Notes under the pieces: model-generated
What the model was told of the DNA's origin: nothing
Seen by the model: the letters and a program-made list of their open reading frames with translations, nothing else
Database searches by the model: none
Made by a program: the position numbers and the translations under genes
IMG/VR virus record: IMGVR_UViG_3300029267_003762
Span: 1-64,000 of that record
Strand: one strand, 5' to 3'
Origin: a virus
Length of the DNA stretch: 64,000 nt
Shown: positions 1 to 64,000 of the stretch, piece after piece
How the letters are laid out: each line of letters begins with the position of its first letter
Position numbering within the stretch: the first letter of the stretch is position 1

Positions 1-99
1 GGGCTGACCGCTCGGAACGTGTCGGTTGCTTTGGGGCTGGCGCGCCATACCGTCGGGGCCTGGTTGCTGGGGCGCCAGGGCATCTCTTGGGAGTCGTAC

Positions 100-564
100 A
101 TGCAGGTCGTTGAGTGGGAACCCCGGCTTCGTTCTGATGAGCTGGAGCGCCTCATCGTCGTGAATACTCCAGCCAAGGGTGGTGGAAGACCCCCAGGCTC
201 AACCAACTCCGTCAGTTCGCCTGACTCTGAGCCCAAGGAAGAAGAGGAAGTACGCACAGAAGCCCCCGGTCTCGCCGTGTTTTGGCCTCATGCCCAGTAC
301 CCGTACTTGCTTTGGGGCACCGGGACCAAGTTCGAGGGCCTGTACGCTCGGGTGGAGGAGTACGGGAACAGTACCTTCCTACCCGTCGCCGTCATGGAGA
401 GGAAGACCGGCGAGGAGTTCTCTCATGTGCTGACCAGGTTGGCGCAGGAGCGCAAGGAGGCGCTCAGGGCCGTGGGACATGAGTACGACGAGAAGCTGGC
501 GGAGGCCTTGGGCGACATGCGTCTGTCCCTCAACCGAAGGTCGAAGGCCATTACAAGGAGCTGA
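100..564 (+). CDS. hypothetical phage protein
   Basis: Open frame 19-564; ATG at 100 follows GGGAG; abuts the next gene. Confidence 0.55.
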   Translation: MQVVEWEPRLRSDELERLIVVNTPAKGGGRPPGSTNSVSSPDSEPKEEEEVRTEAPGLAVFWPHAQYPYLLWGTGTKFEGLYARVEEYGNSTFLPVAVMERKTGEEFSHVLTRLAQERKEALRAVGHEYDEKLAEALGDMRLSLNRRSKAITRS

Positions 565-566
565 AC

Positions 567-818
567 ATGCCGACTGACAAGGACTTCGAGGACTATGACC
601 TCGACGAGAAGGCCGTCGTCACCTGCGACGAGGTCTACTGTGAGAAGGAGACGGACCTGGCCCTTCTCATCGTTTTCGACACCAACGACGACGGCTCGCA
701 GGATTCGACGTGGATCCCCAAGTCCTGCGTGCACGACGACTCCGAGGTCTATCAGGAGAACCAGGCCGGGCTACTCGTCGTCAAGCGCTGGAAGGCGGAG
801 AAGGAGGGCTGGGCATGA
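567..818 (+). CDS. small acidic phage protein (WIPKS motif)
   Basis: AAGGAG RBS, typical codon usage, tight packing. Confidence 0.7.
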   Translation: MPTDKDFEDYDLDEKAVVTCDEVYCEKETDLALLIVFDTNDDGSQDSTWIPKSCVHDDSEVYQENQAGLLVVKRWKAEKEGWA

Positions 819-973
819 TGGACCACCAGTTCGAAGAGCTCCAAGGGGAGCAGGGCTGTACTGACGAGACGCTGCTCCAGCTCCTTCTCGACTACGTCAA
901 TGAGCACAACCTGAACGAGTCCGTGGGCGAGTACCTCGAGCACCGGGCGCGGGTGGAGAACAATGAAGTCTGA
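815..973 (+). CDS. hypothetical protein
   Basis: ATGA overlap with the upstream stop; GGAGG RBS. Confidence 0.6.
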   Translation: MMDHQFEELQGEQGCTDETLLQLLLDYVNEHNLNESVGEYLEHRARVENNEV

Positions 974-1508
974 GGTCAAAGTCAAGACCAAGCGCTTCAT
1001 CGATTGCCCGCACTGCGGCGAGGAAGACATGTGCATCGAGCATCTGTTCGACTTCCAGTCGGGGCAAGAAGAGCGGATGGCTGGTCCGTGGCACTGCAGG
1101 CACTGCGGGCACTCGTTCTTCATCTACGTTCGCTCGGATGGTACGGCGCGGATTGAAGAGCGGGAGGAGGTCAGCTATCCCATCTTCATCCTGCTCGAGA
1201 TCCCCCCGCAAGAGCAGTCCATCTTCCTGAAGGTGGCCAGCGACTCTTACGGGCGCCCAGTGGAAGACGACGACCAGCGGTACTTCTACGAGGAGCACAC
1301 CTGCCCCGTGAACTACTTCCGCAGCGTGAAGGAGATCAAGGTCGGCGACGATGACGACCCTCATGGTCTCGCGCTGTATCGGGGATGGTTCGTCGCCGAG
1401 TCGAAAGAAGACCAGCACAAGGCGCGCTGGCTCAAGGACAACGGCAACGAGAAGCAGCACGAACAACTGCCGGAGAAGACAGAAGGAGGTACAGATGAGA
1501 ACCGTTGA
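963..1508 (+). CDS. zinc-ribbon hypothetical protein
   Basis: CPHC...CRHC motifs; GGAG RBS. Confidence 0.65.
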   Translation: MKSEVKVKTKRFIDCPHCGEEDMCIEHLFDFQSGQEERMAGPWHCRHCGHSFFIYVRSDGTARIEEREEVSYPIFILLEIPPQEQSIFLKVASDSYGRPVEDDDQRYFYEEHTCPVNYFRSVKEIKVGDDDDPHGLALYRGWFVAESKEDQHKARWLKDNGNEKQHEQLPEKTEGGTDENR

Positions 1509-2403
1509 ACCAAGCTACGAGATCTTGGCCATTCCCGAGGGTGAGCAGGCTCTTGCCTTGCTCGAGCGTATCGGGCGCGTGGCCTACAAGAGCGAGGACA
1601 AGATCGACAGTGGGTGGGACTGGTGCGAACGCTGTGACGGGCTCGGCTTCATTGATGTCAAGAAGGGTGTGGACGAGATCACTGAAGACTGCCCCGAGTG
1701 TGGTGGGACGCGGGGGGCACAGGTGCGCGAGCCTTCCAGTCACAAGTTCGTCCGCATGATCCTGAAGGCCGAGCGCAAGGCCAAGCTGGTTGAGATGCTC
1801 AAAGCGGCGTACCAGGAGACTTGGCGGGACGAAGAGGCCACTACGTTGGCTCACGATGACCTGCGGGAGCTTCTGGCGGACAAGACCGTACGTCTCGTGC
1901 TCGAGTACATGGAGCAGAACCCGGCACACGAGAGCGTGATCGAACACTGCTCGGCTACGGTCCTGTTCACGGGCAACCGCGGCTTCACCCACGAGCTCGT
2001 TCGCCACCGGCTGGCAGCGTTCACGCAGGAGTCGACGCGCTACTGCAACTACGCCAAGGGCAAGTTCGGCAGCGACATCACGGTCTCGCCCGATCGGCGC
2101 CCCTTGCTCGCGGAGCTCGACAACGGCAAGACCGCCATCGATGCAGCCACGCACTGGAAGGCGGCAGTGGACGAGGTCAGCTTCCGGTACATCGAGATGG
2201 TCAGGGCGGGCATCCCACCGCAGGTCGCCAGGGATGTGCTGCCCCAGGTCTTGAAGGCCGACATCGTCATGACGGCCAACTTCAGGGAGTGGAGGCACAT
2301 CTTCCGGATGCGGGACTCCAAGGCCGCGCACCCGGACATGCAGCAGCTCATGCGGCCGCTGCACGAGGAGTTCCGAAAGCTCGTCCCCATCATCTTCGAC
2401 TGA
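1495..2403 (+). CDS. thyX: flavin-dependent thymidylate synthase with inserted zinc-finger segment
   Basis: ThyX motifs HESVIEH, THELVRHRLAAFTQESTRY, ARDVLP, NFREWRH..R, AHP; AGGAGGT RBS before ATG 1495. Confidence 0.93.
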   Translation: MRTVEPSYEILAIPEGEQALALLERIGRVAYKSEDKIDSGWDWCERCDGLGFIDVKKGVDEITEDCPECGGTRGAQVREPSSHKFVRMILKAERKAKLVEMLKAAYQETWRDEEATTLAHDDLRELLADKTVRLVLEYMEQNPAHESVIEHCSATVLFTGNRGFTHELVRHRLAAFTQESTRYCNYAKGKFGSDITVSPDRRPLLAELDNGKTAIDAATHWKAAVDEVSFRYIEMVRAGIPPQVARDVLPQVLKADIVMTANFREWRHIFRMRDSKAAHPDMQQLMRPLHEEFRKLVPIIFD

Positions 2404-2410
2404 GGTGGGG

Positions 2411-2707
2411 ATGAAGACCAAGATTCGGTACGGCCACGACAGGTACTATGTGCTCGAGGCGGACAGGAAGGCGATGTACGCTCTTCGAGTGATGATCAGC
2501 TACGAGCGGCTGATGTCCCGCATCGGCTCGGCGTACGTGTTGACGCTCGCCTTCGTCCTGATGACTGCCTTGAGGGAGATAGAACTCGGGACCATGTTCG
2601 GCCTGTTCGCCTTCAATCTAGCCACGCTTGCGATCCCGCACGTGCACTACATCATCGACAGAAACAGGGCGAAAGAAGTCATCGAGAAGGAGGCGGAGGA
2701 TGGCTGA
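2411..2707 (+). CDS. small membrane protein
   Basis: Two hydrophobic segments; GAGGTG RBS. Confidence 0.55.
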   Translation: MKTKIRYGHDRYYVLEADRKAMYALRVMISYERLMSRIGSAYVLTLAFVLMTALREIELGTMFGLFAFNLATLAIPHVHYIIDRNRAKEVIEKEAEDG

Positions 2708-2860
2708 CCTGCGCTACATCTCCGAGGCAAACAGGCGCGCCGCAGCTCGAAGGCTGGCGGGACATGACGTCCCCCGAGCCGGCACGCTCCACGAGATCAG
2801 CTACTGCAGACGGTGCGGCGCCGCTTTCTACAGCGAGGAGCCGTGCCCAGGGAGGAGACA

Positions 2861-3103
2861 ATGGGAAGGATGTTCTTCATCATCTGGGACCCCAGGGACG
2901 GGGAGCCCCAGCGAGACAACGGCGTCATCACCTCGGACGGCATCATCGGCCGGGTGACCGAGGAGAACGTGTACATCAAGGCGTACGCTTCCATCAGCGA
3001 AGGCGAGAAGAGGCCCGAGGACCTCGAGGTCGGCGCGCACACCTACGCGGAGTTCTCGTTGTCCGGCTCCAAGGGCCTGTACCGCATCTACCGGGTGGCG
3101 TGA
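2861..3103 (+). CDS. hypothetical protein
   Basis: GGAGGAG RBS, ATG 2861. Confidence 0.6.
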   Translation: MGRMFFIIWDPRDGEPQRDNGVITSDGIIGRVTEENVYIKAYASISEGEKRPEDLEVGAHTYAEFSLSGSKGLYRIYRVA

Positions 3104-3343
3104 TGGGCGAGGTCCACTACGCCAGCACCCGGCTGCACAACAACGCCGGCATGCAGTTCCCGCTGTGTCGGCAGAACGACCGGCTCCTCGACTTGAGTCT
3201 CCGCGTCAAGTTCGGCAGGACCACCGAGGTCACCTCAAGGGAGGGCTCAACTACGGCGGCTGCTACGACCTCGTCAACAAGATCGCCCCGATCTCCAAAC
3301 CGGCGTTCGAGTCGATGATGTACGAGGCGGACCAGGAGGTACC

Positions 3344-3565
3344 GTGAATCGAGAATACAAGCAGGGTGACCGGGTCCAGCTGCACCCCGCCACCGACTTT
3401 TGGATGAGCGGAGCCCGATACGGCGAGGTCATCCAATGCAGCCTGCGCATGAGCAAAAAGAAGCCGGACGGCACCAGGACCCACTCGTTCAAGTACAAGG
3501 TGCGCTTGGACAGCGGCCACACGGCGTGGTTCAAAGAGCAGGACATCCAGGAGAAGGTCACATGA
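3344..3565 (+). CDS. small KOW/SH3-like phage protein
   Basis: YKQGDRVQL...GEV...YKVRLD pattern; AGGAGGT RBS. Confidence 0.6.
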   Translation: MNREYKQGDRVQLHPATDFWMSGARYGEVIQCSLRMSKKKPDGTRTHSFKYKVRLDSGHTAWFKEQDIQEKVT

Positions 3566-3978
3566 GCGGCAGCGACGAGATGGGTAGCCCCTTCAGCATG
3601 CAGGACGTGGTGCGGGACATCGTCAGGCGCGGCAGCTATGTGAAGAAGGCGCGGATGATCGTGGAGCTCGAGTTGTCGGACGGGCGCCACGCCGTTGCTC
3701 GTACCAACGAGTACACGTGCTCCGAGCAGGAGGCTGTTCAAGCTTCCATACGAGGCCTGGGCAATTCGGCTCTATTCGTGACCGTGAAGCTCGCCATGGA
3801 CGTGCTGCGGGTGCAGGCCGACCACTTCGTCGAACGCCTCGTCAAACAGGCAGAAGAAGAGGAGAAAGAAGCCGTCCGCATCAAGCAGTACTTGAACAAG
3901 CTTTCGGGCCAGGACGATGAGGAATCCAGGCTTCTTCGTTCGTGGCTACAGGATGCTCTCAAGCATCGCGGTCTTTGA
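3562..3978 (+). CDS. hypothetical protein
   Basis: ATGA overlap; C-terminal coiled coil. Confidence 0.55.
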   Translation: MSGSDEMGSPFSMQDVVRDIVRRGSYVKKARMIVELELSDGRHAVARTNEYTCSEQEAVQASIRGLGNSALFVTVKLAMDVLRVQADHFVERLVKQAEEEEKEAVRIKQYLNKLSGQDDEESRLLRSWLQDALKHRGL

Positions 3979-4051
3979 CTTTTCTGTTGACCGAGGTTGC
4001 CGTGGGCAGTAGAACAGAAGCCTGCCCAGGCAGCCTGGTCTTTGCATCTTC

Positions 4052-4411
4052 GGGGGTGACTTGGTTTCGACGTGGATGTCGAAGCGTCTTCTGCGTGCAG
4101 GCAGAGGCACCGGAACTGCCTTGACCAAACTGGTGCAGCGTAGTTGCCAACGACAACAACGCACTCGCCGCCGTCGCTTGATGGTGGCCGTCGACGGGCG
4201 AGGTGTCTCGCGTAGCCCTGAGGCGTCAACCACTCGAGGCTGAGCCCTACCGGTGGTCTCCTGACGGACCTGAAGAAGGGCGAGATTCATTGGGAGATGA
4301 CTGGCTGGAAAGACAGCCGAACCCCGCTGGGAGGGTAGACCAGCTACGCACGTGAACGAGGAAGCCGTGTAGCTTTCGCGGACCGCAGTTCGATTCTGCG
4401 CACCTCCACCA
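4052..4411 (+). ncRNA. ssrA: tmRNA, tag peptide (A)ANDNNALAAVA
   Basis: 5' GGGGGTGAC..GGTTTCGAC; 3' T-arm CGCAG-TTCGATT-CTGCG and CACCTCC-ACCA; G3-U wobble in the acceptor stem; tag ORF 4146-4181. Confidence 0.95.
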
Positions 4412-4424
4412 ATAGAAAGGGCAC

Positions 4425-4907
4425 ATGATGGAGTACAACGAGGTTGTACCGCTGTACGCGGACAAGTTCTTCGCTCGTGTGGGCTCTCCTACTTCGACAG
4501 GGTGCCGAGAGTGGCAAGCCGGACTGGACAAGGACGGTTACGGCCACTTTCAGTTTCGGCACGAAGGCAAGAAGTACAAGGTTCGAGCTCATCGAGCGGC
4601 CTACATGTTGGCCGGCAACTGGCTGCCTCCGGGCGCCATTCTCCGACATACCTGCGACAATCCTGCGTGCGTGAACCCTGAGCACCTTCTGTGGGGTACA
4701 CACGCTGACAACGTTCAAGACTGCGTGAGTCGGGGAAGGAACGCGTTTGGGGAAGGTAACGGCAGGCATGTCATGTGTGACGACGAGGTGTTGGAGCTTC
4801 GAGCTTCTGCCTCTTCTTTCATCCATGAGCAAGCGCACAAGTACGGTGTCGATGAGGCGGCCATACGCGCTGCGTTAGCCCAGCGTACTTGGACCCATGT
4901 GCCTTGA
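4425..4907 (+). CDS. HNH homing endonuclease
   Basis: CREW..GYG..RAHR..Y, LRHTCDNPACVNPEHL..GT..DN..D. Confidence 0.9.
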   Translation: MMEYNEVVPLYADKFFARVGSPTSTGCREWQAGLDKDGYGHFQFRHEGKKYKVRAHRAAYMLAGNWLPPGAILRHTCDNPACVNPEHLLWGTHADNVQDCVSRGRNAFGEGNGRHVMCDDEVLELRASASSFIHEQAHKYGVDEAAIRAALAQRTWTHVP

Positions 4908-5281
4908 GATCTTTGCTGCTGGGCCGATAACCCAGCGGGCAGAGTAGGTATGTTCCACCAGAGGGGCTCGCACACCCACTCGAACGGGCCAGCCGGGCCC
5001 CTTGCCGTGCGAGGCGAGGGTGGACCGGCACTTGTTCTCATCCCAGGGTGCCGACAGGCGTAAAACTGATGATGGCTTAGGTCACCTGGTCCGACCGAAA
5101 GCCCCCAGCTGAGCAGGGACCAGCGTGCAAGACGGGAACGTGCGCAGAGCTCAGCACACCCTTGGTCGGTTCGTTCTGACCTCGTGGTGCCCGTGACAGC
5201 CGGGATAGACCGGCACTTCTTTTGGGCTTCGGCCCTGAAGCCGGGGAACCTTCGCCAGGCCAGCGAACTGCCATTCCTCGG

Positions 5282-5354
5282 GAGCCTGATACTCGAAGGA
5301 ACGAGTGCACGAGTTCTTGTCGTGTTTCTGCAGGTTCGAGTCCTGCCAGGCTCG
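5282..5354 (+). tRNA. tRNA-Arg(UCU)-like, atypical anticodon loop
   Basis: Acceptor GAGCCTG/CAGGCTC; D-stem CTCG/CGAG; anticodon stem CACGA/TCGTG with loop GTTCTTG; T-arm GCAGG-TTCGAGT-CCTGC. Confidence 0.7.
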
Positions 5355-5446
5355 CTGGGTACCTGGGTCCCCCTCCGTCGACGGAGGACAGGCCCGGGGT
5401 CGGAGGGATGGGCTCCTACTCAAGCCCGTGATGATGCTGCATGCGG

Positions 5447-5512
5447 ACCTGGGTCGCTCAATGGTAGGGTACGTGGGGACACGGTATGCGGGTTCGACTC
5501 CCGTCCCATCTC
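5447..5512 (+). pseudogene. degenerate tRNA-like element
   Basis: D-arm GCTCAATGGTAGGGT and T-arm GCGGG-TTCGACT-CCCGT intact; anticodon arm reduced to CGTG-GGGA-CACG; acceptor stem poorly paired. Confidence 0.5.
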
Positions 5513-5537
5513 ATTCAACGTGTGCAGCCTCTCTCAT

Positions 5538-5616
5538 AGCGGGATAGAGGAGTCTGGTCGTCCTCGCAGGGCTCATAACTCTGAGATCGGTGGTTCGAAC
5601 CCACCTCCCGCAACCA
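5538..5616 (+). tRNA. tRNA-Met(CAU), initiator-like
   Basis: Full cloverleaf; loop CTCATAA; 1:72 mismatch; GGG in the anticodon stem; encoded CCA. Confidence 0.92.
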
Positions 5617-5617
5617 G

Positions 5618-5809
5618 ATGAAAGCTCGAGCAGTAGAGGTGGTGATCACGGTGCTGTGCTTGGTGGCCGCCGGCGCGGTCGCCTACTTCATGCTTCGGCC
5701 TGGTCCATGTGACGGCGTGAAGTGCCCCGAGGGCACCTACCCCATGGAGCAAGGCGCCGGACTGTTCACCTCGAGGTGCTCGTGCATCGGGCATCCGAAG
5801 GATCCGTAG
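5618..5809 (+). CDS. small Cys-rich membrane-anchored protein
   Basis: N-terminal hydrophobic helix, then several Cys; stop overlaps the next tRNA. Confidence 0.4.
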   Translation: MKARAVEVVITVLCLVAAGAVAYFMLRPGPCDGVKCPEGTYPMEQGAGLFTSRCSCIGHPKDP

Positions 5810-5873
5810 CTCAATTGGTGAGAGCCCCCGGCTCATAACCGGGCTGTTGGCGGTTCGAACCCGCCCGGATCTA
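5800..5873 (+). tRNA. tRNA with CAU anticodon (Ile2-like or elongator Met)
   Basis: GGATCCG/CGGATCT acceptor; GCTC/GAGC D-stem; CCCGG-CTCATAA-CCGGG; GGCGG-TTCGAAC-CCGCC. Confidence 0.9.
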
Positions 5874-5875
5874 CT

Positions 5876-6302
5876 GAGTTCTGTCAGGAGGTAGGCCTAG
5901 AAGCAGCCATCCTTCAAAGAGTCGCCAATGGCAGCAGCCGGAGTACCAGCGATGGACCGCCGGCCCGAGAGGCTTCGGCCTCGAAGCGTCCCACCAGACG
6001 TTTGCACCACCAGGTTAGTCCCAGGTGGGAGTCTTAGAGCTCATTGGGGAATGTGGGCGTAGAGCCATCGGGAAGCGAATGTGGGAGGTAAACCGCGTCA
6101 GCCTTTTCAAAGCCTGGTAACAGGTGGAGTTCCTGAGTCCTGACGTGGGGGAAGTACCATCAGTAGCACGGCCGGTTTTGCCCGCACGGACGAGAGGAAC
6201 TGCGGGTTTGACTTGAAGGGATCAGAATGAGCCCTGTGCCCCTTCGGGGATGACCGGTACAGCCCTAAGAGCGTTTGGCGTAGCAGCACACTGTCAGAAC
6301 TC
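5876..6302 (+). ncRNA. large structured RNA with a 23S rRNA L11-binding-domain copy and a sarcin-ricin-loop-like hairpin
   Basis: Closing helix GAGTTCTGTCAG (5876-5887)/CTGTCAGAACTC (6291-6302); CAGGAGGTAGGCCTAGAAGCAGCCATCCTTCAAAGAGT...GCGTAGCAGCACACTG; hairpin CCCGCA-CGGACGAGAGGAAC-TGCGGG at 6181-6206. Confidence 0.8.
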
Positions 6303-6310
6303 GCAACTCA

Positions 6311-6389
6311 GGGACGGCGGCATGGTGTCTGGGGAGACCCCAGGCCGGCCCGCTCGGGGGTTCATGAAACACCGCCGTCCTCTCTTTTT
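6311..6389 (+). terminator. hairpin plus U-tract ending the RNA-gene cluster
   Basis: GGGACGGCGG.../CCGCCGTCCT followed by CTCTTTTT. Confidence 0.45.
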
Positions 6390-6407
6390 AGCCGCCAGGA
6401 GCAGAAG

Positions 6408-6776
6408 ATGCGTTTGAAAACAAAGCTGAAGAAGATCTTGAGCACCCGTCTCACCGACGTGACGACGCGCGCGGCCAAGCGACTTCCGACCCGCATGCTC
6501 GAGGGCATCGTGTGGGCCGGCTACTATGTGCCGCGCACGCTCAAGCTGCCCATCGTCGGGTCGCTGCACACCGCCGCGTTCTTCGAGTACGGAGATCGGC
6601 TCGAGTCAGAGTCCCCCCTGCCGGCTGGGCGCAAGAGCGCGTACGAGCGCAAGACCTCGAATCAGGCTGCGGGGTGCAGGGGCGTCAAAGGCCGGACCAC
6701 GGTCATCGAGATGAGCGAGCCCTTGGAGAGCTACCCGATCCCGCGACATCGCCCGGCTACGGAGATCGACGCATGA
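6408..6776 (+). CDS. hypothetical basic protein
   Basis: AGGAG RBS; ATGA overlap with the next gene. Confidence 0.55.
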   Translation: MRLKTKLKKILSTRLTDVTTRAAKRLPTRMLEGIVWAGYYVPRTLKLPIVGSLHTAAFFEYGDRLESESPLPAGRKSAYERKTSNQAAGCRGVKGRTTVIEMSEPLESYPIPRHRPATEIDA

Positions 6777-7231
6777 GCACAGAGAGGTCGCTACGCGACG
6801 TGCTCGAGGGCAGGGGCGAGCTGCGCAAGCCCAAGAGGGCGGGCTTCTGGGCCGATAACCCACCGAAAGAAGATGGCAAGTCTCAGGGCCTCATGCAGTA
6901 CCTGCGCATGGAGCATGAGAAGTCGATGCAGGAGTACCCGATTGCACAGCAGCATGTAGACCCGCAGTGGGCTATCGACAGCCCGGTAGAATGGGCGGCA
7001 GTAGTGACGCACCTTCGCGCCGGCAAGGAGAAGGACTGGTACAAGGGCTCGTCGAGCTGCCGGTTGTGCGGGTGCACCGACGGATCGGCGGACATGACGG
7101 ACGGTGAGTGGGTGTGGCCCCAGGGTCTCCTGCACTACATCATCGTGCACGACGTCAAGCCTCCGAACCAGGAGTTCATCGACCACTGCGTGCGGGAGCT
7201 CAAGAGGCGCTTCGCCTTCAAGGACGGTTGA
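6773..7231 (+). CDS. conserved hypothetical protein
   Basis: YKG.S.CRLC...G....TDG.W.WP.GL.HY...H motif. Confidence 0.65.
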   Translation: MSTERSLRDVLEGRGELRKPKRAGFWADNPPKEDGKSQGLMQYLRMEHEKSMQEYPIAQQHVDPQWAIDSPVEWAAVVTHLRAGKEKDWYKGSSSCRLCGCTDGSADMTDGEWVWPQGLLHYIIVHDVKPPNQEFIDHCVRELKRRFAFKDG

Positions 7232-7256
7232 GTCGTCCGCCGCTCACCTGTACTCT
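7228..7256 (+). promoter_or_regulatory. sigma70-like promoter, probably leaderless transcript
   Basis: TTGAGT-N17-TACTCT, 6 nt before ATG 7263. Confidence 0.5.
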
Positions 7257-7262
7257 ACCGTC

Positions 7263-7808
7263 ATGGAAGAGCGACTTGTAGAAGAAGAACCGAAGGAAGA
7301 GCAGAGCAAGCCGCACGAGCGGATCGCGGAGCTCGAGGTGGAGCTGGCAGCGGCCAAGGCCAAGAAGGCCGACGCAGAAGCCCGCGCGGCCAACCAGAAG
7401 GCCTTCGGGGACAAGGCGCGGGCTTGGAGGGAGTGGGTGCAGCTCGGCCTGCTCATTCTCGGCCCGGCGCTAGGCGGCTACGCCGTGCTCACGAAGGCCT
7501 CGTCCGAGAAGGTGGAGAAGAATTACGATCGGACCAGGGAGGCCATCGAACGGCTTGACGAGAACGTACAGGAGCAGCACAAGGCCACGAAAGATGCGGT
7601 CGACTTCACAGAGAAGGCGACCAAGGCCGTGGCGAGTGCTCTGCCCGTCCCCGCAACCTCCGCGGCTCCCTCAGCGGCAGGGGGCACGGGTGGGGGCACC
7701 CACCACGCGGCGAGCGACGAGCCCCCTCAGCCGGACATCCCCGATCCCCCGAAGCTGTCCGAACCAAAACCTCCAGTTGCGCTGCCCCCTGCCTCTGCCG
7801 CATTCTGA
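7263..7808 (+). CDS. coiled-coil membrane protein with Pro-rich tail
   Basis: One TM helix flanked by coiled coils. Confidence 0.6.
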   Translation: MEERLVEEEPKEEQSKPHERIAELEVELAAAKAKKADAEARAANQKAFGDKARAWREWVQLGLLILGPALGGYAVLTKASSEKVEKNYDRTREAIERLDENVQEQHKATKDAVDFTEKATKAVASALPVPATSAAPSAAGGTGGGTHHAASDEPPQPDIPDPPKLSEPKPPVALPPASAAF

Positions 7809-7814
7809 GAGCCC

Positions 7815-9023
7815 ATGGGTCGCTACTTCCCCAACCGAACCACTGAGATTCTGCAGGCCAGCGTCATCAACATCGACATGGTCCAGTGGACCGTGGACGT
7901 GTACTCCAAGAAGGTGGGTCGGTGGTTCCCGAATGTGCAGGTCGGCAACATGTACTTGCACCACGCCGCCGGCGAGGGCGTCTACGCCGTGCCGGACCTG
8001 GGCGCCACGTGCATGATCTGCCTACCCACGGACCTGTCTCCGCCCTTCATCCTGTCGTACGTCGCGCCGCCCGAGGTGATCAGCGGCGACGAGGTGGACA
8101 ACCCCGACGAGGAGCTGGCCGAGGAGCTGGCCAAGGACGGCGATGCGCTGGACCAGGCCGACAGCTCCTCGAGGACGCGTCCTCTCGGCTTCACGTTCGG
8201 GTTGCGGCGTGGGCGCGCCAAGCCGGGCGACATCGTCATGCGGGGCAGGGACGGCAACTTCGTCATCCTGCACCGAGGCGGGGTGCTCCAGCTCGGCGCC
8301 AGCGAACTCGCTCAGCGCATCTATCTGCCCCTGCGCAACCTCATCATGGACATGGCCGAGCGTTACCGCATGACGACGGCTGCCGGCACCATCCGTTGGG
8401 GGATGCAGGAGCTCGACTACGAGAAGCGTGAGACCGAATGGATGCAGACGCTTCGCGTGTTCGCCGATGACGCCTACGCGGACCTTCGGATCGTTTGCGG
8501 GCACGTGAACAACCCCGTGCGCCTGCCCGAGGGGGACGACGACAAGGACATCCTCGACCAGATGCAGTTTGCCGTGAACGCCCCGGTCGTCTACGAGGTC
8601 ACGCTGCTGCCGGGGGGCAAAGACAGCGGCTTCAACGCTGAGAGCGGCGAGGTCTACAAGAAGAGCTACAACCAGATGAAGCTCCAGTGGAAGTTCGACC
8701 GTGACGGCAAGGCGTACGGAAGGTTCGATGGTGACGCGTTCCTGAGCTGTCAGAAGAACCTGTTCGTGCGCGTCAAAGGGAACCTGGACATTCAGTCCAA
8801 GGGCGTGGTCAATCTGACGGGCGACGGCAATGCGACGCTCGGGGGCAAGGGCACCACCAAGGTCAAGGGGCAGGAAGTCATCTTGGCCGATGGGGCCTTG
8901 GGCGTGGCGCGGATGGCCGACCAGGTTGCAATCGTCCTGCCCCCTAGCCTGGCGGGGCAGGCGGGGCTGCCTGTGCTGTACGGATCGATCATCACCTCGA
9001 GCGCCAAGGTCAAGGTGCCCTGA
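7815..9023 (+). CDS. probable baseplate spike / gpV-Gp138-like protein
   Basis: N-terminal OB-like region (VPDLGATCMI); C-terminal Gly-rich beta repeats; GVARMADQV...GSIITSSAKVK tip. Confidence 0.6.
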   Translation: MGRYFPNRTTEILQASVINIDMVQWTVDVYSKKVGRWFPNVQVGNMYLHHAAGEGVYAVPDLGATCMICLPTDLSPPFILSYVAPPEVISGDEVDNPDEELAEELAKDGDALDQADSSSRTRPLGFTFGLRRGRAKPGDIVMRGRDGNFVILHRGGVLQLGASELAQRIYLPLRNLIMDMAERYRMTTAAGTIRWGMQELDYEKRETEWMQTLRVFADDAYADLRIVCGHVNNPVRLPEGDDDKDILDQMQFAVNAPVVYEVTLLPGGKDSGFNAESGEVYKKSYNQMKLQWKFDRDGKAYGRFDGDAFLSCQKNLFVRVKGNLDIQSKGVVNLTGDGNATLGGKGTTKVKGQEVILADGALGVARMADQVAIVLPPSLAGQAGLPVLYGSIITSSAKVKVP

Positions 9024-9631
9024 TGTTCGACGTGCCGCTTACCGACTATCAGCTGGTTGACGTCAACGTGGGGCTGGCCGCGGCCCTGAGCGTCATCAAC
9101 CCCTTGGCCTTGTCGCTGGAGGCTTCGCTGTTCGGGGCCTTCGGCCTCGGCCCGTTGCAACTCGACTTCCAGGCCCGGCTCGACGCAGCGTTGTCGGTGA
9201 GCCTGAACTGGAACCCTTCGGCGCAGATCCAGGCGCTGGGAGAGTTGGCCGGTGCCATCAGCGCCGGGCTCGTCCTGCCGCTCCCAGCGGTCAACGCCAG
9301 TGCCGACGCTGCCGCGGACCTCCAGCTCAAGATTGGCGGCATCCAGATCCTGCTCGACGCCGGCCTTGCCCTCATTCTACCCAGCCTCGATGCGGTGGCG
9401 GCCGGACAGGCAGCGCTGAGCGCGAGTCTCGGGTACTTGGTTTGGCACGGTTCAGGCGCCCAATTGGCCGCCGAGCTGTACCCGGCTATCACGGCCAAGT
9501 ACGGTACTGCGGGAGGGGTCTACGCCCTCTGCCTGTTCTTTGACGCTGCTGCTTTCGCCACCATCAGCGGCAACATCTTCGTGGGCATCCCGGGCGTGCC
9601 AAACGCCGCCATGTTCAAGACGACCCCGTAG
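9023..9631 (+). CDS. Ala/Leu-rich virion-associated protein
   Basis: TGATG coupling to the spike gene. Confidence 0.55.
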   Translation: MFDVPLTDYQLVDVNVGLAAALSVINPLALSLEASLFGAFGLGPLQLDFQARLDAALSVSLNWNPSAQIQALGELAGAISAGLVLPLPAVNASADAAADLQLKIGGIQILLDAGLALILPSLDAVAAGQAALSASLGYLVWHGSGAQLAAELYPAITAKYGTAGGVYALCLFFDAAAFATISGNIFVGIPGVPNAAMFKTTP

Positions 9632-9695
9632 CGTATTCCGGCATCATCCCGGTCATAAGACCGTCGAAGATAGTCTCAGCTACAGGAGGAAACAG

Positions 9696-11120
9696 ATGGG
9701 AAGAGCACTGAGCGACGCCGAGCTCATCATCGGCCATTGGTATCTGGTGGGGGGCCTGAGCGGCCCCCGCTTCTACTGCGTGACCGGCATGCACGACGGC
9801 CTGGTGATGCTCGCTGACGGGCTCACCGAGGCGCAGAGTGACCGCAAGAGCTTCAAGGAGATGGCCGCGCCATTGCGGCGCTTCAGCTACCCCAACGGGA
9901 CCATCGTAGCCGTCTTCCACGAGTGCGTTCGCAAGGGCGTCGTGGTCGGCATGGGGTCCTTGCAGGGCCGGCGCATCGTGCAGCTGGTTTTGGGGGACGG
10001 CTCGTGGGCGGAGAAGGTGGAGGTCGACACGAAGTGCATCTGCGAGCTCCGAGACGTCGGGTGGGCCGAGGATAAGCAGCTCAAGCCCACGAACCACGGA
10101 GACTGGGTGGAGTACGGCAGCATGCCCGTGCTCGTGAGCAGGTTCCAAGAGGACACCTGCCAGATCCTCCGCTGTCACGTGGCGCCGGACTGGCTGGAGT
10201 TCAAGCGCGATCTGCAGCCGGTGGAGACCCGCTACCTTCGCCCGTGGCGTCTACCCAAGCGCATGATCATCGGACAGAGGGTGATGACCCCGGCGGGCAC
10301 GGGGGTGCTCGGTCAGCCCTCCGTCAACCTCAACGTGTGGGAGGTCGTCGTGGAGTCCGACCATCGTCATCTTCTCTTCACGGAGAGGATGCTCATGCCC
10401 GTCGAGATCTTCACGAGGTTGCACGAGATTCAGGGCAAGGAAGAGCTCCCCGACTACCCGCAGACCATCACCAGTCCTGGGGTGCGTCTTGCGTGCAGGA
10501 ACATGGTCGACCAGGAGCGGGGCGGCGAGTTCGGTCCTTCTCCGCTCAGCCACCTGTTCCAGTACTGGGCCGCTCGGGAGATGGCGCACGATACCGTCCT
10601 CGACTCTTTGAACATCGCCAAGGCGGCAACGCCCATGCGCAAAGAGCCCCCGTGGCCAACGTTCGAGAAGGACGCCAAGGGCATCGGACCCGGGGGCATG
10701 GTGACGCGCGACGGCAGGCCCATTGGCCGGGTGATGCTGCTGTCCTCGACGCACGACTACCTCGACATCCTCTTTTGGCGCGAAGAGTTCAAGAAGCTGG
10801 CCCAAGAGGAGGCGCACGCCCCCATCCGGTCGAAGATGGAGGGCGTGAAGGTTGACTTCTCGCGGCAGGGGGAGATGGGCGTCGCCTCTCTTCGGGATGC
10901 CGCCGCACGCTGGGCGAACTTCGATCCTACGACCGTGACCGACAAACAGCTCATCGCCGAGCTCAAGGGCGAGACCGCAAACAGAAAGAAGACCGAGCAG
11001 GAACTGCGCGGCACCATCGCTGAGCTCCACGCCGAGGTGGAGCAGCTTCGTCAGAAGCTCATGCTTCACGGCGACCGCGCGCAGACGTGGTGGGATTCCC
11101 TCACGAGAAAGAAGGAATGA
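9696..11120 (+). CDS. hypothetical protein with C-terminal coiled coil
   Basis: AGGAGG RBS before ATG 9696. Confidence 0.7.
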   Translation: MGRALSDAELIIGHWYLVGGLSGPRFYCVTGMHDGLVMLADGLTEAQSDRKSFKEMAAPLRRFSYPNGTIVAVFHECVRKGVVVGMGSLQGRRIVQLVLGDGSWAEKVEVDTKCICELRDVGWAEDKQLKPTNHGDWVEYGSMPVLVSRFQEDTCQILRCHVAPDWLEFKRDLQPVETRYLRPWRLPKRMIIGQRVMTPAGTGVLGQPSVNLNVWEVVVESDHRHLLFTERMLMPVEIFTRLHEIQGKEELPDYPQTITSPGVRLACRNMVDQERGGEFGPSPLSHLFQYWAAREMAHDTVLDSLNIAKAATPMRKEPPWPTFEKDAKGIGPGGMVTRDGRPIGRVMLLSSTHDYLDILFWREEFKKLAQEEAHAPIRSKMEGVKVDFSRQGEMGVASLRDAAARWANFDPTTVTDKQLIAELKGETANRKKTEQELRGTIAELHAEVEQLRQKLMLHGDRAQTWWDSLTRKKE

Positions 11121-11458
11121 TGGACGAAGAGCTACTGGCCCGTACGGAGGAGGCCTTGAAGAAGGTCGACCCTCTCACCGAACCGCTCTGCAGACTCATC
11201 CAAGCAAACATCGAAGGCGACACCGACACGGCAGGGGCGGCGCTCGAGGCCCTCAGCGTGGACCTCACCCCGTTCGAGATCGCCCTGCTGCTGTCCCAAG
11301 CCTCGGCAGCCATGGTCGCCATCATCAGCGTCGACACCGGCACCGGGCCCTTGGGGGTGAGCACCCTGACGCAAGTACTCAGCGTGGTCCACAGCTCGTA
11401 TGCAGAGGACATCTACAAGGGAATGGCAGGAGGTAGCCATGAAGACAGTGGAAGATAG
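11117..11458 (+). CDS. hypothetical protein
   Basis: Overlaps upstream stop; AAGGA RBS. Confidence 0.6.
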   Translation: MMDEELLARTEEALKKVDPLTEPLCRLIQANIEGDTDTAGAALEALSVDLTPFEIALLLSQASAAMVAIISVDTGTGPLGVSTLTQVLSVVHSSYAEDIYKGMAGGSHEDSGR

Positions 11459-12530
11459 GGTCGTCGCGCACCTCAACGAATGGGCGAAGCTGAATGAGAG
11501 GGACGGCATCGACGAGAATCTCGTGCGCGGTCTGACCGCGCTTGCACGGAAGCTGCTGCCTCCCGTTCTTCGGAACGAGGTAGCCTTTCTTGCGGATCTC
11601 GTGGAGAGCGTCGTCGATGCCCCCACGAACAACCCATACTTCCACCTGACCGTCATGATCTTCTCCCACTACGTGGAGAAGTGCGAGCTGCCTGAGCCCC
11701 CGGACCCGGGCGAGTCCAACGGTCCTGGCGATGAGGTTCTCGCCCACATGTGGATGCAGGGCGCCAAGGCCCTGGCCGACGCCTACCAGGGTAAGTCCGT
11801 GCTGTACCCTCGAGGCGTGTCGGCCTTCGCCCTCGATGGGTTTTTGCGTGATATCGCCGTGGAGACGGCGAAGGACAGGGGAGCCGCCACCAAGGACGCG
11901 GAGGAGGCCATCAACGCCTGGGTCATGCAGGCGCACGCCTACATGAACTTCGCCGTGGCGCTCGATGGTCTCCGCACGGCGGCTGAAGAGATGAGCGAAA
12001 AGGACCACGCAGCGAACCGCCGGAAGCTGAAGCAGAAGCTCGCGGAGGTCGACAAGGTTCGGCTCACTTACGTCATCCCGCCCAAGAAGATGCCGAAGAC
12101 AGAGGCGCAGAAGAACTTCAAGCCTCCGCCTTTCGACAGCCCTGAGCTGATCGTGCGGGACATGAACGACGCGCCCAAGAGGATGTCTTCGCTACGCCCG
12201 GCGGACTGGACGTTCGTCTACCGAATCAGGGCCCTGCTGGCCAACGCGCCGAAGCCTCGGGTCATCGTCAAGAACCGAGAGCAGAGGGGGCGCTGGGTCC
12301 CCATCGAGCTCAAGACGCGCACCGGCAAGCAGCAGTTCGTCTGCACCTACTGCGGCCGCGTGTCCATCTACCCTGACAAGGAGTGCCCGATCCCGGGCTA
12401 CGTTCGGGAGGAGCAGGAACGAGTCGACGGCAAGGCCCTCATATACTGGGGGGACTGGTTGCCGTGCCACGAACAGGAAGAAGAAGAAGGCAGGAGGGAG
12501 GCACATGGAGTACGAGATTCAGCAGGATGA
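11439..12530 (+). CDS. hypothetical protein with C-terminal zinc ribbon
   Basis: AGGAGGT RBS; FVCTYCGR...C motif. Confidence 0.65.
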   Translation: MKTVEDRVVAHLNEWAKLNERDGIDENLVRGLTALARKLLPPVLRNEVAFLADLVESVVDAPTNNPYFHLTVMIFSHYVEKCELPEPPDPGESNGPGDEVLAHMWMQGAKALADAYQGKSVLYPRGVSAFALDGFLRDIAVETAKDRGAATKDAEEAINAWVMQAHAYMNFAVALDGLRTAAEEMSEKDHAANRRKLKQKLAEVDKVRLTYVIPPKKMPKTEAQKNFKPPPFDSPELIVRDMNDAPKRMSSLRPADWTFVYRIRALLANAPKPRVIVKNREQRGRWVPIELKTRTGKQQFVCTYCGRVSIYPDKECPIPGYVREEQERVDGKALIYWGDWLPCHEQEEEEGRREAHGVRDSAG

Positions 12531-13062
12531 CGCTGCCGAGAACCCGCGGGCCGAGTTCGACCATCTCGGTACGATACTGTACACGTCGCATCGGTACCTC
12601 TTGGGTGACCGGAAGACTGAAGTGGGAGAGATTCATCAGGTGGAGCGCGACGGCAACAACATCGTTCTGCCTGTCTACGCCTACATCCACAGTGGCGTCA
12701 CACTTTCGACCAACTCGTTCGGCTGCCCGTGGGACAGCGGACAGTGCGGCATCATCTACGCGACCAAAGAGGACGCCCTCAAGTGGTTCGGCAAGGACGA
12801 GATGACGCCTGAACTCGGCAAGTTGGTGGAGGAGACACTGAAGAAGGAGGTGGAAGAGTTCAGCCTGTACCTCTCGGGTGGGGTGCTGGCGTGGGTAGTG
12901 CGGGACAGCGCCGGCGACATCCTCGAGAGCGTGGGCGGCTACTACGATCGAGAGTGTGCGGAGGCCGACGCGAAGGCGGCGTTGGAGGGCTACTTGCACA
13001 AGCGAGGCAGAAAGAACGAGATCGAGGTCACGTGCCTCGGGGAGCCGGAGGGAGCAGCATGA
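12505..13062 (+). CDS. conserved phage hypothetical protein
   Basis: LPVYAYIHSG..LST..F.CPWDSGQCG motif. Confidence 0.7.
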   Translation: MEYEIQQDDAAENPRAEFDHLGTILYTSHRYLLGDRKTEVGEIHQVERDGNNIVLPVYAYIHSGVTLSTNSFGCPWDSGQCGIIYATKEDALKWFGKDEMTPELGKLVEETLKKEVEEFSLYLSGGVLAWVVRDSAGDILESVGGYYDRECAEADAKAALEGYLHKRGRKNEIEVTCLGEPEGAA

Positions 13063-13493
13063 AGGAGAACAACAGCATGGCGTGGGCCGAAGGACAGGCC
13101 CAAGGCAGTCAACACCCTCGGGAGGACTTGGCCATCGCCTTGGCCAATCAACAGGTCCTGTCCGCCGAGAAGGGCAAGGCCCTCATTCAGCTGCAAGATG
13201 CCAAGGAGCGCATCCGCAAGCTCGAGGCCCAGCTCACGGCGCCGCGCCGTCCCTTGGCCGACTTCGTGGCCTTGATGGAGTGCCGCCTCAGAGACAACGA
13301 CCACAAGGGAGAGCAGGGTTGGAGGAGCGACCTGCCTGCGGAGCTGTACCAGCACCTGCTCAAGGAAGTCGTCGAGCTGCACGCCGCCATCCTCGATGGC
13401 CGCGGCGTCCCCAAGGAAGCGGCGGACGTCGCGAACATGGCGATGATGATCGCCGACGAGTGGAACGATGGCACCGGCTTCGGGCGAGGGTGA
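13059..13493 (+). CDS. MazG-like nucleotide pyrophosphohydrolase
   Basis: L..EV.EL..A......KEAADVANMAMMIAD (ExxE...ExxD). Confidence 0.65.
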   Translation: MKENNSMAWAEGQAQGSQHPREDLAIALANQQVLSAEKGKALIQLQDAKERIRKLEAQLTAPRRPLADFVALMECRLRDNDHKGEQGWRSDLPAELYQHLLKEVVELHAAILDGRGVPKEAADVANMAMMIADEWNDGTGFGRG

Positions 13494-13816
13494 CGGCACC
13501 GTCCTGCGTTTTCCGGCGTTCATTGGGATACGGCAGGACACCCCTGACGGCCCCATTCTCGGCACCATCGATCTCGACCTGCAGGTTGCCCATCTGCCCA
13601 AGCACGTTCAGAGGCACGTGGCTCGGGCTCTTCAGGGCAGCGGTTTGGCCATCGTGATGTCGAAGGCGGAGTACGAGGGTACCCGCACCTGAAGCCCCGG
13701 CGTTCTGTCGGGCAAGACGCGGCAGCCAGCTCGCGTCTTTCTACCCACCAACTTCCCTCCCTTCCAGGGAATAAGAGCGATGCTAGCCATCCAGTAGACA
13801 CAGAAGGGAGACCACT

Positions 13817-14194
13817 ATGACAGAGCGCAACTGGTACGAGATCGTCGAGTGCAACCAATGCCGGCAGCACAGCAACCGGGGAACGGAGATCAGCAGCGGG
13901 CATGGGTCCATCACGTTCAAGAGTGTCGAGGAAAGGGCCCCGCAGGTCCACCTGCGCCTCGACTCGGAGGACTACGACTTGTTCGTGCGGCAGGTCAGCA
14001 GCAAGAGCTGCGCTCTGCCCGCGAACATGGTCCTGAGGTTCCAGGTGCAGGAGCTGCTCTGCAAGCACGGAGATGACCCTTGGACAGTCGTCATGCGCCC
14101 GCACGACGGCGACAGGTTCGAGTTCGACGTGTCCATGGAAGAGGGCCTCATCCTCATGCGCGAGATGCTCGAGGACATGGAGGACAACTACTGA
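13817..14194 (+). CDS. hypothetical protein
   Basis: AAGGGAG RBS; CxxC. Confidence 0.6.
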   Translation: MTERNWYEIVECNQCRQHSNRGTEISSGHGSITFKSVEERAPQVHLRLDSEDYDLFVRQVSSKSCALPANMVLRFQVQELLCKHGDDPWTVVMRPHDGDRFEFDVSMEEGLILMREMLEDMEDNY

Positions 14195-14421
14195 TGCCCA
14201 TCACGTACGACGACGCCGTGCGGGCGTGCTTGGGCGACCCTGCGTTTCTCGAGGAGTACGACCGGCTGCGGGGCACCACCTTCAGCCAGCGCGGCTCCAT
14301 CAAGAACCTCATCGACCAGGCCACTGGCAAGTACGACGCGGATGCCAAGGAGCTCGCCTTCTTCATCCGCGACCACATCTGGCGCCCGGCCGTCGAGCTG
14401 GAGAGGAGAGCAGATGAGTGA
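14194..14421 (+). CDS. hypothetical protein
   Basis: TGATG coupling. Confidence 0.55.
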   Translation: MPITYDDAVRACLGDPAFLEEYDRLRGTTFSQRGSIKNLIDQATGKYDADAKELAFFIRDHIWRPAVELERRADE

Positions 14422-14707
14422 CATGAAGAAGGTAACAGAAGAACAGTTCATGACGTTGACGGGTACCGAGATGCTCGGCCACCCCGCCCTGCACGACAAC
14501 CAGGAGTTCTACGCCGGCGACAGGGCGTGGTGCATCCTCGTGCGTGACCGGGTCGACAACGACTTCGGCTTCGTCATCTTCGAGCGTACCCGGGACGGCG
14601 TCGAGCCGAGCGAGGTCGCCACGTCCATCGACGACAAGGACAAGGCGCGCGAGCTCATGCTCGAGCGCGCGGGCAAGCAGAACAAGAAGTACGAGGACCT
14701 GAACTAG
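14414..14707 (+). CDS. hypothetical protein
   Basis: GAGGAG RBS. Confidence 0.6.
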   Translation: MSDMKKVTEEQFMTLTGTEMLGHPALHDNQEFYAGDRAWCILVRDRVDNDFGFVIFERTRDGVEPSEVATSIDDKDKARELMLERAGKQNKKYEDLN

Positions 14708-14715
14708 GAGGGCCT

Positions 14716-15159
14716 ATGAAAGTCGAGTGCAAGTACATCATCTGGCAAGAGAAGACCGACCAGCTCCTGCTCATGGCCACCGGCAACAAGAGCTGGCGCG
14801 GCGTCCTGTCCTTCGAAGGCGCCACGCCGACGCGCTTCGACGGCACCAGCGAGCAGGACGTGCTCGACCGCATGAAGAGCTACGTTCGCAAGACCATCGA
14901 CGACGTGCTCGGTGGGGTCATCGAAGGCACCCTCAGGCAGGGCTCGTTCGTTCACGACCACGAGGTGGAGGAAGCGCCCCGTCTCGGTTGCACCGTGACC
15001 ATCCGGGGGATCGATGTGGACGAGGCGTACTGGGGCACGGACCTGTCGCGCAGCCACGTCCACGACAACAAGGCCCTCGTCGCCGAGCTTCGTCGTTTGG
15101 CCGACGTGCTCGATGATGACGAGGTCGGGAGCGCCGACGTCATCATCATCCGGAGGTAG
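14716..15159 (+). CDS. hypothetical protein
   Basis: AGGAGG RBS. Confidence 0.6.
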   Translation: MKVECKYIIWQEKTDQLLLMATGNKSWRGVLSFEGATPTRFDGTSEQDVLDRMKSYVRKTIDDVLGGVIEGTLRQGSFVHDHEVEEAPRLGCTVTIRGIDVDEAYWGTDLSRSHVHDNKALVAELRRLADVLDDDEVGSADVIIIRR

Positions 15160-15490
15160 CCATGGACGTCAAACAGAAGATAGCAGACCTGCGTGCCTGC
15201 GGCGCCTCGAGGAGAACGCCGCTGAGGACTACATCCGCTACCACGGCAGAGAGACGGGCGTTGCGGAGGCGTAGCCGAGGGAGATGAGGACATATGGATG
15301 GCCCTGCACCTCTTGCAAGAGCTGCACTACAAAGACTCTCTCAAGTCGCTCCCAGTTACGACACGTGTCAGGCCTTCAGGTCGTATGCGGGGCGTAGTTC
15401 AAAACAAGCCCGACGCTTTTCGGCTGATCTCCGGAGGGCTGACGCGCGGGTACCCGTATAGAGAGTGAACTGACAGTGGAGGTAGATTGA

Positions 15491-15709
15491 ATGGGTAGAA
15501 AGACACAAGAACACACGTTCTACGAGAAGTACTACGCGGCGCTCAAGGGCGCCACCATCGTGGGCACGCGGGTCGAGCTGCAAGACGGACAGTGCTGGCC
15601 TGTGATCAAGGTGAGGATGGACAACGGCGACGAGCTCGAGCTCGAGGTCTCCCGCGACTCCGAGGGCAACGGGCCGGGCTTCCTCTTCGGACTTCCGAGG
15701 CCAGCATGA
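15491..15709 (+). CDS. hypothetical protein
   Basis: GGAGGT RBS; SRD.EGNGPGFLF C-terminus. Confidence 0.65.
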   Translation: MGRKTQEHTFYEKYYAALKGATIVGTRVELQDGQCWPVIKVRMDNGDELELEVSRDSEGNGPGFLFGLPRPA

Positions 15710-15888
15710 GCAGTGAGGCGAAAGAGATCATCAAGAGCTGGCCGACCATCATGCAGACCTCAGGCGGCCTCGAGCTCAAGTACGAGGACAAGGAGAAGAT
15801 CCGCGTCTGGTACAGCGAGTACGACGACGAAGTCAGCATCGAGGTGCTCGACCCCGAGCAGAGAGGGGGTAGGTGGCTCGAGCTGTAG
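15706..15888 (+). CDS. hypothetical protein
   Basis: ATGA overlap. Confidence 0.5.
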   Translation: MSSEAKEIIKSWPTIMQTSGGLELKYEDKEKIRVWYSEYDDEVSIEVLDPEQRGGRWLEL

Positions 15889-15966
15889 GCTCAATTCTCA
15901 GCGAAAGCGGAGGTCAAGTGAGGGCCCAAGCGGCCCTCTTCACTCTCACTAGCAGATAGGTAACAG

Positions 15967-16527
15967 ATGTACAAAAAGCTAACAGTAGACAGAATGATCG
16001 AGCAGGTGAGGGCGGGACGCTATGCCTCGCACGAGTCTGTTCGCAAAGCCGTAGGGCGTTGCGATCTTGCAGAAGAAGAGAAAGAGAAAGTGCGCATGGC
16101 CAGCCTTGCCCACTTCAACCCCACCCCCCTCCAGGCGTTTCTTACTCGGCTGGAGGATGGCAAGTTTCGCAGCCACGGGAGCGCCCTAGCCGCCCTTTCC
16201 AAGATCCAGCACAAGTGCGACGCCACGGCGGAGCAGATCGCCAGTGCACGTGCTGCGGTCTACCGGTTCTATGGGAAGAAGACCTCTGCGGCTCCTGAGG
16301 TCGTGACTCCTGCGCCGGCGAAGCCCTCGCCCGGCGAGGCGAACAAGGATGCGTTGATTCAAACGCTGCTCAGGGCGCTGCTAGACAAGGAACTGCACAA
16401 CGCGCTCATCGAGGTCTACCCCCTGTACCGTCGGTACAACGGGACTACCGAGCGCGCCCTCTCCGTGCTCAGAAGCCTCGACAACGCCGGCGTCTCCCTC
16501 GATCAGCTCACGTCCCCAAAAGCGTAA
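15967..16527 (+). CDS. hypothetical protein with a two-fold internal helical repeat
   Basis: GRYASH/GKFRSH repeat; preceded by the CTCAATT motif. Confidence 0.6.
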   Translation: MYKKLTVDRMIEQVRAGRYASHESVRKAVGRCDLAEEEKEKVRMASLAHFNPTPLQAFLTRLEDGKFRSHGSALAALSKIQHKCDATAEQIASARAAVYRFYGKKTSAAPEVVTPAPAKPSPGEANKDALIQTLLRALLDKELHNALIEVYPLYRRYNGTTERALSVLRSLDNAGVSLDQLTSPKA

Positions 16528-16562
16528 GGCACGCAGCTCTGTGCACAGACGGGGCGCCGGCC

Positions 16563-17297
16563 ATGTCCCAGTCCGGTTGGTGTGACCGGATCTGGCAGCT
16601 GGTGGTCGGGTGCTCTTACGTGTCTGAGGGGTGCAAGCACTGCTACAGCGCCCGCAAGATACACAACGTCTACAGAGACCAGGAATGGGCAAAGGAGCTG
16701 ACGTGCCTGAACCGAGATGGCGTCCCAGGCTGGACCGGTAAGGTAGTGCAGCGCCCCGAGCAACTGTTCAAGCTGGATGCTTGGAGTTGCCCCAGCTACG
16801 TGCTGGTCGGGGACAGGGGTGATCTTCTTCATCCAAAAGTCCCTGACGAGTTCATAGAACGAGCGCTGATCGCCATTGAAAACAATCCCAAGAACATCTA
16901 CTTGCTGTTGACCAAGAGGTCCAAGCGCATGGCTTCTTTCTTCGGAAGGAGGAAACTGCCCGACAACTTGTGGCTTGGAGTCAGCGTAGAGAAGGCGAAG
17001 TACTTGCATCGAGCCGACGACCTGCACAGGACCGGAGCCAAGAAGAAGTTCCTGTCCCTCCAACCGCTGCTCGGTCCTGTGCCCGTGCCTGACGTCGACT
17101 GGGTCATCGTGGGTGGGCAGCAAGGCGGGCAGCAAACAGCTACCAAGCTCGAGTGGGTCGAGCAGGTGGTCGAGCAGGTCAAGGCCAAGGGCATCCCCCT
17201 GTACGTGAACTACTTGCCTGGCTACAAGAAGCTGGGGTTCACCACCCGGGACTGGCCCGAGCACCTTCAGGTGTGGGAGAGGCCGGGATCTGGGTAG
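16563..17297 (+). CDS. DUF5131 / phage Gp37-Gp68 family protein
   Basis: GC..VSEGCKHCY, DLLHP, LLTKR..RM, NLWLGVSVE, FLS..PLLGP, DWVIVGG. Confidence 0.85.
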   Translation: MSQSGWCDRIWQLVVGCSYVSEGCKHCYSARKIHNVYRDQEWAKELTCLNRDGVPGWTGKVVQRPEQLFKLDAWSCPSYVLVGDRGDLLHPKVPDEFIERALIAIENNPKNIYLLLTKRSKRMASFFGRRKLPDNLWLGVSVEKAKYLHRADDLHRTGAKKKFLSLQPLLGPVPVPDVDWVIVGGQQGGQQTATKLEWVEQVVEQVKAKGIPLYVNYLPGYKKLGFTTRDWPEHLQVWERPGSG

Positions 17298-17344
17298 GCA
17301 AGGCACCACGTCATCAAACGGTTGAAGAGGAGGTAACCGGGAGG

Positions 17345-17366
17345 GGGCGTGCAGGCGCCCTTTTCT
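17345..17366 (+). terminator. intrinsic terminator
   Basis: GGGCG-loop-CGCCC-TTTTCT. Confidence 0.55.
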
Positions 17367-17437
17367 ATCTACTCAATTACCAGTGAAAGCGGGGCACAAT
17401 AGTATTGAGAAGCATAGAACCAACAGGAGACAGTTCA

Positions 17438-17872
17438 ATGATCACACGTATCCTGACTGCAGCAGTTCGCCCCGCCTTTGAAACCCTTCGCCATGAAGAG
17501 GAGGTGCGACGTGCGCCCTGGACTCTGGTCAAGTCCTACGGGACCATTGGTCTCGTCTCGTACTTGGTGCTCAGCCACTTCTCCAACAAGGAGACGGCAG
17601 AGAAGACCACCAAGCACGCTGAGGAGTTGGCCTACTTCGACAAGCGCATCGCCAATGCCAACGAGCGCATCGCCGAGCTCGAGGACCGTCTCCACGACTA
17701 CGAGGCACTCGCCGGGGTGCTCGAGATCGAGAAGGAGAAGATTCGGCAGCGGCGCCGAGTCGAGGAGGCGCGGGCCATCGTGAGGCGTTACGAGGAGGCC
17801 AAGGCTATCGTGGTCGAGGCCGACGCGCCCAAGGGCAACGGCGCACATCAGTATGACGGCGTCGGCACGTGA
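17438..17872 (+). CDS. coiled-coil protein with one hydrophobic helix
   Basis: AGGAG RBS before ATG 17438. Confidence 0.6.
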   Translation: MITRILTAAVRPAFETLRHEEEVRRAPWTLVKSYGTIGLVSYLVLSHFSNKETAEKTTKHAEELAYFDKRIANANERIAELEDRLHDYEALAGVLEIEKEKIRQRRRVEEARAIVRRYEEAKAIVVEADAPKGNGAHQYDGVGT

Positions 17873-17949
17873 CGGACTGAGATCCCAACCCAGTGACGGG
17901 CTCCACAGCGGAGTAAACCGAACACCTGGGGCGGGTCGACAGATCATAC

Positions 17950-17971
17950 GGGGGGACCTCCCCTCTTTTTA
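17950..17971 (+). terminator. intrinsic terminator
   Basis: GGGG-loop-CCCC-TCTTTTT. Confidence 0.4.
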
Positions 17972-17985
17972 CTACTGGAGGAACC

Positions 17986-18192
17986 ATGAACAGTGACAAG
18001 ATGAAGGACCTGGCCCAGAGGCTCCGAGCCAGGTTGGAAGAAGAGCAGAGGGATGAGGATGAGGACGAGCCCGAGCCCGTGTTCGAGCTCAAGCCTACGG
18101 GCGAGCCCCCGACGCTCGACGAGCTGCTGCCGCTTGCGATGCGTGCGACCGTTGCTTCTCTGCCCAGGAGGAAAGAGAAGAAAGAGTCCTGA
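17986..18192 (+). CDS. hypothetical protein
   Basis: GGAGG RBS. Confidence 0.55.
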   Translation: MNSDKMKDLAQRLRARLEEEQRDEDEDEPEPVFELKPTGEPPTLDELLPLAMRATVASLPRRKEKKES

Positions 18193-18380
18193 TGAGCAAC
18201 CCGTACCGCAAGCCGTGGCTTCCAGCGAAGAAGTGCCCACCGCAGTGCGACGACGACTACCGCATGTGCGAGCACTGCCCGGACAACCCAGGGCTGCACC
18301 CGGACCCGTGCCCGGTGTGCGGCGCCAGATGGGACCAACCTTGCGACAAGAGCAAGCACGGAGAGGGAGAAGACAGATGA
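18192..18380 (+). CDS. small Cys-rich protein
   Basis: Multiple CxxC; TGATG coupling. Confidence 0.55.
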   Translation: MSNPYRKPWLPAKKCPPQCDDDYRMCEHCPDNPGLHPDPCPVCGARWDQPCDKSKHGEGEDR

Positions 18381-19129
18381 GCAGATCGGATGTGCAGCCG
18401 AGTACCGAAGAGGTGCTCTGCAGACAGATCGACCAGTGTGTGGAGCAGGAGAAGGAGTCCCTGGCCATGCTCAAACGGCTCGAGTGGATCGAGCTAAGCG
18501 AGGAGTCGGAAGACTGCCAGGGCTACCCCACCGACATCACGCTCGGCCCCAGGTGCCCGGTGTGCGGGATGAGCGAGAAGCACATGGCCGACTGCGAGCT
18601 CGCGGGCCTGATCAAGAAGCTCGGCGGCGGCGTCGAGCAGTACGGGCCGGGCGAGCTCGAGGAGGAGAACCGCCTGAGGGAGGAGAAGCACAAGAAGATG
18701 CGGTGGTTGGCGGACGTGCGGCGAGTGGCGTTCATCTTCCAACAGATCGAGCACGTCCTGAGGACCTGCGAGAGATACCGGATCGATACGAGTGCGGGCA
18801 CGCCCACGGTGCTGGAAGAAGTGCCGGTCATCTACGGCGTCAGGGACGGCCTCGACTGTGACCCCATCCACAGAAACGGGGTCGTCAGCGTGTGCGCCTA
18901 CGACGCCGAGACGAGGGACCGCATCGAGGACAACTGGTTGCTCATCGACGACCCCATCAAGCCAACGGCCAAAGTGCTGAAGATGACCAAGCCGCTGGGC
19001 GAGCGCTTCGAGAACTGGACGATACATCACGTTCGCATGGTCGGGGCGCAGCTCGGCCTGTTCAGGGTCAACGCCTGCTGCGCCCATGGCCCCATCAAGT
19101 ACGTGGGCGGCGTGGCCGTACTCGCATGA
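18377..19129 (+). CDS. hypothetical protein
   Basis: ATGA overlap; CPVCG...H..DC motif. Confidence 0.6.
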   Translation: MSRSDVQPSTEEVLCRQIDQCVEQEKESLAMLKRLEWIELSEESEDCQGYPTDITLGPRCPVCGMSEKHMADCELAGLIKKLGGGVEQYGPGELEEENRLREEKHKKMRWLADVRRVAFIFQQIEHVLRTCERYRIDTSAGTPTVLEEVPVIYGVRDGLDCDPIHRNGVVSVCAYDAETRDRIEDNWLLIDDPIKPTAKVLKMTKPLGERFENWTIHHVRMVGAQLGLFRVNACCAHGPIKYVGGVAVLA

Positions 19130-19142
19130 GAGGAGGTAGAAG

Positions 19143-19346
19143 ATGCTGGTCTACAGAACAGTAACGAAGCTCACAGACCACGGGCAGCTGGCGATTGCAC
19201 TTGAGGAGCCGAGGCCCCCACAGGGGCCGTACGTCCTTGACCACTGGCACCTGGTCAGCATGAAGGAGGACTCGTACGAGTGGGAGGGGACCGGGGAGAA
19301 GCGCATCGAGATCACGGCGTGGTGGCTGCCCATCTTCAGTGGATAG
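19143..19346 (+). CDS. hypothetical protein
   Basis: AGGAGGT RBS. Confidence 0.55.
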   Translation: MLVYRTVTKLTDHGQLAIALEEPRPPQGPYVLDHWHLVSMKEDSYEWEGTGEKRIEITAWWLPIFSG

Positions 19347-19365
19347 GAGAAGACAGATGTGGTCA

Positions 19366-19402
19366 GGGAGCTGGTCGTCGAGGATTGGCTCCCCTCTTTT
19401 TT
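19366..19402 (+). terminator. intrinsic terminator
   Basis: GGGAGC...GCTCCC-CTCTTTTTT. Confidence 0.55.
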
Positions 19403-19482
19403 ACCTACTCAGTCAGAAGTAGGTAGACCAGAGCGTCTTCTAGTTGCTCAATTCTTTCTACTGATCGGGTACAAGAGTAGTG

Positions 19483-20076
19483 ATGAAGAACACCATGAAG
19501 AACACCATGAACCACCACCTTCGCCCGGTCGTCAAAGACCGGCTTGACCGCATGAAGCGGTTGGCGACCTTCGCCCCCTTCCTTCCCGGGGAAGGACCGG
19601 TGGAGGCTGCCCGACGGGCATGGAGCTACCGATGGATAATCTCGGGGGATGTGCAGCTTCGGTCGTTCATCGACCTCGACTCGCTCCCGTCGGTGCCCCA
19701 GGTGCACGACATCGAGTGTCGGCAGGCGCGACGCCGCTGGGCAAAGAGGGAGGAGGCGAGGCCGGAGGAGCGAAAGGCTCTCCGGCGCCAGCTCTTCTCG
19801 ATGATGCCCGTTTCCCAGCGGGTCTACTTCGCCAAGGGGTGCTGCTCCGTGCAGTCCCCACCCGGGGCCGTCGCGCGAATCGGTGGGAGCGAGAGCTCCT
19901 ACTGCTGGTTCCTCGACCGCTTCGGGCGGGTCATCGAGGGGTGGCGCGCCCGCTCCTCAGGTCCCGACACCTGGCCCGAGCCCGCGCCGTTCGTGCCGGA
20001 TCTGCAGAGCGGGCAGTGGCCGATCACCCCCCTCGGCCGATCCTTCCGGGACTGGCTTTTCGGGGTGGCGTCATGA
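19483..20076 (+). CDS. hypothetical protein
   Basis: Open frame preceded by the CTCAATT motif. Confidence 0.5.
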   Translation: MKNTMKNTMNHHLRPVVKDRLDRMKRLATFAPFLPGEGPVEAARRAWSYRWIISGDVQLRSFIDLDSLPSVPQVHDIECRQARRRWAKREEARPEERKALRRQLFSMMPVSQRVYFAKGCCSVQSPPGAVARIGGSESSYCWFLDRFGRVIEGWRARSSGPDTWPEPAPFVPDLQSGQWPITPLGRSFRDWLFGVAS

Positions 20077-20345
20077 CGACTTTCGTCGTGGAGCATTGGA
20101 CGGCCGCCCCCTCGTCAGAGCACGTGGGGTACTACTGCATGTGCCGAGACTGACCGTTCTGGTCAGCCGCGTCCCCTTCCCGGGGGCGCGCTTTCTTTAG
20201 CCCCGTGTTGGCGTAATAGTTCGCGGCCATGATGGTAACACCTGCCCGGGTGTTACCGTTTCGTCTCTTTTCGGTTGACTCGTCCCGGCACCCAGATGCC
20301 CCAACTGTTGACCTCGTGGTATAACGGGCGAGAAGGAGCGAAGAC

Positions 20346-22982
20346 ATGCCCGGACTGTTTCTCGACCACAAGAAGGTACGCTTCGAGTTCGAAAAGCTCG
20401 GCTCGGAGACGATGCTTCCTGAAGACCCGAACGTTTGGCCCAACGAGATCCTGCAAGAGCTGTACAAGCAGGTGAGCTACATCGCCGACTTCACGCCGAA
20501 GGTCGTTCCGGCCATCATCGACGGCGAGAAGGGCTACGGCTTCGGCCACATCGAGGTCACCAGCAAGACGGGTGCGCAGAACCCGACGCCGGCGCAAGAG
20601 GAGGCAGCGGGTATCCGCCACGTGCGCATCCCGTTCCTCATCAAGGATCGGAAGCTGATGCCCCTCGACCTCCTGCTCACCGACAGCTCCAAGCTGATGC
20701 CCTTGACCGAGACTCGGATGCGGCAAGCGCTGTTCCGCCCTCAGTCGTTCGACGTCACGAGCAAGACCCCTGGCGACGCCTCCTTGATCGGGCAGCTGTA
20801 CCCGCCGTATCGCCAGAACTACGGCTTCGGCGGAGGCGGTGGTGTCGTGAACATCGGCATGGGCAAGATGGGCGAGGCCGACAAGAGCGTCGGGGACACT
20901 GCTCGCCACATGCTCCTTCACGGCATCTACCGGGGCGACGTCGGTCAGGCGCGCAAGGGGCGCGCGGCTCTCGTCAAGCAGAAGGGTACGGCAGCCGACA
21001 TCGCCGCGCACGACCGGTACATCGCCAAGATGGGCGAGGCCGACACCTTCATGGGCTGGCTCGCTGAAGAGTACCAGTCCAAGGAAGCCAGCGACGTCGA
21101 GGAACTCGCGCGCACCCTCAAGGAGCGGATCAAGAAGACTCGCAAGGACCCCGCAGCCACGCTCGACGAGATGGCCACGCTGTCGGGACTCAAGAGCGCC
21201 AGCGCGCAGGACCCCAGGCTGCCTGGAGAAGACCGCCGGCTCACGGGTCCGAGCCCCGAGTACATGGGCCTCAAGAGCCCGACCAACAAGATCGAGAAGA
21301 AGGCCAGCAAGGCCGACAAGGCGATCTTGTGGGCCATGGAGAAGACGAAGGGCACACCGGAGAGTGCCCGAGCTTTCGAAAAAGCGCGTCCCAACATCGA
21401 GCGAGCCATCTGGGGTGCGGGTATTGGTCTTGGCACTGGTGCCGGTATGGGCATTGGCTACCACGAGGGCAGCAAGGGCCGGCCGGGCCGCGAGGCAGCG
21501 TCTGGCAAGTACCGAACCAAGAAGTCCTCCATCCTGCCGTCCATCCTTCGTACCATCAACGAGACCGACTTCCAGAGGCTCGCTACGCTCATCGACGAGC
21601 CTGAGGTGAAACTTGCCTTCTTGCAGAACGAGGACGCTTCCAAGGCTCTGGCTCCGCTTGGAAGCTACCGACCCGTGCCCGCCGAGAAGCGTGCTGAGGC
21701 TTTCGTGCGAGCCATCCCAAGTGATGTCGCCCAGATCCGACGGCTTGGGGACGGTACGTACGAAGTCAAGGTGGCATCCCATCGGTTCTGGGCTCCCCGC
21801 ACTTCCAGGGTGGACCGCGGGCAACTGGTGGATCTCGTGGGGACCAAGTTGGCCATGGACGTGGATACCAATGAGTCGGTGACCATGGCCGACGGCGCCC
21901 AGGTCGACATGCCGAGCCCCGAGCAGGACAAGCTCGCCCCCATCGTGGACTTCGGGCTGTACCGTGTGCAGACCGCAGAGGGCCGGGAGCTCGTCGGCTA
22001 CGTGTTCCCCAACCTCATCGACTCGAGCGGCGATAGCGTCCCGCTGTTCCTGTTCACCAACGGCTCCGAGTACGCCATGCAGGCCGACATCGCTGGTGTG
22101 CGTGCCGGCGAAGGCATGGCCATCCCCGAGGGCGACCCTCACGGGCACGGTGCGTTCTTCCGGGTGCTGCCCAACGGCAAGGCCGAGGCGACGGTGCCGA
22201 TGACCATCAAGGGGCAAGTCGAGGGCGGCTACATGGTCGAGGCCTTCGACGGAGCTCCCGTCACCGTGATGCCGCAGGCAGGCATTGAGGGCTTCGCTCT
22301 TGCGGGCGACACGCTGCTCGTACCCCAGGACGTCAGGTGGCTCGACCTCGACCAGGCCCAAGAGGTCCAGCTCGTCGAGCAGCCCGGTGAGCCCGGTCAG
22401 AAGGAAGCGATGGCCCGCGCCATCAGCGTCGACATCCGCTCTTCCGGCCCCAACACCTTCAGCATCGACGGGCCGCCCGTGAGCAAGCTGGCGTATGCGC
22501 AGAAGCAGATGCTCAGCTTCGACGACGCCTCCTTCCTGCTGGCGGGCTTGGGCGTGCAGCCCCCGTTCGCCATGCACAAGCTCAGCGAGGCCGTGTTCGC
22601 GGGCAAGCCCGTGACCGTACCCACGTGCCGCGTCATCAAGACCGCCGGCGAGCGGATGCACGACGGTCTTCTCAGGGCCCGGGACAAGATCGCATCGAGG
22701 CCGGTGCCCAAGGTCGGCTTCCTCGTCAAAGAGGCGGCGATGATCCCGGATACCACCAGCGTCGACGTCGTCCTGTCCCTCGGCTTCCTCAACGAGGAGA
22801 ACATCAACGAGTTCCTGAAGTCGCTGCCCGTGCTCGAGGACGCGCAGCTGCGGATGAGCGAGCTGCTGTACGCGAGCCGCGTGGGCCTGCAGGACGTCCC
22901 CGACCAGGCCCTCGAGCGCGCCATTCGGGCCGTCGAGAAGGTCATCGAAGGTCTCAAGGTCCTGGCGTTTACAGAGAACTGA
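20346..22982 (+). CDS. large virion (head-associated) protein
   Basis: 878 aa; AAGGAG RBS; upstream CGTGG-TATAAC; many K-x-A/S motifs; glycine-zipper segment. Confidence 0.75.
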   Translation: MPGLFLDHKKVRFEFEKLGSETMLPEDPNVWPNEILQELYKQVSYIADFTPKVVPAIIDGEKGYGFGHIEVTSKTGAQNPTPAQEEAAGIRHVRIPFLIKDRKLMPLDLLLTDSSKLMPLTETRMRQALFRPQSFDVTSKTPGDASLIGQLYPPYRQNYGFGGGGGVVNIGMGKMGEADKSVGDTARHMLLHGIYRGDVGQARKGRAALVKQKGTAADIAAHDRYIAKMGEADTFMGWLAEEYQSKEASDVEELARTLKERIKKTRKDPAATLDEMATLSGLKSASAQDPRLPGEDRRLTGPSPEYMGLKSPTNKIEKKASKADKAILWAMEKTKGTPESARAFEKARPNIERAIWGAGIGLGTGAGMGIGYHEGSKGRPGREAASGKYRTKKSSILPSILRTINETDFQRLATLIDEPEVKLAFLQNEDASKALAPLGSYRPVPAEKRAEAFVRAIPSDVAQIRRLGDGTYEVKVASHRFWAPRTSRVDRGQLVDLVGTKLAMDVDTNESVTMADGAQVDMPSPEQDKLAPIVDFGLYRVQTAEGRELVGYVFPNLIDSSGDSVPLFLFTNGSEYAMQADIAGVRAGEGMAIPEGDPHGHGAFFRVLPNGKAEATVPMTIKGQVEGGYMVEAFDGAPVTVMPQAGIEGFALAGDTLLVPQDVRWLDLDQAQEVQLVEQPGEPGQKEAMARAISVDIRSSGPNTFSIDGPPVSKLAYAQKQMLSFDDASFLLAGLGVQPPFAMHKLSEAVFAGKPVTVPTCRVIKTAGERMHDGLLRARDKIASRPVPKVGFLVKEAAMIPDTTSVDVVLSLGFLNEENINEFLKSLPVLEDAQLRMSELLYASRVGLQDVPDQALERAIRAVEKVIEGLKVLAFTEN

Positions 22983-23053
22983 GCGCTCCGTGGGGAGCCC
23001 CCAACAATCTTTTGACTTCCCTCGGCCCCTGACGGAAGTATGATCAGGGCACC

Positions 23054-23974
23054 ATGGAGCGGTGGAGTGTATCGGCAAACTACGCAAAGTTCCTACTTTG
23101 CCAGGACTTGAGGGCCGATGCGCGCCGCACCCAGACGCGGATCTTCCGACTTGGCATGTTCCCGCCGTCGACAGACACGATAGAGTTCCTACGAGAAGAG
23201 CTCCGCCCACCCCGCAACTTCATGCCCGAGACCACTCGGCATGAGGCCTCCGTCCGGTTCCTGAAGCAAGAGGGCATCTACGGCCTCTTCCACCCCGACA
23301 AGTACGACCGTCAAGCCTTGGCCCTGCTGCACAAGTCGGTGGTCAAGGAAGCCGCCGAAGCATGGCTTCTCACTGGCGCCCCGTACGCCGGCGCCGCCGA
23401 GTTCCTCAAGAACACCTTCGGGGAGGCGTTCGACCCAATCGCCATTGAGCGCTACGTCTGGTACTGCTTCAACCTCCACAAGATACAGCCCTCGGAGTGG
23501 CCGGGCATCTTCCGGCGCTACCATTCTCAGTGGGGGGAGGGCGACGTGGAGGACGACATCCGCTGGCGGGCTGTGTCGGGGTCGAACGACAAGGCCACCC
23601 GCATCATGCTGCGCACCTACTACGGCAAGAAGGTGGCCAACACCGACTTCGACGAGGCCATCCGAGACGGGGCGACCACGATCGCCAACGCCATCGCTGC
23701 CAAGTCGCAGGACCCACGCGTCACCATGCAGGATCTCAACATCGGCGCCCAGGGCATGAGGCACATCAAGGAAGCCTACGAGATGTCCCGCTCGGTCGAC
23801 GCCGACTGGTTGGCGAACGTGGAGCGCGCCAAGCTCAAGCAGCATGACGACAAGATCGTGATGGTCCACGAGCTCAGCCAGGGAAACCACAGCACCGAGC
23901 TCGTCAATCAGGAAGAGGAGAGTCGAGTTGTCGTCCCAATCGACGCTGAGTTCATCGATGACGGCGACGAGTGA
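23054..23974 (+). CDS. conserved hypothetical protein of the virion gene block
   Basis: 306-aa ORF with TATGAT 9 nt upstream. Confidence 0.7.
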   Translation: MERWSVSANYAKFLLCQDLRADARRTQTRIFRLGMFPPSTDTIEFLREELRPPRNFMPETTRHEASVRFLKQEGIYGLFHPDKYDRQALALLHKSVVKEAAEAWLLTGAPYAGAAEFLKNTFGEAFDPIAIERYVWYCFNLHKIQPSEWPGIFRRYHSQWGEGDVEDDIRWRAVSGSNDKATRIMLRTYYGKKVANTDFDEAIRDGATTIANAIAAKSQDPRVTMQDLNIGAQGMRHIKEAYEMSRSVDADWLANVERAKLKQHDDKIVMVHELSQGNHSTELVNQEEESRVVVPIDAEFIDDGDE

Positions 23975-24273
23975 CCCATTCGTCATCGTCTACCAGCGCC
24001 CCACGACTACCGCCGACTACTGGAACGGGCCGTGGGACATCGAGTGTCCTGCTTTCGGCAACACCATCGAGATAGACCCTCTCGTTCTGGAGTTCGTCGA
24101 GGCCATGCGCAGGCATGAGGAGTGGGTGAAGACCCGGCGTCTGCGTTCCCTCATGGGTGCGCCCCCGCCCCGCCCGCTCAAGTCCCTCTGCTCTGTCGGT
24201 TGCCGCCCGCCCCGCACTCGTGGGAAAGTGTCGTTCAGGCCCAGCGTACTTTCCAGGGCCGCCCGGAACCCCG

Positions 24274-24468
24274 ATGAACGTCTGCCCAAAGTGCGGGGGC
24301 AAGGTCGTGCCCACCAGAAAGCCCGGTCGCACCATGCGGTACCGGGGCACTGAGTACCGCATCCCGGCCAACTACGTCATCCCCACGTGCAAGAAGTGCG
24401 GGGCGCAGTGGACTTCGACTGAGCAGCTGCTCGAGCTCGGCGCCTGGTTGGAGAAGAAGAATGGCTGA
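24274..24468 (+). CDS. YgiT/MqsA-type zinc-finger mini-protein
   Basis: M..CPKCGG...YRG....I......CKKCG..W. Confidence 0.55.
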   Translation: MNVCPKCGGKVVPTRKPGRTMRYRGTEYRIPANYVIPTCKKCGAQWTSTEQLLELGAWLEKKNG

Positions 24469-27400
24469 GCAGAGCATCTCCCTCGGCTACGCCTCCGCAA
24501 CGCTGGTTCCGGAAGGTGAAGACGGCGTCCGCATCGAGAAGCTGTGGGTCGACCCTGAACATCGGGGCAAGGGAGATGCGCGTCGGCTCTTGCGCAAGAT
24601 CAAGAAGGACTTCGCCGACAAGAAGTTGTGGATGCGGCCCCGCGGCTTCGGGGACATCCCCATGGGCGTGGACGAGCTCAGGAAGTTCTACGAGAGCGAG
24701 GGCTTCAAGACCATGGACAAGCTCGACAACATGCTCTTCGACAAGACGGCTGAAGTCGTCGAGCTCACCACGCCCGGGCAGCGTCAAGAAGCCGCCAGTC
24801 TCGAACGACGTGTCTTCTCTCCGGGCAGCAAGTACCAGAACCCGAGGCCCCCTTCCGCCAAGAGGTTCACCTCGTACGGCGTCTACGACGACGGAAAACT
24901 CGTGGGGGTCACCAGGGTGGACAAAGACCCTCTCAAGGCATGGGCCAAGGACAAGGAAGGGCTGAAGGCGCTGAAGGTCCTCGGGCCGGAGGTGTGGATA
25001 GAGGCTACGGCGGTAGACCCGGAGCATCGTGGTAAGGGCGTGGCCAAGGCTCTTCGAGGGCACGTGCAGAGCCAGTACAGCAGCGTGCTCACAGGGACTG
25101 GTCCGAAGTCCGACCCGGCCATGAAGCACTTGAACGAGTCGCAAGGGTTCAAGCCCGTTCTGCAACGAGGAAAGAACATGCAATACCATTGGGCGAAGAC
25201 CGCCGAGCTTGCCGAGGACGGGGAGCACAAGCTGCAAGGGCGCCGCAACTTTCAAGGGCTGTCGATCGCTATCGAGAACCGCAAGGGCTCGGTGCGCAAG
25301 GGCACGGGTAAGGACGGCAAGGAATGGCGCACGAAGATGAAGGCGCCGTACGGCTACATCGAGGCGCCGGCCAACGGGCGGGATGGGGAATCCATTGACG
25401 CGTACATCGGTCCCGACAAGAAGGCCCCCGACGCCTTCGTCGTTCACCAGCACAAGGAGAACGGCAAGGGGCACGATGAGGACAAGGTCATCCTGGGCGT
25501 GCGCTCGATCGCCGAGGCCAAGCGCCTGTACCTTCAGCACTACGACAGCCCCAAGTTCCTGGGGCCTGTCTCAAGGGTTCCCATGGAACGTCTGAAAGAG
25601 CTCGTGCAGCAGGACAAGAAGATCTCGAAGCTGTCTTCCGCCGATGAGCACCTTCTGCTTTCCGTGCTCGGGCGGGCGGGCGTGAAGGTCTCTTCGATGC
25701 AGGAACCGGGAGTTCGGAAGAAGGACAAGACCGGCCCGAGAGGTAAGAAGGGCAAGTGCGAGGGCCCGGGGCCGAGGCTTCGCCAATTCGGCGGCGTGAA
25801 GCTGGCTGCTGGCGACGCTGTAGTCAGCGCTGATGACCATCCTGCCGTTGCAGTAGGTAAGGTGCTGAGCAACAGGCTCGACAAGGTCAACCCGAACCGG
25901 CCGCGCTATGCCTCGCTCAAGGACTTCATCTTGCGCCGACCGGATCCTCGCTACGATCCCAGCATCTCTCGAGAGGAACAGCTCCGGCGTCACTACTCAG
26001 GCAAGCCGCCAGTCAGGATGCGCCGCGTCGGGCAGGGCATTGAGCATGAGATTGCTCCTGGGGTCACTGCCGTCATGCGCATCAAGACGCCGGGGGACGA
26101 AGAGCGTGGACGGCAGTACGCCAAGAAGGTCATGGACGACTACTACAAGGAGTCCGCAGATCCTCGTGAGCGCATTCTGCTCGGCATCCTCAAACAGGCC
26201 GGCATCCCCGAGCTCAAGCGACTTCCGACTGATGTCGACTTGGCGAAAGAGAAGATGCTCAAGGCGATCGAGCGCAGCAAGGACAGGAGCTGGTCGCATC
26301 CGCAGATCTCGATTCCGCACAACAAGATCGACCTCGAGCGGTTCGGCTTCGAGCCCACGCGCATCGCCATCCCCATGCCTTGGGAGAAGCCGCTCGAGAC
26401 GAGTTGGCGTGCGGGGCGTCTGCACGCTCACAAGATGGGTGACCGGTACATGGTGCACGCCGACGCAGCGTCTCCGGACAGCTTCTACGGCAAGGTCAAG
26501 CACCTGATCGAAGACGTACCGCCGGCGGTAGCCAAGCGCATCGGCATGAACAAGACGGCCATCAGTGCCCAGCCCTTGGGCACTCTCGGCAAGGTGCTCA
26601 TGCAGGGCATCAAGTCCCCGGGGGCTGCTCGCAACGTCGCTAAAGACGTGAAGATGATGGGCAAGGTCAGGGCGCCGTCGGGGGCGTTGCCTCACGCCCC
26701 TACGACCCCCATCAACCCGAGCACGCTGCCGTCGGCCAAGATGCCCTCTGGTTCGGTGGCCCCGCCGCCCGCCTCCGGGGTGCGGCCGAGGGTTCAGGTT
26801 CAACCGCAGGCTGCCCCCGCGCCCGCGCCCGCGCCCGCCGCGGCCCCCGCGCCCCCACCTTCCAACGTGGGTCAGGCCAGGCCGTATGCCGACAAGGGGC
26901 TGACTCCGGAGATGCGGCAGAGGGCCATTGAGATGGGGTGGACCCCCACCGCCCGTGGCGGTCTCAGCGCCAGGGTTGAGCGCCCCCTGTCTTCGAACCC
27001 GCGAGCGGACATTGGGCGAGGTGAGTGGTCCAGCCGCCCGTCTGATGTGCAGACCATGAGGGACGTCCGCGGTATGCCGGGGCAAGGTACTTGGCGCAAC
27101 ACCCCCCGGGGCCAGCAGGCGCCCCTCAGCGGCGAGGCGCTTCAGCGTCAGCAGGCTCAGGCTCGGGCCGACTTCGCCGCGCGCCAGCAGGCCGGCGCTC
27201 AGGCCCGGACCATGGACCTCGAAGGTGCAGCGTCGCAGCGGGGTGCGGAGGCGTTCAGGGAGGCGCCCAAGGACATCCACGAGGCGGTGATGAACCACCC
27301 ACTCGTGGCCCAGCACGGCATGCACCCCGATAGTGCGTACGCTCTTTTGAACGACCCGAGGTCTCTGCAAAAGGCCCGATACGGTCGGGTGTCCGCAGCT

Positions 27401-27556
27401 CCGCAGACGATGGGAACCGTCAGGGGTCCGAACAGCCAGAAGGTCCAGGATACGCAAAACTTGGTGCGAAAGCAGCTCGGGCTTCAGCCACAGAAGGTGC
27501 TGACGCCTGACGAGCTGTTCCAGCAGCAGCTCGCGGCCATGGGCGTGGCCGCGTAG
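24461..27556 (+). CDS. polyvalent virion protein: two GNAT domains, an inorganic-pyrophosphatase-like domain and low-complexity modules
   Basis: VDPEHRGKG motif A twice with FYE..GF / NE..GF; FQGL.IAIENRKGSVR.G...W.TKM..PYGYI...G.DG..ID.YIGP...DEDKV.LG. Confidence 0.8.
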   Translation: MAEQSISLGYASATLVPEGEDGVRIEKLWVDPEHRGKGDARRLLRKIKKDFADKKLWMRPRGFGDIPMGVDELRKFYESEGFKTMDKLDNMLFDKTAEVVELTTPGQRQEAASLERRVFSPGSKYQNPRPPSAKRFTSYGVYDDGKLVGVTRVDKDPLKAWAKDKEGLKALKVLGPEVWIEATAVDPEHRGKGVAKALRGHVQSQYSSVLTGTGPKSDPAMKHLNESQGFKPVLQRGKNMQYHWAKTAELAEDGEHKLQGRRNFQGLSIAIENRKGSVRKGTGKDGKEWRTKMKAPYGYIEAPANGRDGESIDAYIGPDKKAPDAFVVHQHKENGKGHDEDKVILGVRSIAEAKRLYLQHYDSPKFLGPVSRVPMERLKELVQQDKKISKLSSADEHLLLSVLGRAGVKVSSMQEPGVRKKDKTGPRGKKGKCEGPGPRLRQFGGVKLAAGDAVVSADDHPAVAVGKVLSNRLDKVNPNRPRYASLKDFILRRPDPRYDPSISREEQLRRHYSGKPPVRMRRVGQGIEHEIAPGVTAVMRIKTPGDEERGRQYAKKVMDDYYKESADPRERILLGILKQAGIPELKRLPTDVDLAKEKMLKAIERSKDRSWSHPQISIPHNKIDLERFGFEPTRIAIPMPWEKPLETSWRAGRLHAHKMGDRYMVHADAASPDSFYGKVKHLIEDVPPAVAKRIGMNKTAISAQPLGTLGKVLMQGIKSPGAARNVAKDVKMMGKVRAPSGALPHAPTTPINPSTLPSAKMPSGSVAPPPASGVRPRVQVQPQAAPAPAPAPAAAPAPPPSNVGQARPYADKGLTPEMRQRAIEMGWTPTARGGLSARVERPLSSNPRADIGRGEWSSRPSDVQTMRDVRGMPGQGTWRNTPRGQQAPLSGEALQRQQAQARADFAARQQAGAQARTMDLEGAASQRGAEAFREAPKDIHEAVMNHPLVAQHGMHPDSAYALLNDPRSLQKARYGRVSAAPQTMGTVRGPNSQKVQDTQNLVRKQLGLQPQKVLTPDELFQQQLAAMGVAA

Positions 27557-27564
27557 GAGGGACC

Positions 27565-27987
27565 ATGGAGGGAAGAAGCGAAAAAGTCATGGCCGATGAG
27601 GCCACCAACGAGCGCCTTGGTTCGGACTTCGACAGGGGCTACAAGACCGAGGCCCTCGAGTTCACGACGATCGAGTACACGACCATGCGCGCGGAGTACA
27701 CGTGGAAGGATGGCAATCTCATCTTCCACTTCTTTCTGCCCGGCCCTTCCGGTGGGATGAGGCTTCTCGACGAGAAGGGCTACTGGAAGGACACGTTCCC
27801 CAACTGTCTGTCGGAAGAGGCCGAGGAGTACTTCGACTGCTCGTTCCCTCGTCTCAAGGCCGCCTATGCCGATGAGCTCAACAGCTGGTGGATGAAGGCG
27901 GAGAACTTCGACACCATGGACCAAAAACAGTTCGCCGAGCGCTTTCTCGACAAGCTCGACAAGAGGCTGGAGAAGGAGCTGGAGTGA
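27565..27987 (+). CDS. hypothetical protein
   Basis: AGGAGG RBS. Confidence 0.65.
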   Translation: MEGRSEKVMADEATNERLGSDFDRGYKTEALEFTTIEYTTMRAEYTWKDGNLIFHFFLPGPSGGMRLLDEKGYWKDTFPNCLSEEAEEYFDCSFPRLKAAYADELNSWWMKAENFDTMDQKQFAERFLDKLDKRLEKELE

Positions 27988-28036
27988 CCCCAAAGCGGCC
28001 GCTACGTAGTACGATGGGCCGAAACGGGAGAAAACC

Positions 28037-28597
28037 ATGAGCTCACGCACGTTCAACAAGCTGTTCCCCAAGAAGCCCCACCTCGTTCGCGGGCGGGGGA
28101 CCAGCGGAGAAGTACGAGACGTCCGCGAAGATGTCGACGAGGCGCTCGACAGGCTGGAGAGCGAGTCCGTCATCGACTTGCAGTTCTACTTCGATGGCAG
28201 CCTGGTCAACCCGACGGCCGGCGATCATGAGGGTCAGTACGGCATCTGCCACACCGCAGGCCCGGGACGGCCGGCTGGCTCCATCTGGTACGACGATGGC
28301 CTGACCGTCGCCGACGTCACCAAGAAGGGCTTGGTCGTCTCCCCCCGCGCCGACGTTGCCGGCACCGTGACGATGGACGCCAACGGCATCTATCAGGCTC
28401 TTTCGGCCACAGCTCCGTACTCCTGGACAGCCAAAGGGGGAGGGGGAGGGGTGCCCCCGACCGTTCCTTTGCGGCTGAGCACCTTGGACAGGCTTGCGCT
28501 TTCCCCGAGCGACGGGACGCTCGTCTACGACTTGGACGAGCGGAAACTCTACATCTACCAGTTCGACATCGATTGGCCCACGTGGTCGGAGGTTTGA
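28037..28597 (+). CDS. probable tail/virion structural protein
   Basis: R.AL.PSDGTLVYD.D...LYIY motif typical of fibre proteins. Confidence 0.55.
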   Translation: MSSRTFNKLFPKKPHLVRGRGTSGEVRDVREDVDEALDRLESESVIDLQFYFDGSLVNPTAGDHEGQYGICHTAGPGRPAGSIWYDDGLTVADVTKKGLVVSPRADVAGTVTMDANGIYQALSATAPYSWTAKGGGGGVPPTVPLRLSTLDRLALSPSDGTLVYDLDERKLYIYQFDIDWPTWSEV

Positions 28598-28598
28598 C

Positions 28599-28940
28599 AT
28601 GGGAACCATCACTACTCAGTACGCCGTAGGCGACTCGGTTTTCGTCCTCACTCAGGTTCGTGAGGAAGTTCCGGTGGACTGCGACATCTGCCGCTCCACC
28701 GGGAAGGTCACGTTGTCCGATCGGGAGTTCCGATGCCCGGCTTGTGGGGGACAGACTGTGAAGTCGGAGCAGTCCGAAGTGGTGGCCGTCTCGGCCACAG
28801 TGCTTCGGGTGCAAGCTTCCGCTTGTACGGACACGTGCTCCGTCAAGTACACGCTGAATGTTGGATACGGCGTCGTGCGTCGGGAAGAGACGGAAGTGTA
28901 CGCTTCCGAAGCTGCGGCGAGGGCCGCGTTGGGAGTCTGA
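28599..28940 (+). CDS. protein with DnaJ-like CxxCxxxG zinc finger
   Basis: CDICRSTG...CPACGG; GGAGGT RBS. Confidence 0.6.
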   Translation: MGTITTQYAVGDSVFVLTQVREEVPVDCDICRSTGKVTLSDREFRCPACGGQTVKSEQSEVVAVSATVLRVQASACTDTCSVKYTLNVGYGVVRREETEVYASEAAARAALGV

Positions 28941-28941
28941 C

Positions 28942-30288
28942 ATGGCTTACAACTGGGGAGGCGTTCTCAAGGCGCCCTCACCGTTCGACGGGCAAGTGTG
29001 GGTCGACCAGGACTTGCACGTGTGGCAGTGGAACTCGGCTAGCCAAGCATGGAACCGGGCACCGCACATCCAGATGCAACGCGCCTACTCTCGTTTTCAC
29101 CCGATCGGGGGCAGGCCGGTGGGTTACGACTTCCTGCCGGACGGGGCCGAGCCGGCTCCGAAAGCCGGCAGGCTCGGCCGTGTGTGGGACGAGGCGTACG
29201 AGCTGTCGTTCGTGGAGGTGCGAGGGGCGGCAAGCGGCACCTTGTACGGACGGCGAGCCCACATGTCTCGCGCCGAGATGCTGGCCTGGGTGGGCAGTGT
29301 CGTGCCTGCGCCCCCCAACTACACCGACAACATCGTCTTGACCGTGTACGAGGCGGTGGACACAGTCGCCGAGATGCCCAAGTGGCACGTGTGGAACGGT
29401 CTGTACTCTTCTTTCCGAGGAAGAGAGTGCTACTTCGGGGCGAACGGGCACGGGCGCTCTACCCTTCCCGCTCGAGCAGGCTACAGCCCCGACTTCGCCA
29501 CCTATCACGGGGTCGACTTGGAGTACTTCCTGCTTGCCCGGTTCTACGGCAAGGTCCCCGCGAGTCCCCAGCCGCGCGTGTGCTGGTCGACGAACGCACG
29601 GCGTGGCGTGTACAGGCACCCCAACAACACCACTGCCCGGGTGACTTGCGACGACAGCTCCAAGTACGTGTGGAACAACGCGACGGACTCGTGGGAACCC
29701 TCTCCTGTGGGGGACGAGTACGTGCACGACCCTACGGCCGGCAGCAACCCGCTGCTGTTGTGGCGATCCCCTGACAGTACCATCCTGCATCTCGAAAGCA
29801 TGACGAGCGCAGTGCGGGGGTTGAGCGGCATCCTCGGGGAGGGAGTCGAGGGTCGGGAGGCTGTTGTTGTGCGGGCCATGCGCAACAGGAGCAACAACAA
29901 CCTGAAGGCGTTCGTCATCAAGCCTTACGGGGTGACGGCCGCGGCCTGGAACATGACGGCCGGCAACGCGGATCTCTTGGCGCTGTCCGAGTACGACGGG
30001 TGCGCCACCGGCGGGGTCAACGCCTACAACCTGACTCGCAACGGTCTCGTGGAAGAGAGGGGTGAGCGGGGGCTTCGGTACAACCTGACGAGGATGTACA
30101 GCGCGCTGTACGTCGGGCACAGCTCCCCTTATCTGCTCACGCACGACACCCCGGTGGTACCTGAGGAGGTACGGTTCTACCTACGTGACCGGACCACAGG
30201 CGTGCGAAGCCCGACATCTCGCCAGTGCCTGTACTTGGAGAGGCGCCGGGCGACGGTGCCCGTCGCCATCATGTTCCGCCACAGTTGA
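28942..30288 (+). CDS. probable tail-associated protein
   Basis: P.SPFDGQVW.D...W.WN N-terminal fibre-like motif. Confidence 0.55.
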   Translation: MAYNWGGVLKAPSPFDGQVWVDQDLHVWQWNSASQAWNRAPHIQMQRAYSRFHPIGGRPVGYDFLPDGAEPAPKAGRLGRVWDEAYELSFVEVRGAASGTLYGRRAHMSRAEMLAWVGSVVPAPPNYTDNIVLTVYEAVDTVAEMPKWHVWNGLYSSFRGRECYFGANGHGRSTLPARAGYSPDFATYHGVDLEYFLLARFYGKVPASPQPRVCWSTNARRGVYRHPNNTTARVTCDDSSKYVWNNATDSWEPSPVGDEYVHDPTAGSNPLLLWRSPDSTILHLESMTSAVRGLSGILGEGVEGREAVVVRAMRNRSNNNLKAFVIKPYGVTAAAWNMTAGNADLLALSEYDGCATGGVNAYNLTRNGLVEERGERGLRYNLTRMYSALYVGHSSPYLLTHDTPVVPEEVRFYLRDRTTGVRSPTSRQCLYLERRRATVPVAIMFRHS

Positions 30289-30313
30289 CCGGCTACTTTC
30301 GCGGTGCTACCTT
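30285..30313 (+). promoter_or_regulatory. sigma70-like promoter
   Basis: TTGACC-N17-TACCTT with extended TG. Confidence 0.6.
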
Positions 30314-30320
30314 CCGGATG

Positions 30321-30405
30321 GGTGACCTGCTCAAGGTGTCACCGCAACTTGCGGAGCCTGCTCAAGGTGCTCTGGCCACGAGGGCGACCTGCTCAAGGTG
30401 TCGCC
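30321..30405 (+). repeat. three 31-nt-period hairpins with identical CTGCTCAAGGT cores
   Basis: GGTGAC-core-GTCACC; GAGC-core-GCTC; GGCGAC-core-GTCGCC; cores start at 30327, 30358, 30389. Confidence 0.85.
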
Positions 30406-30461
30406 GCAAACGAAGCCTCCTCCCCTAAAGGGCGGGGGCTTCACCCGTTCTGGAGGTGCCG

Positions 30462-30575
30462 ATGAACCCCACGCTCAAGAAGATCGTCTTCAACCGTCCA
30501 GTCTTCTACGCTTCGATCGTTCTGTGCGTCCTGGTCGTCATCGGGCTGCTCGTCTACGGTCAGTTCTTCGAGTAG
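30462..30575 (+). CDS. 37-aa single-TM peptide (below ORF-track cutoff)
   Basis: GGAGGT RBS; MNPTLKKIVFNRPVFYASIVLCVLVVIGLLVYGQFFE. Confidence 0.6.
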   Translation: MNPTLKKIVFNRPVFYASIVLCVLVVIGLLVYGQFFE

Positions 30576-30588
30576 CTAAAAAAAGGGG

Positions 30589-30616
30589 TTGACCGTCTTT
30601 GAGGAGAGGTTACTCT
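30589..30616 (+). promoter_or_regulatory. sigma70-like promoter for the second RNA cluster
   Basis: A-tract, then TTGACC-N16-TACTCT. Confidence 0.55.
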
Positions 30617-30734
30617 TTGAACCGTGATCGACCTCCGACCTCGTCATTGACAGTCAGCCCCTCGAGGGCCCCCAACGCCCGGCGCCTCAGCCCCCCAATA
30701 GCGACCGGGCGTTGCCGTGCTCGGAGGTCGACAT

Positions 30735-30807
30735 CGCTCCGTGGCCAAGTGGCAAGGCACCGTCCCTAATGACGGCGGGATCGGAGGTTCGAATCCTCCC
30801 GGAGCGG
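30735..30807 (+). tRNA. tRNA-like element (Gln-like body) with 6-nt anticodon loop CCTAAT
   Basis: CGCTCCG/CGGAGCG acceptor; GCC-AAGTGGCAA-GGC; CCGTC/GACGG; GGAGG-TTCGAAT-CCTCC. Confidence 0.65.
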
Positions 30808-30870
30808 CAGGCCGAGCAGCGGGTAAGAGCGTGTACGGGAAAGCTGCTAGGACGGCACGCCAGCACTCAA

Positions 30871-30949
30871 GGACGGGTAGCTCAATCGGTAGAGCGTCGA
30901 TATGACCAATGGTCCCGCTATGATGGGGGTTCGATCCCTCCCCCGTCCG
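30871..30949 (+). tRNA. tRNA-like element lacking a canonical anticodon arm
   Basis: GGACGGG/CCCGTCC acceptor; GCTC-AATCGGTA-GAGC; GGGGG-TTCGATC-CCTCC. Confidence 0.6.
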
Positions 30950-31138
30950 CTACAGCGAAGCACGCACGGCGGCGTCCTTGGCCACCAGCAGCATCTGCAG
31001 AGCGAACGTGCGCTGGTTGCAAGCGGGCAGCTCCTCGAAGAGCTTCTTGGCGAGCTCGCCGAACGGCTTGCTCACCTTCTGGAGCTTCTCGGGCAGGTGC
31101 TCGTAGTCGAAGTACAGCATCAGTTCCGCGTCCATCAT
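30950..31138 (-). CDS. small helical-hairpin phage protein (possible Acb2/Tad1-like fold)
   Basis: F.YEHLP..LQ.VSKPF..LA......LP......AL..LL.AKDAAVRA. Confidence 0.6.
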   Translation of the reverse strand: MMDAELMLYFDYEHLPEKLQKVSKPFGELAKKLFEELPACNQRTFALQMLLVAKDAAVRASL

Positions 31139-31386
31139 CCTTCTCCCTTCTCCTCGGCCCCAGTTTCCTGGTCCAGTTGGTACGTGCCTGCATCGCCAGG
31201 ATCGTTCGCCACCTTTTCGAGCTTGCTCTTGAGCATCTGGAAGAGTGGGTCGTCATCCATGAGACGGCCCCCCTCTGTTCGGTCGAGCACGTAGCTGATG
31301 AGGTAGAGCGCCACTTTGGCCACGTTGCGTGGCGTTGTGAGCTTCGCCTCAACCGTCTTCTCGAGTACTTCGAATGGTACAGGCAT
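31135..31386 (-). CDS. hypothetical protein
   Basis: AAGGAG RBS; tight packing. Confidence 0.55.
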   Translation of the reverse strand: MPVPFEVLEKTVEAKLTTPRNVAKVALYLISYVLDRTEGGRLMDDDPLFQMLKSKLEKVANDPGDAGTYQLDQETGAEEKGEG

Positions 31387-31785
31387 CTATCTCTCCTTCG
31401 TAAGCTCACTGAGCTGGTCGATGGTGTCCTGCTGCTTCTTCGAAAACACTTGGAGCTCCTCGTAGTCCTTGCGGGGCACGTAGTCCTGCTTCTTGATGAC
31501 GCTCACGGCCGCCGGCTCGTACTGCAGTTTGGCGGCCAGGTCGGCGATGGTGGATATGAGCACGTGCGGATCGTCTCCACGTCGCAAGCACACTTTGCGG
31601 CTGACACGGGTCGCCCCATCGGTCAGCTCGAAGACGAGCTCCACGTACTCGCTGTCCGGCGTGGGCTCGTAGTGCACGATGCGGCCGCTGGCATCGTGGA
31701 TCTTGGTGGTGTCCCGCCCTGCGCCCCACGCCGTGACGATGATCTGGTACTTCTCGTTGTCGACAGTCGGCATCCAATCCTCCAT
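31387..31785 (-). CDS. hypothetical protein
   Basis: Abutting stop/start. Confidence 0.6.
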   Translation of the reverse strand: MEDWMPTVDNEKYQIIVTAWGAGRDTTKIHDASGRIVHYEPTPDSEYVELVFELTDGATRVSRKVCLRRGDDPHVLISTIADLAAKLQYEPAAVSVIKKQDYVPRKDYEELQVFSKKQQDTIDQLSELTKER

Positions 31786-32187
31786 CTATCCCTTCCCTCC
31801 TGGGGGTGTTGCCCAGTTCGTTCCCGCCGGCGCCCGAATCCACCACCAGTCTTCGGGCCAGTCGTCCCCCTCGCTGATGGTGTCGCGCTCGTCACGCGAA
31901 CGGAGTCCTGGCCGGGCGCCGAGATGCACGTAGTAGGCGTGTTTGGTCTCGCACGTGCCGCACACGGCTTCGATGCCGTCAGCGGTCGGCCGCAGGACCA
32001 CGATGATCGAGGTCTTGTAGATGTCGATGCGGGGGTCTGTGCTCTTCCAGCCGCCGACGAGAAGCGCCCTGTTCTCTCCTTGCACTTCGGCCATGGCAGC
32101 ACGGGAGCTAGCCAGGTTTGCCCTGAGCTGTTGAACTTCCTTCTCGAGTTCGTTGATCTGCCGTTCAGCTTCGTCTCGGTCACGCAT
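31786..32187 (-). CDS. hypothetical protein
   Basis: Abutting stop/start; GGAGGAG RBS. Confidence 0.6.
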   Translation of the reverse strand: MRDRDEAERQINELEKEVQQLRANLASSRAAMAEVQGENRALLVGGWKSTDPRIDIYKTSIIVVLRPTADGIEAVCGTCETKHAYYVHLGARPGLRSRDERDTISEGDDWPEDWWWIRAPAGTNWATPPGGKG

Positions 32188-32532
32188 CTACTCCTCCTCG
32201 AAGCTGTCGGGCATGGCGCCTCCTGTGGCTGCTGCGGCAATGGGAGGCTCCGCATACTCGGCGAACGTGAGCACGAAGCTCTTGTTGCGAAGCCAACAGC
32301 GGGAGTCCACCTCTCGGTCGAAGTCGGCCACCAAGATCTCCTCGCCCATCATTCCGCACATCATCGTGTGCTCGCCCCGCCCTTTCTCTGCGTAGCAGCA
32401 GGGGCAGGCAAAGCAGTTCGTGATGAACTGTTCGTCGTACGGTTGTTCGTCTGTGTTCGAGCCCTTGCCTACCGCGGCGTAGCCAATGGCGATCTCGTTG
32501 GTGGCGTCGACTGCGGATTCGTCTTTCCCCAT
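32188..32532 (-). CDS. Cys-rich hypothetical protein
   Basis: NCFACPCC...C...C. Confidence 0.6.
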   Translation of the reverse strand: MGKDESAVDATNEIAIGYAAVGKGSNTDEQPYDEQFITNCFACPCCYAEKGRGEHTMMCGMMGEEILVADFDREVDSRCWLRNKSFVLTFAEYAEPPIAAAATGGAMPDSFEEE

Positions 32533-32535
32533 GAC

Positions 32536-32997
32536 CTAGTCCTCCGTCGTGCTGAGCATCAGGATGTGGTGCTTCTTCTTGAGCGGGCACTCGGGGTCGA
32601 CCTGTTCGGAGGTGTCCACCGTGATCTCGTGCTGAACGATGAACTTGCGCCCCCTGCGATCCGTGCCTTCAGTCTCGGGTGGCATGAGCGAGCAGAGCTT
32701 GTCGTCTTCGACGACGAGGCAGGGGCAGTCGTCGCAGCACTTCACCAGCACCTGTTCGATCTCTTCGGGGACCGGGTAGTTGCGAGGGCTCGCCTCCTTC
32801 ACGAACTTGCTCAGCCGAACCCCGCCCATCTTCTCGATACCATCGAGGTCCATGTAGCCACCGTCCTGCTCCGGCAGCTCGAGCCCGAGTGCAGTAGCGG
32901 CGTCGCAGATCGAGTTCCACATGTCGCCCATGTGGTCCGCCAGGCAGGCGTCGCGCGCCATGCACAGCAGCATCTTCTTCATCTCGTCTTTACCCAT
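32536..32997 (-). CDS. Cys-rich hypothetical protein
   Basis: CCDDCPC...C...CPL; GGAGG RBS. Confidence 0.6.
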   Translation of the reverse strand: MGKDEMKKMLLCMARDACLADHMGDMWNSICDAATALGLELPEQDGGYMDLDGIEKMGGVRLSKFVKEASPRNYPVPEEIEQVLVKCCDDCPCLVVEDDKLCSLMPPETEGTDRRGRKFIVQHEITVDTSEQVDPECPLKKKHHILMLSTTED

Positions 32998-33008
32998 GAG
33001 GTCCTCCC

Positions 33009-33338
33009 ATGAAGCTCTACATCGTCGTCCGCAACGATCTCGCCCCTGGCCTTCAGGCCGCGCAGGCCGTCCACGCCAAGGAGCTGTTCACCCACGAGCA
33101 CTCCGAGCTCAATGCCGAGTGGTACGAGAAGTCGAACAACATCGTTCTGCTTCAGGTGCCGAGCAAGGAAGAGCTCGTGGCGCTTGCGTATCGCATGACG
33201 ACCCAGTCGATCCAGACGAGTCTGTTTCGGGAGCCGGATCTGGGGAACGAGCCGACTGCGATCGCAGTTGGGCCTGATGGCGCTCGGCTGCTTTCGACGT
33301 TGCCTTTGGCTCTGCGTGATATCCGTCAAGCTGCTTGA
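33009..33338 (+). CDS. Pth2-family peptidyl-tRNA hydrolase-like protein
   Basis: KLYIVVR.DL..G..AAQ..HA...IVLL.V....EL...F.EPDL....TAIA.GP...LPL. Confidence 0.8.
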   Translation: MKLYIVVRNDLAPGLQAAQAVHAKELFTHEHSELNAEWYEKSNNIVLLQVPSKEELVALAYRMTTQSIQTSLFREPDLGNEPTAIAVGPDGARLLSTLPLALRDIRQAA

Positions 33339-33576
33339 TGGCGTTGGGGCTCAAGTGGAACTTCGGTTCGTCTGACCCCACCTCGAACAGCACTTTGGCC
33401 ATGGGGGCGTACACGGCGCCGACGTAGGCGTCCTCCTTCTGCTGGTCGGTCACCTGGTGCTCGTGACCAGCGCCGCAGTTCGGACACTCCCGAGGCGGGT
33501 TGCGCTGCATCTTGAACTCGTAGCGCTCCCAGTGCTTACCGCACTTCTTGCACACGTAGAAACTCGGCTCACCCAT
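33109..33576 (-). CDS. zinc-ribbon protein (3' part antisense to the Pth2-like gene)
   Basis: YVCKKCG...CPNCG; AAGGAAG RBS. Confidence 0.45.
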   Translation of the reverse strand: MGEPSFYVCKKCGKHWERYEFKMQRNPPRECPNCGAGHEHQVTDQQKEDAYVGAVYAPMAKVLFEVGSDEPKFHLSPNAIKQLDGYHAEPKATSKAAERHQAQLRSQSARSPDPAPETDSSGSTGSSCDTQAPRALPCSAPEAERCCSTSRTTRH

Positions 33577-35095
33577 CGTCTTCTTCCTTCGTCAGCTCGA
33601 GCTTCTTGACCGCATCGAGGTTCATCAGGCAGGAGCACAGAAGCTCGCCATCCTCGTACCTGAGCGCGGCGGTCAACCTCTCGCCCTTGGCCGTCAGCCC
33701 TTGGCTGCCGTAGAAGATCTTCATGGGCATGTACCCGCGCCCGCACAGGTCGGGCACCCATATCTCGTCGCCCTCTTTCAGTTCCTCGCCCTCTTTGACG
33801 CTTTGGAGCTCTCCTTCTCCCTTCGGCCAGAAGACAGGTACGCCGTTCCTCTCCGTCACCATGAACCCGATCTTGTGTTCGCTTTCGCTCCTCGGAATGA
33901 CGTGCAGAGCGCCGGAGTCCATGATGGGCTTGCCGATGTACTTGGGCTTGCCGGCGACGTAGCGAGTCCCGTCCCCGAGCTTCTTGACGTGCTCGCACGG
34001 CATGTCATCGCCGCTACGCTGGCACAGCGGGCACCAAGGTGCCCCCACGCTACAGCCCATGGACACGCCGCCCTCGAGCACCCGCTTGAGGTTGTCCTTG
34101 TGCACGACCACCTTGTCGAGAGGGATGGAGCCGACAGTCCGGCCGAACACAGGAAACTCGTCGCCGTTCTTGTTCGGCCCTTCCGTGATACCCAACACAG
34201 TGGAGACGGGTGTCTTGCCCGGGGCGTACTTGAAGCGGTCCTCCACCTCCTCCGGCTCCTCCGGCTCCTCCATGAACTGCCCCAGGTACTCGGTGGCGAA
34301 CTTCTTCGGCATCCCGTTCGTCGTCTCGTTGCGCAGCACGTCGCGCAGCCACTTCTCCGACTTGACGCACTCCCTGCACCCGGCGTGGTCTTGAAGGAAG
34401 TCGATGGGCTGCCTGCCGTGCTTCGGGCAGTCGACCATCGTGGGCCCGGTCTTGGCGTAGAACTCACGACGCGTCTGCGCGGCCTCCTTCATGAGCGTGT
34501 GCTGCCGGAGCAGGCGGTCGACGCGCATGAGCATCTTCTCGCTCAGGATCTTGCGCAGGGTGCGCTCGAGCCAGTCGGCCTCTTCTATGACGGCGATCTC
34601 GGCCATGTCCGAGTACGGGCGCCCGAAGATGCCGGCGTCGGGGATACCCAGACCGGCGAAGATCTGCTTGCGCAGGTAGGCGATGTCCCGGTCGAAGTCG
34701 GACTGGAAGAGGCCGCTGTTCTCCATCCTGCGCATCTCCGCGTCGAGGCCGGCGAGGATGGGGGTGTCTTCCCCGTCCATGAACTGCTTGGCCGCATCTG
34801 CCTCGACCTTTCGCAGCCAAGCCTCATCCTGCTCGAGTCCGTCGAGCTCCTCCTTGCGCATGAACATGCGGTTCGTGATCTCGTGCAAGGAATCGTCCTT
34901 TTCTTGCACGGGCGCGCCCAGGTAGATCAGGTCGCCCGCTGTCTTTTGCAGCTCGGGGCCGACCAGGTCGCCGTTGAGAACTTCTCGAAGGAAGATGAAC
35001 GGGCCCTCGATGCGGGTCACCTGGAACTGCGCTCCGGAGCTCATCTGGAGCTTGTCGCCGGCACGTAGGCCGGAGCTGTTCGTTTCATCTGTCAT
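33569..35095 (-). CDS. mosaic hypothetical protein with portal-like and protease-like fragments
   Basis: AAGGAGG RBS before ATG 35095; QIFAGLGIP...YS; NKNGDEFP; VSMGCSV...CPLC...CEH. Confidence 0.65.
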   Translation of the reverse strand: MTDETNSSGLRAGDKLQMSSGAQFQVTRIEGPFIFLREVLNGDLVGPELQKTAGDLIYLGAPVQEKDDSLHEITNRMFMRKEELDGLEQDEAWLRKVEADAAKQFMDGEDTPILAGLDAEMRRMENSGLFQSDFDRDIAYLRKQIFAGLGIPDAGIFGRPYSDMAEIAVIEEADWLERTLRKILSEKMLMRVDRLLRQHTLMKEAAQTRREFYAKTGPTMVDCPKHGRQPIDFLQDHAGCRECVKSEKWLRDVLRNETTNGMPKKFATEYLGQFMEEPEEPEEVEDRFKYAPGKTPVSTVLGITEGPNKNGDEFPVFGRTVGSIPLDKVVVHKDNLKRVLEGGVSMGCSVGAPWCPLCQRSGDDMPCEHVKKLGDGTRYVAGKPKYIGKPIMDSGALHVIPRSESEHKIGFMVTERNGVPVFWPKGEGELQSVKEGEELKEGDEIWVPDLCGRGYMPMKIFYGSQGLTAKGERLTAALRYEDGELLCSCLMNLDAVKKLELTKEEDDG

Positions 35096-35411
35096 CTTTT
35101 GCCTCCTTCGGCTTCTCCACAGTACCTGTGGTATCGAGAAGCCACTTGGCGTACTTGTCCCCGCATGACGCCTTGTACAGGTTTTCAGCTCCATTCGGAT
35201 GAAGAGCACATTCCCAGAGGGTGCCGAGAGGCGTCTCGATGACCAGCTTGATCTCGTTCTGTTCTGCTGCCCCGACCTCTCGCCCGTGCCCGTCCTTGAG
35301 GGAGACGTGGTGTGACCAATGCCGCACTCCAACGACTTTCACTTTCCCCTTTTCGAGCCACTTGTTGATCTTGGCGGTCAGGTCCATGGACTGTGCTTCG
35401 GTTAGAGCCAT
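35085..35411 (-). CDS. hypothetical protein
   Basis: AAAGGAGG RBS. Confidence 0.65.
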   Translation of the reverse strand: MALTEAQSMDLTAKINKWLEKGKVKVVGVRHWSHHVSLKDGHGREVGAAEQNEIKLVIETPLGTLWECALHPNGAENLYKASCGDKYAKWLLDTTGTVEKPKEAKDDR

Positions 35412-35493
35412 CTTTTTGCCTCCTTTGGCAGTAGTAGCAGAAGTAAGAAGAAGTCGGTAGATGCAAAGTAGCCGTCCGTGCTAGCCTTGCACC

Positions 35494-37173
35494 ATGGAGT
35501 CGCTAGGAAAAAGGGCGCTGGATGTGGCCTTCAAGGAGCTTGGGGTGGCGGAGGATCCGCCGCGCTCGAACACTGGGCCGCGGATCCGTGAGTACCTCGA
35601 GCCGTGTGTGCGGGGCGACCGCAACGTGAAGCTCGGGCTCAAGGCCTCGAACTGGTGCTTCACAGGAGACACCGAGATTCTGACGGAAGAGGGGTGGATG
35701 CGTTTGGATGACGTGTCCGAAGACGTTCAGGTAGCGCAGGTACATCCAAGGTCGATGCGCATCTCCCTCACCAGGACGGTCGCGGTCATCCACAAGGCGC
35801 ACAAGGGCGCTCTGGCGGTCATGAGTCGGCGATCTCTGCGTTTGGTGTCCGACCCGGAGCATAGGTACTTCGGCAAGTGGTGGGTGAGCGCTAGGAGTGG
35901 AAGAAAGGACGTACCGGAGGTGGAGCTGCGCCCCGTAGCAGACCTGACGGGTGCAGCAACGAAGCTGGTCGTTCCGCCCAGCCGCGGTCACTTCGAGTAC
36001 GAAAGTGGGTGGAGCAGGCGTGACTTGAAGCTGTTGGGAGCGTTCTTGGCAGACGGCAGCATCGTCAACGGGAAGTTGCAGTTTCAGGTCAGCAGGGCGG
36101 ACAAGATAGCGATGTTGCACGAGCTGGAACCTGACCGAGTCTGGGAAGCTCCCATGCCGTACGGGCCTAGGTCGAAGGAGGCTCTGACCAGTTTCTTCTT
36201 CGAGATGCCGTCGGAGTTTGCGGAGGCGTTCGATAAGTACAAAGTGCTGTCCCCCCGATTCATGTGGAACCTTCACAGGGAGCAGGCTGCTCTCGTGCTC
36301 GACACATGGGCGTCCTATGACGGCAGTGCTCGAGGCGGGTCCATTCGGCTGTCGCAGGCGTCCAAGGACAGGATCGACACGGCCCAGATGCTGGCCGTAC
36401 TGGCTGGGTATTCCGGTCAGACACAGAAGCCGAAACAGCTCGGTGAGTTCGGTTCGACCATGCACTTTCTGACGTACGTCAAAGGCCCGCGTAACACGGA
36501 GATCCTCGACAAGAACGTCCGCTTGACCGAAGAGCAAGAAGTAGACTTGTACTGCGTTCAGGTCCCCAGCGGGCTGATCATCGTCCGCCCTTCTGGGTAC
36601 GGTAGGGCGCTGGTGGTAGGCAACTGCATGGCGTTCTCGAGCTGGTGCATGACCGAGGCCCTCGAGGACGGCGAGGTCCCCCCTCACGGCTACCGTGCGG
36701 GGGTCGTCGAGGCTGTGGCTGACGTGCGCAGCCCGCACGCCAAGTTCTCGGGCGTTTGGCACCCGGTCGAGACGGTAAGAAAGAAGCTCTGGACGCCGTT
36801 CGAAGGAGACCTGGCCATCTGGGACCGGTCGACCACAGATCCGAACACGTCTTGGTGGCGGCACGTGAACCGGGTCGTGAAGTACGACGCCGGTGTCGGC
36901 GAGTTCGACACCATCGGCGGCAACGAACGGGACCAGGTGCGGGTCGCCGCACACCACGTGTCCGAGATCAAGCTGCTCGGCTTCATCGCCTACCCGCAGC
37001 CCGAGGACAAGCCCGAGCCCAAGCAGATCGACGCGCTGACGCACGCCAACCTGCTCGGACTCGTGGCCCGTACCATCGACGGAATGTTGCGCGACTCGCA
37101 CACCGAGATGATGGAGTCGCACCACATGGACGACGACGACGACGACGACTACGACGACGACTACGACGACTAG
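35494..37173 (+). CDS. CHAP-domain cell-wall hydrolase interrupted by an intein
   Basis: ELGV.E.P..SN.GP.I..Y; spliced junction W|CMAFSSWC; GDL.IW...HV..V...TIGGN. Confidence 0.85.
   Translation: MESLGKRALDVAFKELGVAEDPPRSNTGPRIREYLEPCVRGDRNVKLGLKASNWCFTGDTEILTEEGWMRLDDVSEDVQVAQVHPRSMRISLTRTVAVIHKAHKGALAVMSRRSLRLVSDPEHRYFGKWWVSARSGRKDVPEVELRPVADLTGAATKLVVPPSRGHFEYESGWSRRDLKLLGAFLADGSIVNGKLQFQVSRADKIAMLHELEPDRVWEAPMPYGPRSKEALTSFFFEMPSEFAEAFDKYKVLSPRFMWNLHREQAALVLDTWASYDGSARGGSIRLSQASKDRIDTAQMLAVLAGYSGQTQKPKQLGEFGSTMHFLTYVKGPRNTEILDKNVRLTEEQEVDLYCVQVPSGLIIVRPSGYGRALVVGNCMAFSSWCMTEALEDGEVPPHGYRAGVVEAVADVRSPHAKFSGVWHPVETVRKKLWTPFEGDLAIWDRSTTDPNTSWWRHVNRVVKYDAGVGEFDTIGGNERDQVRVAAHHVSEIKLLGFIAYPQPEDKPEPKQIDALTHANLLGLVARTIDGMLRDSHTEMMESHHMDDDDDDDYDDDYDD
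35656..36624 (+). mobile_element. intein (323 aa) with LAGLIDADG-type endonuclease
   Basis: N-term CFTGDTEILT; LLGAFLADGS; LYCVQVPSG..IVR; C-term VVGN followed by extein Cys. Confidence 0.92.
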
Positions 37174-37175
37174 CC

Positions 37176-38435
37176 CTACCTCTGAGTCGCCCTCTTGATG
37201 ATGTCGCTGAACTTCCTGACGTCCGGCGACTCCATCTTCGGATCCCTGATCACTGCGGTCAGGGCGTTCTCGAGCTCGGTGATGCGCTTCGAGCGCGCCT
37301 CGTTGCTCTCCCGAAGTTGCCTGATCGTCTCGATGTTGTTGGACAGCTCTGTTGCGTTGGCGTTGAGGGACTCGTGGAGCTTCTCGATGCGCCCGTCCAT
37401 CTCTGTGACGGTCGTCTGCAACTTCGTGTTCTTCTCCTTGAGCTTGCCGATACCCCTGCGGATCCTTGAGAACGCCTGCTCAACGGACTCTTCCTCGTCG
37501 GGAAGCGCGAGCTGGGACTGCACTCTCATGAGGTGGGCCTCGAGCTCGTTGCGGATGACGTCGACGACCGGCGTGAGCCTCAAGAGGCCCGTGCCGGTAC
37601 CGCCAAGCGAGTGGTACACCTCCTCCAGTGTGCCGGCGATGCGCTCGTAGGCTTCCACGGCGCTCTCATCCGGCCTGCTCTTCCCGATGGCGTCGCCAAT
37701 GGACACCAGTTGCGACATGAGCTTGCCGCTTGCCACCTTCTGGTTCTCGAGGTCTTGCACGACTCGTGCAGCGGCCTTGTCGACGAACTCGTCCCTGTGG
37801 GCCCCCAGGGTTGCGCGCGTGCGCCTCAGCACGTCGTGGTTCCATGAGTCGGTGTTCGGGTCCACCTCGATTGGCCTCTTCGCGAGCTCGTTGGCCGCCT
37901 CCATCGGGCCCTTGAGGTACTTCTCCAGCAGCCTGAAGTTGCCGTCGAGGTGGTCGCATGGAACGATGCCGCAGTGCTTGACCAGCGTTCGGACCTCGTA
38001 GTTGAGCGCTTCGATGTGCCCGTTGAGCAGTTGCGACAGTCCGGCGGCGCTGGTGACTGGGAGCTCTTGAGGCTCCTTGCCGACGTGCTTGAGCCCGTTG
38101 GTGATCGAGATGAGCGAGTCCTCCAGGGCCCCAACGAGCTTCTCATGCGTCTCCCTGCCCGACATCTTCTTGAGCTCCTCGATCTTCTCGACGAGCTGCC
38201 TCTCGTTGGAGTTCGGTTGGAGCCCAGCTGCGACGTTGACACGCTGGATGGCGGCGGAGAGCGTCGTGTGCATGGCTTGGTAGAGCCGAACGTGGTCTTT
38301 GAGGAGGTCCACTTGCTCAACGAGCTCATCGACCCGTGCGAGCTTTGCCCGCACGTACGCCCCGGTGACATCGACTTCGATGAAGTCCTTGTCGCCTTTG
38401 AGGGCCTCGAAGCCCTCTTTCGTTTTCTCTGTCAC
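37176..38435 (-). CDS. long coiled-coil protein directly downstream of the RAMP-like gene
   Basis: Heptad pattern throughout; GGAGGAAG RBS; 11 nt from the upstream stop. Confidence 0.7.
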   Translation of the reverse strand: MTEKTKEGFEALKGDKDFIEVDVTGAYVRAKLARVDELVEQVDLLKDHVRLYQAMHTTLSAAIQRVNVAAGLQPNSNERQLVEKIEELKKMSGRETHEKLVGALEDSLISITNGLKHVGKEPQELPVTSAAGLSQLLNGHIEALNYEVRTLVKHCGIVPCDHLDGNFRLLEKYLKGPMEAANELAKRPIEVDPNTDSWNHDVLRRTRATLGAHRDEFVDKAAARVVQDLENQKVASGKLMSQLVSIGDAIGKSRPDESAVEAYERIAGTLEEVYHSLGGTGTGLLRLTPVVDVIRNELEAHLMRVQSQLALPDEEESVEQAFSRIRRGIGKLKEKNTKLQTTVTEMDGRIEKLHESLNANATELSNNIETIRQLRESNEARSKRITELENALTAVIRDPKMESPDVRKFSDIIKRATQR

Positions 38436-38446
38436 TGCTTCCTCCT

Positions 38447-39340
38447 TCAGCTGACGCGGCCAGCAGTCTGCGTGTCATTCGAGGTGATGACGTCCTTGCG
38501 GGCGACCTTGCGTGCGGCCCTGCCCCTCGCAGGTGCCTTCGTAGTCTTCTTGGCCGCCGTCTTCTTCTCCTTGGGTTCTTTGCCGGCGACGCCGTCCTGC
38601 ACCTTCTCGACGTTGACGAGGCGGAACTTGCCCTCGCCGATGGAGCGGTCGGCCCACAGCCCATTCTCCTGGGCCAGGGTGAGGATGCGGACGAGCTCCT
38701 CCTCCTTGATGTGGCGCGTGTCGGCGGGGTGCGTGGGGGCGACCCACCAGTCGAACGTGCAGTACACGTCTGTGAGGTAGTCGGTCTTCTTGATCGCGGT
38801 CCTCGGGCCCTGCATGGTCATGACCTGGATCGCCCGCTCCTCGCAGCCGTCCGGCTCGGTCACGTACATGCGGCCGGCAGTGGTGATGCGGTAGAACAGA
38901 AGCTGGTTGCCGTGGTCCAGCCCCTCGGGCTTGATCTCGGTGCCGTGCTTGAGGTGTTCGGTCTTCGGGCGGTCCTGCAGGATCCTGTGCACCGAGACCG
39001 TCTCTTTGATGCACGCCTTCGGGCAGCGGGCGAACATGTACATCTGGCCCTCGGAGTTCCTGGGAAAGCCGATCCAGGAGCGCTCCTCCTTCTCCTGCCC
39101 CTCGATGGCCTCGAGGTTCTCTTCGTCCTGCTGCTCGGTGAGCTCGTCACGCTCTTTCACCTTCGTCTTGAGCTCGGCGTAGCTCTTCTTCGGCTTCTTC
39201 GCCTGCTGGTCGCCGGCGATGACGAGGGGGTTCAGGGGGTGGCCGCCGATGATGCGGTTCGGCGCCTCGACGACGATCGTGATGCGGTAGACGTCGTAGA
39301 ACTGCTTGGGGCTGGTGTCGTACTTGTCGAGTAGGTTCAT
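38447..39340 (-). CDS. stand-alone Cas7/RAMP-like protein
   Basis: N-terminal strand YRITI...IIGGHP; F.R...G.......KACIKE helix; thumb-like EERAIQVMTMQGPRTAIKKTD; C-terminal G-rich loop GLWADRSIGEGKF; basic tail; GAAGGAG RBS. Confidence 0.75.
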   Translation of the reverse strand: MNLLDKYDTSPKQFYDVYRITIVVEAPNRIIGGHPLNPLVIAGDQQAKKPKKSYAELKTKVKERDELTEQQDEENLEAIEGQEKEERSWIGFPRNSEGQMYMFARCPKACIKETVSVHRILQDRPKTEHLKHGTEIKPEGLDHGNQLLFYRITTAGRMYVTEPDGCEERAIQVMTMQGPRTAIKKTDYLTDVYCTFDWWVAPTHPADTRHIKEEELVRILTLAQENGLWADRSIGEGKFRLVNVEKVQDGVAGKEPKEKKTAAKKTTKAPARGRAARKVARKDVITSNDTQTAGRVS

Positions 39341-39394
39341 CTTCTATCTCCTTCAGGTAGTGATTGGTTCAAGGAAGAAGTAAGGAAGCTGCTT

Positions 39395-40448
39395 GGACAG
39401 GCTAGGCCTGTCGCCAGGGTTGCCGTGACCAGGCGCGTCGATCGGCAAGGGGAGGTGTGGCAAGTCACTGGCACCGGTTCAGGCGGGTAGGTCGATTGGT
39501 TTGGTCAGAAGTGGTGAGGCATGTCGCACGGGTGGGATGGAGCGGGCACGGTTCGTCGGGCGGCAAGGTGAGGTGCGAGAAGGCACGTCGGCGGGCACGA
39601 GAAGGTCCGGCGCAGTGCGTCGACCGAGTGGGCATGACTTGGCTGATCGATAGGGACGGCCCGACCAGGCTCGTCGGACGAGAAGGAATGGCGCGGTATG
39701 TCGTACGGCATGATGTGGGCTTGGCGGGATTGGGGTGAATAGTCGACCAGTTCGGATGAATCAGGCACGTCGAAGAGTCCGGTAAGGCATGGCCCGTCGT
39801 GTGTCCTGGTCTGCCTTGGCATGTCCTGCGATGGGGCGTGCATCGGTTCGTCGCAAAGCTGGGCGTGGTTCGGTTCGTCGACCGGAGTGATTCGTTGAGG
39901 AACGGATTGTCGATCGTGTCTGGTCGGGACCGGTTTGGGCCGTCGCATGAACCTGAACTGGGAAGGCATGTCGACTGGTCCGGCGAGGTAAGGTACGTCG
40001 GATGGGCCGGATGAGTGGGGCACAGCTCGTCGCGTGAGTCGTAAGACACGAACTGGTGAGGCATGGGTTGTCGAGCGGGCCGGTACGACTTTAGCACGGA
40101 ACGTCGAATGGCCAAGCAAGGTACGGTTTGTCGCATGGGAAGGCTGGGAACGGATCGATGGTGGTCAGTCGCGTGGCGTGGTGCGGGTCGGATCGGATGG
40201 TTCAGCCCTGGCCAGTCGAAGGATCGGGAGTGGTGGGGCCTGTCGGCTGGGACGGGTCGGAAGGGTTTGGTGAGTCGCCTGGGCTGGCATGTGCGGGTCC
40301 GGAGTGTCAGACGGTTTGGCGTGGTCAGTCCCCTAGTTCGATACGGAGTGTCGGACGGGTGGACCGGGAGTGGCCCGTCGGATGGACTGGAGAGGAGTGG
40401 GCGGGTTCGGAGTGTCGGTAGGGTCGGTGCGCCGCAGCGAGGCATGTC
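39395..40448. repeat. array of 34 units GTCGNNN+(GGNNN)n with 5-nt periodicity; candidate guide-RNA array
   Basis: Unit starts at 39410, 39437, 39464, 39491, 39523, 39555, 39587, 39619 ... 40377, 40414, terminal GTC at 40446; 30 of 34 units are exactly 7+5n nt. Confidence 0.9.
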
Positions 40449-40755
40449 AAAAGGGCGGCTCCTCGTCACCGTCTACCACAGGCAGGTCCCGGAGGTAGTC
40501 ATCGAGCTCGAGGGGCCATGGTGGCAATCCGCTACCGCATCGGCCGCTGCCGTGGCGGTGCGGGAAAGGGTAAGCATCACAGCCGCAGACTCCGTACTTG
40601 TCGAACTGCACGGTCCTCATCCACTTGCAGAGAGGGCGGCCCGGTCGGCACTCCGGCATGTGCACGACCACGGTCCTGTTCACCACGTAGCACCTCCCGC
40701 CGCCTGCCTCGAGCTCGCGGGTGGTTCGCGCCCTCTTGTGAACGAGCTTACTCAT
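40447..40755 (-). CDS. small Cys/His-rich protein
   Basis: C.CDAYPFPHR.GSG.C motif; its TGA overlaps the last GTC of the array. Confidence 0.6.
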   Translation of the reverse strand: MSKLVHKRARTTRELEAGGGRCYVVNRTVVVHMPECRPGRPLCKWMRTVQFDKYGVCGCDAYPFPHRHGSGRCGSGLPPWPLELDDYLRDLPVVDGDEEPPF

Positions 40756-41002
40756 TCTTCGTTGCGAGGTTCATCTTGCTGATTGGGATGTTGAGGTACT
40801 CACGTACCTTCTCCGATTCCTCGTGCGAAAGGGCCCGCGGAACGCCCTCGCACAGGTGCTTGCCGATGGCGTAGTGCCTGTCGACGTCGTTCCTCAACAG
40901 CCGTCCGCATCGCGGGCAATAGTACATCGGACGGCTGTCCTTGCGGGCAGCGTTGTACGCCATCCGAAGGTGATTCCTCGGATACACGGACAGGTTGAGC
41001 AT
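40748..41002 (-). CDS. small zinc-finger protein
   Basis: CPRC..H..H.C; AAAGGAGG RBS. Confidence 0.6.
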   Translation of the reverse strand: MLNLSVYPRNHLRMAYNAARKDSRPMYYCPRCGRLLRNDVDRHYAIGKHLCEGVPRALSHEESEKVREYLNIPISKMNLATKNE

Positions 41003-41176
41003 GGTTCCTCCTTTCGTGAGGTAGGGGCTGAGAGCGCTGCTCTTATGCCCCCAGTCTTCTTCTTTTTGCGCAGAAACAGAACAGAGGTTGACCGGACGGG
41101 CAAGACGACCTACGCTGCGCTCAATCCAACCGTACCGAAGGCCTTCTCAGGAAGGCTTTTTGCGTAGGAGAGCACC

Positions 41177-42049
41177 ATGTTGAGCAAGTTCGCTGAGATG
41201 ATCTTCACTCTTCTTCTGGCTTTCGGTGGCGAGAAGTACGCAGGCAACAGTCCGTACAGCTTCGAGATCGCTCAGGGCTGTGGGACGAACCAGGGCTCGC
41301 CGGCGTGCGCGCTCACGCCTCAATGCGAGGTCAAGGCTTGGAGGTGTGCGCCGCCGCGCTGGTCTCCGGCCCGGGAGGCTTGGGTCCTTCCTGAGAGCAG
41401 CGCGAAGGCCAAGGAGCGGTACCACAAGATCGCCGAGTCGATCGCCAGGGTGTCGTTCTGGCATGCCAGGTGCCGGGATGAATGGGGAACCGTGAGGGAG
41501 GACTGCACGCCCAGCGGCTGGCCCGAGGGGCCCGAAAGCCTGGCGCGCGTCGCGGCCACAACAGCCTTGTGGGAGAGCGGCCTGCGGGAGGACATCATGT
41601 TCGGGCACGCCCCGATGGGCCGCGGCGCCATGGGGGAGACGTGCCTCGCCCAGATCATGCCCAACCAGATCCGTCAGTTCGCCTCGTGGATACCCCAGGA
41701 TGAGCTCGACACCTACGACAAGCTGCCGCTCGGCAAGGAGCGGGCCGAGTGGGACGAGAAGTGGGCGCAGCGGATGCTCGGCGACTCCCCACAAGAACTC
41801 GATCGGTGCTTCGACGTCGCGCTGCGCGCACTCGCTCGGGCCCGAGGGGCCTGCGTCGGTCGACAGGGCGGCGGATGGGCCTACAAGATGTGGGCGATGT
41901 ACGGCACGGGCAACCGCTGCTCGAGCTTCGGCATCCACGACGACTTCGCCGCCAAGCGCGCCAGCACCTATCACCGGATGAAGAGCTACAAGCCCTCCCC
42001 TGGCGCCGCCCCGCAGACCCCCGTTCCGGAGAAAACCGCTTCAAACTAG
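41177..42049 (+). CDS. secreted Cys-rich protein, possible lysozyme/transglycosylase fold
   Basis: N-terminal signal-like helix; A.WESG.......G...G..CLAQI. Confidence 0.55.
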   Translation: MLSKFAEMIFTLLLAFGGEKYAGNSPYSFEIAQGCGTNQGSPACALTPQCEVKAWRCAPPRWSPAREAWVLPESSAKAKERYHKIAESIARVSFWHARCRDEWGTVREDCTPSGWPEGPESLARVAATTALWESGLREDIMFGHAPMGRGAMGETCLAQIMPNQIRQFASWIPQDELDTYDKLPLGKERAEWDEKWAQRMLGDSPQELDRCFDVALRALARARGACVGRQGGGWAYKMWAMYGTGNRCSSFGIHDDFAAKRASTYHRMKSYKPSPGAAPQTPVPEKTASN

Positions 42050-42083
42050 GAGTTAGAGAAAGGGCGGCCGGGGCCGCCCGCGC

Positions 42084-42395
42084 TTACCTGTGGCGAGGCC
42101 ACAGGCAGTCGTAGTCGTTTCTGACTACCTGTTGGCAGGTCTCCGGCAGATCCTCGAACCGTATCTTCTTGCCCAGATGCCTGTATCTTGGTCTGTCGAT
42201 CTGCACGTCACTGAACCCGTGCATGCCGATGCCTTGTGGATGGGTTGGGTATGGTGACATTCCCAAGTACATGAACTGGCCGCCCACACGCTTTCGCGTG
42301 AAGACTACCGTGTACCTGTCAGCAGTGGTGCCGCCATTGTCGTAGCAGCGCACGTATCTCGGGCTCACAGCTCCAATCTCCTCGAGGCTTTTCAT
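42084..42395 (-). CDS. conserved phage hypothetical protein
   Basis: YDNGG.T.DRYTVV...HPQG...HLGK.I.F.DLP. Confidence 0.7.
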   Translation of the reverse strand: MKSLEEIGAVSPRYVRCYDNGGTTADRYTVVFTRKRVGGQFMYLGMSPYPTHPQGIGMHGFSDVQIDRPRYRHLGKKIRFEDLPETCQQVVRNDYDCLWPRHR

Positions 42396-42925
42396 GTGGT
42401 CAGCTCCTCATAGAGCTTGTAGATTCGATGGATGTTGCGGGCGATCATGGGTCTTCCGCGTTTGAACTGCAGTCTTGAGGTCTTGTACCCGAGCTTCTCT
42501 GCGAGGAAAGCCTCGGTGTAACCCTCGTTTTTGAGCAGTTCGAGCTTTCGCAGGGCCCTGGTGGAGCCCATGATGGTCACTTCGTTGGGAACGTCCGCAG
42601 TCACGGCGAGAATGGCCTCTTCGGTCTTCTTGCGAATCTGCTTCTTCGTGCCGTTGCGGATGCGTCGAAGTGTGGTGTCACCGACTCCGGAGATGTCCTG
42701 GATGGTCCGTCGGCCGATGCCCTTCTTCGAGAGTTTGAGCATGTGCGCCCGGGCCTTGTCGGCCGGCACGAGGCCATTCCAGTCCCCGCCACGGTTGTAC
42801 TTCTGCCTCATGCGCGCGTAGGAACGATTGGCCTCGCTGCACGGCTCACAGCGACACCCCGTGACGTAGCGCGCCCGCGTCCCGTGCTCAAACCGCTCGG
42901 GACCGGGCATGTCCTTGGGCCTCAT
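42392..42925 (-). CDS. HTH DNA-binding protein with HGT...GCRC..C N-terminus
   Basis: HGTRARYVTGCRCEPC; GIGRRTIQDISGVGDTTLRRI HTH. Confidence 0.7.
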   Translation of the reverse strand: MRPKDMPGPERFEHGTRARYVTGCRCEPCSEANRSYARMRQKYNRGGDWNGLVPADKARAHMLKLSKKGIGRRTIQDISGVGDTTLRRIRNGTKKQIRKKTEEAILAVTADVPNEVTIMGSTRALRKLELLKNEGYTEAFLAEKLGYKTSRLQFKRGRPMIARNIHRIYKLYEELTT

Positions 42926-43656
42926 ACCTCGTAGACGTCGCTGTGGACCGGGCGGCGAAGATGCCTATAGACCACGATGACTCGGTCCAGATGTACCTCA
43001 ATGCGGTCGACCGGAGCCACGACGGAGTCGATGATGGACAACACGAGCTCGTAGTGTTTGGAATTGGGGGGCAGAGGTTCGTTGTTCAGCATCCACGAGT
43101 TCGGGTTTTGGAGGGTCGTGGCGACGTCCCCAGGCACGATGACCTGGAAGCCCTTGATGGAGGCCACGTAGGAGACCACTCGAGGGTCGCGGGTGACTGG
43201 CTGGAACTCGTTCTGGTGGTCGAGCACCTCCTGGATCTGCGGCGGTTGCCAGTTCGGCGGCTTGAGCCACTTGCCATCCTCGCGCTTGGTGGCGCCGGGG
43301 CCGAACTTGGCCATGTTGGCCCGATGGACCTCGGCGGCGATGCGCGGGCCGTGGATGCCGAACGTCTGCCTGGCGCCTTCTACGACGTAGTCGATGTCCG
43401 CCAGCGCGTCGGCCACGAGGCAGACGTCCCATTCGTCGTCGGGCGCCTCTTCGAGCAGCTCCTCGACGGAGTCGCGCACGTTCGTCACGAGGTGCGGCGC
43501 CCCGCCCATGTAGCAGGCGTCCAGCAGCTCCGTGCACTCTTCGCAGATGAGGCGCAGGCGCAGGATGATCTCGTCCTTGGTAGGCTTGCGGGGGCTGTCG
43601 TAGCAGGGCTGATCAGCCTTCTTCATGAACTCGCGTACTTGCTGCCTGATGTTCAC
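42922..43656 (-). CDS. MazG-like (PRA-PH family) nucleoside triphosphate pyrophosphohydrolase
   Basis: V.EF; LR.RLI.EE..EL; DALADIDYV..G; EVH.ANMAK; REDGK.LKP..W.PP. Confidence 0.85.
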   Translation of the reverse strand: MNIRQQVREFMKKADQPCYDSPRKPTKDEIILRLRLICEECTELLDACYMGGAPHLVTNVRDSVEELLEEAPDDEWDVCLVADALADIDYVVEGARQTFGIHGPRIAAEVHRANMAKFGPGATKREDGKWLKPPNWQPPQIQEVLDHQNEFQPVTRDPRVVSYVASIKGFQVIVPGDVATTLQNPNSWMLNNEPLPPNSKHYELVLSIIDSVVAPVDRIEVHLDRVIVVYRHLRRPVHSDVYEV

Positions 43657-44093
43657 TTCTGTCTCCTTTCCGTTGGAAGGTCGTCCAAGATGGCCTGGAT
43701 GTAGTCGCTCTTGAACTTCTCCCTCTTTCTGTTCGTGTAGTCGGCGTCGTTGAGCTTCCTCGCGATCTCCTTGAGCGAGTAGTGCCCAAGCATCCTTTTG
43801 ATGAGAACGATGATGTTCTGCTCGTACGGGTGGCTGACGAGCATGGTTCCGTGGTTGCTTTCTCGGTACCGATAGCCGTACGGAGGCTTGAACCTGACGG
43901 GGGCCTTCGTTCCGCCGTACCACCCGACGTACAGCTTCTTGTGCCACTCGTTGCCAGGCGGGTAGATGTCCAGCAGCTCGAACAAGGCGAGCTCGGCATC
44001 TACCTTGTTGTGGAACGTCCTTGGGAAGTACGGTCGGCGGTTGTGCATCACCGCCCAGCCCGGCCCAACGACGTCATCCTCTTTGGGAGGCAT
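43653..44093 (-). CDS. protein with serine-recombinase DNA-binding domain only
   Basis: PPYGYR...P.EQ.I......SL.EIA..LN.......R...F; no catalytic resolvase domain. Confidence 0.6.
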   Translation of the reverse strand: MPPKEDDVVGPGWAVMHNRRPYFPRTFHNKVDAELALFELLDIYPPGNEWHKKLYVGWYGGTKAPVRFKPPYGYRYRESNHGTMLVSHPYEQNIIVLIKRMLGHYSLKEIARKLNDADYTNRKREKFKSDYIQAILDDLPTERRQK

Positions 44094-44370
44094 GCTCTAG
44101 CACCATGGCCACGTCGCACTCCCGGCGCGCCGAGGACTTGTAGATGACGATGACGATGGCTTGGTGGACTTCGACACGCTCGACGGGGGAGCTCGTTTCT
44201 GTGAGAAGCGCGTCCACAGCCTCTCTCCATTCCGCCCCCGGGGTGTCGCGGCTGTAGCAGTAGCCGCGGAAGGCCCTGTTCTTGCCCTTCATGTCAGGGG
44301 CCAGCCACACTTCTGTTCCCCACAGGACGAACACTTCGGGCGGAGCTACATTCTCTTTCTTTCTGCTCAT
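44074..44370 (-). CDS. hypothetical protein
   Basis: GGAGG RBS; PVERVEVH segment resembles the C-terminus of the 42922-43656 protein. Confidence 0.55.
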   Translation of the reverse strand: MSRKKENVAPPEVFVLWGTEVWLAPDMKGKNRAFRGYCYSRDTPGAEWREAVDALLTETSSPVERVEVHQAIVIVIYKSSARRECDVAMVLEHASQRG

Positions 44371-44387
44371 CTTCCTCCACAAACGAC

Positions 44388-44412
44388 AAAAGGCGCCCTT
44401 GCGAGGCGCCCT
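44388..44412 (-). terminator. intrinsic terminator
   Basis: GGCGCC-loop-GGCGCC-TTTT on the minus strand. Confidence 0.5.
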
Positions 44413-44445
44413 CGGTCTTTCGTTCGGGGTTTTCAGTCTACGAGG

Positions 44446-44598
44446 TCATGCGGCCGTCTTGTAGTTCCGGCTGCGCTCTTCGAGCCGCTTCTGCAACTCG
44501 GACTGACGCTCGAGGAGCATCAGGAGCTCTTGGCCACTCGCGGTAACGAGCGCCTTTTCAACCTCGGCCAACTGCTTGCGTACGATCTGTTGCATCAT
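44446..44598 (-). CDS. 50-aa coiled-coil peptide (below ORF-track cutoff)
   Basis: GGAGGT RBS; own promoter and terminator. Confidence 0.6.
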   Translation of the reverse strand: MMQQIVRKQLAEVEKALVTASGQELLMLLERQSELQKRLEERSRNYKTAA

Positions 44599-44634
44599 GG
44601 CCCACCTCCGGGTTGGGGCCTACTTTCTACTTCT

Positions 44635-44662
44635 AGTATACGAGTAGTTGACGTGAGTACAA
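44635..44662 (-). promoter_or_regulatory. sigma70-like promoter
   Basis: TTGTAC-N16-TATACT on the minus strand. Confidence 0.55.
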
Positions 44663-44694
44663 GACCCCGTCAAGGGGAAAAACGAGGGGATTCG

Positions 44695-44946
44695 TTACTT
44701 TTTCAAGGCGCTGTTTGGAGGAAGAATGTCTGCCAGACTTTCCTCGTCCAAAAGTACGCCCAGGGGCCTGAAAACGTACTCTTTGCCATCTTTTGTGACG
44801 CTGCACATGACAGGGATGTCACCCCCGGTCACCCTCGTGCAGTGAACAAGAGCAAGATGCCCGTCCCGAGCGGCCGAGAGCAGGGCTTCGAGCGGCTCTT
44901 TGAACGGCTCGAGGTACGCGTCGTTCGTCTTGACGGTATCAGCCAT
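44695..44946 (-). CDS. hypothetical protein
   Basis: GAGG RBS; overlaps the upstream stop. Confidence 0.55.
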   Translation of the reverse strand: MADTVKTNDAYLEPFKEPLEALLSAARDGHLALVHCTRVTGGDIPVMCSVTKDGKEYVFRPLGVLLDEESLADILPPNSALKK

Positions 44947-45313
44947 CGTTCCTCTCCGTCAGTTCCGGTTTCCGGCAGACCCTTCGAATCTCTTTGACGA
45001 GCTCGTCGGCGTCCTCGAGTGGGCAGATGCCTTCACGTTGACTGTTGCGAGGTGAGCTGAACAGGGCGACGTTGCCCTCGACGCGCACGGCGCACCGTCG
45101 GAACGACACGCTGCCGCGCTCCTCGATAGCTTCTGCGATGGCCAACATCTCGGAAGCCGTTCCTTCAACTTCGGCGTCACTGATCCGGCCAGAATGCTGA
45201 AAGCTGGCCGTTCCAGGGCACAGAGAGTCAGCTTCGAACCAGCTTTTCCCTTCGTGTTCCGCTCGTTCGACGACGTACCAATCATACCCGCAGTCGCGGA
45301 TCGTCAACTTCAT
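44939..45313 (-). CDS. hypothetical protein
   Basis: ATGA overlap. Confidence 0.6.
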   Translation of the reverse strand: MKLTIRDCGYDWYVVERAEHEGKSWFEADSLCPGTASFQHSGRISDAEVEGTASEMLAIAEAIEERGSVSFRRCAVRVEGNVALFSSPRNSQREGICPLEDADELVKEIRRVCRKPELTERNDG

Positions 45314-45621
45314 TTGCTTCCTTCTTTCTCCAAGTACTCGAACACACGGTCCATCGACTCGGCGTGGTAGATGCGCAGGCTCGGGTGCGCTTCCATGAAC
45401 GGGATGAGCATCTCGTCCCGCACCCGAACCAACTGGTGGTAGTCCATGTCGCCGAGCTCTTTGGCCGCCGGGTACCCCTCGGGCACCGCCGGTGGGTCGT
45501 TTCTAGCCTCGGCGATGATGTACGGCGCGATGAGGTGCCCGAACAGCTTTGCGCGGGCCGCCCCGTCTTTCTTCTTCAGTCTGCTCTTGAGCCACTTGCT
45601 TGTGTCTTTCTTCTTCATCAT
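45310..45621 (-). CDS. hypothetical protein
   Basis: GAGGAG RBS. Confidence 0.55.
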   Translation of the reverse strand: MMKKKDTSKWLKSRLKKKDGAARAKLFGHLIAPYIIAEARNDPPAVPEGYPAAKELGDMDYHQLVRVRDEMLIPFMEAHPSLRIYHAESMDRVFEYLEKEGSK

Positions 45622-45841
45622 CTCCTCGAACGTTGGTGATGTTGATGGTTACCCCTGGCCGGGGTCGGATGACGACGCTGCGGGAGGCGCCGTGCTTCCA
45701 CTCGACGGGCTCTGCGTCGATGGCTCCGCTCAGGTTGCCCTTGTTGCTCTTCCAGAGCACCCCGATGGGGATGAACCGGGTACCGTCCCTGTCGTCTGTG
45801 TTGATGACGGCGACGATGTCCGCCACTGGTTCCTTGGACAT
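45503..45841 (-). CDS. hypothetical protein
   Basis: AAGGAG RBS; IGVLW.......L...D..P pattern. Confidence 0.5.
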   Translation of the reverse strand: MSKEPVADIVAVINTDDRDGTRFIPIGVLWKSNKGNLSGAIDAEPVEWKHGASRSVVIRPRPGVTINITNVRGDDEEERHKQVAQEQTEEERRGGPRKAVRAPHRAVHHRRG

Positions 45842-45854
45842 GCGCGTCTCCTTT

Positions 45855-47120
45855 CTACTTGTCTGCGGGGTTGCGGAAGCGCTTGAAGACGGGGAACCGC
45901 AACTTACCATCGTCCGTCATCTCCTGGGCCTCCACTTCTGCGATGGCGCCCCAGTAGCACTTCGGGTTGTCCTCGAGGTCCGCGGTGATGTCCTTTCGCT
46001 GCTGATCGGTGAACCCGCCGCCCACGGACGTGACGACGTCACCGATGCGCACCTTGAAGGCAGCGAACACCCCGCTCAACCGGCCTTTGCCGAACTCGTG
46101 CCCGACGACCTGCCCTTCCCAGGTACTCTTGGGTTTGACCTTGAGGATGGCGTTCGAGCGCTTGAACTCGTAGGGGGCATTCGGATCTTTGATCATCGCA
46201 CCTTCGAAGCCCATATTGACGAAGTGTGCGAACTGCTCGAGCAGCTGCTCGTTGTCGTGCACATACCCTCCCGGCACGGGCACGACGTTGAAGACGCACC
46301 AGGGAGGCTGCTCGATCTCGTTTCTCCTTTCCGCGTACGACAGGGACTTGCCTTGGCTCTTCCACACCTCAAGCGGGATCTTGTCGAAGATGTGGTAGAC
46401 GGCTTGTGCGTCGCTGACGGTGTTGACCTTGGAGAACACAAGCGACTGCGTCTCGTTCCAGTTGTTCTTCATCACTTCCCCGTCAAGCACGTAGTCGCCC
46501 TTCGGCAGAGACCGAACGCCCTCTTCGATCGTGGGCAGTGTGTCGACCGTCTGCCCGCCGCGTGTGACCATCTTCACGCTGTCCCCTTCGCGAATGGCCA
46601 CGAGGCGGATGCCGTCGAGCTTGCGGTCGCACCACACCGGGAAGTTGATCTTCTCCCGAATGGTGATGTTGCCCTCGAGGTCGCGTGCGCAGTCGAGCTC
46701 GTTGGCGAGCATCACCTCGAACACCGGCACCATGTCGGGGAAGACCTTGTTGACGGTCTTGGCCTCGACGCCGCACCTGAGCTTCTTCTGTACGATGCGC
46801 GCGGCCCACTTGCGCATCTCCGACGGCATGTCCCCGAGGATCTCGTTGAGGTAGTGCTTGGCGGCGTTGCCGGTGATCTCTCTCGTGTTGAGCCTCTCCA
46901 AGAAGTTGAGGAACACGAACCAGGACATCTCATCGTCGTTGAATGCGAACGTCGTACGGGGGGTAGAAGGAAGGCGCACGTCTTGGATGTAGTAGGGCTT
47001 GTAGGGGTCCAGCGCTGCGATCAGAAGGACGCGGAGCAGTGCGGTCGACCCCTCGAGGATGGCTTCTTTCTCTTTCCTGCTGTTCGTGGCCTCGAGGGCC
47101 TCGAGCTGTTCAACAATCAT
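45855..47120 (-). CDS. lig: ATP-dependent DNA ligase
   Basis: Motifs KLDGIR, LDGEV, YHIFD, GFEGAMIK, LKVKP, LRFPVF..R. Confidence 0.95.
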   Translation of the reverse strand: MIVEQLEALEATNSRKEKEAILEGSTALLRVLLIAALDPYKPYYIQDVRLPSTPRTTFAFNDDEMSWFVFLNFLERLNTREITGNAAKHYLNEILGDMPSEMRKWAARIVQKKLRCGVEAKTVNKVFPDMVPVFEVMLANELDCARDLEGNITIREKINFPVWCDRKLDGIRLVAIREGDSVKMVTRGGQTVDTLPTIEEGVRSLPKGDYVLDGEVMKNNWNETQSLVFSKVNTVSDAQAVYHIFDKIPLEVWKSQGKSLSYAERRNEIEQPPWCVFNVVPVPGGYVHDNEQLLEQFAHFVNMGFEGAMIKDPNAPYEFKRSNAILKVKPKSTWEGQVVGHEFGKGRLSGVFAAFKVRIGDVVTSVGGGFTDQQRKDITADLEDNPKCYWGAIAEVEAQEMTDDGKLRFPVFKRFRNPADK

Positions 47121-47739
47121 TCGGGTCCTCCATGAGCTGCCTGACGAGGGCCAGGTTGCTCTCCAGTTGCTTTTCTACTTCCTTCAGGGCGGTGTACTCG
47201 CGACGCGCGTGCGGAAGCGCCCTTTCGATGGCGGCTTCGGGGGCCGTCACCTGCCTTATGCCCTGAATCAGGTGCTTGATGACGCGGATCTCCCTGTCCT
47301 CGGCATACAGGAAGGCAGTCCTTCCCTCAACGTCCCAGCCGATGTCCAGGTAGTTGGCCAGCGCCTCGGCCGCTTGCTCGTCGTCTTCGAAGCGCCCGCA
47401 CTGGTCGCACTTCTGGACGATGACCTGGCCGTCGTCGGCCATGTCATCGTTGAAAGGGCACAGCGCCCCTGGGATGATCTCGCCGGCGCAGTGACACCCG
47501 ACGTGCTCTTCCCAGTCCGAGAGCTGGAAGCCGAGCGCGCCCGCAGATGCGCGCCTGACCTTTCCGCGATGCTTTTCGTCGTAGAGCATTCCTTTGGTGA
47601 CGCCTCGCCCGCGCAGGAACGGGGGCACGTCCATCTGGTTCACGTCGGTGCGCTTCAGGCCCCGGCTCTCCGCGCCTTCGCGCAGCCAGCTGGTCAGCTT
47701 GTCGATCCCGTGAAGGATGGTCTTGTCGTCATCGGACAT
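47110..47739 (-). CDS. hypothetical protein
   Basis: AGGAG RBS; CDQC. Confidence 0.6.
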   Translation of the reverse strand: MSDDDKTILHGIDKLTSWLREGAESRGLKRTDVNQMDVPPFLRGRGVTKGMLYDEKHRGKVRRASAGALGFQLSDWEEHVGCHCAGEIIPGALCPFNDDMADDGQVIVQKCDQCGRFEDDEQAAEALANYLDIGWDVEGRTAFLYAEDREIRVIKHLIQGIRQVTAPEAAIERALPHARREYTALKEVEKQLESNLALVRQLMEDPNDC

Positions 47740-48133
47740 CTTCGCACTCCTGTCTGAAGTCCTCGAGCGCGTCGGAGTACTTCTTGGCCATCTCTTCGTC
47801 TCCGAGGGCCACGTGGGCGTCGTGGAGGTCGTAAAGAGCGGCGGCGAGCCTCTCACGAAGGCTGCGTCGGTGCAGAGTGAGCTCCGAGCACCGCAGCTGT
47901 GTGAGGCGCAAGTTCTTCGCCATGGCTGCCCCCTCCGGTATGGTGTGAGTCAAGCCGAACTCGAAGATGACTGCGTCCGCCGCGTGCTGCGCCTCTGAAA
48001 GCTTGATGGACCAGCCGATATTATCCAGCGCGCTGAGAACCCGCTCTCGCGGGCTGCGGCTGTCGTTCGCCTCCAGTAGCTTCAGGCGCTTTTGTGAGTA
48101 CGCGTGCGCGAGCTCCATGTTCACGTCTGTCAT
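47729..48133 (-). CDS. hypothetical helical protein
   Basis: AGGAG RBS. Confidence 0.6.
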   Translation of the reverse strand: MTDVNMELAHAYSQKRLKLLEANDSRSPRERVLSALDNIGWSIKLSEAQHAADAVIFEFGLTHTIPEGAAMAKNLRLTQLRCSELTLHRRSLRERLAAALYDLHDAHVALGDEEMAKKYSDALEDFRQECEDVR

Positions 48134-48177
48134 CTGCTGTCTCCTGTCTGTTAGGCGTACTGTTTGCTCCGCTACCC

Positions 48178-48387
48178 TTATCGCTTCGAACGGGCCTTTC
48201 TTGTCAGGTGAATCTCGATGTGGTGCTTGTCGACCTTGGCCCGCTTGACGGACATCTTGTTCTCTCTGAACCACGCACGGATGTACGCCAACAGAAGCGC
48301 CTTCGACTTCGTCACTACCGGCTCAGTCAACTGAAAAGACAAGTACCATCCGCTCTCGGTTGGCCGTAGGGTGTACTGGCCGCTCAT
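48178..48387 (-). CDS. small basic protein
   Basis: GGGAG RBS; start shares a CATG with the divergent terminase start. Confidence 0.4.
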   Translation of the reverse strand: MSGQYTLRPTESGWYLSFQLTEPVVTKSKALLLAYIRAWFRENKMSVKRAKVDKHHIEIHLTRKARSKR

Positions 48388-50293
48388 GGAAACTCCCGAA
48401 CGATTGATCGACCCCCACAACCCGCCCGCCAGCTTCTTCATGCCGGGCTCTCTGTCTCCTGACTTCTTGAACGAGGAGCTGTTGGATGACTTCGCCGGCG
48501 ACCCGGAACTGTCATCGCTCGACGGCGACTGGTCTGCCGAGTACGGACCTTCGATCGAGTATGAGGACCCAGGGGCCATAGCCAAGAGGATACAGGAAAA
48601 AGGCAGGGTCCAACTCTTCCCGACCGACTTCGTGCACGCCGCCTTCAAGATGCCGAAGTCAGACGGGGGTTACGAGGACTTCTCGTTCGAGGGCCGCAGG
48701 CACATCCTGAGTCCGTACAACACGCAGGCCAAGCGCGTGCTTCTGGTGTGCGCCCGTCAGACCGAGAAGTCGACGCTGCTCGGCAACTTGGCGCTCACGT
48801 ACTCGTGCCTCGTTCCGGCCTTCAAGACCTTGTACGTGTCGCCGTCGGCGATGCAGACCAAAACGTTCTCGAACGACCGCGTCAAGGAGCCGATCGAGAC
48901 GAGCCCCATCCTGCGGGCCTACACGACGCACAAGCTCAGCCAGAACATCTTCGAGAAGCAGTTCATCAACCGGTCGAAGATCACGCTTCGCTACGCGTTC
49001 CTCAACGCCGATCGTGTCCGCGGCATCCCGGCCTGGATGCTGCTGATCGACGAGATCCAGGACATCATCTCGGACAACATCCCGGTCATCGAGCACTGCC
49101 TGTCCCACGCCCCGAAAGAGTGGCGCCGGTTTGTGTACTCCGGCACCCCGAAGTCGCTCGACAACACCATCGAGTGGTACCGCGCCAACAAGTCGACTCA
49201 GGGCGAGTGGATGGTGCCGTGCGACCGCTGCGGGAGCAACGCCAAGGGGGCCGCTGGGCGCTTTTGGAACATCCTCGGCGAGAAGAACATCGGCAACAAA
49301 AGTCTGATCTGTGAGAAGTGCGGAGAGCAGCTGTACCCGATGCACGAGGACGCCCAATGGGGGCACCACGTAGCCTGGCACCCGAAGTACGCCCCGTTCG
49401 AGAGCTACCGCATCAACCAGCTCATGGTTCCGTGGAAGGACTGGGACGAGCTGCTGTACGAGTACCACAACAACCCGCGAGCGAAGTTCCTCAACGAGTC
49501 GCTCGGCATCTCCTACGACTCCGGTCTTCGGCCTCTCACGCTCGGTCAGGTCAAGAACGAGTGCAACCCGGCCATCACGATGGCGGAGAAGGAGGTCAAG
49601 AAGTACCGCCAGATCGGCCTCGTGAACCCCATCTTCATGGGCATCGACTGGGGGACCGGCGAGAACACGTATACCGTGATCACGCTCGGTACGTACGTCG
49701 ACATGAAGCTGCGGGTCTTCTATGTGCACCGCTGCACGGGCGATCTTCTCGAGCCTCCGAAGCAGCTCGCGTTCATCAAGAAGCTGGTGCAGCAGTTTCA
49801 CGTTCGGGTCATCGGCACCGACTACGGTGGCGGCTACGACCGCAACGACGACTTGATGCGGGCGTTCGGCCCCGACCGACTCGTGAAGTACCAGTACCTC
49901 CCGCGCTCTCGTCAAAAAGTCAGCTGGCAGGGCAAGCTCGGCCGGTTCATCGTGTCGCGCACCGAGGTGATGAGCGACATCTTCAACGCCATCAAGCGTC
50001 ACCAGTTCGAGTTCCCTCGATGGGAGGAGTTCCACGCCGGGGGCAACGCTCCGTACGCCGGCGACATGCTCAACATCTACAGCGAGTACGACGAGCAGCG
50101 CCACCAGATCGTCTACAAGCACGCCCCCGACAAGCCGGACGACACTTTCCACTCACTTCTGTACATGACGCTCGGTTCGATGCTCATTCGGCCAAGGCCG
50201 GACATCGTCACGCCTAGAAAAGAAGTTTCTGGCGAAGGAAGGGGGCACCCGATGTTCGATGGGGACTATGATGGGACAGTAGATCAGGATTGA
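48386..50293 (+). CDS. terL: terminase large subunit (GpA-like)
   Basis: Walker A-like ARQTEKST; RVRG....LLIDEIQD Walker B; SGTP; CxxC pair; nuclease MGIDWG and PDD.FH; start uncertain (48371 or 48386). Confidence 0.93.
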   Translation: METPERLIDPHNPPASFFMPGSLSPDFLNEELLDDFAGDPELSSLDGDWSAEYGPSIEYEDPGAIAKRIQEKGRVQLFPTDFVHAAFKMPKSDGGYEDFSFEGRRHILSPYNTQAKRVLLVCARQTEKSTLLGNLALTYSCLVPAFKTLYVSPSAMQTKTFSNDRVKEPIETSPILRAYTTHKLSQNIFEKQFINRSKITLRYAFLNADRVRGIPAWMLLIDEIQDIISDNIPVIEHCLSHAPKEWRRFVYSGTPKSLDNTIEWYRANKSTQGEWMVPCDRCGSNAKGAAGRFWNILGEKNIGNKSLICEKCGEQLYPMHEDAQWGHHVAWHPKYAPFESYRINQLMVPWKDWDELLYEYHNNPRAKFLNESLGISYDSGLRPLTLGQVKNECNPAITMAEKEVKKYRQIGLVNPIFMGIDWGTGENTYTVITLGTYVDMKLRVFYVHRCTGDLLEPPKQLAFIKKLVQQFHVRVIGTDYGGGYDRNDDLMRAFGPDRLVKYQYLPRSRQKVSWQGKLGRFIVSRTEVMSDIFNAIKRHQFEFPRWEEFHAGGNAPYAGDMLNIYSEYDEQRHQIVYKHAPDKPDDTFHSLLYMTLGSMLIRPRPDIVTPRKEVSGEGRGHPMFDGDYDGTVDQD

Positions 50294-50966
50294 GCAGGAG
50301 CATGGTGGACATGATGCGGGAGTCCAGCCCGGCGTCGGCAGGCCCCCGCGCATCTCCACCGAGCTCGTACAGTAGGACGGTCGCCTTGAGCGCCGTGCGG
50401 GCGCGCAGGATCAACGGGCGCAGGTAGAGCTGGTGTGCCGGCAGGTGTGCCTGCAGGTGCCGGCTCAGGTTCATGAGTGAGGCCCACGGCCGCGCGTTCG
50501 TGAGCGGCTCGGCCCGTCTGAAAAAGGCCTGGTCGATGTTCATGAACACCCGGCACCACCGAATGACCTCGGTGGCATCCAAGGGCAGCTCGTCGACGTC
50601 CGAGTTCGCCTTGTGGATCAACGCCAACATGGGTTGGCGTTCGGTTGGGATCTCGTACGGCACCATGCCGATGACGAAGGAGACGTTGCGCACTTCGTCT
50701 TCCAGCTGCGCGATCTTGGCTTTGAGCAGGGACACGTCGTCGGCAAGCGCGCCGCTCCTTCTGTACCTCTGCTTCTCCCTCTCTTCTTTTAGCTTCTTGA
50801 TGTCCTCGACGTGGAAGACGTACTTCGCTCGGCTGCCTGGGAAGAGCTTCTTGTACTCTTCGATTGGTACTTTTCTTAGTACCCCTTCTTCCGCCATGCG
50901 CGACAGAAGAGAGTACCGACAGCCGAGCAGTCGAGCCGCTTTGTACGCCGTGATGACCTTGTCCAT
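50214..50966 (-). CDS. excisionase/MerR-like HTH protein
   Basis: IT..KAARLLGC....L.RM..EG.L, then coiled coil. Confidence 0.7.
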   Translation of the reverse strand: MDKVITAYKAARLLGCRYSLLSRMAEEGVLRKVPIEEYKKLFPGSRAKYVFHVEDIKKLKEEREKQRYRRSGALADDVSLLKAKIAQLEDEVRNVSFVIGMVPYEIPTERQPMLALIHKANSDVDELPLDATEVIRWCRVFMNIDQAFFRRAEPLTNARPWASLMNLSRHLQAHLPAHQLYLRPLILRARTALKATVLLYELGGDARGPADAGLDSRIMSTMLLLNPDLLSHHSPHRTSGAPFLRQKLLF

Positions 50967-51019
50967 GACTTTCCCTTCGCGACAGAAGCGTGGTACTACT
51001 TGGCGAACAGGAGTGGTCC

Positions 51020-52288
51020 ATGAGTGAGCTGCATCGTCAAGGTATCTTTCAACAGAGGCACGCGCGGCCCGTCAGTGGAGAAGACCTGGAGGTGCTTGGG
51101 AAGCAGGCTTCTGCTTGTTGGTACGAGAGGAAAGACAGTGGATGCGGCCCCTCGACTCTTGGTGAGGCGGTAGTCGAGACGGTGAAGAAGGCAGGGCTCA
51201 GCCCCGAGCAGGTTCGCCGTGTGGTGGAGTTCGCCAACACCGACGCCTTCCTCCGGGAGTTCCACAAGCTGTCGAGCGGCCACAAGTACGTGGACTTCGG
51301 CGGGGGCGTGCTCGCCGACCCTTCCGACGTGCTTCGGGACCTGAACGACGGGGGCGGGGGGACGGTGTTCGACGCCGGCACCGGCGACTACGACCAGCCT
51401 CCGGAGGAGAAGCAGGCAAGCCTTGGGTTCGGCGGTTGGGACACGAGTGAGGGCGCCATCGCTGGTATGTTCGGCGCCGACCCGTCTCCGTACGAGTTCG
51501 AGGAGCCCCTCCGGCCGTTCTGGGACGCGCGCGACAAGCTCGCGGGCATGCACGCCCATGTGAGCTCCGAGCTCAGTTCCACCGAGGTGCTGTACGACAG
51601 CATCGCCCGCGAGCTCGAGCACCAGACCAAGCAGGCCGCGCTCGAGGGCACGAGCCTCGGTCAGGTCGTTCAAGCTTGGTCGTCGATTACGGACAACCCC
51701 GCGTTCATCAAGGCCGCCTTCGAGCGCATCACCCCCGGCCTGGTCGAGGACGAGGTCTTTCCGTCGTACGACGCCGTCGGCGCCTCGATCGAGAAGGTCG
51801 GCGCGGCGCGGGTCGCCAACCCGCACCATCCGCTGGTCGAGACATTCCACGAGTACTGCGACGCGCTCGTGAAGATCGCTGAGCTGCGCTACCAACAGCA
51901 GGGCCTCGGCATCAAGTTGGCGCAGCTCGAGGAAGGCCTCAAGACCGCGAACATCGGCAAGCTCGTTGAGATGGCGGGTAAGGGGATGAGCGCGGTCGGC
52001 AAGGCCAGCAAGAAGGGCCGGGAGTTCGTCGAGCGGACGACACAGAGCCCGGCCTTGGGCGCCGCCACGGAGTGGGGAATCAAGGGCGCTCCTGTTGCCG
52101 CTGGTCTTCTCGGTGCCAAAGCTCTATCCGATCAGGTATCCACCAGCTACCCGCTCCAGGCGTCGCTCCCGTACTTGCCTGGGTCTCAGCAGTACAAGGC
52201 GCGGATCGCCAGGCGGCAGCAGGAGAACAATCCCGAGTACCGCGCCATGATGGCCGCGCAGGGAATGCCCATGGGAGGCTTGTTCTGA
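51020..52288 (+). CDS. head-associated protein
   Basis: LSPEQVRRVVEFANT.AF motif; many K-x-A; AGGAG RBS. Confidence 0.7.
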   Translation: MSELHRQGIFQQRHARPVSGEDLEVLGKQASACWYERKDSGCGPSTLGEAVVETVKKAGLSPEQVRRVVEFANTDAFLREFHKLSSGHKYVDFGGGVLADPSDVLRDLNDGGGGTVFDAGTGDYDQPPEEKQASLGFGGWDTSEGAIAGMFGADPSPYEFEEPLRPFWDARDKLAGMHAHVSSELSSTEVLYDSIARELEHQTKQAALEGTSLGQVVQAWSSITDNPAFIKAAFERITPGLVEDEVFPSYDAVGASIEKVGAARVANPHHPLVETFHEYCDALVKIAELRYQQQGLGIKLAQLEEGLKTANIGKLVEMAGKGMSAVGKASKKGREFVERTTQSPALGAATEWGIKGAPVAAGLLGAKALSDQVSTSYPLQASLPYLPGSQQYKARIARRQQENNPEYRAMMAAQGMPMGGLF

Positions 52289-52944
52289 TGGACCCCATCA
52301 AAGACTTCGTCAAGTTCGCCTTTGACCAGGGTATGGGCAAGGAGGCGGTGCCGGCTTGGATGAGCAGCCCGGCCGCGAAGGCCGTCGGCACGGCCGCGGG
52401 CATCGCCTTGGCCGCCCCGATCGCCGGTGCCGCTGTCGGAGGTATCGGGGATCTGGCGGGCATGGCCTACAACGCCGTCACCAAGAAGCGCGACTTCAAC
52501 CAGATGCTCGAGTTCAATCAGGACCTGCGGCAGATGCACAAGCAGGACCCGAAGATGGTCAACGCCGCGTTCTCGACGCTGCGTCGGATCAACCCGAAGT
52601 ACTCCAGGGACCCGCTCGTCGCCGGCGCGTTCGTGCGCAACCTCAACGAGGCCCCAGAAGGCGCATTCAATGCGGCGAACACGGCGGCAAGTGCTCGGAT
52701 GCCCGAGACCATGCTGCAACAGGGCTACATGGGCAACATCGGTAAGGGCACGGAGATGGGCATGAAGCACCTGACCGATGTGCCCAGAGATGACCCGACG
52801 CAGGACTACGCGCGGAAGATGCAGCTCGCCAGGGAGCAACGTCGGATGCAGATCGAGACGGATCCGAGGGCCTACAGAGGTCGCGGGGTAGGTAACGTGT
52901 CGATGAAACCGGAGTACAGCCACGCCCTGGGACGTCTTGGATGA
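52288..52944 (+). CDS. internal head protein with glycine-zipper helix
   Basis: VKFA, GKEA; AVGTAAGIALAAPIAGAAVGG. Confidence 0.65.
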   Translation: MDPIKDFVKFAFDQGMGKEAVPAWMSSPAAKAVGTAAGIALAAPIAGAAVGGIGDLAGMAYNAVTKKRDFNQMLEFNQDLRQMHKQDPKMVNAAFSTLRRINPKYSRDPLVAGAFVRNLNEAPEGAFNAANTAASARMPETMLQQGYMGNIGKGTEMGMKHLTDVPRDDPTQDYARKMQLAREQRRMQIETDPRAYRGRGVGNVSMKPEYSHALGRLG

Positions 52945-55835
52945 TCAAGGCAGCCTTCTTCCCCGGCATCGATAAGCACGGGCAACACGTCTTTCCTCTG
53001 CACAACACGAGGACGGACGCGCTGTTCGAGAAGATCGCTGCGCCGACGTTGCTGCCCGACGTGCTGGACTACATCGACCAGCTGACCCCGCAGAACAACT
53101 CGCAGTACGCGCTGCTCAACGCCATGGCGGCGGGCGAGTACTTCGGGTCCAACATCAACGGCGACTGGTTCCCTGAAGAGGCGCTCATCCACAAGCCGGA
53201 CACGTGGACCGGCGTTCCCGAGTTCGATCGCGTCCTCGCGCAGAGCTGGCCGTACGGCTTCCCGACGTTCTACAACGCCGGCGTCTTCGCCCACCATCGC
53301 AACAAGGACATGACCAAGTCGTTCGGTGCCGTCGAGCTCGCCTCGTGGCACCCGGACATGAAGCGCGTCGAGCTCGTCATTCGGCTCGACAAGGAGCCGT
53401 GCTACCGCTTTGGTGGCACCGGTCTTTGGGACAAGCTCGCGGCCGGGCAGATGTTCGACGTGAGCATGGGCTGCAAGGTCCCGTTCGACACTTGTTTTCC
53501 TGCGGGCACGCTGGTGCGCACGGAGCTGGGCAACAAGCCCATCGAGCAGGTTGTCGTCGGGGAGTGCGTACTGGCTGATGGCGGGCAGTACCTGCCCGTC
53601 ACTGCTGTGATGAAGAGATCAGCCGACGACTTGCTGAGGATCGTCGCATCCGGCTTGCCCGCGATCACTCCAACCAGCAACCACCCGTTTCTCATAGTAC
53701 GGCGCGAGGAGGTGCGTGCCTGCAAGGGCACGGCAAACGGGCGTCGTTGTCGACACTCCCCCGACAAGAACTACGCGCGGCTTTGCCAGAGATGTGGTGC
53801 GGAGCTGCACTTCCGGATGACCTGGGCGGCTGCGGCCGACGTACGTCCGGGCGACTACATGGTGGTGCCCGCCCAACCGTCGCCCAGCCGTGTCGATGTG
53901 CCGCTGCCGCGCGCACGGATGCTCGGTTACTACTTGGGGGACGGGTACATCATCAAGCAGCGCACCGGCAAGAAGAAGGATGGCGAGTACCGCGACATGG
54001 GCGTGGGCTTTTCCGTGGGCTCCTCGGAAGAAGAGCATCTACGCCGTCTGCTTTTGACACTGGCAGAGGCCGGGCTACAGAACGAGCCATGCGTGTACGA
54101 TGCGGGATGCAGCCGGAAGGCGCGCATCGTTTCTGTGTACGACCAGGAAGCGGCTGCATGGTTGCAGGAAGTGGGCGGCCGTGGAGGCCGCGGTAAGCGT
54201 CTGGACGAGCAGGTGTTCGACTGGCCGCTGGAAGCCAAGCTCGAACTCGTAGGCGCCTACATCGACACGGACGGCTCGTTTGACGAGGACAAAGGGCAGG
54301 TTCGTATCGCGTCGGTAAACCGCGGGCTGCTCTTGGACGTGCAGCGGCTACTTCTGCAGGAACGTATCACCGCAACCGTGTGCTATGCGGGGAGTGGGTC
54401 CGGCTACGAAAACAGCGATGCTTGCTGGTACTTGGTACTGGCTGCGGCACAGGCGCAGAAGTTTCTAGGTAGGTCAACCAAGGTCAAGCCCCGAGAAGTG
54501 GGCTGGGAGTCGCCGAAGTCGTTGTTCTGGGAGGGGTACTGGCTGACGCCGGTGACGTCCATTGAAGAGCTGGACGGCGAGCAGGAGGTCTACAACCTGT
54601 CGGTTGAGAAGATGGAGCAGTACGTCGCCGAAGGACGAGTCGTCCACAACTGCTCCATCTGCCTAGACTGGCCGCTGTACCGGGAAGCCCAGGCGACGTT
54701 CGACCCCGGGGTCCACAAGCACCCCGGTCAGGCCGTCCTCGAGTTCCATCGCAAGCTCATTGCCCAGCGCGGGCAGGGCATCCGAGGTCTGGCGATCACA
54801 CGCAAGGACTACTGCGTGCACGCCAAGACCATGATGAACCGGATCTTCCCGGATGGGCGCAGGGTGTTCGTGTACAACGACTACCCTCGCTTCTTCGACA
54901 TCTCGGGCGTGTTCATCGGCGCGGACAAGACCGCCAAGGCCATGCTCAAGATCGCGGAGGCGGCGGAGCGCAGCTACCACTTCTTCTGGTCTCGTCCGTC
55001 GGCGGAAGTAGCCGAGGACCTGGGGTACACAGAGGGGTGGTCGGAGAAGGCCGCGGCTGCCGTGCTCACGCCCCAGCAGCTCGCCGACGATCTACTCAAG
55101 CAAGCCTTCATGGGCAAGGGTGCCAAGCTCAAGCGCGCCGAGATCACCAAGGACGTCGTGCCCTCACAGTTCGCCGCGTCGGCGGTCCCTCTCTTGACCC
55201 ACAGGGAGCCGTCGCTGTCGAACGACCTTTTGGACCGGCTGGCGAAGAAGCCGATGCGGGACGTTCTATCTACCTCCGGCGGGCTGGGCATGGTGATGCG
55301 CCCTCGGGAGTTCCAGCGGCTCATGCTGTCCCGGCTCGGACTCGGAAGAGAAGCCGATGACCTGGACCGCCGCAACATTGTTTTTCCACGAGTCGAAGAA
55401 GAGGAAGAAGTAGGGCTGTCGAAAGAGCGATTCAGCCCACTGATAGCCAAACTGCTTCAACCCTTCTTTGACTCGCGCTCTTCTTTCGGTCCTGCAGTAG
55501 AGAAGAGGGTGACCATCATCATGGTCGGGGACCGCGGTGGAAAGAATAGACCCGCTTCCCAACTCTCCCCTCTTCTGCATAAGATAGGAGCCGCGTACAA
55601 CGGGTACAGGAAGTCGCTCATGCAATTCGTCCCAGAAGCAGTTGAAGTCGGTCAACAGACCGGAGCTCCTGAAGAGCTGCACAAGTGCGCGTCCGCACCC
55701 GTTGAACAACTTTTCACCCCGCTCTCGGTGGCGTACGTCAAGAACGCCTTTTGGGACGAGGTGGGTATCAACCAGGCACAGGCCACAACGGTCGGCGTGG
55801 AGAGGGACTACCCTCGAGGAACACGTGTGCTTTGA
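52941..55835 (+). CDS. probable prohead maturation protease interrupted by an intein
   Basis: N.NGD.F; VFAHHRNKD; spliced VSMGCKVPFDT|CSIC...YC.H; FFDIS.V..GAD..A; located upstream of capsid genes. Confidence 0.7.
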   Translation: MIKAAFFPGIDKHGQHVFPLHNTRTDALFEKIAAPTLLPDVLDYIDQLTPQNNSQYALLNAMAAGEYFGSNINGDWFPEEALIHKPDTWTGVPEFDRVLAQSWPYGFPTFYNAGVFAHHRNKDMTKSFGAVELASWHPDMKRVELVIRLDKEPCYRFGGTGLWDKLAAGQMFDVSMGCKVPFDTCFPAGTLVRTELGNKPIEQVVVGECVLADGGQYLPVTAVMKRSADDLLRIVASGLPAITPTSNHPFLIVRREEVRACKGTANGRRCRHSPDKNYARLCQRCGAELHFRMTWAAAADVRPGDYMVVPAQPSPSRVDVPLPRARMLGYYLGDGYIIKQRTGKKKDGEYRDMGVGFSVGSSEEEHLRRLLLTLAEAGLQNEPCVYDAGCSRKARIVSVYDQEAAAWLQEVGGRGGRGKRLDEQVFDWPLEAKLELVGAYIDTDGSFDEDKGQVRIASVNRGLLLDVQRLLLQERITATVCYAGSGSGYENSDACWYLVLAAAQAQKFLGRSTKVKPREVGWESPKSLFWEGYWLTPVTSIEELDGEQEVYNLSVEKMEQYVAEGRVVHNCSICLDWPLYREAQATFDPGVHKHPGQAVLEFHRKLIAQRGQGIRGLAITRKDYCVHAKTMMNRIFPDGRRVFVYNDYPRFFDISGVFIGADKTAKAMLKIAEAAERSYHFFWSRPSAEVAEDLGYTEGWSEKAAAAVLTPQQLADDLLKQAFMGKGAKLKRAEITKDVVPSQFAASAVPLLTHREPSLSNDLLDRLAKKPMRDVLSTSGGLGMVMRPREFQRLMLSRLGLGREADDLDRRNIVFPRVEEEEEVGLSKERFSPLIAKLLQPFFDSRSSFGPAVEKRVTIIMVGDRGGKNRPASQLSPLLHKIGAAYNGYRKSLMQFVPEAVEVGQQTGAPEELHKCASAPVEQLFTPLSVAYVKNAFWDEVGINQAQATTVGVERDYPRGTRVL
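53493..54650 (+). mobile_element. intein (386 aa) with LAGLIDADG endonuclease
   Basis: CFPAGTLVRT; T.NHPF; LGYYLGDG and LVGAYIDTDG; VYNLSV...VVHN|C. Confidence 0.95.
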
Positions 55836-55861
55836 TTCGAATCCAGTGAAGGAGTGAAGAC

Positions 55862-56743
55862 ATGAACGAGTTCCTCGCACAGTACTTCGGTACGAACGCC
55901 ACCCCGGACATGATCGAAGAGCAGACGAAGCAGGCCGAGGCCGAGACCTTCGTCCAGCTCGCCAAGGAGGCCGGGGTGCCCCTGCACCAGATGACCGACG
56001 CGCAGATCGCCGAGCTCTACGAGCACGTCATGGGCAAGACCGCCTCTGACGACGGCGATGAGGACGACGAAGAGGAGAAGAAGCGCAAGGCGGCCGAGGA
56101 GTACGCGTCCAAGAAGGAATCCCACGTCAAGTTCGCCGAGGCCACCGAGATGGGTCAGATCATGGCCCACAGCTTCTGGAACGAGCTCGGTGAGATCGAG
56201 AAAGAAGCCGGGCGCGGCAGCGAGTTCCTCAACAAGGCCAAGGGCAAGGCCATGCGCATTGGCGGAACTGCGGCAGGCTACGGGGCTGAGGCTCTTTCTG
56301 CCCTTACCGGAAGCACCGGACGCAGCAAGGCCAAGCTCCTCAAGGAGCTCAAGGGTCGCACTGGCCACGTTCCGGGCGGCGCGAAGATCGAGAAGAACCT
56401 CGCCAAGGAGATCGCGGCCCACAAGGCCCGTTCTCTCAAGGCTCGCCTTGCCGCTGGAGGCGGCGCTGCGGCCCTCGGCGGCACGGGTTACGCTCTCGCC
56501 GGTCGCGAGAAGGATTCGGCGGCGGCGCTCAACGAGCTCGCTCTCGAGCTTGCCGTCGAGAAGTGCGCGTCCGCCGGCTGGGATGCTGATGAGGCGTCGA
56601 CGCGCATCGTTTCCGCCATCAACCTCGATCTCGTCGACGAGGACAACACCAAGATCGCGTATGCGAACGACGTCGACGGCGCCGTCGAGATTCGTTCGTT
56701 GGAGCTCATCGAAGCGGCCGGCTACCCGGTCACGTGGGAGTAA
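55862..56743 (+). CDS. scaffold/internal head protein
   Basis: Acidic; K-x-A rich (KQA, KTA, KFA, KEA, KCA, KIA); GQIMAHSF..EL..IEKEA. Confidence 0.7.
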   Translation: MNEFLAQYFGTNATPDMIEEQTKQAEAETFVQLAKEAGVPLHQMTDAQIAELYEHVMGKTASDDGDEDDEEEKKRKAAEEYASKKESHVKFAEATEMGQIMAHSFWNELGEIEKEAGRGSEFLNKAKGKAMRIGGTAAGYGAEALSALTGSTGRSKAKLLKELKGRTGHVPGGAKIEKNLAKEIAAHKARSLKARLAAGGGAAALGGTGYALAGREKDSAAALNELALELAVEKCASAGWDADEASTRIVSAINLDLVDEDNTKIAYANDVDGAVEIRSLELIEAAGYPVTWE

Positions 56744-56766
56744 GGGCGAGCCCTTAGGAACACCCA

Positions 56767-58308
56767 ATGGCAGCGACAGGAGTAGGCATGGTCAACAACC
56801 CGGAAGGCACCGCTCAGGTGGCGCCGACCGCGACCATGTCTCCCCTGCCTGCAGTTCAAGTACCGACCACACCTGCTCCCAAGCTGACGGCTGATCTCAG
56901 CAAGAAGCCGGGGAGCGCGCAGGTCGGGGCTCGAACCAACTACTCCCGAGTGAACACCGGTGCCCCGATGGCCTCTGATGCAGGAGAGAGTTCTCAGAAG
57001 TCACTTCAGCCGAAGATGGCCGGGGCGTTTTTCAAGTCGCAAAGTGAGGTTCCTATGACACACGCAGCTGCACGTCCGACGCTTCAGCAGATGTTGAAGC
57101 ACGCGATGGCAGGGGCAACGTCTGCGATCGACTCTGGTCAGATCGCTGCCGCGGCTCGTTCGCAGCTCGAGGTCGGAGGGAACCGGAAGGAGGCGAGCGC
57201 GCCTCCGGAGGGCCAGCCGATCTCACGAGAGTACGCGCACAAGCTCGCCTCTGCTGTCGACTACTACGCCGAAGTGACGTTCGGTAAGGTAGCGCAGGAC
57301 GCACCCACGTCGCCGGGTCACGGACCTGGCGCACTCGACGTCACCGAGTCCATGGATGGCCCGCCCATCAGTGAGGACTCTGGGCAGGCGACGTCGGGCA
57401 ACCAACCGCCCATGAACCCAGGCACCGGCAAGGTGGCTCCCAATGCCGTCGATGCCGCTACCGCCCTGGACAACGATGCAGACCACCGGCCTGGCGCCGA
57501 CGCGGAGAAGTCCTGGTCTCCTGACGGGGACAGCACTCGCTTCTCGAAGGTCTCGCAGATCGAGCGCATTCGGAAACTCGCCGCTGGGCGCGTCGTCGAT
57601 GAGCAGAGGCAGCAGGCCATGGGACGCATCATGGCCACCGCCGAGGAAAAGCTCGATCGAGACCGCGCACGGGCGGGAGAGAAGTCCTACGTCCCCTTTG
57701 AGGGCAAGAAGGGTCGCAACGCTCCGAAGCCCTCCGCTGCTCCGAAGCCCTCCGCTCCGAAGCCGTCGGCCGCCCCCAAGGTCAAGCCGTCGGATGTGAG
57801 GAAGGGCGTGGGCATCGTCGAGCGTATCCGCAACATGAGCGGACGCAACAAGGCGCTTGCTGGGGCCGCTCTCGGACTCGGTACTCTTGGGGCCGGGTAC
57901 GGGGCGTACCGGGCTCTTTCGGGCAAAGAGAAGGCCGCGTCTTCGCAGATCGGTCTCATCCGCAAGCTCGCGGAAGACGCGATCAACCCTGCGCACATCA
58001 CGGCTGCGCACAACGCTCCCGAGCCCCAGACGCTCGAGGCGTCCGACCCCGGGCCGTCCGGGGAGAACAAGGGGATGCTTCCGACCACTCCTGAGGGCGT
58101 CGCAGACGCCACCAAGCGGTCGGTCAAGGCCCCCTTCGTGAAGAAGGACATGCCGGACTACGTCGACGAGCCTGCTTTCTCGGCGCCTCACGACAAGGTC
58201 TTGCAGAACGCCTTCGCCAAGACGGACGAGTCCGGTGCGAAGATCTCTTCGATCGACGCGACCTCGGCCGCCCGCGCGCTCTTCAACCGACTGGCAGAGG
58301 AGGCCTGA
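56767..58308 (+). CDS. low-complexity internal head protein
   Basis: K-x-A rich; APKPSA repeats; glycine zipper; alternative start at 57055. Confidence 0.65.
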   Translation: MAATGVGMVNNPEGTAQVAPTATMSPLPAVQVPTTPAPKLTADLSKKPGSAQVGARTNYSRVNTGAPMASDAGESSQKSLQPKMAGAFFKSQSEVPMTHAAARPTLQQMLKHAMAGATSAIDSGQIAAAARSQLEVGGNRKEASAPPEGQPISREYAHKLASAVDYYAEVTFGKVAQDAPTSPGHGPGALDVTESMDGPPISEDSGQATSGNQPPMNPGTGKVAPNAVDAATALDNDADHRPGADAEKSWSPDGDSTRFSKVSQIERIRKLAAGRVVDEQRQQAMGRIMATAEEKLDRDRARAGEKSYVPFEGKKGRNAPKPSAAPKPSAPKPSAAPKVKPSDVRKGVGIVERIRNMSGRNKALAGAALGLGTLGAGYGAYRALSGKEKAASSQIGLIRKLAEDAINPAHITAAHNAPEPQTLEASDPGPSGENKGMLPTTPEGVADATKRSVKAPFVKKDMPDYVDEPAFSAPHDKVLQNAFAKTDESGAKISSIDATSAARALFNRLAEEA

Positions 58309-58309
58309 C

Positions 58310-58672
58310 ATGCAACCCAAGTTCAGCGCAGCCGAAGCCAAGTACATGCTGAAGACCGCTGCCCAGACCATCCGGGCTCTATCGGATGAGAACACTGCCC
58401 TTCGTACGAAGGTGGCCAACATGGAGCAGCACGAGCGCTCCACGAAGCTCGCCGAGCAGATGCACGCGAAGGGCATCGATCGTGACGTGCCCGTCGACCG
58501 GCTGGCTGACAACCTCGACCAGATGGCCGAACAGGGCAAGTTTGCGGAGTATCAACGCGCCGTGGAGATGGTCGGCCCCGACATGGGTGTCGGCATGGCT
58601 CTCCGGGGCGAGGGAACTGAAACAGGGTCGTCTGACCAGCTGACTTCTTGGCTGACCGGTCAGATCGACTGA
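58310..58672 (+). CDS. small scaffold-like protein
   Basis: GAGGAGG RBS; coiled coil. Confidence 0.65.
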   Translation: MQPKFSAAEAKYMLKTAAQTIRALSDENTALRTKVANMEQHERSTKLAEQMHAKGIDRDVPVDRLADNLDQMAEQGKFAEYQRAVEMVGPDMGVGMALRGEGTETGSSDQLTSWLTGQID

Positions 58673-58697
58673 TTGCTCGTGACCTGGAGGATCCAGA

Positions 58698-59237
58698 ATG
58701 AGTGTTGCAAAGGTCAATTTCGAGCTGAAGTCGGACCTCATGGCCGTTCAGCGTCGAGACATCCCCGTTGCGGACAAGAACCTCACCAACCCGTACCACG
58801 CGGCAGCGTTGTTCGATGGTGAGTGGCTGACGATCAATGCCGCTGGCAAGCTCGTCAGGTCCGCCGACATCACACAGGCTGCAGGCACCGCCGCCGCAGG
58901 CGACGCCGTGTACCTGTCCTGCCCGCTCTTCGCCGAGCGCGGCCGCTACGACGTTCGCGCGAACGCCGAGAACAAGATGCCGGTCTTCTGGCTCGCCAAC
59001 GAGCAGTACGAAGCGCAGACCCGCATCTTCGACGCCGCCCTTGGGGCAGGCATCACCGCTGTCGGTCAGCCTCTCAAGGTGGCCGTCATCGAGCTCACGA
59101 CCAACGGAGCGACTCGCAAGTACTCGGGACTCATGCGCCACGGCGGGGCCGGCGATGCCGCGCCCGTCTTCGGGTACGTCACCAAGTTGCCGACGAACGG
59201 CTGGCTCCGGTTCAAGTCTGGAACCCGCAACTTCTGA
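58698..59237 (+). CDS. probable capsid decoration protein
   Basis: Immediately upstream of the major capsid gene; Gly/Ala-rich beta composition. Confidence 0.6.
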   Translation: MSVAKVNFELKSDLMAVQRRDIPVADKNLTNPYHAAALFDGEWLTINAAGKLVRSADITQAAGTAAAGDAVYLSCPLFAERGRYDVRANAENKMPVFWLANEQYEAQTRIFDAALGAGITAVGQPLKVAVIELTTNGATRKYSGLMRHGGAGDAAPVFGYVTKLPTNGWLRFKSGTRNF

Positions 59238-59279
59238 TGACCGGGACGATCCCAGGGTTTCAGTGAAAGGAGATACAAG

Positions 59280-60404
59280 ATGAGCGTTCCGGCACGTGTC
59301 CTCAATGAGATGTTCATGAACAAGATCTCGAGCCCCGAGGGCCGAGAGAAGGCCGCCGAGTACGGTGGGTCCTACGTTCGTGACCGCCTGCGCGAAGTCG
59401 CGTACTCGCGCAAGGTGATCCCCCCGCAAAACGTCACCCGCGCCGACTGCCAGCGGTCCGTCAACCATGACACCCTCGTGAAGATCGTGGACATCGAGCC
59501 GCAGAGCCGCGCCATGGCGATGACCTTCCGGGGTCAGCCCGAGGCCCGGTTCATCCGTGGTGAGCGTTTCGAAGTCGCCTTCTTCACCATCTCTTCGGAG
59601 ATGTTCCAGAAGACGGAACAGGAACTGTCCGCCTACGAGATGCCCATCACCAAGATCATCGAAGAGAACTCGGTGAAGGACATCCAGGAGATCGAGGACC
59701 GCGAGTTCACGCTTCACATCGAAGCGGCGGTTCAGGCTCTCCAGCAGGAGGCCAATGGCGGCGTCGTCAAGACCCTCGACTCCGTGCAGATCGCTGCCGG
59801 CAACGTCGTCGAGTTCTCCGTCCGCAAGGGCGAGCTCGCGCGTCAGGCCGCTGGCGTCCCGAACCAGACGGTTCTTCCGCTTCAGCGGCCCGACCTGGTC
59901 AACCTCTTCAAGATGCTCGACGGCAACCGCCTTCGCTCCGACCGCATCTTGCTGACGGAAGTCGACTGGGACGACATCCTGCAGTGGACGGTCGAGGACT
60001 TCGGCGACAAGCTCCAGTCCGAGACGACGACCGACGGGTACAAGTACAACTTGCTGCTCGGCCGCGCGTACATCCGCACGATCAAGACGGACATCCTCCG
60101 TCCGGGCAACCTGTACGTGTTCACCAAGCCGGACTTCTTCGGGAAGTTCTACATCCTCAACAACACCAAGTTCTACATCGACAAGGTGGCCAACAACATC
60201 TTCTGGCAGGCGTGGGAAGACATCGCCATGTGCGCTGCGAACATCGCCTCCGTCCGGAAGATGGAGTTGTACTCTGCCGACGCGACGTCGAACGACGCAC
60301 AGGGTCTCCTGACCAACTTCGTGCCGGTGGACGAGGACGCGCTCGGTGCGGTCAACAACCGCGTGGACCAGGGCCTGAAGTTCCCGCAGATCGACTCCTT
60401 CTGA
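59280..60404 (+). CDS. major capsid protein
   Basis: 374 aa; strong RBS and codon bias; RDRLRE..YSRKVIPP and I..IED..F motifs of large-phage HK97-fold capsids. Confidence 0.8.
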   Translation: MSVPARVLNEMFMNKISSPEGREKAAEYGGSYVRDRLREVAYSRKVIPPQNVTRADCQRSVNHDTLVKIVDIEPQSRAMAMTFRGQPEARFIRGERFEVAFFTISSEMFQKTEQELSAYEMPITKIIEENSVKDIQEIEDREFTLHIEAAVQALQQEANGGVVKTLDSVQIAAGNVVEFSVRKGELARQAAGVPNQTVLPLQRPDLVNLFKMLDGNRLRSDRILLTEVDWDDILQWTVEDFGDKLQSETTTDGYKYNLLLGRAYIRTIKTDILRPGNLYVFTKPDFFGKFYILNNTKFYIDKVANNIFWQAWEDIAMCAANIASVRKMELYSADATSNDAQGLLTNFVPVDEDALGAVNNRVDQGLKFPQIDSF

Positions 60405-60491
60405 TCAGCGGGCCCACGCGCATAGCGTGGTATCATGGAGAGCGTCGGTGCCGGCAGATGGTGCCGGCGCTCTTTCCATTGGAGGGAAGCT

Positions 60492-61160
60492 ATGGAGCAG
60501 TTCTTGTTGGTGAACACATCGCGCGGTCGTCATACACGTACGGCGCGGGCGACCAACCCGACGCACAAGGGGTTGGCGCAAAAGCTCGACAACGGGGTGC
60601 GTGTGCTGAGGGGAAGGCCCACGCCCGTCGGGCTCGAGACTCTCAAGAAGATCCTGCCCGACGTGCTCAGGCGAGAGTTGGTCGGCATCCTTGAGGTACG
60701 ATCGATGGACGGCAGGCGGGTCAGGTTCAAGGAGGACGGCTCGTTCTCTGTCGACCCGGCCCCAAAGCCCCCGCCGATCCCGTTCGCATCTGATGGGGGG
60801 ATGAAAGTCGACCTCATTGGTAAGGAGCAGATGGAGCACTTCGATGCGAAGAGCATCGGCGAAGAGGCGGACATCACGGGCGACCTCGATCTGCCGAAGC
60901 CCGCCATTGCCTCTCGGGAGAAGATCGTCGATGAGGATCTCGACGAGCTCAAGCTGCCACCGGCGCACGGCAGTGATACGATGCCGGCGACGAGTCAGGA
61001 AGACGAGGACAGCGCTGAGGCCTTCGAGGCTGAAGCGGAGGAATCCGAGGAGGCCGAAGAGGAAGAGCCCGAACAGCCGGCGGAGCAGGAGAAGCCGGAT
61101 CCAGCGAGGGCCCGATCCACCAAGCGGCAGTCTCGAAAGGCGCGTAGAAGGAGCAGCTGA
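60492..61160 (+). CDS. hypothetical protein with acidic and basic tail
   Basis: GGAGG RBS; upstream CGTGG-TATCAT. Confidence 0.6.
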   Translation: MEQFLLVNTSRGRHTRTARATNPTHKGLAQKLDNGVRVLRGRPTPVGLETLKKILPDVLRRELVGILEVRSMDGRRVRFKEDGSFSVDPAPKPPPIPFASDGGMKVDLIGKEQMEHFDAKSIGEEADITGDLDLPKPAIASREKIVDEDLDELKLPPAHGSDTMPATSQEDEDSAEAFEAEAEESEEAEEEEPEQPAEQEKPDPARARSTKRQSRKARRRSS

Positions 61161-61654
61161 TGTCGCTAGAAGGAATCCCCGGGATGTCGCGCACGTTCAT
61201 CATGTTCGTGCACCAAGTTCGGGTGTTCCTTCGCGACTACCCCGAGCTCAATCGGTTGGTGCGGGGCGTCGAGTCGTCGGATCGTCAGATTGCTTGGGCG
61301 GTCATGGACGCCGTCGAGGACTTCAACGGCACCCCGCACTTTACCGAGTACACGCTCGAGCAGCTTCTCGCGAAGCACCAGGGGCACCTTCTCACGCGGA
61401 TGACCGCCATCAACTTGATCGAGTCGGTGGGGCTGCTTCAAACGCGCAACCACATCAACTACAGTGACGGTGGTTTGAACGTCGGCGCCAACGACAAGAC
61501 GGGTCTTCTGATGAACTGGTTGCAGCTCTTCAAGAACGAAACAGAGCAGAAGAAGACCAGGGCCAAGGTCGGCATGAACATCGAGGACGCCATGGATTCG
61601 TACGGAGTGGCGAGCGAGTACTGGGCGACGAATGCCACGTACGCGAGCTATTGA
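61160..61654 (+). CDS. probable head-tail adaptor/neck protein
   Basis: VR.FLRD..ELN.L...SD..I......DFN.TP; RN...YSDGG. Confidence 0.65.
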   Translation: MSLEGIPGMSRTFIMFVHQVRVFLRDYPELNRLVRGVESSDRQIAWAVMDAVEDFNGTPHFTEYTLEQLLAKHQGHLLTRMTAINLIESVGLLQTRNHINYSDGGLNVGANDKTGLLMNWLQLFKNETEQKKTRAKVGMNIEDAMDSYGVASEYWATNATYASY

Positions 61655-61688
61655 CCGGAGCATTCTCGACGAGAACTGAGGCAAGGAC

Positions 61689-62150
61689 ATGGCATTCAAG
61701 ACGCGCAAGTTCAGCAGCATGTTGCACATGGACACGTTCCTGAACGGTGGAATCATCTGCGGAAACAACAAGGCTGTGCAGGGGATCGAGGGGCTCGTCG
61801 GCAAGACCCTTACGTTCACCGCCCCCGCCGGCGCTGTTACGTTCGCTGCGGTACCCGGCCGGAACAACCCGAACAAGCTCCTCGTCGAGGACATCCATGC
61901 TCAGATCGCGGCCGTGCCTGCCCTGGGGGACGTGGTGGTCTTCGCCGTGGACGGGTGCGTGGCCTTTGGGAGGAGCACGCCAGGGCAAGTTGTCGCGCTT
62001 TCCGCTGGGCCGGAGGATTCTCGCCCCTTGCTCGGCCTGTCCAGGAGTGGGGCGGTCAGCGGCGTCGTCCACAACCCACCCACCACCGTTCCGTACGTGT
62101 TCTGGATGCATGAGACGAACGGGGCCTGGGTCGTCTGCACCGTGGAGTGA
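61689..62150 (+). CDS. virion structural protein
   Basis: Position in the late operon; AAGGA RBS. Confidence 0.55.
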   Translation: MAFKTRKFSSMLHMDTFLNGGIICGNNKAVQGIEGLVGKTLTFTAPAGAVTFAAVPGRNNPNKLLVEDIHAQIAAVPALGDVVVFAVDGCVAFGRSTPGQVVALSAGPEDSRPLLGLSRSGAVSGVVHNPPTTVPYVFWMHETNGAWVVCTVE

Positions 62151-62152
62151 TC

Positions 62153-64000
62153 ATGAACGACTTCGAACGAGCGATCGTCGGCGACCTGCCCTTGAGCTTC
62201 AAGGCGGACGCCTGGTTCAGTGTCAAGCACGCTGCGATCGGAGACCCGCCAGACACGACCGGGGCCATCGAGGGGCAGTTCCCTGTCCCCGTCGCCCAAG
62301 TGCTTGAGGGTCTTGCGGAGATGGTCAAGGCCAAGATGACCATCATGTACGCGTACGCTACGTACTCTCAGACCATCCGTGGGCCTTTCCGCGGCGAGCT
62401 CGCGGAGAACTTCCAGGAGTTTGCCGAGGACGACCTCGAGGACCTTGAGTGGTACCTGCGTCGCATGTCGAGTCTCGGTGGAGGGGCCCACCTTCCGCAG
62501 ATTGATCCTCCGCCGGCGACGACCGACCCGATCGAGGCCATCAAGATCACTCTTCGGCTGGAGCAGGAGACTGTGGCCAAGCTCGCGGCTCTTCGCAACC
62601 TCGTCGGGGACAACCCGATGAAGTTCGACCTCGAGGCCTTTATGGCGGAAGAGCAGATGCACGTCGATCGGCTGTGGCAGCTTCTCCCCTACGAGGCGGA
62701 CCCGGAGGAGATGGCCGAGCAGGACGGGAAGGAGCCGCTTTCCATGGAGCAGAAGGCAGCCTCCATGCGGATGCGGGTCGGGTTCATGAAGCTCGGCGAA
62801 GGCATGTCCAGGCGGGAGCTCAAGCGCCTGCAGAAGGAACAGGAGGACATTCATGAGCTCCGAGGGAGTCTGATGGCGTCCTCGAGCCCAGAGACCAAAG
62901 CGTATGCTCGGAAGAAGAAGGTCGTTGGGGCGCTGTCAGGAGGGCTGAAAGGCGGCCTACTTGGTACCGGCATTGGGGCGGCCATTGGCTACGGCACCAA
63001 GCGCGGTCCTCGCGCCGCGAAGGCGTTGGCGGCACTTGGAGGTCTTGGCGGTGCTGCTGTGGGCGGCACTGCTGGGCACGAGCTCGCCGGCGCTCAGGCT
63101 CACAAGACCATCTCCAAGGCGGCGATGATTCGAAACATCAAGCTCGCCTTCGACGACATGGCCCAAGGGGACGACAACCTGGCGGCCTCTGCGGCTCATG
63201 GGGACAATCCGCAAGGCGACTCGAGTGAGCGCATCAACCAGCCTCCGATGGTCGACCCGACCAGGTACCTCGAGGGTACCGGCGCTCTTGGGGTCGATCC
63301 GGCCCTGTCCGACTACATCGAGAAGGAGCGGGAGGGGCAAGACGCGGAGGAGCGCGCGAGCTCCGACTACTACAAGCAGGTGGCCGACATGGCCACGCAA
63401 GAAGCCCAGGCAGCGCAGTCGCAGCTCGGAGAGGCGCAGCAGCAGGCCATGATGGCTCAGCAGCAGGCCGCGGCGCTTCAACAGCAAGTGCAAGACACGC
63501 AGCAGCAGGCGCAGGCGGTGCAGCAACAAGCAGTGCAAACGGCCGCCATGGCTCAGTCCACGGCTGCCAACTCCCAAGCGCAGGCCATCAAGGCCATGCA
63601 GGACGTGCTGCTCCACAAGCAGCTCGCCGCGAACATGCGCCAAGGTGTCTTGGCAATGAAGGACCAGATTCAATCCGTCCTCATGTCCGACCCCACTGCT
63701 GGGGCGGAAGCACAGATTGCGGGCCCCCCTCCCGGCCCGCCTCCCGGGTCTCCTGGCGGGGAAGTTCCCAGCGAAGGGTCCCCTCCCCCTGAGCAGGGTC
63801 CGGCAGCCGGTTCCCCTGCGCCCCCGACTGCACCCGCCGGGGGACCCACTTCTTCTGGTCAGCCCCCCGGGCAGGTGCCGGGGCAACAGGGGCAGGCCAC
63901 TCCGGAGCAGAAGCAGGCATCGGCCGCCAGCAAGATGCTCGAGGTGGCCAAGAAGCGAGCTCCCTACGCCGTACCGGGCGCGCTCCTCGCCGGCGGGCTC
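62153..64000 (+). CDS. large internal head protein with ferritin-like domain (truncated by window end)
   Basis: Hand translation open from ATG 62153 to the end; four-helix ferritin-like segment (RLEQET...FMAEEQMHVDRL), glycine zipper, Gln-rich and Pro-rich regions. Confidence 0.75.
   Translation, partial: MNDFERAIVGDLPLSFKADAWFSVKHAAIGDPPDTTGAIEGQFPVPVAQVLEGLAEMVKAKMTIMYAYATYSQTIRGPFRGELAENFQEFAEDDLEDLEWYLRRMSSLGGGAHLPQIDPPPATTDPIEAIKITLRLEQETVAKLAALRNLVGDNPMKFDLEAFMAEEQMHVDRLWQLLPYEADPEEMAEQDGKEPLSMEQKAASMRMRVGFMKLGEGMSRRELKRLQKEQEDIHELRGSLMASSSPETKAYARKKKVVGALSGGLKGGLLGTGIGAAIGYGTKRGPRAAKALAALGGLGGAAVGGTAGHELAGAQAHKTISKAAMIRNIKLAFDDMAQGDDNLAASAAHGDNPQGDSSERINQPPMVDPTRYLEGTGALGVDPALSDYIEKEREGQDAEERASSDYYKQVADMATQEAQAAQSQLGEAQQQAMMAQQQAAALQQQVQDTQQQAQAVQQQAVQTAAMAQSTAANSQAQAIKAMQDVLLHKQLAANMRQGVLAMKDQIQSVLMSDPTAGAEAQIAGPPPGPPPGSPGGEVPSEGSPPPEQGPAAGSPAPPTAPAGGPTSSGQPPGQVPGQQGQATPEQKQASAASKMLEVAKKRAPYAVPGALLAGGL

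Follow-up and report, generated by a model that had tools for sequence, protein, structure and literature searches.

The GTPase-associated centre (GAC) of bacterial 23S rRNA is the smallest domain able to bind ribosomal protein uL11, and the translation GTPases make contact with it. On its own, the 58-nt GAC fragment (E. coli 1051-1108) forms tight complexes with uL11 and with thiostrepton, and EF-G binds oligonucleotides that mimic the GAC and the sarcin-ricin loop (SRL; H95, E. coli 2646-2674). Extra-ribosomal RNAs that copy a protein-binding site of rRNA are represented by the autoregulatory leaders of L10, L1 and S15, which act in cis as 5' leaders of cellular r-protein operons. The large structured RNAs GOLLD and ROOL and the phage tmRNA are phage-borne, non-coding RNAs often found beside tRNAs. 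Searches of Rfam 15 and of full-text literature turned up no RNA that stands by itself and imitates a functional centre of the ribosome.

Here we describe an RNA element from the window, the 64,000-nt stretch of viral DNA that was analysed. It has the same helices, loops and junction as the bacterial GAC and shares with it the U1060-U1078 pair. Unlike the rRNA domain, it is free-standing, is encoded in a phage tRNA array, and carries between the equivalents of 1090 and 1091 a domain of 0-351 nt in the family followed by a UUUG linker; its closing stem is a generic helix and not that of rRNA, which leaves the uL10 site of H42 without a copy. It also differs from the r-protein leaders, since it stands alone among tRNAs with no r-protein gene near and copies rRNA almost base for base, and from GOLLD, ROOL and tmRNA, since it matches no Rfam 15 model. 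The family to which it belongs appears to be undescribed and unlike any known kind of RNA.

The split copy of the GTPase-associated centre and its locus

The ends of the element pair with each other, as the first-pass annotation had proposed, and the resulting closing stem P1 counts 12 positions, namely 11 Watson-Crick pairs and one U-U. After taking out 5923-6277, we aligned the remainder to E. coli rrlH: 5884-5922 joined to 6278-6293 is identical at 44 of 54 positions to 23S 1053-1106, without a gap. The two halves thus correspond to H43-H44, the uL11-binding domain, and the ends of the element fold into a self-closed GAC copy (top of H42, H43 and H44) with a variable domain inserted in the 5' strand of H44. 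Position 1101 is A in the phage element and U in E. coli. The predicted splitting of the domain is likewise borne out, the interruption consisting of the insert and the linker (Table 1); the two UUCG hairpins lie at about 5968-5981 and about 6239-6250.

Table 1. Positions in the window of the element, its parts and the neighbouring genes
Feature	Position	Strand	Remarks
tmRNA	4052-4411	+	107.9 bits; 1.5 kb upstream of the element
HNH endonuclease ORF	4425-4907		Pfam HNH_3, E 8.5e-9; between tmRNA and tRNA genes
tRNA-Arg	5282-5355	+	
tRNA-Met	5538-5616	+	
tRNA-Met (CAT)	5800-5874	+	directly upstream of the element; ARAGORN; Rfam tRNA model 65.6 bits
Non-coding RNA element	5876-6302	+	427 nt
P1, 5' strand	5876-5887	+	GAGTTCTGTCAG; replaces H42; partner 6291-6302
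H43 copy	5888-5913	+	E. coli 1056-1081; loop 5897-5905; A1067 equivalent 5899
Junction	5914-5922	+	UCAAAGAGU; E. coli 1082-1090; includes 1082:1086 and the equivalent of A1088
Variable insert	5923-6273	+	351 nt
P3, closing the insert	5923-5925 with 6271-6273		CGC/GCG in the window, UGC/GCA in relatives (compensatory)
Subdomain I closing stem	5928-5932 with 6064-6068		compensatory changes
Subdomain II closing stem	6070-6072 with 6263-6265		compensatory changes
GNRA hairpin in subdomain II	6113-6124	+	CCUG-GUAA-CAGG; stem covaries, GNRA loop form kept
GUUCCU block	6129-6134	+	UUCCU invariant in the subclass; pairable with 6195-6200 (AGGAAC)
SRL-like hairpin	6180-6207	+	GCCCGCA-C-GGAC-GAGA-GGAA-C-UGCGGGU
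UUUG linker	6274-6277	+	between insert and H44 copy
Upper H44 copy and loop	6278-6290	+	E. coli 1091-1103; GC-GUAGCA-GC-ACA; A1095 equivalent 6282
P1, 3' strand	6291-6302	+	CTGTCAGAACTC
Branched GC-rich stem, then UCUCUUUUU	6311-6390	+	fold of 6296-6400, -43 kcal/mol

The IMG/VR virus record from which the window comes is 92 kb long, has a G+C content of 62% and is about half complete. Among its proteins, Pfam and PHROGs name a thymidylate synthase, virion-protein domains and the HNH endonuclease; so few genes are named that the phage itself must be very novel. A search of IMG/VR through the neighbouring 402-aa protein found no relatives. No gene for L11, L12 or RelA/SpoT was found in the 92 kb (about half of the genome), so any partner of these kinds would be the host's. 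The tmRNA upstream encodes the tag peptide ANDNNALAAVA, whose beginning, ANDNNA, we take to be reminiscent of Alphaproteobacteria and which could hint at the host. The HNH ORF may be a homing endonuclease within the RNA gene cluster. A 63-codon ORF (5618-5809) lies between the two tRNA-Met genes; its N-terminus, read by eye, looks hydrophobic, and its 3' end, with the stop codon, runs over the first 10 bases of the second tRNA-Met gene. It has no Pfam match and may be either a real gene or a chance ORF.

No long ORF spans the element. It begins one base after the upstream tRNA-Met, and not two as first annotated. It is followed by a branched GC-rich stem and UCUCUUUUU, possibly the terminator of the tRNA/RNA transcription unit, although a simple terminator scan did not report this stem; the ORFs further downstream have no Pfam matches. 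With such a terminator-like stem and such ORFs behind it, and with no L11 or L12 gene found in the 92 kb, the element was rejected as a cis-acting r-protein leader.

The phage family, its covariation and its distribution

IMG/VR was searched by exact words from the H43 loop or the H44 loop, and among the matches listed at least 83 distinct relatives could be parsed from phage contigs, nearly all of these matches being the family element and not a true 23S gene. The members share a common order: P1, H43 copy (consensus GGAnGUUGGCYUAGAAGCAGCCAUC), junction (nUnUAARGAGU), insert, UUUG, H44 copy (GC-GUARNA-GC-AC) and the return strand of P1. The window element has the H43 loop YUAGAAGCA and the junction AUCnUnnAARGAGU (5888-5922), then an insert after GAGU with its short closing stem, UUUG and GC-GUARNA-GC-AC (5923-6290), and like the rest of the family it has a P1 and lies in a same-strand tRNA array. 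Inserts of the 83 parsed members range from 41 to 351 nt, the window's being the longest, and one further member has none at all. The linker is nearly invariant, with U in 78, 81 and 75 of 83 at its three U positions and G (74) or A (9) at the fourth. The member devoid of an insert, L130 (3709-3776, +), is a minimal RNA of about 68 nt with an uninterrupted H44 and scores 36.2 bits.

Covariation among the phage homologues, which the first-pass annotation had proposed as a check, is strong. In P1, all four Watson-Crick types occur at every position, and compensatory changes are seen for 10 of 10 counted pairs. Within the rRNA-like part, the pair 1058:1080 is U:A in 31, G:C in 28, A:U in 16 and C:G in 5 members, and 1057:1081 is A:U in 60 and C:G in 10. 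The 1082:1086 pair, which we take to be a tertiary pair of rRNA, also covaries (U:A 38, C:G 25 of 83), while the purine-A mismatch 1056:1103 is retained as in E. coli; both observations argue for the same three-dimensional fold. The first four and last four bases of the insert pair as well, with many compensatory changes. Over an alignment of 31 relatives, the covariation score was 0.559, against 0.133 for shuffles (none of 500 reached the observed value) and 0.09-0.15 for slid controls.

A covariance model built from these 31 phage relatives, R1, scored further members at 55-113 bits and the genuine E. coli 23S GAC (1047-1112) at 51.6 bits (E 1.5e-13), a resemblance far beyond chance. In the window it aligned only in part, to 5879-5936 (44.7 bits, E 1.9e-11) and weakly to 6115-6299, because the 351-nt insert exceeds the span of the model. 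The 83 relatives, the covariation including 1082:1086 and the closing stem foreign to rRNA indicate that the element is a selected, free-standing GAC copy and not a chance match.

The nucleotides of the loops are also kept, although their conservation is partly circular since the loops served as search words. Of 39 relatives detected by the 3' motif alone, 37 retain A1067, whereas the conservation of A1095 is biased by the search, this base being fixed by the 3' pattern. The H43 loop shows few recurrent variants, among them a compensatory change of C1064-G1074 to A-U. Judged from these alignments, very strong purifying selection falls on the nucleotides of the uL11 and factor sites.

The family is common among large phages with a wide variety of hosts and is closely tied to tRNA arrays. 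At the 83 parsed loci, 548 tRNA genes lie on the strand of the element and one on the opposite strand; a tmRNA is also present at 6 of them. A same-strand tRNA is found within 20 nt of 40 of the 83 elements, which makes the earlier suggestion that tRNA processing could release the RNA plausible. Blastn of the window element against 50,697 phage records gave no match, but a typical relative as query found cultured carriers. Unannotated copies are present in Pseudomonas phage pf16 (between tRNA-Asn and tRNA-Pro), Aeromonas phage 4_4572 (before tRNA-Met) and Serratia phage BF, and blastn matches to the H43 part suggest further ones in related Erwinia jumbo phages, Xanthomonas phage XbC2 and Paenibacillus phage Pd_22F. 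In a scan of one genome per prokaryote species, made for inserts of 77-107 nt, 10 matches were obtained, seven being true 23S genes and three family copies. All three copies sit on MAG contigs, and at least two of them (L222 and L230) are inside tRNA arrays and thus likely phage DNA, so the family looks phage-specific. The seven false positives (L223-L227, L229 and L231, from Sphingosinicella, a Hyphomicrobiaceae MAG and a metagenome chromosome) carry TTTGGCGTA 88-118 nt downstream of the H43 loop, a chance spacing through which the gapped family pattern picks up genuine rRNA genes.

Rfam 15 (4227 models) was searched at gathering thresholds with the whole window and 12 relatives, and at E<=10 with 5700-6500 and the pf16 copy. 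Apart from tRNA and tmRNA, these searches yielded only a resemblance to LSU rRNA that, at 20 bits, fell below the threshold; the window element and the 12 relatives had no match, so that for them this check returned neither LSU rRNA, a group I intron nor any other known family. In particular, LSU rRNA (RF02541) gave no match at E<=10 in the 92-kb record or in 5700-6500, and the group I intron (RF00028) none at E<=10 in 5700-6500. Together with the family, its covariation and the non-rRNA closing stem, the lack of an LSU match effectively rules out a decayed rRNA fragment.

The variable insert and its sarcin-ricin-like hairpin

It had also been asked whether the insert splices out. The element would then be a captured rRNA fragment with a self-splicing intron or intervening sequence, whose removal leaves a 76-nt GAC RNA, and the insert does follow a U and end in a G as a group I intron would. 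This reading fails on several grounds. Homologous inserts range from 0 to 351 nt and often consist of a single hairpin, those of 41-100 nt being too small for a group I core; the base of the insert is an ordinary covarying stem; and neither the group I search nor the LSU search described above returned a match. In addition, local alignments of the inserts with E. coli 23S and Sphingosinicella 16S, 23S and 5S rRNA were no better than reversed-sequence controls. The intron and the rRNA-relic readings can both be regarded as effectively excluded.

The window belongs to an insert subclass that starts with YGC after GAGU and ends with ...CCYUNAGAGCR before UUUGGCG. Its members are L131, L132, L215 and L232 from viruses and L235-L244 from metagenomes, and the Serratia phage BF copy also looks similar. 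A consensus fold computed with RNAalifold on the window and five relatives contains P3, the closing stems of subdomains I and II and the GNRA hairpin at 6113-6124 (Table 1), each with compensatory changes. The long-range stem TCTTAGAGCT/AGCCCTAAGA of the first-pass annotation can be drawn in the window sequence but is not conserved in this consensus.

Across the family, inserts contain recurrent modules: CACCCC-N5-9-GGUAAGG in 19, GCGAAAUG in 9 and GAAGUAC in 8 of 83. The first of these forms a hairpin near the 3' end of the insert (for instance in L113, L127, L129, L135 and L218); by eye, its 3-bp inner stem covaries and carries GAAA, UAAC or GAGA tetraloops. Nothing corresponding to this module was found in E. 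coli 23S or Sphingosinicella 16S/23S rRNA.

A companion claim had pointed to a sarcin-ricin-like hairpin in the window, and relatives with the canonical motif support it. The window hairpin keeps the GAGA loop and the GGAA strand of the SRL, but GGAC replaces AGUAC (AGUA to GGA), so the bulged-G core is one base short, and its flanks lack rRNA similarity. Relatives keep the sarcin-ricin consensus AGUAC-GNRA-GGA at the homologous place, with AGUAC-GAGA-GGAA on a covarying stem in L236, L237 and L116/L254; L238 has AGUAC-AAGA-GGAA and L244 has AGUAC-AAAA-GGAA. A separate insert subclass also has the motif (L070, AGUAC-GAAA-GGAG; L149, AGUAC-GGGA-GGAA). The bulged-G core AGUA/GAA under a GNRA loop with C-G closure is found in L236, L237, L116, L070 and L149. 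When the stem was aligned with E. coli H95, 7 of 7 flanking pairs were compensatory, and the core positions G2655, A2657, C2658, A2662, G2663, G2664 and A2665 were invariant. Most family members lack such a hairpin. The motif was found in 3 of 83 inserts, against 0.085 expected. A scan with the pattern GAGCAAGCCAG...TAGTACG for further members of the L070/L149 type gave only chance matches beyond those two, and the 80 nt upstream of the hairpin showed no similarity to 23S 2570-2654.

The hairpin may have a second pairing partner. All 8 sequences tested have an upstream UUCC, 56-66 nt ahead of the hairpin, from which a helix of 5-8 bp with the 3' half of the hairpin can form; the flanking pair of this helix, read by eye in seven subclass sequences, is G:C in four, U:A in two and A:A in one, and RNAalifold favours the UUCCU:AGGAA helix. 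Since the conserved UUCCU can pair in this manner, the module may be a pseudoknot or a switch, instead of or alongside an SRL-type fold. In E. coli 23S (L121), by eye, CGGUCC at about 2595-2600 is complementary to GGACCG at about 2663-2668, at a distance much like that between UUCCU and AGGAA in the phage RNAs, perhaps by coincidence.

Proposed role of the RNA and competing readings

Our preferred reading is that the element is a stable RNA that imitates the factor-binding site off the ribosome, in trans, and probably binds host uL11; we give it a probability of about 0.65. The RNA would be co-transcribed with the phage tRNAs and freed by RNase P and the 3' tRNA-processing nucleases. It would then bind uL11 to give an RNA-protein particle, and this particle would act in trans by competing with ribosomes for something that recognises the factor-binding site. 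The ligand that matters to the phage could be uL11 itself, a translation GTPase, or a toxin or defence enzyme directed at the ribosome. The most likely direct ligand is host uL11, and we lean towards it because the isolated rRNA domain suffices for binding and the 92-kb record encodes no L11. The mini-ribosome decoy of the first-pass annotation thus stands in part: the selected, free-standing copy of the uL11-binding GAC holds, and the insert as a spliced intron and the TCTTAGAGCT/AGCCCTAAGA stem do not.

As to what the particle would do, we rank the options from a decoy for enzymes through uL11 titration and GTPase capture to a mere binding handle, and each of them taken singly is unlikely. 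The leading one, which we hold as a possibility well short of even odds, makes the RNA a decoy, or a competing substrate, for host enzymes directed against the GAC or the SRL, for example ADP-ribosyltransferases, ribotoxin-like nucleases or glycosidases from abortive-infection or toxin-antitoxin systems. A bacterial toxin that ADP-ribosylates GAC helix 44 does exist (PMC8661411). Some members pair the GAC copy with an SRL-like hairpin and so unite two classic toxin targets. The location of the element in tRNA arrays also fits, as phage tRNAs from arrays of this kind reportedly protect against defences directed at tRNAs. Nevertheless, we know of no defence system that targets the GAC during phage infection, a decoy substrate would merely slow a catalytic toxin, and a sporadic toxin is harder to reconcile with the very wide host range of the family than a universal partner is. 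Somewhat less probable is a sponge that soaks up free or exchangeable host uL11 and thereby blunts the stringent response: ribosomes lacking uL11 cannot activate RelA, and the cell would stay relaxed and keep making stable RNA and protein. The conservation of the full uL11-binding fold and the lack of a phage L11 or RelA/SpoT gene in the 92 kb agree with it, as does the background that rplK (relC) mutants are relaxed and that some phages carry alarmone-acting enzymes. However, mature ribosomes already hold uL11, so that stoichiometric titration needs very high RNA levels, and a sponge would have to reach a copy number comparable with that of ribosomes; it would also leave unexplained the SRL-like hairpin and the strict conservation of the exposed A1067, a base that uL11 binding alone does not need.

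That base, which contacts factors and is kept in relatives found by the 3' motif alone, fits a third role, in which the particle would be a miniature factor-binding site, a binding platform that sequesters or stimulates a translation GTPase (EF-G, EF-Tu, IF2, RF3 or a relative). The co-occurrence of GAC and SRL-like elements in one RNA, in large subclasses, and the established binding of EF-G to mimics of both point the same way; yet most members lack the SRL-like hairpin, and sequestration of an elongation factor would harm the translation of the phage itself, and we consider this platform improbable. Still lower we place the idea that the GAC copy is a mere protein-binding handle that stabilises or localises the RNA, the variable insert being the working part: inserts do have recurrent modules of their own, but the GAC copy is the sole part common to all members, and the insert can be a single 41-nt hairpin or be absent, as in L130. 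Returning to the preferred imitation of the factor-binding site, a more specific version for the large members is tentative and, on balance, doubtful, though it ranks above each of the four roles just weighed. These members, the window's among them, may be natural 'ribosomes in pieces', RNAs of about 400 nt with GAC and SRL copies in the right geometry. With host uL11, such an RNA would form a miniature factor-binding site that could capture or mislead docking translation GTPases, RelA-type sensors or ribosome-inactivating defence enzymes.

If the RNA does act as a decoy, it would be a new viral way to manipulate or protect translation and would point to recognition of the stalk base by host factors or defences. 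Structural biology would gain natural GAC variants with built-in scaffolds, and the family would fill unannotated gaps in phage tRNA arrays. Since pf16, BF and 4_4572 are cultured, genetically tractable carriers, the family is directly testable. For pf16, the copy does not track the 1058:1080 pair of E. coli 23S, the sole gammaproteobacterial reference compared, which gives no positive host link and fits recognition of a universal fold. In one IMG/VR phage (L076), two GAC-like RNAs stand in tandem on the minus strand, 3846-4086 and 4099-4336, with scores of 90.6 and 58.4 bits and 12 nt between them.

Follow-up and report, generated by a model that had tools for sequence, protein, structure and literature searches.

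The locus and its RNA

The stretch of DNA analysed here, hereafter the window, comprises 64,000 nucleotides of a 92-kb record of an uncultured virus that is about 50% complete. It contains a tmRNA gene (4052-4411) followed by three tRNA genes and, as the last member of the same-strand cluster, an RNA of 427 nt (5877-6302). This RNA begins directly behind a tRNA-Met (CAT) gene and is closed on itself by a stem, P1 (Table 1), in which the pairs covary (UA8 CG6 GC6 AU3 at alignment columns 6-610). Its two ends are a copy of the uL11-binding GTPase-associated centre (GAC) of 23S rRNA, split at the position corresponding to E. coli 1090/1091 by an insertion of about 355 nt, and they include an H43 loop with the sequence CUAGAAGCA. 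The insertion, which separates H43 from H44, is based on the stems P2 and P3, and P2 is paired in 100% of the aligned sequences (GC14 UA9 CG6 AU3). Towards its 3' side lies a three-way junction made of Pz, Pw and the hairpin that is the main subject of this study. This hairpin resembles the sarcin-ricin loop (SRL) of 23S rRNA. No further pieces of rRNA, beyond H43, H44 and the SRL, were found in the insertion. A reading of the whole element as an intron or ribozyme was set aside, given that it has no match in Rfam and that P1 closes the RNA.

Table 1. Positions of the RNA elements and their flanks in the window
Feature	Positions	Strand	Remarks
tRNA-Met (CAT) gene	5800-5874	+	3' end 2 nt before the start of the RNA
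P1 closing stem, 5' strand	5877-5887	+	extends the H42-like stem; pairs with 6291-6302; covarying pairs
H42 tip, H43 and junction copy	5885-5920	+	31/36 identical to E. coli 23S 1053-1088
P1 core, H43 and H44 pairs (RNAalifold mapping)	5881-5887/6291-6297; 5889-5896/5906-5913; 6278-6279/6286-6287
P2, 5' strand	5923-5925	+	pairs with 6271-6273
P3, 5' strand	5928-5931	+	pairs with 6065-6068
P4, 5' strand	6069-6072	+	pairs with 6263-6266; encloses the 3' domain with the hairpin
GNRA hairpin	6112-6125	+	loop GUAA 6117-6120; conserved; every pair covaries; directly before the mask
Mask (anti-SRL) strand AGUUCCU	6128-6134	+	pairs with AGGAACU 6195-6201
Pz, 5' strand	6170-6177	+	pairs with 6252-6259; e.g. 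UA14 CG11 AU4; GC17 AU13
SRL-type hairpin	6180-6207	+	S2 stem 6180-6186/6201-6207; GAGA 6192-6195; 5' internal strand decayed
Pw hairpin	6212-6248	+	stem 6212-6215/6245-6248; third arm of the junction
3' strands of Pz, P4 and P2	6252-6273	+	6252-6259, 6263-6266 and 6271-6273; includes the conserved CCCUAAGAG motif
H44 copy and H42 3' strand, then P1 3' strand	6278-6302	+	6278-6293 corresponds to E. coli 1091-1106, 13/16 identical
Branched G+C-rich hairpin, then UCUCUUUUU	6310-6390	+	terminator-like by eye and by folding

The terminator-like element downstream of the RNA was not reported by a simple terminator scan. No gene for L11 or for a translational GTPase was found in the window's record, of which about 50% is represented, and any protein partner of the RNA would therefore be supplied by the host.

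Several other features of the cluster were observed. The tmRNA encodes the tag ANDNNALAAVA, and immediately behind it comes an ORF with an HNH endonuclease domain (4425-4907), which suggests that the tRNA/tmRNA cluster harbours a mobile or homing element. A weak tRNA-Sec-like match (16 bits) lies between tRNA genes at 5428-5512, and a 63-codon ORF (5618-5809), whose predicted product has a hydrophobic N-terminus and several cysteines, lies between two tRNA-Met genes.

A family of GAC-copy RNAs

A pattern describing H43 was recovered from at least 80 viral contigs, and 78 of 80 match 23S rRNA only over about positions 1046/1059-1088. Most of them have an H44-like GCGUAAUAGC located 70-360 nt downstream and a covarying closing stem, and the insertions in these family members are unrelated in sequence to that of the window. 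The features that define the family, namely P1, a 5' copy of H43, a 3' copy of H44 and an insertion at 1090/1091, are all found in the window. A subfamily additionally shares with the window a 3' motif, CCCnnnGAGnnUUnGGCGU...AGCACAC, and its long members carry the hairpin at the equivalent position. The elements characteristic of these long forms (P2, P3, P4, the GNRA hairpin, Pz, Pw and the motif CCCnnnGAGnnUUnGGCGU) are present and paired in the window, together with the GCCC...GGGU hairpin in the Pz/Pw junction and its upstream mask strand. A survey of 185,579 prokaryote genomes yielded the 3' motif only once, on a 14-kb contig of a metagenome-assembled genome.

The genomic setting recurs across the family: in 28 of the 40 loci scanned the RNA lies within or beside tRNA genes, often between two on the same strand and once within a run of 44. 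The GAC part is also matched in cultured jumbo phages, including GAP32, CBB, Serratia BF, the Erwinia pEa_SNUABM phages, Xanthomonas XbC2 and Pseudomonas pf16, among others. Unannotated short forms are located at ~289.5 kb in GAP32, ~285.7 kb in CBB, ~285.2 kb in Serratia BF and ~29.6 kb in pf16. An SRL module was not seen in the cultured phages by blastn, a search that is weak for elements of 36 nt. The window RNA had no blastn match at E 1e-5 in the cultured-phage collection, and its H43 part alone matched at E 1. Rfam 15 contained no match to the window RNA even at E<=10, and none to eight relatives, except for a sub-threshold LSU match on the GAC part of one short form. Full-text literature searches likewise retrieved no description of this RNA. 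Thus, the family is undescribed in Rfam 15 and in the searchable papers.

The phylogenetic spread of the RNA was also approached through a 402-aa protein encoded downstream of it (7815-9023). No near relatives of this protein were found in viral contigs, and a profile search with it recovered 58 loci at 27-42% identity. The RNA was found near none of these 58 loci, five complete relatives do not have it, and no close relative of the window phage with the RNA emerged from these searches. The occurrence of relatives at the protein level that have no RNA indicates that the distribution of the RNA is patchy. With regard to the same protein, a 99%-identical copy (P0001) is present on another contig of 170,766 nt, and a viral record (G001) with a 38% match to it has no copy of the RNA. 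The contig of the window RNA's closest relative (L168) has a match to Y RNA-like (YrlA) RNA at 512-644, which scores 42.9 bits against a cut-off of 69 and adjoins tRNA genes.

The hairpin in the window

The segment 6180-6207 reads G-CCCGCA-CGGA-C-GAGA-G-GAAC-UGCGGG-U, and in this respect the preliminary description of an SRL-like hairpin at this position proved correct base for base. The stem has 7 bp, with a G.U pair (G6180-U6207) followed by Watson-Crick pairing of CCCGCA (6181-6186) with UGCGGG (6201-6206), and the GNRA loop is closed by C6191-G6196, both as in the SRL. The strands flanking the loop, CGGA (6187-6190) and GAAC (6197-6200), form a purine-rich, symmetric 4x4 internal loop. Nine of nine bases at 6190-6198 are identical to E. 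coli 23S 2657-2665. Considered alone, this 9-base match does not exceed what chance would give: the window contains two occurrences of ACGAGAGGA, where 1.14 are expected, and shuffles of the surrounding 352-nt insertion usually have a 9-11-mer in common with 23S rRNA.

In isolation, the hairpin folds at -12.0 kcal/mol. In the fold of the whole RNA its pairing probability is approximately zero and imposing it carries a penalty of 7.4 kcal/mol, since AGGAACU (6195-6201) is engaged with the upstream AGUUCCU (6128-6134), and hence the loop is not displayed free of other pairings as it is in the SRL. Judged by minimum-free-energy folding alone, the hairpin would be dismissed; covariation shows that both the stem and the competing helix formed with the upstream strand are genuine.

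The SRL-type module in the relatives

A first regular-expression screen of 79 family members, based on an exact H43 pattern that was biased to short forms, found an SRL-like word in the window alone. Likewise, H43 followed by ACGAGAGGA at the spacing of the window was detected in no other record among viral or metagenome contigs. The idea that the hairpin is unique to the window was, nevertheless, overturned by patterns derived from the subfamily's own conserved motifs. A hairpin-based pattern recovered 17 viral and 93 metagenome loci, 80 of the latter being listed, and after the removal of chance matches an alignment (A2) of 43 distinct hairpins was obtained. Its consensus is GCCCnCAC-AGUAC-GAGA-GGAAC-UGnGGGU, in which the conservation of GCCC, GGRA and GGGUYUGA is partly ascertainment, these positions having been fixed in the pattern along with a stem filter. 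Among the 43 copies: 1) the 5' strand is AGUAC in 21, AUUAC in 11, UGUAC in 4 and something else in 7; 2) the loop is GAGA in 27, with GAAA, GUGA, AAGA, CAGA, AAGC or CAGC in the remaining 16; 3) the 3' strand is GGAAC in 24, GGAAA in 15, GGAAU in 3 and GGGAC in 1; 4) the bulged-G position is G in 27 and U in 11, and 30 have a G at the start of the loop; and 5) UAC.A, although formally unpaired, persists in about 38-41. Relatives carry a near-exact SRL, AGUACGAGAGGAAC, in the same RNA as the copy of the GAC. An example is L161, whose hairpin reads GCCCGCAC-AGUACGAGAGGAAC-AGCGGGU. The hairpins of L170 and L173 include ...AGUACGAGAGGAAA... and ...UAGUACGAGAGGGAC..., respectively, and L158, L162 and L163 have the hairpin on quite different stems.

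A second sample, of 79 distinct complete RNAs, was selected on the H43 junction alone, regardless of the hairpin. The SRL-type hairpin is present in 17 of the 17 RNAs with an insertion of at least 291 nt and in 0 of the 62 with shorter ones. Its stems in this sample are diverse (GCUGCG/CGCAGU, GCUACGG/CCGUAGU, CCUCGC/GCGAGG and GUUACAU/AUGUAAU) and in A2 the stem covaries, one position having AU20 GC16 CG5 UA2. Absence or variability of the hairpin in homologous RNAs had been set in advance as the observation that would tell against it, and the long forms do not bear this out. When a profile of the long forms was compared with E. coli 23S and 5S rRNA, the best match was H43 (E 3.7e-10) and the second was the SRL (E 0.41). 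Taken with the SRL consensus in the 43 relatives, this upholds the earlier view that the hairpin was not captured by chance. Conversely, the majority of family members have no SRL module, and the 6 of 43 copies in which it has decayed (see below) retain the RNA, which implies that SRL mimicry is dispensable. The decayed state of the window's copy, the two opposite types of mask described next, and the link between insertion length and the module are new.

The mask strand and the overall structure

The strand that competes with the hairpin in the window is a general feature of the module. In A2, a strand with the sequence (A)GUUCCUC, which we term the mask, lies about 50-60 nt upstream, just after the GNRA hairpin, and pairs with the loop sequence GAGGAAC(U). 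In this helix 90% of the alignment cells are paired, against 39-50% in slid controls, and the pair at A2 columns 45-146 covaries (GC18 UA14 AU2 GU1). All 17 long forms of the H43-junction sample have a mask. In 11 it is directed against the 3' half of the loop and in 6 (L173, L341, L158, L163, L162 and L320) against the 5' half, where the target is YUAGUACG and compensating changes are seen. A conserved and covarying upstream strand, which the preliminary description did not include, thus pairs with one half of the loop, and the latter is more than simply displayed.

For 32 full-length long forms, RNAalifold predicted 48 pairs, of which 37 show compensatory changes. With the mask helix added, 54 pairs are 93.1% paired, compared to 36-49% in slid controls, and 39 pairs are changed on both sides. 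None of 500 shuffles came up to the observed values. The mask helix crosses the stem of the hairpin, forming a pseudoknot, and cannot coexist with the closing C-G pair or with the S-turn of the SRL. As a consequence, the native fold may never resemble the SRL. The copy of the SRL is thus hidden or held in a pseudoknot. At the same time, the loop conforms to the SRL consensus regardless of the half that is masked, which suggests that the SRL sequence is selected beyond the needs of the pseudoknot and that masking is itself under selection. Either the SRL would be exposed conditionally, or the masked form would be what is recognised.

With respect to the tertiary structure, the GNRA loop of the hairpin at 6112-6125 has the variants GUAA, GCAA, GCGA and GUGA in the family, and the stem of the SRL-type hairpin contains invariant CCC/GGG pairs (6181-6183/6204-6206). 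Tandem C-G pairs are a known docking site for loops of the GUAA type, and the two elements would fit a predicted tetraloop-receptor contact.

Derived decay of the window's copy

The S-turn of the SRL requires AGUA opposite GAA, with the G bulged out and the 5' strand one base longer than its partner, and this bulged-G turn is the feature needed by alpha-sarcin and EF-G. Among the relatives, the sequence required for it is present in the copies with AGUAC (21) and UGUAC (4), while the 11 with AUUAC do not have the G. In the window it is absent: CGGA stands opposite GAAC, and in place of the five bases C/U-A-G-U-A of the relatives and the SRL there are four. The preliminary description recorded this difference as a change of AGUA to CGGA, a wording that conceals the shortening from five bases to four that turns the region into a 4x4 loop. 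Owing to the symmetry of this loop, which is one base shorter, the bulged-G turn cannot form as it does in the SRL. With neither the AGUA strand nor the unequal strand lengths left, the window's copy is unlikely to work as an SRL decoy. It retains the stem, the GAGA loop with its C-G closing pair, the GGAAC strand and the pairing with the mask.

The usual 5' strand has been lost in 6 of the 43 copies (those of the window, L168, L171, L189, L219 and L277). Five of them are devoid of UAC, and L277 retains CUAC and is one base short. All six retain the stem, the GGAA strand and the pairing with the mask. In a FastTree phylogeny with midpoint rooting, computed with the hairpin columns excluded and read with branch supports not inspected, the window's RNA groups beside L168 and then L277, among canonical copies, and L171 and L189 are placed elsewhere, next to canonical copies. 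This placement implies at least three independent losses of the 5' strand, and on this tree the decay in the window is a derived loss. The window's hairpin is very probably a decayed homologue of the conserved SRL-type module. In the window, the module most likely survives for an architectural role in the pseudoknot, true mimicry of the SRL having been lost or changed.

Functional interpretation

The GAC and the SRL are the two rRNA elements touched by translational GTPases. The interpretation that we favour, with a probability of roughly 55%, is that the window's hairpin is a copy of the SRL-type module of a phage non-coding RNA family and that the RNA imitates the docking site of these GTPases off the ribosome. 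The RNA at 5877-6302 is transcribed together with the phage tRNA genes and, according to this scenario, would be cut out of the tRNA transcript. Pairing of its two ends through P1 rebuilds the uL11-binding GAC, comprised of the H42 tip, H43 and H44, and the hairpin forms an arm of the three-way junction within the insertion. Its loop has the true SRL sequence, AGUAC-GAGA-GGAAC, in most long relatives, and one half of the loop is paired to the upstream mask. The GAC ends would be expected to bind uL11, and the RNA might also bind some protein that recognises the GAC and the SRL together. Candidates for such a partner are translation factors, as well as toxins or defence effectors directed against the combined site. 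As to the SRL part, it would either be fixed in the pseudoknot or become exposed only under certain conditions, and the RNA might thereby serve as a decoy or sponge for the factor or for the site-targeting toxin.

The individual components of this proposal deserve different degrees of credence. A role of the family as a decoy or sponge that imitates the factor site and works by binding is a tentative suggestion, to which we would give somewhat less than even odds. The more elaborate version, wherein a free-standing replica of the GAC and SRL with an anti-SRL switch captures translational GTPases or defence toxins during infection, and the lineage of the window gave up the SRL half, is rather doubtful in its entirety. 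It is the RNA family that is remarkable; the window's copy is worn.

A less likely possibility is that only architecture matters. The SRL-like sequence would then be a relic of an old capture of rRNA, with selection keeping the S1/S2 pseudoknot and the junction, and no SRL look-alike role would exist in either the family or the window. Covariation of both the stem and the mask helix, exclusion of the SRL apical fold by the latter, the recurrent decay of the 5' half (at least three times independently) in copies that keep stem and mask, and the variability seen at the bulged G and at the first base of the loop are all in line with such a history. However, it would predict that loop and mask drift jointly, whereas two groups with masks against opposite halves both keep the loop at the SRL consensus. 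It also leaves unexplained the retention of the formally unpaired UAC.A in nearly all copies and the fact that the copy of the SRL accompanies one of the GAC, its functional partner on the ribosome.

We consider it improbable that the window's hairpin is itself a working decoy for SRL-directed toxins, such as ribosome-inactivating proteins and sarcin-like or VapC20-type nucleases. It lacks the AGUA strand and the bulged G, the mask is predicted to occupy its 3' half, and no toxin gene or defence context is tied to the RNA. These points outweigh, in our estimate, the retention of a C-G-closed GAGA tetraloop on a stable stem, even though ricin-type N-glycosidases accept minimal GAGA hairpins and phage tRNA clusters are a usual home of counter-measures against attacks on the translation machinery.

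An rRNA-mimicking autoregulatory leader or attenuator of the ORF at 6408-6776 is very improbable: ribosomal-protein leaders do mimic rRNA, and downstream of the RNA there are a terminator-like hairpin and a ribosome-binding site, but in relatives the RNA is flanked by tRNA genes and further tRNAs come right after it, an L11 gene is missing from the record, and the RNA is made a closed unit of its own by P1. Chance, in the form of an ordinary GNRA hairpin in a structured RNA that happens to share 9-11 bases with the SRL, has hardly any probability left. In its favour are the unremarkable frequency of the 9-mer in the window, the shuffles and the want of a second record with H43 and ACGAGAGGA at the same spacing, but this reading is already contradicted by homologous hairpins in 43 relatives that are closer to the SRL than the window's copy and by the rank of the SRL as second-best match of the family profile in 23S rRNA.

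Comparison with known systems and significance

The closest counterpart of the hairpin is the SRL of 23S rRNA (helix 95, E. coli 2646-2674), with which it shares the Watson-Crick stem, the C-G-closed GAGA and the GGAAC 3' strand. Unlike the SRL, the window's hairpin belongs to a phage RNA of about 430 nt and is devoid of AGUA and the extra 5' base. Family members differ from one another at the bulged-G position and at the first base of the loop, both of which are invariant in real SRLs, and the phage loop is half-paired with a mask, which the ribosomal SRL never is. The ends of the RNA resemble the GAC (E. coli 1051-1108, the uL11/thiostrepton site) at the level of identity given in Table 1, and the window's copy even has the non-canonical U.U at 1060/1078 and the A at 1061. 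The phage version differs in being split by the insertion at 1090/1091 and in the variation of the H43 and H44 loops in some relatives.

Non-ribosomal RNAs that copy a protein-binding site of rRNA have precedents in the leaders of ribosomal-protein operons, such as those of L10 and L1. These leaders are short and act in cis on their own operon, in contrast to the phage RNA, which is free-standing, resides in a tRNA cluster with no L11 gene, and copies two distant rRNA sites together. Isolated SRL and GAC fragments reportedly each bind EF-G in vitro, as described in the 'ribosome in pieces' study of Munishkin and Wool from 1997. Such fragments are hence recognisable off the ribosome, as we propose for the phage RNA; those oligonucleotides were synthetic, whereas the phage RNA is natural, joins both pieces and adds a mask. 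Among phages, GOLLD and ROOL are also large structured non-coding RNAs that often lie beside tRNA genes. They are distinguished from the RNA described here in that no Rfam family matches the window RNA or the eight relatives, and to our knowledge neither of them copies rRNA sites. We know of no natural RNA outside the ribosome that reproduces the SRL, still less the SRL and the GAC together.

Should the family bind factors or toxins off the ribosome, it would constitute a new viral means to manipulate or protect translation, and nature would also have provided a minimal model of the factor-binding site. A natural mutant is represented by the window's copy, in which the AGUA strand is gone and the stem, loop and mask stay, and which thereby separates the parts indispensable for the RNA from those that belong only to mimicry of the SRL. 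The masks directed at opposite halves in different relatives point to regulated display, and the short forms in cultured jumbo phages (GAP32, CBB, Serratia BF and pf16) bring the family within the reach of genetics.

The GAC part of the family shows a variation of its own. Some long-form relatives (L183, L185, L188, L189 and L190) have a shorter H43 loop (e.g. GGG-CUGAAA-CCC), which is accompanied by a change in the H44 loop (e.g. GGCUGAGAAGC), so that the tertiary fold of the GAC seems to have diverged jointly in the two loops. Long forms with altered H43 and H44 loops keep a canonical SRL hairpin.

What the first reader, a model, noticed from the sequence alone, without database searches (positions are those of the whole stretch)
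38447..40448. Lone Cas7/RAMP-like gene next to a 5-nt-periodic non-CRISPR array: candidate programmable RNA-guided system
Seen: the 297-aa minus-strand ORF has RAMP hallmarks (first strand YRITI..IIGGHP, KACIKE helix, thumb-like hairpin, G-rich loop GLWADRSIGEGKF). The 1.05 kb directly upstream is an array of 34 units, each GTCGNNN plus 3-8 pentamers. Most pentamers start GG, most others start GA or AG, and the last three bases are variable. Examples: GTCGATT-GGTTT-GGTCA-GAAGT-GGTGA-GGCAT and GTCGACT-GGTCC-GGCGA-GGTAA-GGTAC. No cas1, cas2, cas5, cas6 or nuclease gene is recognisable in the window. Established: Cas7 RAMPs polymerise on guide RNA at a fixed nucleotide step. Inference: each unit is a small guide in which the constant bases are gripped by one protein subunit per pentamer, while the variable bases spell a gapped target. 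The likely use is silencing rival phage or host DNA/RNA without cutting. From memory and unverified, phage RAMP proteins with GGY-NN repeat RNAs (VIPR) were recently reported; this locus may be a GTCG-punctuated variant.
Basis: partly seen in the sequence, partly recalled or inferred. Interest (0 to 1): 0.96.

Follow-up and report, generated by a model that had tools for sequence, protein, structure and literature searches.

The report
Phage VIPR system, C-type punctuated array
A large uncultured phage carries a VIPR system (a CRISPR-like RNA-guided DNA silencer first described in 2026), built from one small Cas7-like protein and about 34-38 very short guide units, and comparison with relatives suggests its guide RNA uses C-C where the published systems use G-G.

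Summary
Window 39410-40446 holds 34 GTCG-punctuated units of five-base repeats. The adjacent 297-aa gene (38447-39340, minus strand) folds as a Cas7-type RAMP.

The kind is already published. VIPR systems (Vipr protein plus pentamer-repeat vrRNAs) were described in four 2026 bioRxiv preprints. This scan has noted VIPR-like loci on other DNA before (401 notes, at least 288 genomes).

The locus belongs to one well-supported Vipr clade of 44 proteins. There:
- units are short (3-6 pentamers);
- a 7-8 nt mark (NNN(N)CGAC on the gene's strand) separates them;
- the constant pair is always C-C on the gene's strand, which is G-G on the opposite strand.

The sister clades carry T-G arrays with NNNNCGAG marks on the gene's strand, in exactly the same register. 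Position-specific base use correlates with theirs in the sense reading (r = 0.84) but not the antisense reading (r = -0.53). The arrays also abut the flanking genes with no room for their own promoters.

I therefore favour (about 0.6) a sense-strand, C-based guide RNA over the antisense GGNNN reading (about 0.3).

No targets were found. RNA binding, RNA processing and DNA silencing are inferred by homology only.

The parts
38447..39340 (-). vipr gene: a 297-aa minimal RAMP (Cas7-like). It has an RRM core, a helical insertion (about residues 38-87), a beta-hairpin thumb, the G-loop GLWADRSIGEGKF (227-239) and a basic disordered C-terminal tail (254-297).
   Evidence: Codon bias GC1-3 is 0.59/0.40/0.93. 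There is no Pfam or PHROG hit. The AF2 model has mean pLDDT 62.7 with a core above 80. The best Foldseek PDB matches listed (59 at E <= 0.001) are all Cas7-type subunits, best E 5.4e-6. VIA-align gives Z 12.2 to Csm3 6ae2_B, and ranks 1-37 are all RAMPs. The clade profile against the SUSP1 Vipr family gives hhalign prob 75.7%, E 2.4e-5, 134 columns.
39341..39409 (-). 69-nt spacer between the array and the vipr start codon. It holds the RBS GAAGGAGA and a 6-bp hairpin (ACAGGC-CTA-GCCTGT) at the array edge.
   Evidence: Read directly from the sequence. No sigma-70-like promoter was found on either strand in 38300-41200.
39410..40446 (.). Guide array of 34 exact marks (about 38 units if degenerate marks are counted). 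On the gene's (-) strand each unit is CGAC + (NNNCC) x 4-5 + NNN. On the + strand it is GTCG-NNN-(GGNNN)n. The functional strand is unresolved; the sense (-) strand is favoured.
   Evidence: Statistics are. The array is unique in the genome. It is not coding: the 334-aa ORF across it has GC1-3 of 0.58/0.65/0.67. No Rfam family matches. Neither strand folds better than shuffles (z +0.78 and -0.67).
37176..38435 (-). 419-aa gene that starts 12 nt after the vipr stop codon. It sits where a vap accessory gene would sit, but its function is unknown (helical or coiled-coil).
   Evidence: Only sub-threshold coiled-coil Pfam hits. There is one weak PHROG of unknown function. Atlas and PDB searches were uninformative. 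No homologue lies next to vipr in any fetched relative.
40447..41002 (-). Two small upstream genes in the same orientation (102 aa at 40447-40755; 84 aa at 40748-41002 with a weak zinc-ribbon hit). The stop codon of the 102-aa gene abuts the array. They show that the array lies inside a sense-strand gene block.
   Evidence: ORFs and codon bias are. Pfam Zn_ribbon_9 scores 18.5 bits, below its cutoff. Neither gene is conserved in relatives.

Best explanation
This is a VIPR system, meaning a Vipr-family RAMP protein plus a pentamer-repeat guide array, in an uncultured phage. It belongs to a distinct clade.

Proposed mechanism, inferred by homology with the SUSP1 system:
1. The array is transcribed with the vipr operon, as the 5' leader of the vipr mRNA.
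2. One Vipr protomer binds each pentamer through its constant pair.
3. The variable bases are displayed to pair non-contiguously with double-stranded DNA of a competitor element or the host.
4. Binding silences transcription without cutting.

Specific to this clade:
- The RNA is most likely the gene-sense, C-rich strand, with NNNCC pentamers.
- A 7-8 nt mark ending in CGAC divides it into about 34-38 mini-guides of 4-5 pentamers each. That is about one helical turn of the published filament.
- The mark would act either as a cleavage site or as a filament stop.

Shown here: the RAMP fold, the array statistics, conservation of the gene-array pair, clade structure and the strand-specific grammar. 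Inferred: transcription strand, RNA binding, processing, the pairing rule and the targets.
For: VIPR identity:
- RAMP fold.
- Profile-profile link to the experimentally studied SUSP1 Vipr family: prob 75.7%, E 2.4e-5. Shared short motifs are visible by eye (PLNPL, ACIK, G-loop).
- A profile of 5 close homologues finds 1228 representatives.
- Period-5 arrays lie next to the gene in 27 loci of its own clade and about 38 loci of sister clades.
- No Cas1 and no CRISPR array.
- Phage context: terminase, major head protein, and an IMG/VR virus record.

Sense-strand C-type reading:
1. All 27 typed loci of the clade have C-C on the gene strand, whether the array is upstream or downstream. Sister clades always have G on the gene strand.
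2. Logos aligned on CGAC (this clade) and CGAG (sister clades) are in identical register on the sense strand. The constant pair sits at -6,-5 and +7,+8 in both. The antisense reading is off by one.
3. Composition of the three variable positions matches in the sense reading. Squared distance is 0.018 sense against 0.138 antisense, and sense was closer in all 2000 bootstraps. Position-specific deviations give r = 0.84 (95% 0.57-0.94) sense against -0.53 antisense.
4. The 3' constant base is the better conserved in both (G 0.97 / C 0.94, against T 0.80 / C 0.77). This matches the published rule that the last G is the invariant one.
5. Arrays abut the flanking sense genes with no promoter room. 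In L010 the array runs into the RBS. In L027 it starts right after the stop codon. In the window the upstream stop codon abuts the array.
Against: - Every VIPR guide confirmed by RNA sequencing is G-based. The repeat variants the discovery preprint lists (YNNGG, NNNGG, YNNNG, NNNNG) all end in G, and NNNGG could be this very clade read on the other strand. A later preprint does list cores without a terminal G (GAC/NN, CAC/NN).
- The residues that discriminate the C clade from the G clades are only conservative swaps: KE/KD in helix 1, DR/ER in the G-loop, and F/Y. That is a small change for a G-to-C switch of specificity.
- Dinucleotides at + strand positions 4-5 look slightly more like codon positions 1-2 than positions 3-4 do (0.042 nat per pentamer). 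This fits the canonical geometry on the G strand. A unit-coherence test points the other way.
- For the window alone, the composition test is weak (r 0.19 sense, -0.37 antisense; 84 pentamers).
- No promoter, terminator or ribozyme fixes the polarity.
- No target was found under any rule.
Confidence: 0.6

Rival explanations
1. Same VIPR system, but the guide RNA is the + strand (antisense to vipr). The units would be GTCG-NNN-(GGNNN)n, which is the NNNGG repeat variant already listed in the discovery preprint. They would be transcribed from an antisense promoter inside or beside the vipr gene and read by the canonical G-G recognition.
For: - All guides confirmed by RNA sequencing are G-based. 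The discovery preprint's listed variants all end in G, and NNNGG is among them.
- Putative base-contacting motifs are only conservatively changed between the C clade and the G clades.
- The positions 4-5 dinucleotides are the more codon-like, including TA depletion.
- On this strand, variable pentamers are followed by the special GTCG element. That resembles the repeats-then-3'-tail order of SUSP1 vrRNAs.
Against: - It needs an antisense promoter at each array in more than 20 diverse loci where arrays abut coding sequence. None was detected in the window.
- The complementary sense RNA must also be made, as the vipr leader, which would give double-stranded RNA.
- The punctuation register is off by one relative to sister clades.
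- Variable-position composition anticorrelates with the sister clades (r -0.53).
- The 5' G would be the better conserved one, opposite to the family trend.
Confidence: 0.3
2. A Vipr-like RAMP with a pentamer RNA that does something other than DNA silencing. Examples are RNA targeting or a decoy or sponge function. Under this reading the published 1-nt-skip DNA rule does not apply.
For: - Three variable positions per pentamer instead of two.
- Very short units (4-5 pentamers), which give little specificity under the NN rule.
- No target was found.
- No recognisable DNA-binding vap gene.
Against: - Homology to the Vipr family.
- The same gene-array architecture as the sister clades.
- The target searches had very little power: 92 kb of the phage's own genome plus 474 kb of fetched loci.
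Confidence: 0.07
3. The array is not an RNA gene. It would be either a proline/arginine-rich protein gene (the 334-aa ORF 39465-40469, minus strand) or a DNA-level repeat such as iterons or a packaging or replication site.
For: A 334-aa ORF is open across the array on the minus strand.
Against: - The periodicity is 5, not 3.
- The ORF has no codon-position bias (GC1-3 0.58/0.65/0.67, against 0.59/0.40/0.93 for vipr). It stays open simply because the strand is 43% C.
- The array co-occurs with a RAMP gene in dozens of otherwise unrelated loci. That points to an RNA partner rather than a genome-maintenance site.
Confidence: 0.03

Closest known systems
Type II VIPR of Escherichia phage SUSP1 and the Pseudomonas fulva prophage (bioRxiv 10.64898/2026.04.26.720920, .720927 and 10.64898/2026.10.15.759431)
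   Same: - A single small RAMP protein with a helical insertion, thumb and G-loop.
- Adjacent non-coding pentamer-repeat arrays.
- Phage-encoded, with no cas genes.
- Profile-profile similarity: prob 75.7%, E 2.4e-5.
   Different: SUSP1:
- four separate vrRNAs of about 100 nt;
- each has its own sigma-70 promoter, 9-16 GGY-NN repeats and a roughly 60-nt 3' pseudoknot tail;
- they lie on the gene's strand.

Here:
- one 1.04-kb array of about 34-38 units of 4-5 pentamers;
- units are separated only by a 7-nt mark, with no tail and no per-unit promoter;
- there is no conserved Y;
- the G-G pair lies on the strand opposite the gene.

The protein is 297 aa against 195 aa and is not detectable by simple sequence search.
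Other VIPR types in the discovery preprint: alternative repeats (NNNGG, YNNNG, NNNNG) and 'staggered' arrays of abutting vrRNAs (fig. S17-S18 legends)
   Same: Arrays of directly abutting short vrRNAs and an NNNGG-type repeat are mentioned there. This clade may be what is meant. If so, the architecture is known in outline.
   Different: - Only the legends are readable here, so identity could not be checked.
- The text gives no CGAC/GTCG mark, no unit lengths and no strand relative to vipr.
- The preprint confirms the hammerhead-interspersed and single-vrRNA architectures by RNA sequencing (types III and V), not the staggered arrays.
Non-canonical VIPR arrays found with a genomic language model (bioRxiv 10.64898/2026.10.21.760802): cores GAC/NN, CAC/NN, WGT/NN, TGH/NN
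   Same: That work shows that Vipr-like proteins pair with constant cores other than GGY. The sister clades seen here (NNgTG with CGAG marks) plausibly match its TGH/NN or WGT/NN classes.
   Different: No C-C core and no punctuated short units are named in the readable text. Its non-canonical arrays are described as about 10 repeats long, not 4-5.
Class 1 CRISPR backbone subunits (Cas7 family: Csm3, Cmr4, type VII Cas7)
   Same: Best structural matches: VIA Z 12.2 to Csm3, 11.5 to Cmr4 and 10.7 to type VII Cas7. All are RAMPs that polymerise along a guide RNA at a fixed step.
   Different: - Sequence identity is only 7-13%.
- No CRISPR repeats or spacers, no Cas1 hit in the genome and no large subunit recognised among the neighbouring ORFs scanned; cas2, cas5 and cas6 were not searched.
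- The step is 5 nt rather than 6.
- Cas7 does not read a constant dinucleotide in every step.

Membership tests
VIPR system | Vipr protein is a minimal single-RRM RAMP with a G-loop and thumb | tested here: met
   The AF2 model has beta1 at 16-24, helix 1 at 105-118, beta-hairpins at 146-200 and the G-loop at 227-239 between H213-226 and E240-248. The best Foldseek PDB matches listed (59 at E <= 0.001) are all Cas7-type. VIA Z is 12.2 and ranks 1-37 are all RAMPs.
VIPR system | Homology to an experimentally validated Vipr (SUSP1) | tested here: met
   Support is moderate. hhalign of the clade profile A3 against the SUSP1-family profile A5 gives prob 75.7%, E 2.4e-5 over 134 columns from helix 1 to the G-loop. 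A single-sequence comparison gave only 11.7%. A small profile found nothing in the SUSP1 genome.
VIPR system | Adjacent non-coding tandem pentanucleotide repeats with constant and hypervariable positions | tested here: met
   Constant pair frequencies are 0.81/0.89 in the window and 0.77/0.94 in the clade. The other three positions are near-uniform.
VIPR system | Canonical GGY/NN consensus | tested here: not met
   The position after GG is Y in only 0.57 (window) and 0.52 (clade, n = 1260) of pentamers. The preprint allows 'a related consensus' such as NNNGG, so this does not exclude membership of VIPR at large.
VIPR system | Minimal locus without cas1/cas2 or a CRISPR array; mostly viral | tested here: met
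   No Cas1 (PF01867) in the 92-kb genome, with controls positive. No CRISPR-like tandem array. The record is an IMG/VR virus with terminase and a major head protein. Cas2 was not searched separately.
VIPR system | A vap accessory gene with a DNA-interaction domain | tested here: inconclusive
   The translationally coupled 419-aa gene has no informative match. It is not conserved beside vipr in relatives.
VIPR system | vrRNA is expressed and co-purifies with Vipr | not testable with these tools
   This needs RNA sequencing and pull-down.
VIPR system | Guides match DNA of competing elements under the 1-nt-skip rule | tested here: inconclusive
   There was no excess of matches over shuffled guides in the phage's own genome or in 474 kb of fetched loci, under 11 rule variants. 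The databases were far too small, and the host is unknown.
VIPR type II (SUSP1-like) | vrRNAs of 9-16 repeats with a conserved structured 3' tail, on the gene strand | tested here: not met
   Units have 4-5 pentamers, the mark is 7 nt, and there is no tail or structure. G-G lies on the opposite strand.
CRISPR-Cas class 1 | CRISPR repeat-spacer array plus cas1/cas2 and a multi-subunit effector | tested here: not met
   (no CRISPR-like array, no Cas1). Only one RAMP gene is present in the genome. cas2 and other effector subunits were not searched.

The most novel reading that the evidence does not exclude
A whole clade of Vipr proteins (44 of 86 sampled) has switched the constant letters of its guide RNA from G to C. 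These would be NNNCC pentamers with NNN(N)CGAC marks, transcribed as the leader or trailer of the vipr mRNA and divided into mini-guides about one filament turn long. That would be a second, C-based dialect of the non-contiguous code. It would also mean this clade's arrays are mis-oriented if they are read as NNNGG.
Probability: 0.55. Interest if true: 0.75.

Novelty: new variant of a known kind. Interest (0 to 1): 0.55.

Why it matters
VIPR is a months-old discovery. It is proposed both as the ancestor of CRISPR effectors and as a very small programmable DNA binder. Only the G-G-Y type has been studied biochemically.

If this clade really reads C-C, three things follow:
- The constant-base pocket of Vipr is evolvable, so orthogonal Vipr/guide pairs could exist in nature and be used side by side.
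- Arrays can be packed as dozens of 27-32 nt guides without promoters or tails.
- Computational guide callers that scan only for G-based units would assign the wrong strand, and therefore the wrong variable positions, to a large share of natural systems.

If instead the antisense reading is right, the clade shows an obligatory antisense guide array inside an operon. That would also be unusual.

Either way, one strand-specific RNA-sequencing experiment settles the question.

Tried and rejected
- Pfam, PHROGs and PDB sequence searches of the protein gave nothing.
- megablast of the locus against phage genomes gave nothing. tblastn gave only a 26% hit in Microcystis phage Mae-JY09.
The contigs of the two closest homologues (P0002 75%, P0003 63% identity) could therefore not be fetched, and no orthologous array could be aligned.
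- Scans of genome contigs and metagenome contigs found no relative closer than 36-45% identity.
- Promoter/terminator scans, my own terminator search across 15 relatives' loci plus the window, and Rfam searches (including a look for hammerheads in 40 loci) gave no polarity marker.
- Target searches with 11 rule variants found no signal. The variants used all three variable bases or either pair, with skips of 0-3. They were run against the phage's own genome and against 474 kb of fetched loci. The one excess, three bases with skip 2, probably reflects array-to-array similarity, because that pattern has period 5 and arrays in several loci were left unmasked; the hits themselves were not inspected.
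- Codon-likeness and unit-coherence tests for which two positions carry the code gave opposite answers.
- Reading units as degenerate peptides gave nothing recognisable. With 4-6 codons per unit it could not be significant anyway.
- The coding reading of the array is rejected on period and codon bias.
- The host could not be identified. No kin are drawn for virus records, and the terminase is only 27% identical to those of Bacillus phages.
Full report
OBSERVATION

The array is real. The + strand of 39410-40450 holds 34 GTCG. Dinucleotide shuffles give 19.5 +/- 3.4, and the rest of the window has 7.6 per kb. GTCG spacings are quantised at 27 (x9), 32 (x7) and 54 (x3). GG-GG pairs at lag 5 number 66, against 27.4 +/- 4.9 in shuffles.

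In the 18 units of exact length 7+5n, 80 of 84 pentamers start GG, GA or AG. The 16 strongest period-5 windows of the whole 92,246-bp genome all lie here.

Tandem Repeats Finder does not see the array, because only two of every five bases are constant. It also finds no CRISPR-like array in the window.

The 334-aa ORF that is open across the array has no codon-position bias. Its GC1-3 is 0.58/0.65/0.67, against 0.59/0.40/0.93 for the neighbouring gene. It is open only because that strand is 43% C.

PROTEIN

The 297-aa product of 38447-39340 (minus strand) has no Pfam, PHROG or PDB sequence match.

An AlphaFold2 model was built from five homologues. Its mean pLDDT is 62.7, with a core above 80. 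The low-confidence parts are a helical insertion at about 38-87 and a basic tail at 254-297.

Against the PDB, the best Foldseek matches listed (59 have E <= 0.001) are all Cas7-type backbone subunits (Cmr4, Csm3, type VII Cas7), best E 5.4e-6. An aligner run that does not depend on Foldseek, against 48,161 chains, gives Z 12.2 to Csm3. RAMPs fill ranks 1-37.

A profile of the five homologues finds 1228 cluster representatives at E <= 1e-3, so this is a large family.

LITERATURE

Four 2026 preprints are relevant:
- 10.64898/2026.04.26.720920 describes Vipr, a minimal RAMP mostly in phages. It has no cas genes and is flanked by vrRNAs of 9-16 YNNGG repeats. The NN pairs read double-stranded DNA with one skipped base per pentamer and silence competing elements. 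The preprint defines seven types. It lists alternative repeats (NNNGG, YNNNG, NNNNG), 'staggered' arrays and hammerhead-interspersed arrays.
- 10.64898/2026.04.26.720927 gives structures. One protomer binds per repeat. The two G are read by the beta-sheet, G-loop and thumb. The filament has five to six protomers per turn.
- 10.64898/2026.10.21.760802 reports non-canonical cores (GAC/NN, CAC/NN, WGT/NN, TGH/NN).
- 10.64898/2026.10.15.759431 studies competition between SUSP1 VIPR and a resident phage satellite.

I located the reference locus in phage SUSP1, KT454805.2. The vipr gene is at 28474-29061 (minus strand). The GGYNN vrRNAs lie on the same strand as vipr, and the one upstream of vipr has a clear sigma-70-type promoter and a tail.

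Profile-profile comparison of my clade (25 sequences) with the SUSP1 family (39 sequences) gives probability 75.7%, E 2.4e-5, over 134 columns from helix 1 to the G-loop. Short motifs are shared by eye: PLNPL, ACIK, and the G-loops GLWADRS... and GVGDWRP....

With the fold, the array, the lack of Cas1 and the viral context, I file the locus as a VIPR system. The scan has met such loci many times on other DNA.

RELATIVES

In a tree of 86 distinct Vipr-like proteins, all 27 loci typed as 'C on the gene strand' fall in one clade. The clade has 44 rows and SH-aLRT support of 99. It also holds 16 untyped rows and one weak contrary call on a 1.8-kb contig.

The other clades hold 37 loci typed 'G on the gene strand'. 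The minimum number of changes on the tree is 2.

The window sits in a 12-member subclade with support of 100. It is a long branch there, with at most 42% identity to the others.

In the C clade the arrays lie upstream, downstream or on both sides of the gene. The mark CGAC is on the gene strand, and spacings are mostly 23, 28, 33 or 38. That corresponds to an 8-nt mark, NNNNCGAC. The window is a one-base-shorter variant with spacings of 27, 32 and 37.

The G clades carry NNgTG pentamers with the mark NNNNCGAG, also on the gene strand. They have 4-8 pentamers per unit.

WHICH STRAND IS THE RNA?

This is the main open point. Five observations favour the gene-sense, C-rich strand.

1. Orientation is strictly conserved in both groups, wherever the array sits relative to the gene.
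2. Arrays are flush with their neighbours, which leaves no room for an antisense promoter.
   - In L010 the last pentamer runs into the vipr RBS.
   - In L027 the array starts right after the vipr stop codon and ends at the next gene's start.
   - In the window the upstream gene's stop codon (40447) abuts the array, and only 69 nt with an RBS separate the array from the vipr ATG.
   - The sense RNA is therefore probably made in any case, as part of the operon transcript.
3. Logos aligned on CGAC and CGAG are in exactly the same register on the sense strand. The constant pair is at -6,-5 and +7,+8 in both. The CGA core is unchanged, while every base in the period-5 frame changes G to C. The antisense reading is off by one on both sides.
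4. Base use at the three variable positions is nearly the same in the sense reading.
   - Position n1 is A .31/.33, C .17/.18, G .29/.29, T .22/.20 (G-type/C-type).
   - Position n3 has G at .42/.34.
   - The counts are 2323 G-type and 983 C-type pentamers.
   - Squared distance is 0.018 sense against 0.138 antisense, and sense was closer in all 2000 bootstraps over arrays.
   - After removing overall strand skew, position-specific deviations correlate at r = 0.84 (95% 0.57-0.94) sense and -0.53 antisense.
5. The 3' base of the constant pair is the better conserved in both groups. The repeat variants listed in the discovery preprint likewise all keep the last G.

Five points count against the sense reading.
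- Every VIPR guide confirmed by RNA sequencing is G-based. The discovery preprint's listed variants all end in G, and its NNNGG class may be this very clade read on the other strand.
- The columns that separate the C clade from the G clades are only conservative swaps: KE/KD in helix 1, DR/ER in the G-loop, and F/Y.
- One weak codon-likeness test favours the canonical geometry on the G strand. A unit-coherence test favours the other pair of positions.
- The window alone has too few pentamers to decide.
- No promoter, terminator, ribozyme or Rfam family fixes the polarity.

Neither strand folds better than shuffles. That fits a protein-coated single strand in either reading.

I put the sense C-type reading at about 0.6 and the antisense GGNNN reading at about 0.3.

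CODE AND TARGETS

All three non-constant positions are near-uniform. There is no GGY signature. Whether two or three bases per pentamer carry information is not settled.

A unit of 4-5 pentamers would specify 8-10 bases under the NN rule, or 12-15 bases if all three are read. It spans about one turn of the published filament. That last comparison is my inference.

I found no self-targets. I also found no excess of matches in 474 kb of fetched viral loci. These databases are far too small, and the host is unknown.

CONTEXT

The record is an IMG/VR virus estimated at about 50% complete. An identical protein occurs on a contig of 177,713 bp. The phage is remote from cultured phages.

The 419-aa gene coupled to vipr sits where a vap gene would be. 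It has no informative match and is not conserved beside vipr elsewhere. I found no accessory gene.

VERDICT

This is a genuine VIPR system and therefore a known kind. It belongs to a large clade whose punctuated mini-guide arrays, and probably C-based constant letters, are not described in the text I could read. The claim about strand and code is computational. One strand-specific RNA-sequencing experiment would decide it.

Noticed in passing
window 4052-4411 (+), 5282-5874 (+), 30735-30950 (+): The phage encodes a tmRNA (tag peptide ANDNNALAAVA) and several tRNAs (Arg-tct, two Met-cat, Ile-aat, Val-gac). The tag could help to guess the host.
   Followed up: no
L034/L038 3610-3960; L022 940-1230; L035 3600-3800; L036 3290-3760: Sister-clade VIPR arrays use NNNTG or NNNYG pentamers. 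They are punctuated every 4-8 pentamers by an 8-nt mark ending in CGAG (for example CCTTCGAG or ACGGCGAG), and they start right after the vipr stop codon. Punctuated arrays are thus a general feature of this branch of the family, not of the window alone.
   Followed up: partly
L080 2560-2860 and L083 1400-1680: These C-type arrays have the mark AGGCTGAC (TGAC instead of CGAC). An AT-rich spacer of about 90 nt, holding three TTTTAAC repeats, follows before vipr.
   Followed up: no
L010 2380-2990 (sense strand): In this subclade the 8-nt mark reads [AG][AT][TC]GCGAC. That resembles the last 8 nt of the Thermus thermophilus CRISPR repeat, ATTGCGAC (repeat quoted in PMC12396201). From memory, those 8 nt form the 5' handle of mature crRNA. 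The clade-wide logo does not keep the ATTG part, so this may be coincidence.
   Followed up: partly
window 39526-40073, first pentamer after CGAC on the minus strand: [A/G]TGCC is over-represented: about 12 of 84 pentamers have TG at the second and third positions, often in the first pentamer after the mark. On the + strand this is GGCAY just before GTCG. The mark may therefore extend into the neighbouring pentamer.
   Followed up: no
window 42922-43947 (-) and 42392-42925 (-): A MazG-like nucleotide pyrophosphohydrolase (PF01503, 33.8 bits; phrog_671, 1e-26) sits beside an HTH/HNH-like protein (phrog_1590, 1e-23), a few kb upstream in the same gene block.
   Followed up: no
window 35494-37173 (+), with a (GAC)14 tract at 37129-37170: A 559-aa plus-strand gene is embedded among minus-strand genes. 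It has a weak CHAP-domain hit and ends in a run of about 14 Asp codons.
   Followed up: no
window 24461-27556 (+): A 1031-aa virion-associated protein combines acetyltransferase-like hits with a domain shared with minor head, DarB-like and endolysin PHROGs.
   Followed up: no

Follow-up and report, generated by a model that had tools for sequence, protein, structure and literature searches.

A phage-borne array of short five-base-repeat units beside a Cas7-like gene, a probable tail-less variant of VIPR-type guide-RNA arrays

The locus and the grammar of the array

The window analysed here is a stretch of 64,000 nucleotides (nt) from a virus and forms part of a 92-kb IMG/VR record; relatives of the array described below are found on viral contigs too. 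The array lies between two minus-strand genes, both with a coding-type G+C content at the third codon position (GC3, 0.93 and 0.79). The features of the locus are as follows.

37176 to 38435, minus strand: downstream 419-amino-acid (aa) coiled-coil protein in the same gene string (GC3 0.86)
38447 to 39340, minus strand: Vipr-like gene P0001, 297 aa, predicted Cas7-type RAMP (AlphaFold2 model, Foldseek and VIA-align)
39341 to 39409, minus strand: 69-nt spacer from the array to the Vipr-like start codon, carrying the ribosome-binding site GAAGGAGAT (by reading of the sequence)
39410 to 40449, no strand assigned: non-coding array of 35 units (parse, shuffles and codon-position G+C)
40447 to 40755, minus strand: upstream Cys/His-rich ORF P0007, 102 aa (GC3 0.79)

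In the sense of the genes, the stop codon of the 102-aa ORF abuts the first array unit, and the final delimiter variant (GTCA on the plus strand, TGAC on the minus strand) overlaps this stop codon. P0007 is a possible candidate for an accessory gene. Its PHROG matches are weak and of unknown function, and the Pfam and PHROG matches of the 419-aa protein are weak and of the coiled-coil type; as far as an accessory gene is concerned, neither protein has a family match. No Cas5, Cas6 or other cas genes were noticed among the ORFs examined near the array, and no neighbouring genes besides the Vipr-like gene are common to the window and the related loci L238 to L241. No sigma-70-like promoter was found around the array on either strand, and no convincing terminator at the array of the window. 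The phage also encodes a tmRNA (tag peptide ANDNNALAAVA, an AND-type tag reminiscent of those of proteobacteria) and several tRNA genes (4052-4411, 5282-5874 and 30735-30950), namely Arg-tct, two Met-cat, Ile-aat and Val-gac. An Arg-tcg tRNA at 49054-49152, on the minus strand, was called by ARAGORN alone.

The tract from 39410 to 40448 has 42.5% G and 21% C on the plus strand, and its GC skew runs from +0.26 to +0.38. On this strand a unit consists of GTCGNNN followed by three to eight GGNNN pentamers; on the minus strand, the sense of the gene, the array reads (NNNCC)n NNNCGAC. The earlier note had divided the tract by hand into units of quantised length. An independent parse by dynamic programming, in which the tokens were a delimiter of 7 nt and a pentamer of 5 nt and any 1-nt insertion carried a penalty, returned the same counts between 39410 and 40446: 35 units, of which 15 are of 27 nt, 10 of 32 nt, two of 22 nt and one each of 37, 42 and 47 nt, together with four that carry one extra base (beginning at 39909, 39942, 40070 and 40130) and a 9-nt stub at 40029. 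The last 32-nt unit of this parse includes one boundary base. All 35 units are distinct, as had been claimed. Compared with one another, the units have an identity of 0.74 in the two fixed positions of the pentamer and of 0.257, the chance level, in positions 4 and 5, where all 16 dinucleotides are present. The four delimiter bases are conserved in 34 (G), 35 (T), 35 (C) and 31 (G) of the 35 units, and the pentamer that precedes the delimiter begins with GG in 31 of 34 units, which bears out the "nearly all" of the earlier note. Among the 157 pentamers, G occupies position 1 in 91% and position 2 in 79%, and the entropies of positions 1 to 5 are 0.49, 0.99, 1.94, 2.00 and 1.92 bits. Position 3, a pyrimidine in only 64% of the pentamers, is nearly as variable as positions 4 and 5, which makes GG+NNN a better description of the repeat than a strict GGY+NN.

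Counted without any parse, there are 34 GTCG words in 1,039 nt. Sixteen of the 33 intervals between successive words are of 27 or 32 nt, 18 of the 33 equal 2 modulo 5, and GG recurs at a lag of five bases 2.38 times as often as expected. The null model consisted of 500 dinucleotide-preserving shuffles, which gave 19.4±3.4 GTCG words; 3.5±1.9 of the intervals equalled 2 modulo 5, and the ratio for GG at a lag of five was 0.99±0.16. The number of 27- or 32-nt intervals was 0.45±0.69 in the shuffles (largest value 4) against 16 observed, so the 7+5n spacing passed its shuffle control. The earlier observation is thereby confirmed: the tract is a genuine array, non-coding, in which a fixed GTCG/CGAC mark parts about 35 short units with a five-base rhythm.

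A protein-coding repeat was considered and rejected: the step is of five nucleotides, codon-position G+C is flat, and stops occur in every frame of the related arrays. The 334-aa ORF that spans the array has a codon-position G+C of 0.58/0.65/0.67, which is not coding-like, and composition accounts for the long open frame of the window only in part (10 stops against 21±3.7 expected). Neither Tandem Repeats Finder nor Rfam gave a match for the tract, and BLAST against GenBank phages found no similarity for the tract or for the 20 kb around it. A CRISPR array was likewise dismissed, as near-identical direct repeats of approximately 23-50 nt with unique spacers are absent and the units share only the 4-nt mark. 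The tract is unique in the 92-kb record, where no further array was found; two other G-skewed patches in that record resemble, by eye, ordinary coding sequence. To the left of the locus, a CGAC-dense patch at 37126-37173 is a run of GAC codons unrelated to the array, which encodes the acidic Asp/Tyr tail of a plus-strand gene at 35494-37173 (weak CHAP-domain match).

The Cas7-like protein and its linkage to arrays

VIPR, a phage relative of CRISPR, was first described in 2026 (bioRxiv 10.64898/2026.04.26.720920,.720927). According to these two preprints, the guide RNA is composed of five-base repeats, and Vipr, a minimal phage RAMP, forms a polymer along it in which each repeat is covered by one protomer; Vipr holds GGY, NN pairs with DNA, and every third target base is skipped. 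The same two sources distinguish seven VIPR types with type-dependent layouts. Experiments on VIPR deal in depth with the type II systems of SUSP1 and P. fulva, and small-RNA sequencing covers types III and V.

The product of the gene adjacent to our array, P0001, was modelled with AlphaFold2 at medium confidence (pLDDT 62.7). Foldseek matched the model to Cmr4, Csm3 and type VII Cas7 (probability 1.0, E 5e-6), and an exhaustive structural search with VIA-align placed Csm3 first (Z 12.2), the top 37 rows all being CRISPR Cas7-type RAMP subunits. On this model the protein is predicted to fold as a minimal Cas7/Csm3-type RAMP, an assignment made at the level of the fold only. It has a G-loop-like GLWADRSIGEGKF motif; a glycine-rich loop precedes its last strand, and its C-terminal tail is basic. 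Sequence searches with P0001 gave no match in Pfam, PHROG or PDB; only four homologues were found among 5.8 billion proteins, and the closest are P0002 (75% identity) and P0003 (63%). The solved Vipr was not among the Foldseek or VIA-align matches of the model, and hhalign of the P0001 family against the Vipr of SUSP1 gave a probability of 0.3, a similarity undetectable by sequence. By eye, the two have short motifs in common, PLNPL after strand 1 and a G-loop with W, D and R. A His after strand 1 and a Trp in the loop, which match by eye the published guanine contacts, are not invariant in the P0001 family; this would be compatible with a changed base specificity, on what is a tentative alignment.

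Whether gene and array occur together was examined in both directions, from the protein and from the DNA. Delimiter-punctuated pentamer arrays adjoin relatives of P0001 (23-38% identity in the fetched loci) at over 30 loci, viral and metagenomic. A scan of IMG/VR by the DNA grammar alone led to arrays in L037, L038, L088, L194, L210 and L234, and a profile of the P0001 family matches an ORF beside the arrays of L088/L241, L210, L038, L194, L234 and L037 (E 5e-64 to 4e-11). The same profile also matches an ORF in L104, where the automatic screen flagged no array. Starting from the protein, the IMG/VR scan found four loci (33-38% identity), all four with arrays adjoining the gene, and the scan of metagenome contigs found 41 loci, 22 of which carry a CC-type array under strict criteria (C-rich, CGAC-studded, with a lag-5 signal and on the strand of the gene). 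The linkage of gene and array is thus shown to be conserved in both directions of search. GTCG/G-rich arrays were also seen in three fetched stretches in which no Vipr-like gene was detected (L040:10281-10582, L067:2040-4177 and L173:418-3373); that of L040 follows a tail-tube gene, is G-rich in its sense and lies at the contig end, and L067 has arrays in both orientations. These are possibly solo arrays or contig fragments.

A sister type of array, carried by some other relatives of P0001 and also on the gene strand, has NNNTG pentamers and an 8-nt delimiter ending in CGAG (ACGACGAG, AAGCCGAG and ACTTCGAG). It was found in three loci.

L260, 985 to 1640, gene strand: TG-type array (64% GC)
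L268, 768 to 960, gene strand: TG-type array (low GC)
L280, 2497 to 2815, gene strand: TG-type array (low GC)

In CC-type and TG-type arrays alike, the last base of the delimiter matches the last fixed base of the pentamer. The automatic screen had listed L260 as an exception in orientation, which was rejected because its array is of the TG type and on the gene strand. The quantised unit length of the earlier note recurs in the relatives with family-specific offsets, 7+5n in the window and in L264 and 8+5n in L239, L241, L248, L268 and L280; in some other related arrays the quantisation is blurred. As a separate observation, the K-F-D codons of the conserved G-loop in the Vipr-like gene spell AAATTCGAC in L239 (8615-8630) and AAGTTCGAC in L241, in both cases the delimiter word of the array, which may be a coincidence.

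The composition of the tract could be read in another way, as an intercistronic leader, rich in C and of weak structure, that would control transcription or translation, for example by Rho loading, with an incidental periodicity. The tract does lie between co-oriented genes, in the gene sense it has 42.5% C and 21% G, and its fold is weak (-282 kcal/mol for 1,106 nt, against -471 for the other strand). A leader, however, leaves unexplained the five-base phase, the invariant mark, the quantised lengths and the linkage to one protein family. Moreover, C-richness is not a conserved property, because the TG-type arrays of relatives, which have the same layout, are rich in G and T on the gene strand. 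We regard this explanation as highly improbable.

Transcribed strand, unit turnover and targets

In each locus of the CC type, the GG/GTCG strand is antisense to the Vipr-like gene. Across 10 loci of the P0001 family, every one of the 18 arrays is C-rich on the gene strand, and so are the 22 metagenome cases under the strict criteria. Since the arrays begin 0-40 nt past the upstream stop codon, there is no room for a convergent promoter or terminator. In L234 (8485-8525) a perfect 12-bp GC-rich hairpin with a T-run stands just after the last of three arrays, in the sense of the gene; it is the only strong terminator found at any array border, and hairpins in the opposite sense are weak (6-bp stems with one mismatch). 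The guides of SUSP1, too, follow the sense of the gene in its GenBank locus. Against this direction, the published Vipr reads GGY on RNA, but the GG strand is here antisense to the gene, so that one of the two readings of the strand departs from the published chemistry or layout. From the arrangement of the sequence we consider that the array is probably transcribed in the sense of the gene, giving a C-anchored RNA with NNRCC repeats and a CGAC mark, rather than from the antisense GG strand. An observation apart concerns L240 (6530-6570), where a near-consensus sigma-70-type promoter (TTGACA, approximately 16-17 nt, TAATCA) occurs in the gene's sense in the interval between the upstream array and the Vipr-like gene; as it sits between the two, the gene can be transcribed without the upstream array.

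Changes in unit content could be followed in two viral contigs from one sample, L238 and L239, which are approximately 96% identical. Some 330 nt of their arrays are identical save one unit, which has been swapped whole, exactly between two CATTCGAC delimiters (L238:8855-8900 and L239:8855-8907; 43 and 51 nt). In L088 (minus strand, 2202-2352) whole units occur as exact tandem duplicates, a 33-nt unit twice and a 10+18-nt pair twice. These observations support the conclusion that the delimiters bound discrete modules and that single units are replaced like cassettes. The idea that arrays grow or shrink by single pentamers found no counterpart in them, the changes seen being the replacement of a whole unit (43 against 51 nt) and the duplication of whole units.

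The linkage of gene and array does not by itself make RNA the ligand. The five-base rhythm and the GTCG marks could be a landing pad on double- or single-stranded DNA, read by the RAMP-like or another phage protein (e.g. in silencing, replication or packaging) with no guide RNA involved, and the G-rich strand, which has four or five GG tracts per unit, could form two-tetrad quadruplexes. The spacings of 27 and 32 bp, however, leave one face of the duplex, RAMP folds bind RNA, and the published Vipr binds pentamer RNA with one protomer per repeat. Hypervariable positions and the replacement of single units are also easier to reconcile with guides that carry information than with a binding site that is fixed, and a DNA pad is in our opinion unlikely.

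Targets were searched for by the published rule of 1-nt skips and by a triplet rule, and none were found in the 92 kb of the phage, in 2.3 Mb of fetched loci or, for the longest unit, in IMG/VR. Perfect and one-mismatch matches, with skips of 0-3 nt and with or without the last two bases of the delimiter, were as frequent as in order-shuffled controls and did not cluster. Blocks of three units, with a target delimiter length of 2-9 nt, reached at best 0.79 of positions, and the triplet code gave no target signal. The IMG/VR scan with the 47-nt unit returned 22 matches, about the number expected by chance, with no co-matches by other units. Because the units are short, those of four or five repeats specifying only 8-15 bases, these tests have little statistical power. 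Co-resident phages or satellites are the likely targets.

A lack of targets for the array units would also be expected of a decoy or sponge, whose RNAs soak up the Vipr of rival phages instead of guiding the protein encoded beside them. There is a precedent in the solo guide RNAs of SUSP1 satellites, which redirect the VIPR of a rival (bioRxiv 10.64898/2026.10.15.759431). Over a wide divergence, however, the array always adjoins its own RAMP gene, which points to a cognate pair, and we judge a decoy very unlikely.

Relation to VIPR and proposed function

The core elements of VIPR come together at this viral locus, which has a RAMP gene and an array of period 5 whose positions are partly fixed and partly variable; its layout differs. 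The nearest well-studied system is the type II VIPR of Escherichia phage SUSP1, with Vipr, vap1 and four vrRNAs (bioRxiv 10.64898/2026.04.26.720920; structures in.720927), which is phage-borne like the present one; in its GenBank locus Vipr is identical to PDB 36pp, and the vipr gene and the GGYNN repeats share one strand. Both systems have a lone minimal Cas7-like RAMP next to non-coding tandem repeats of five bases, in which some positions are fixed and others hypervariable. In SUSP1 arrays flank the vipr gene, and here the array adjoins the Vipr-like gene. The differences lie in the number of repeats (9-16 GGYNN per guide in SUSP1, 3-8 per unit here, mostly 4-5), in the pseudoknot 3' tail of approximately 40-60 nt, which is replaced here by about 35 tail-less units in one tract parted by a 7-nt delimiter, in the third position (Y in SUSP1, weakly pyrimidine here), and in the GG strand, which has the gene sense in SUSP1 and is antisense here.

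Two other published descriptions bear on the array. The "staggered vrRNA arrays" of bioRxiv 10.64898/2026.04.26.720920 are described there as tail-less, the end of one guide marking the start of the next, as in our array, and the alternative NNNGG/YNNNG/NNNNG repeats given in the legend of its fig. S18 and its methods are looser in consensus than GGY/NN, again as here. That legend and those methods give no GTCG/CGAC mark, quantised lengths or strand, and the staggered class is likened to the present array by description only; according to the preprint, the class lacked confirmation by RNA sequencing. Period-5 arrays found with a genomic language model (bioRxiv 10.64898/2026.10.21.760802) have GAC/NN, CAC/NN, WGT/NN and TGH/NN repeats beside Vipr-like folds, and these examples are comparable to the CC-type and TG-type arrays that we find beside one protein family. 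Its clusters have approximately 10 repeats per array, and the part of its text considered here describes no delimiter-punctuated tracts of several units. A further parallel is the crRNA of class 1 CRISPR, with an 8-nt 5' handle and a Cas7-type filament of fixed step; in our arrays a handle of 7-8 nt (CATTCGAC in L239) would precede the guide. Unlike class 1 CRISPR, our arrays lack spacers and long identical repeats, and their step is 5 nt, not 6.

Taken together, the tract is likely a guide-RNA array of a VIPR-type system, in a tail-less variant with short units. Transcription would yield a long precursor RNA, to which the neighbouring Cas7-like protein would bind, each protomer taking up one five-base repeat; the protein would grip the two fixed bases and leave the variable bases exposed for pairing with a target. 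The four-base mark and its three trailing bases (7 nt) would close one guide and open the next, so that the array would encode approximately 35 different short guides, mostly of four or five repeats. A unit length of 7+5n would follow because the protein filament, as proposed, counts in fives. In line with the earlier suggestion of a processing or capping handle, we infer a function at the level of RNA, in which the mark may serve as a site of cutting or capping and the guides would silence rival mobile elements, as reported for VIPR.

A more specific version can be put forward tentatively, and we hold it as a possibility somewhat short of even. In it, the clade writes the VIPR code differently: a C-anchored, gene-sense RNA (NNRCC) would be cut at CGAC into about 35 mini-guides of 4-5 repeats, the Cas7-like protein would read cytosines, and many very short guides would be set against rivals, with a sister branch anchored on TG and marked by CGAG.

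On this reading the locus adds another example, with a layout of its own, to the kind of system published in 2026. It raises the questions of how such arrays are cut, how filaments of four or five protomers find a target, and whether the protein family can read repeats anchored on cytosine or on TG. The layout is dense and tail-less: dozens of very short guides would be parted by a four-base mark, and the step of the protein filament, five bases, would determine how long a unit is. The replacement of a single unit between near-identical phages suggests a turnover of guides comparable to that of CRISPR spacers.
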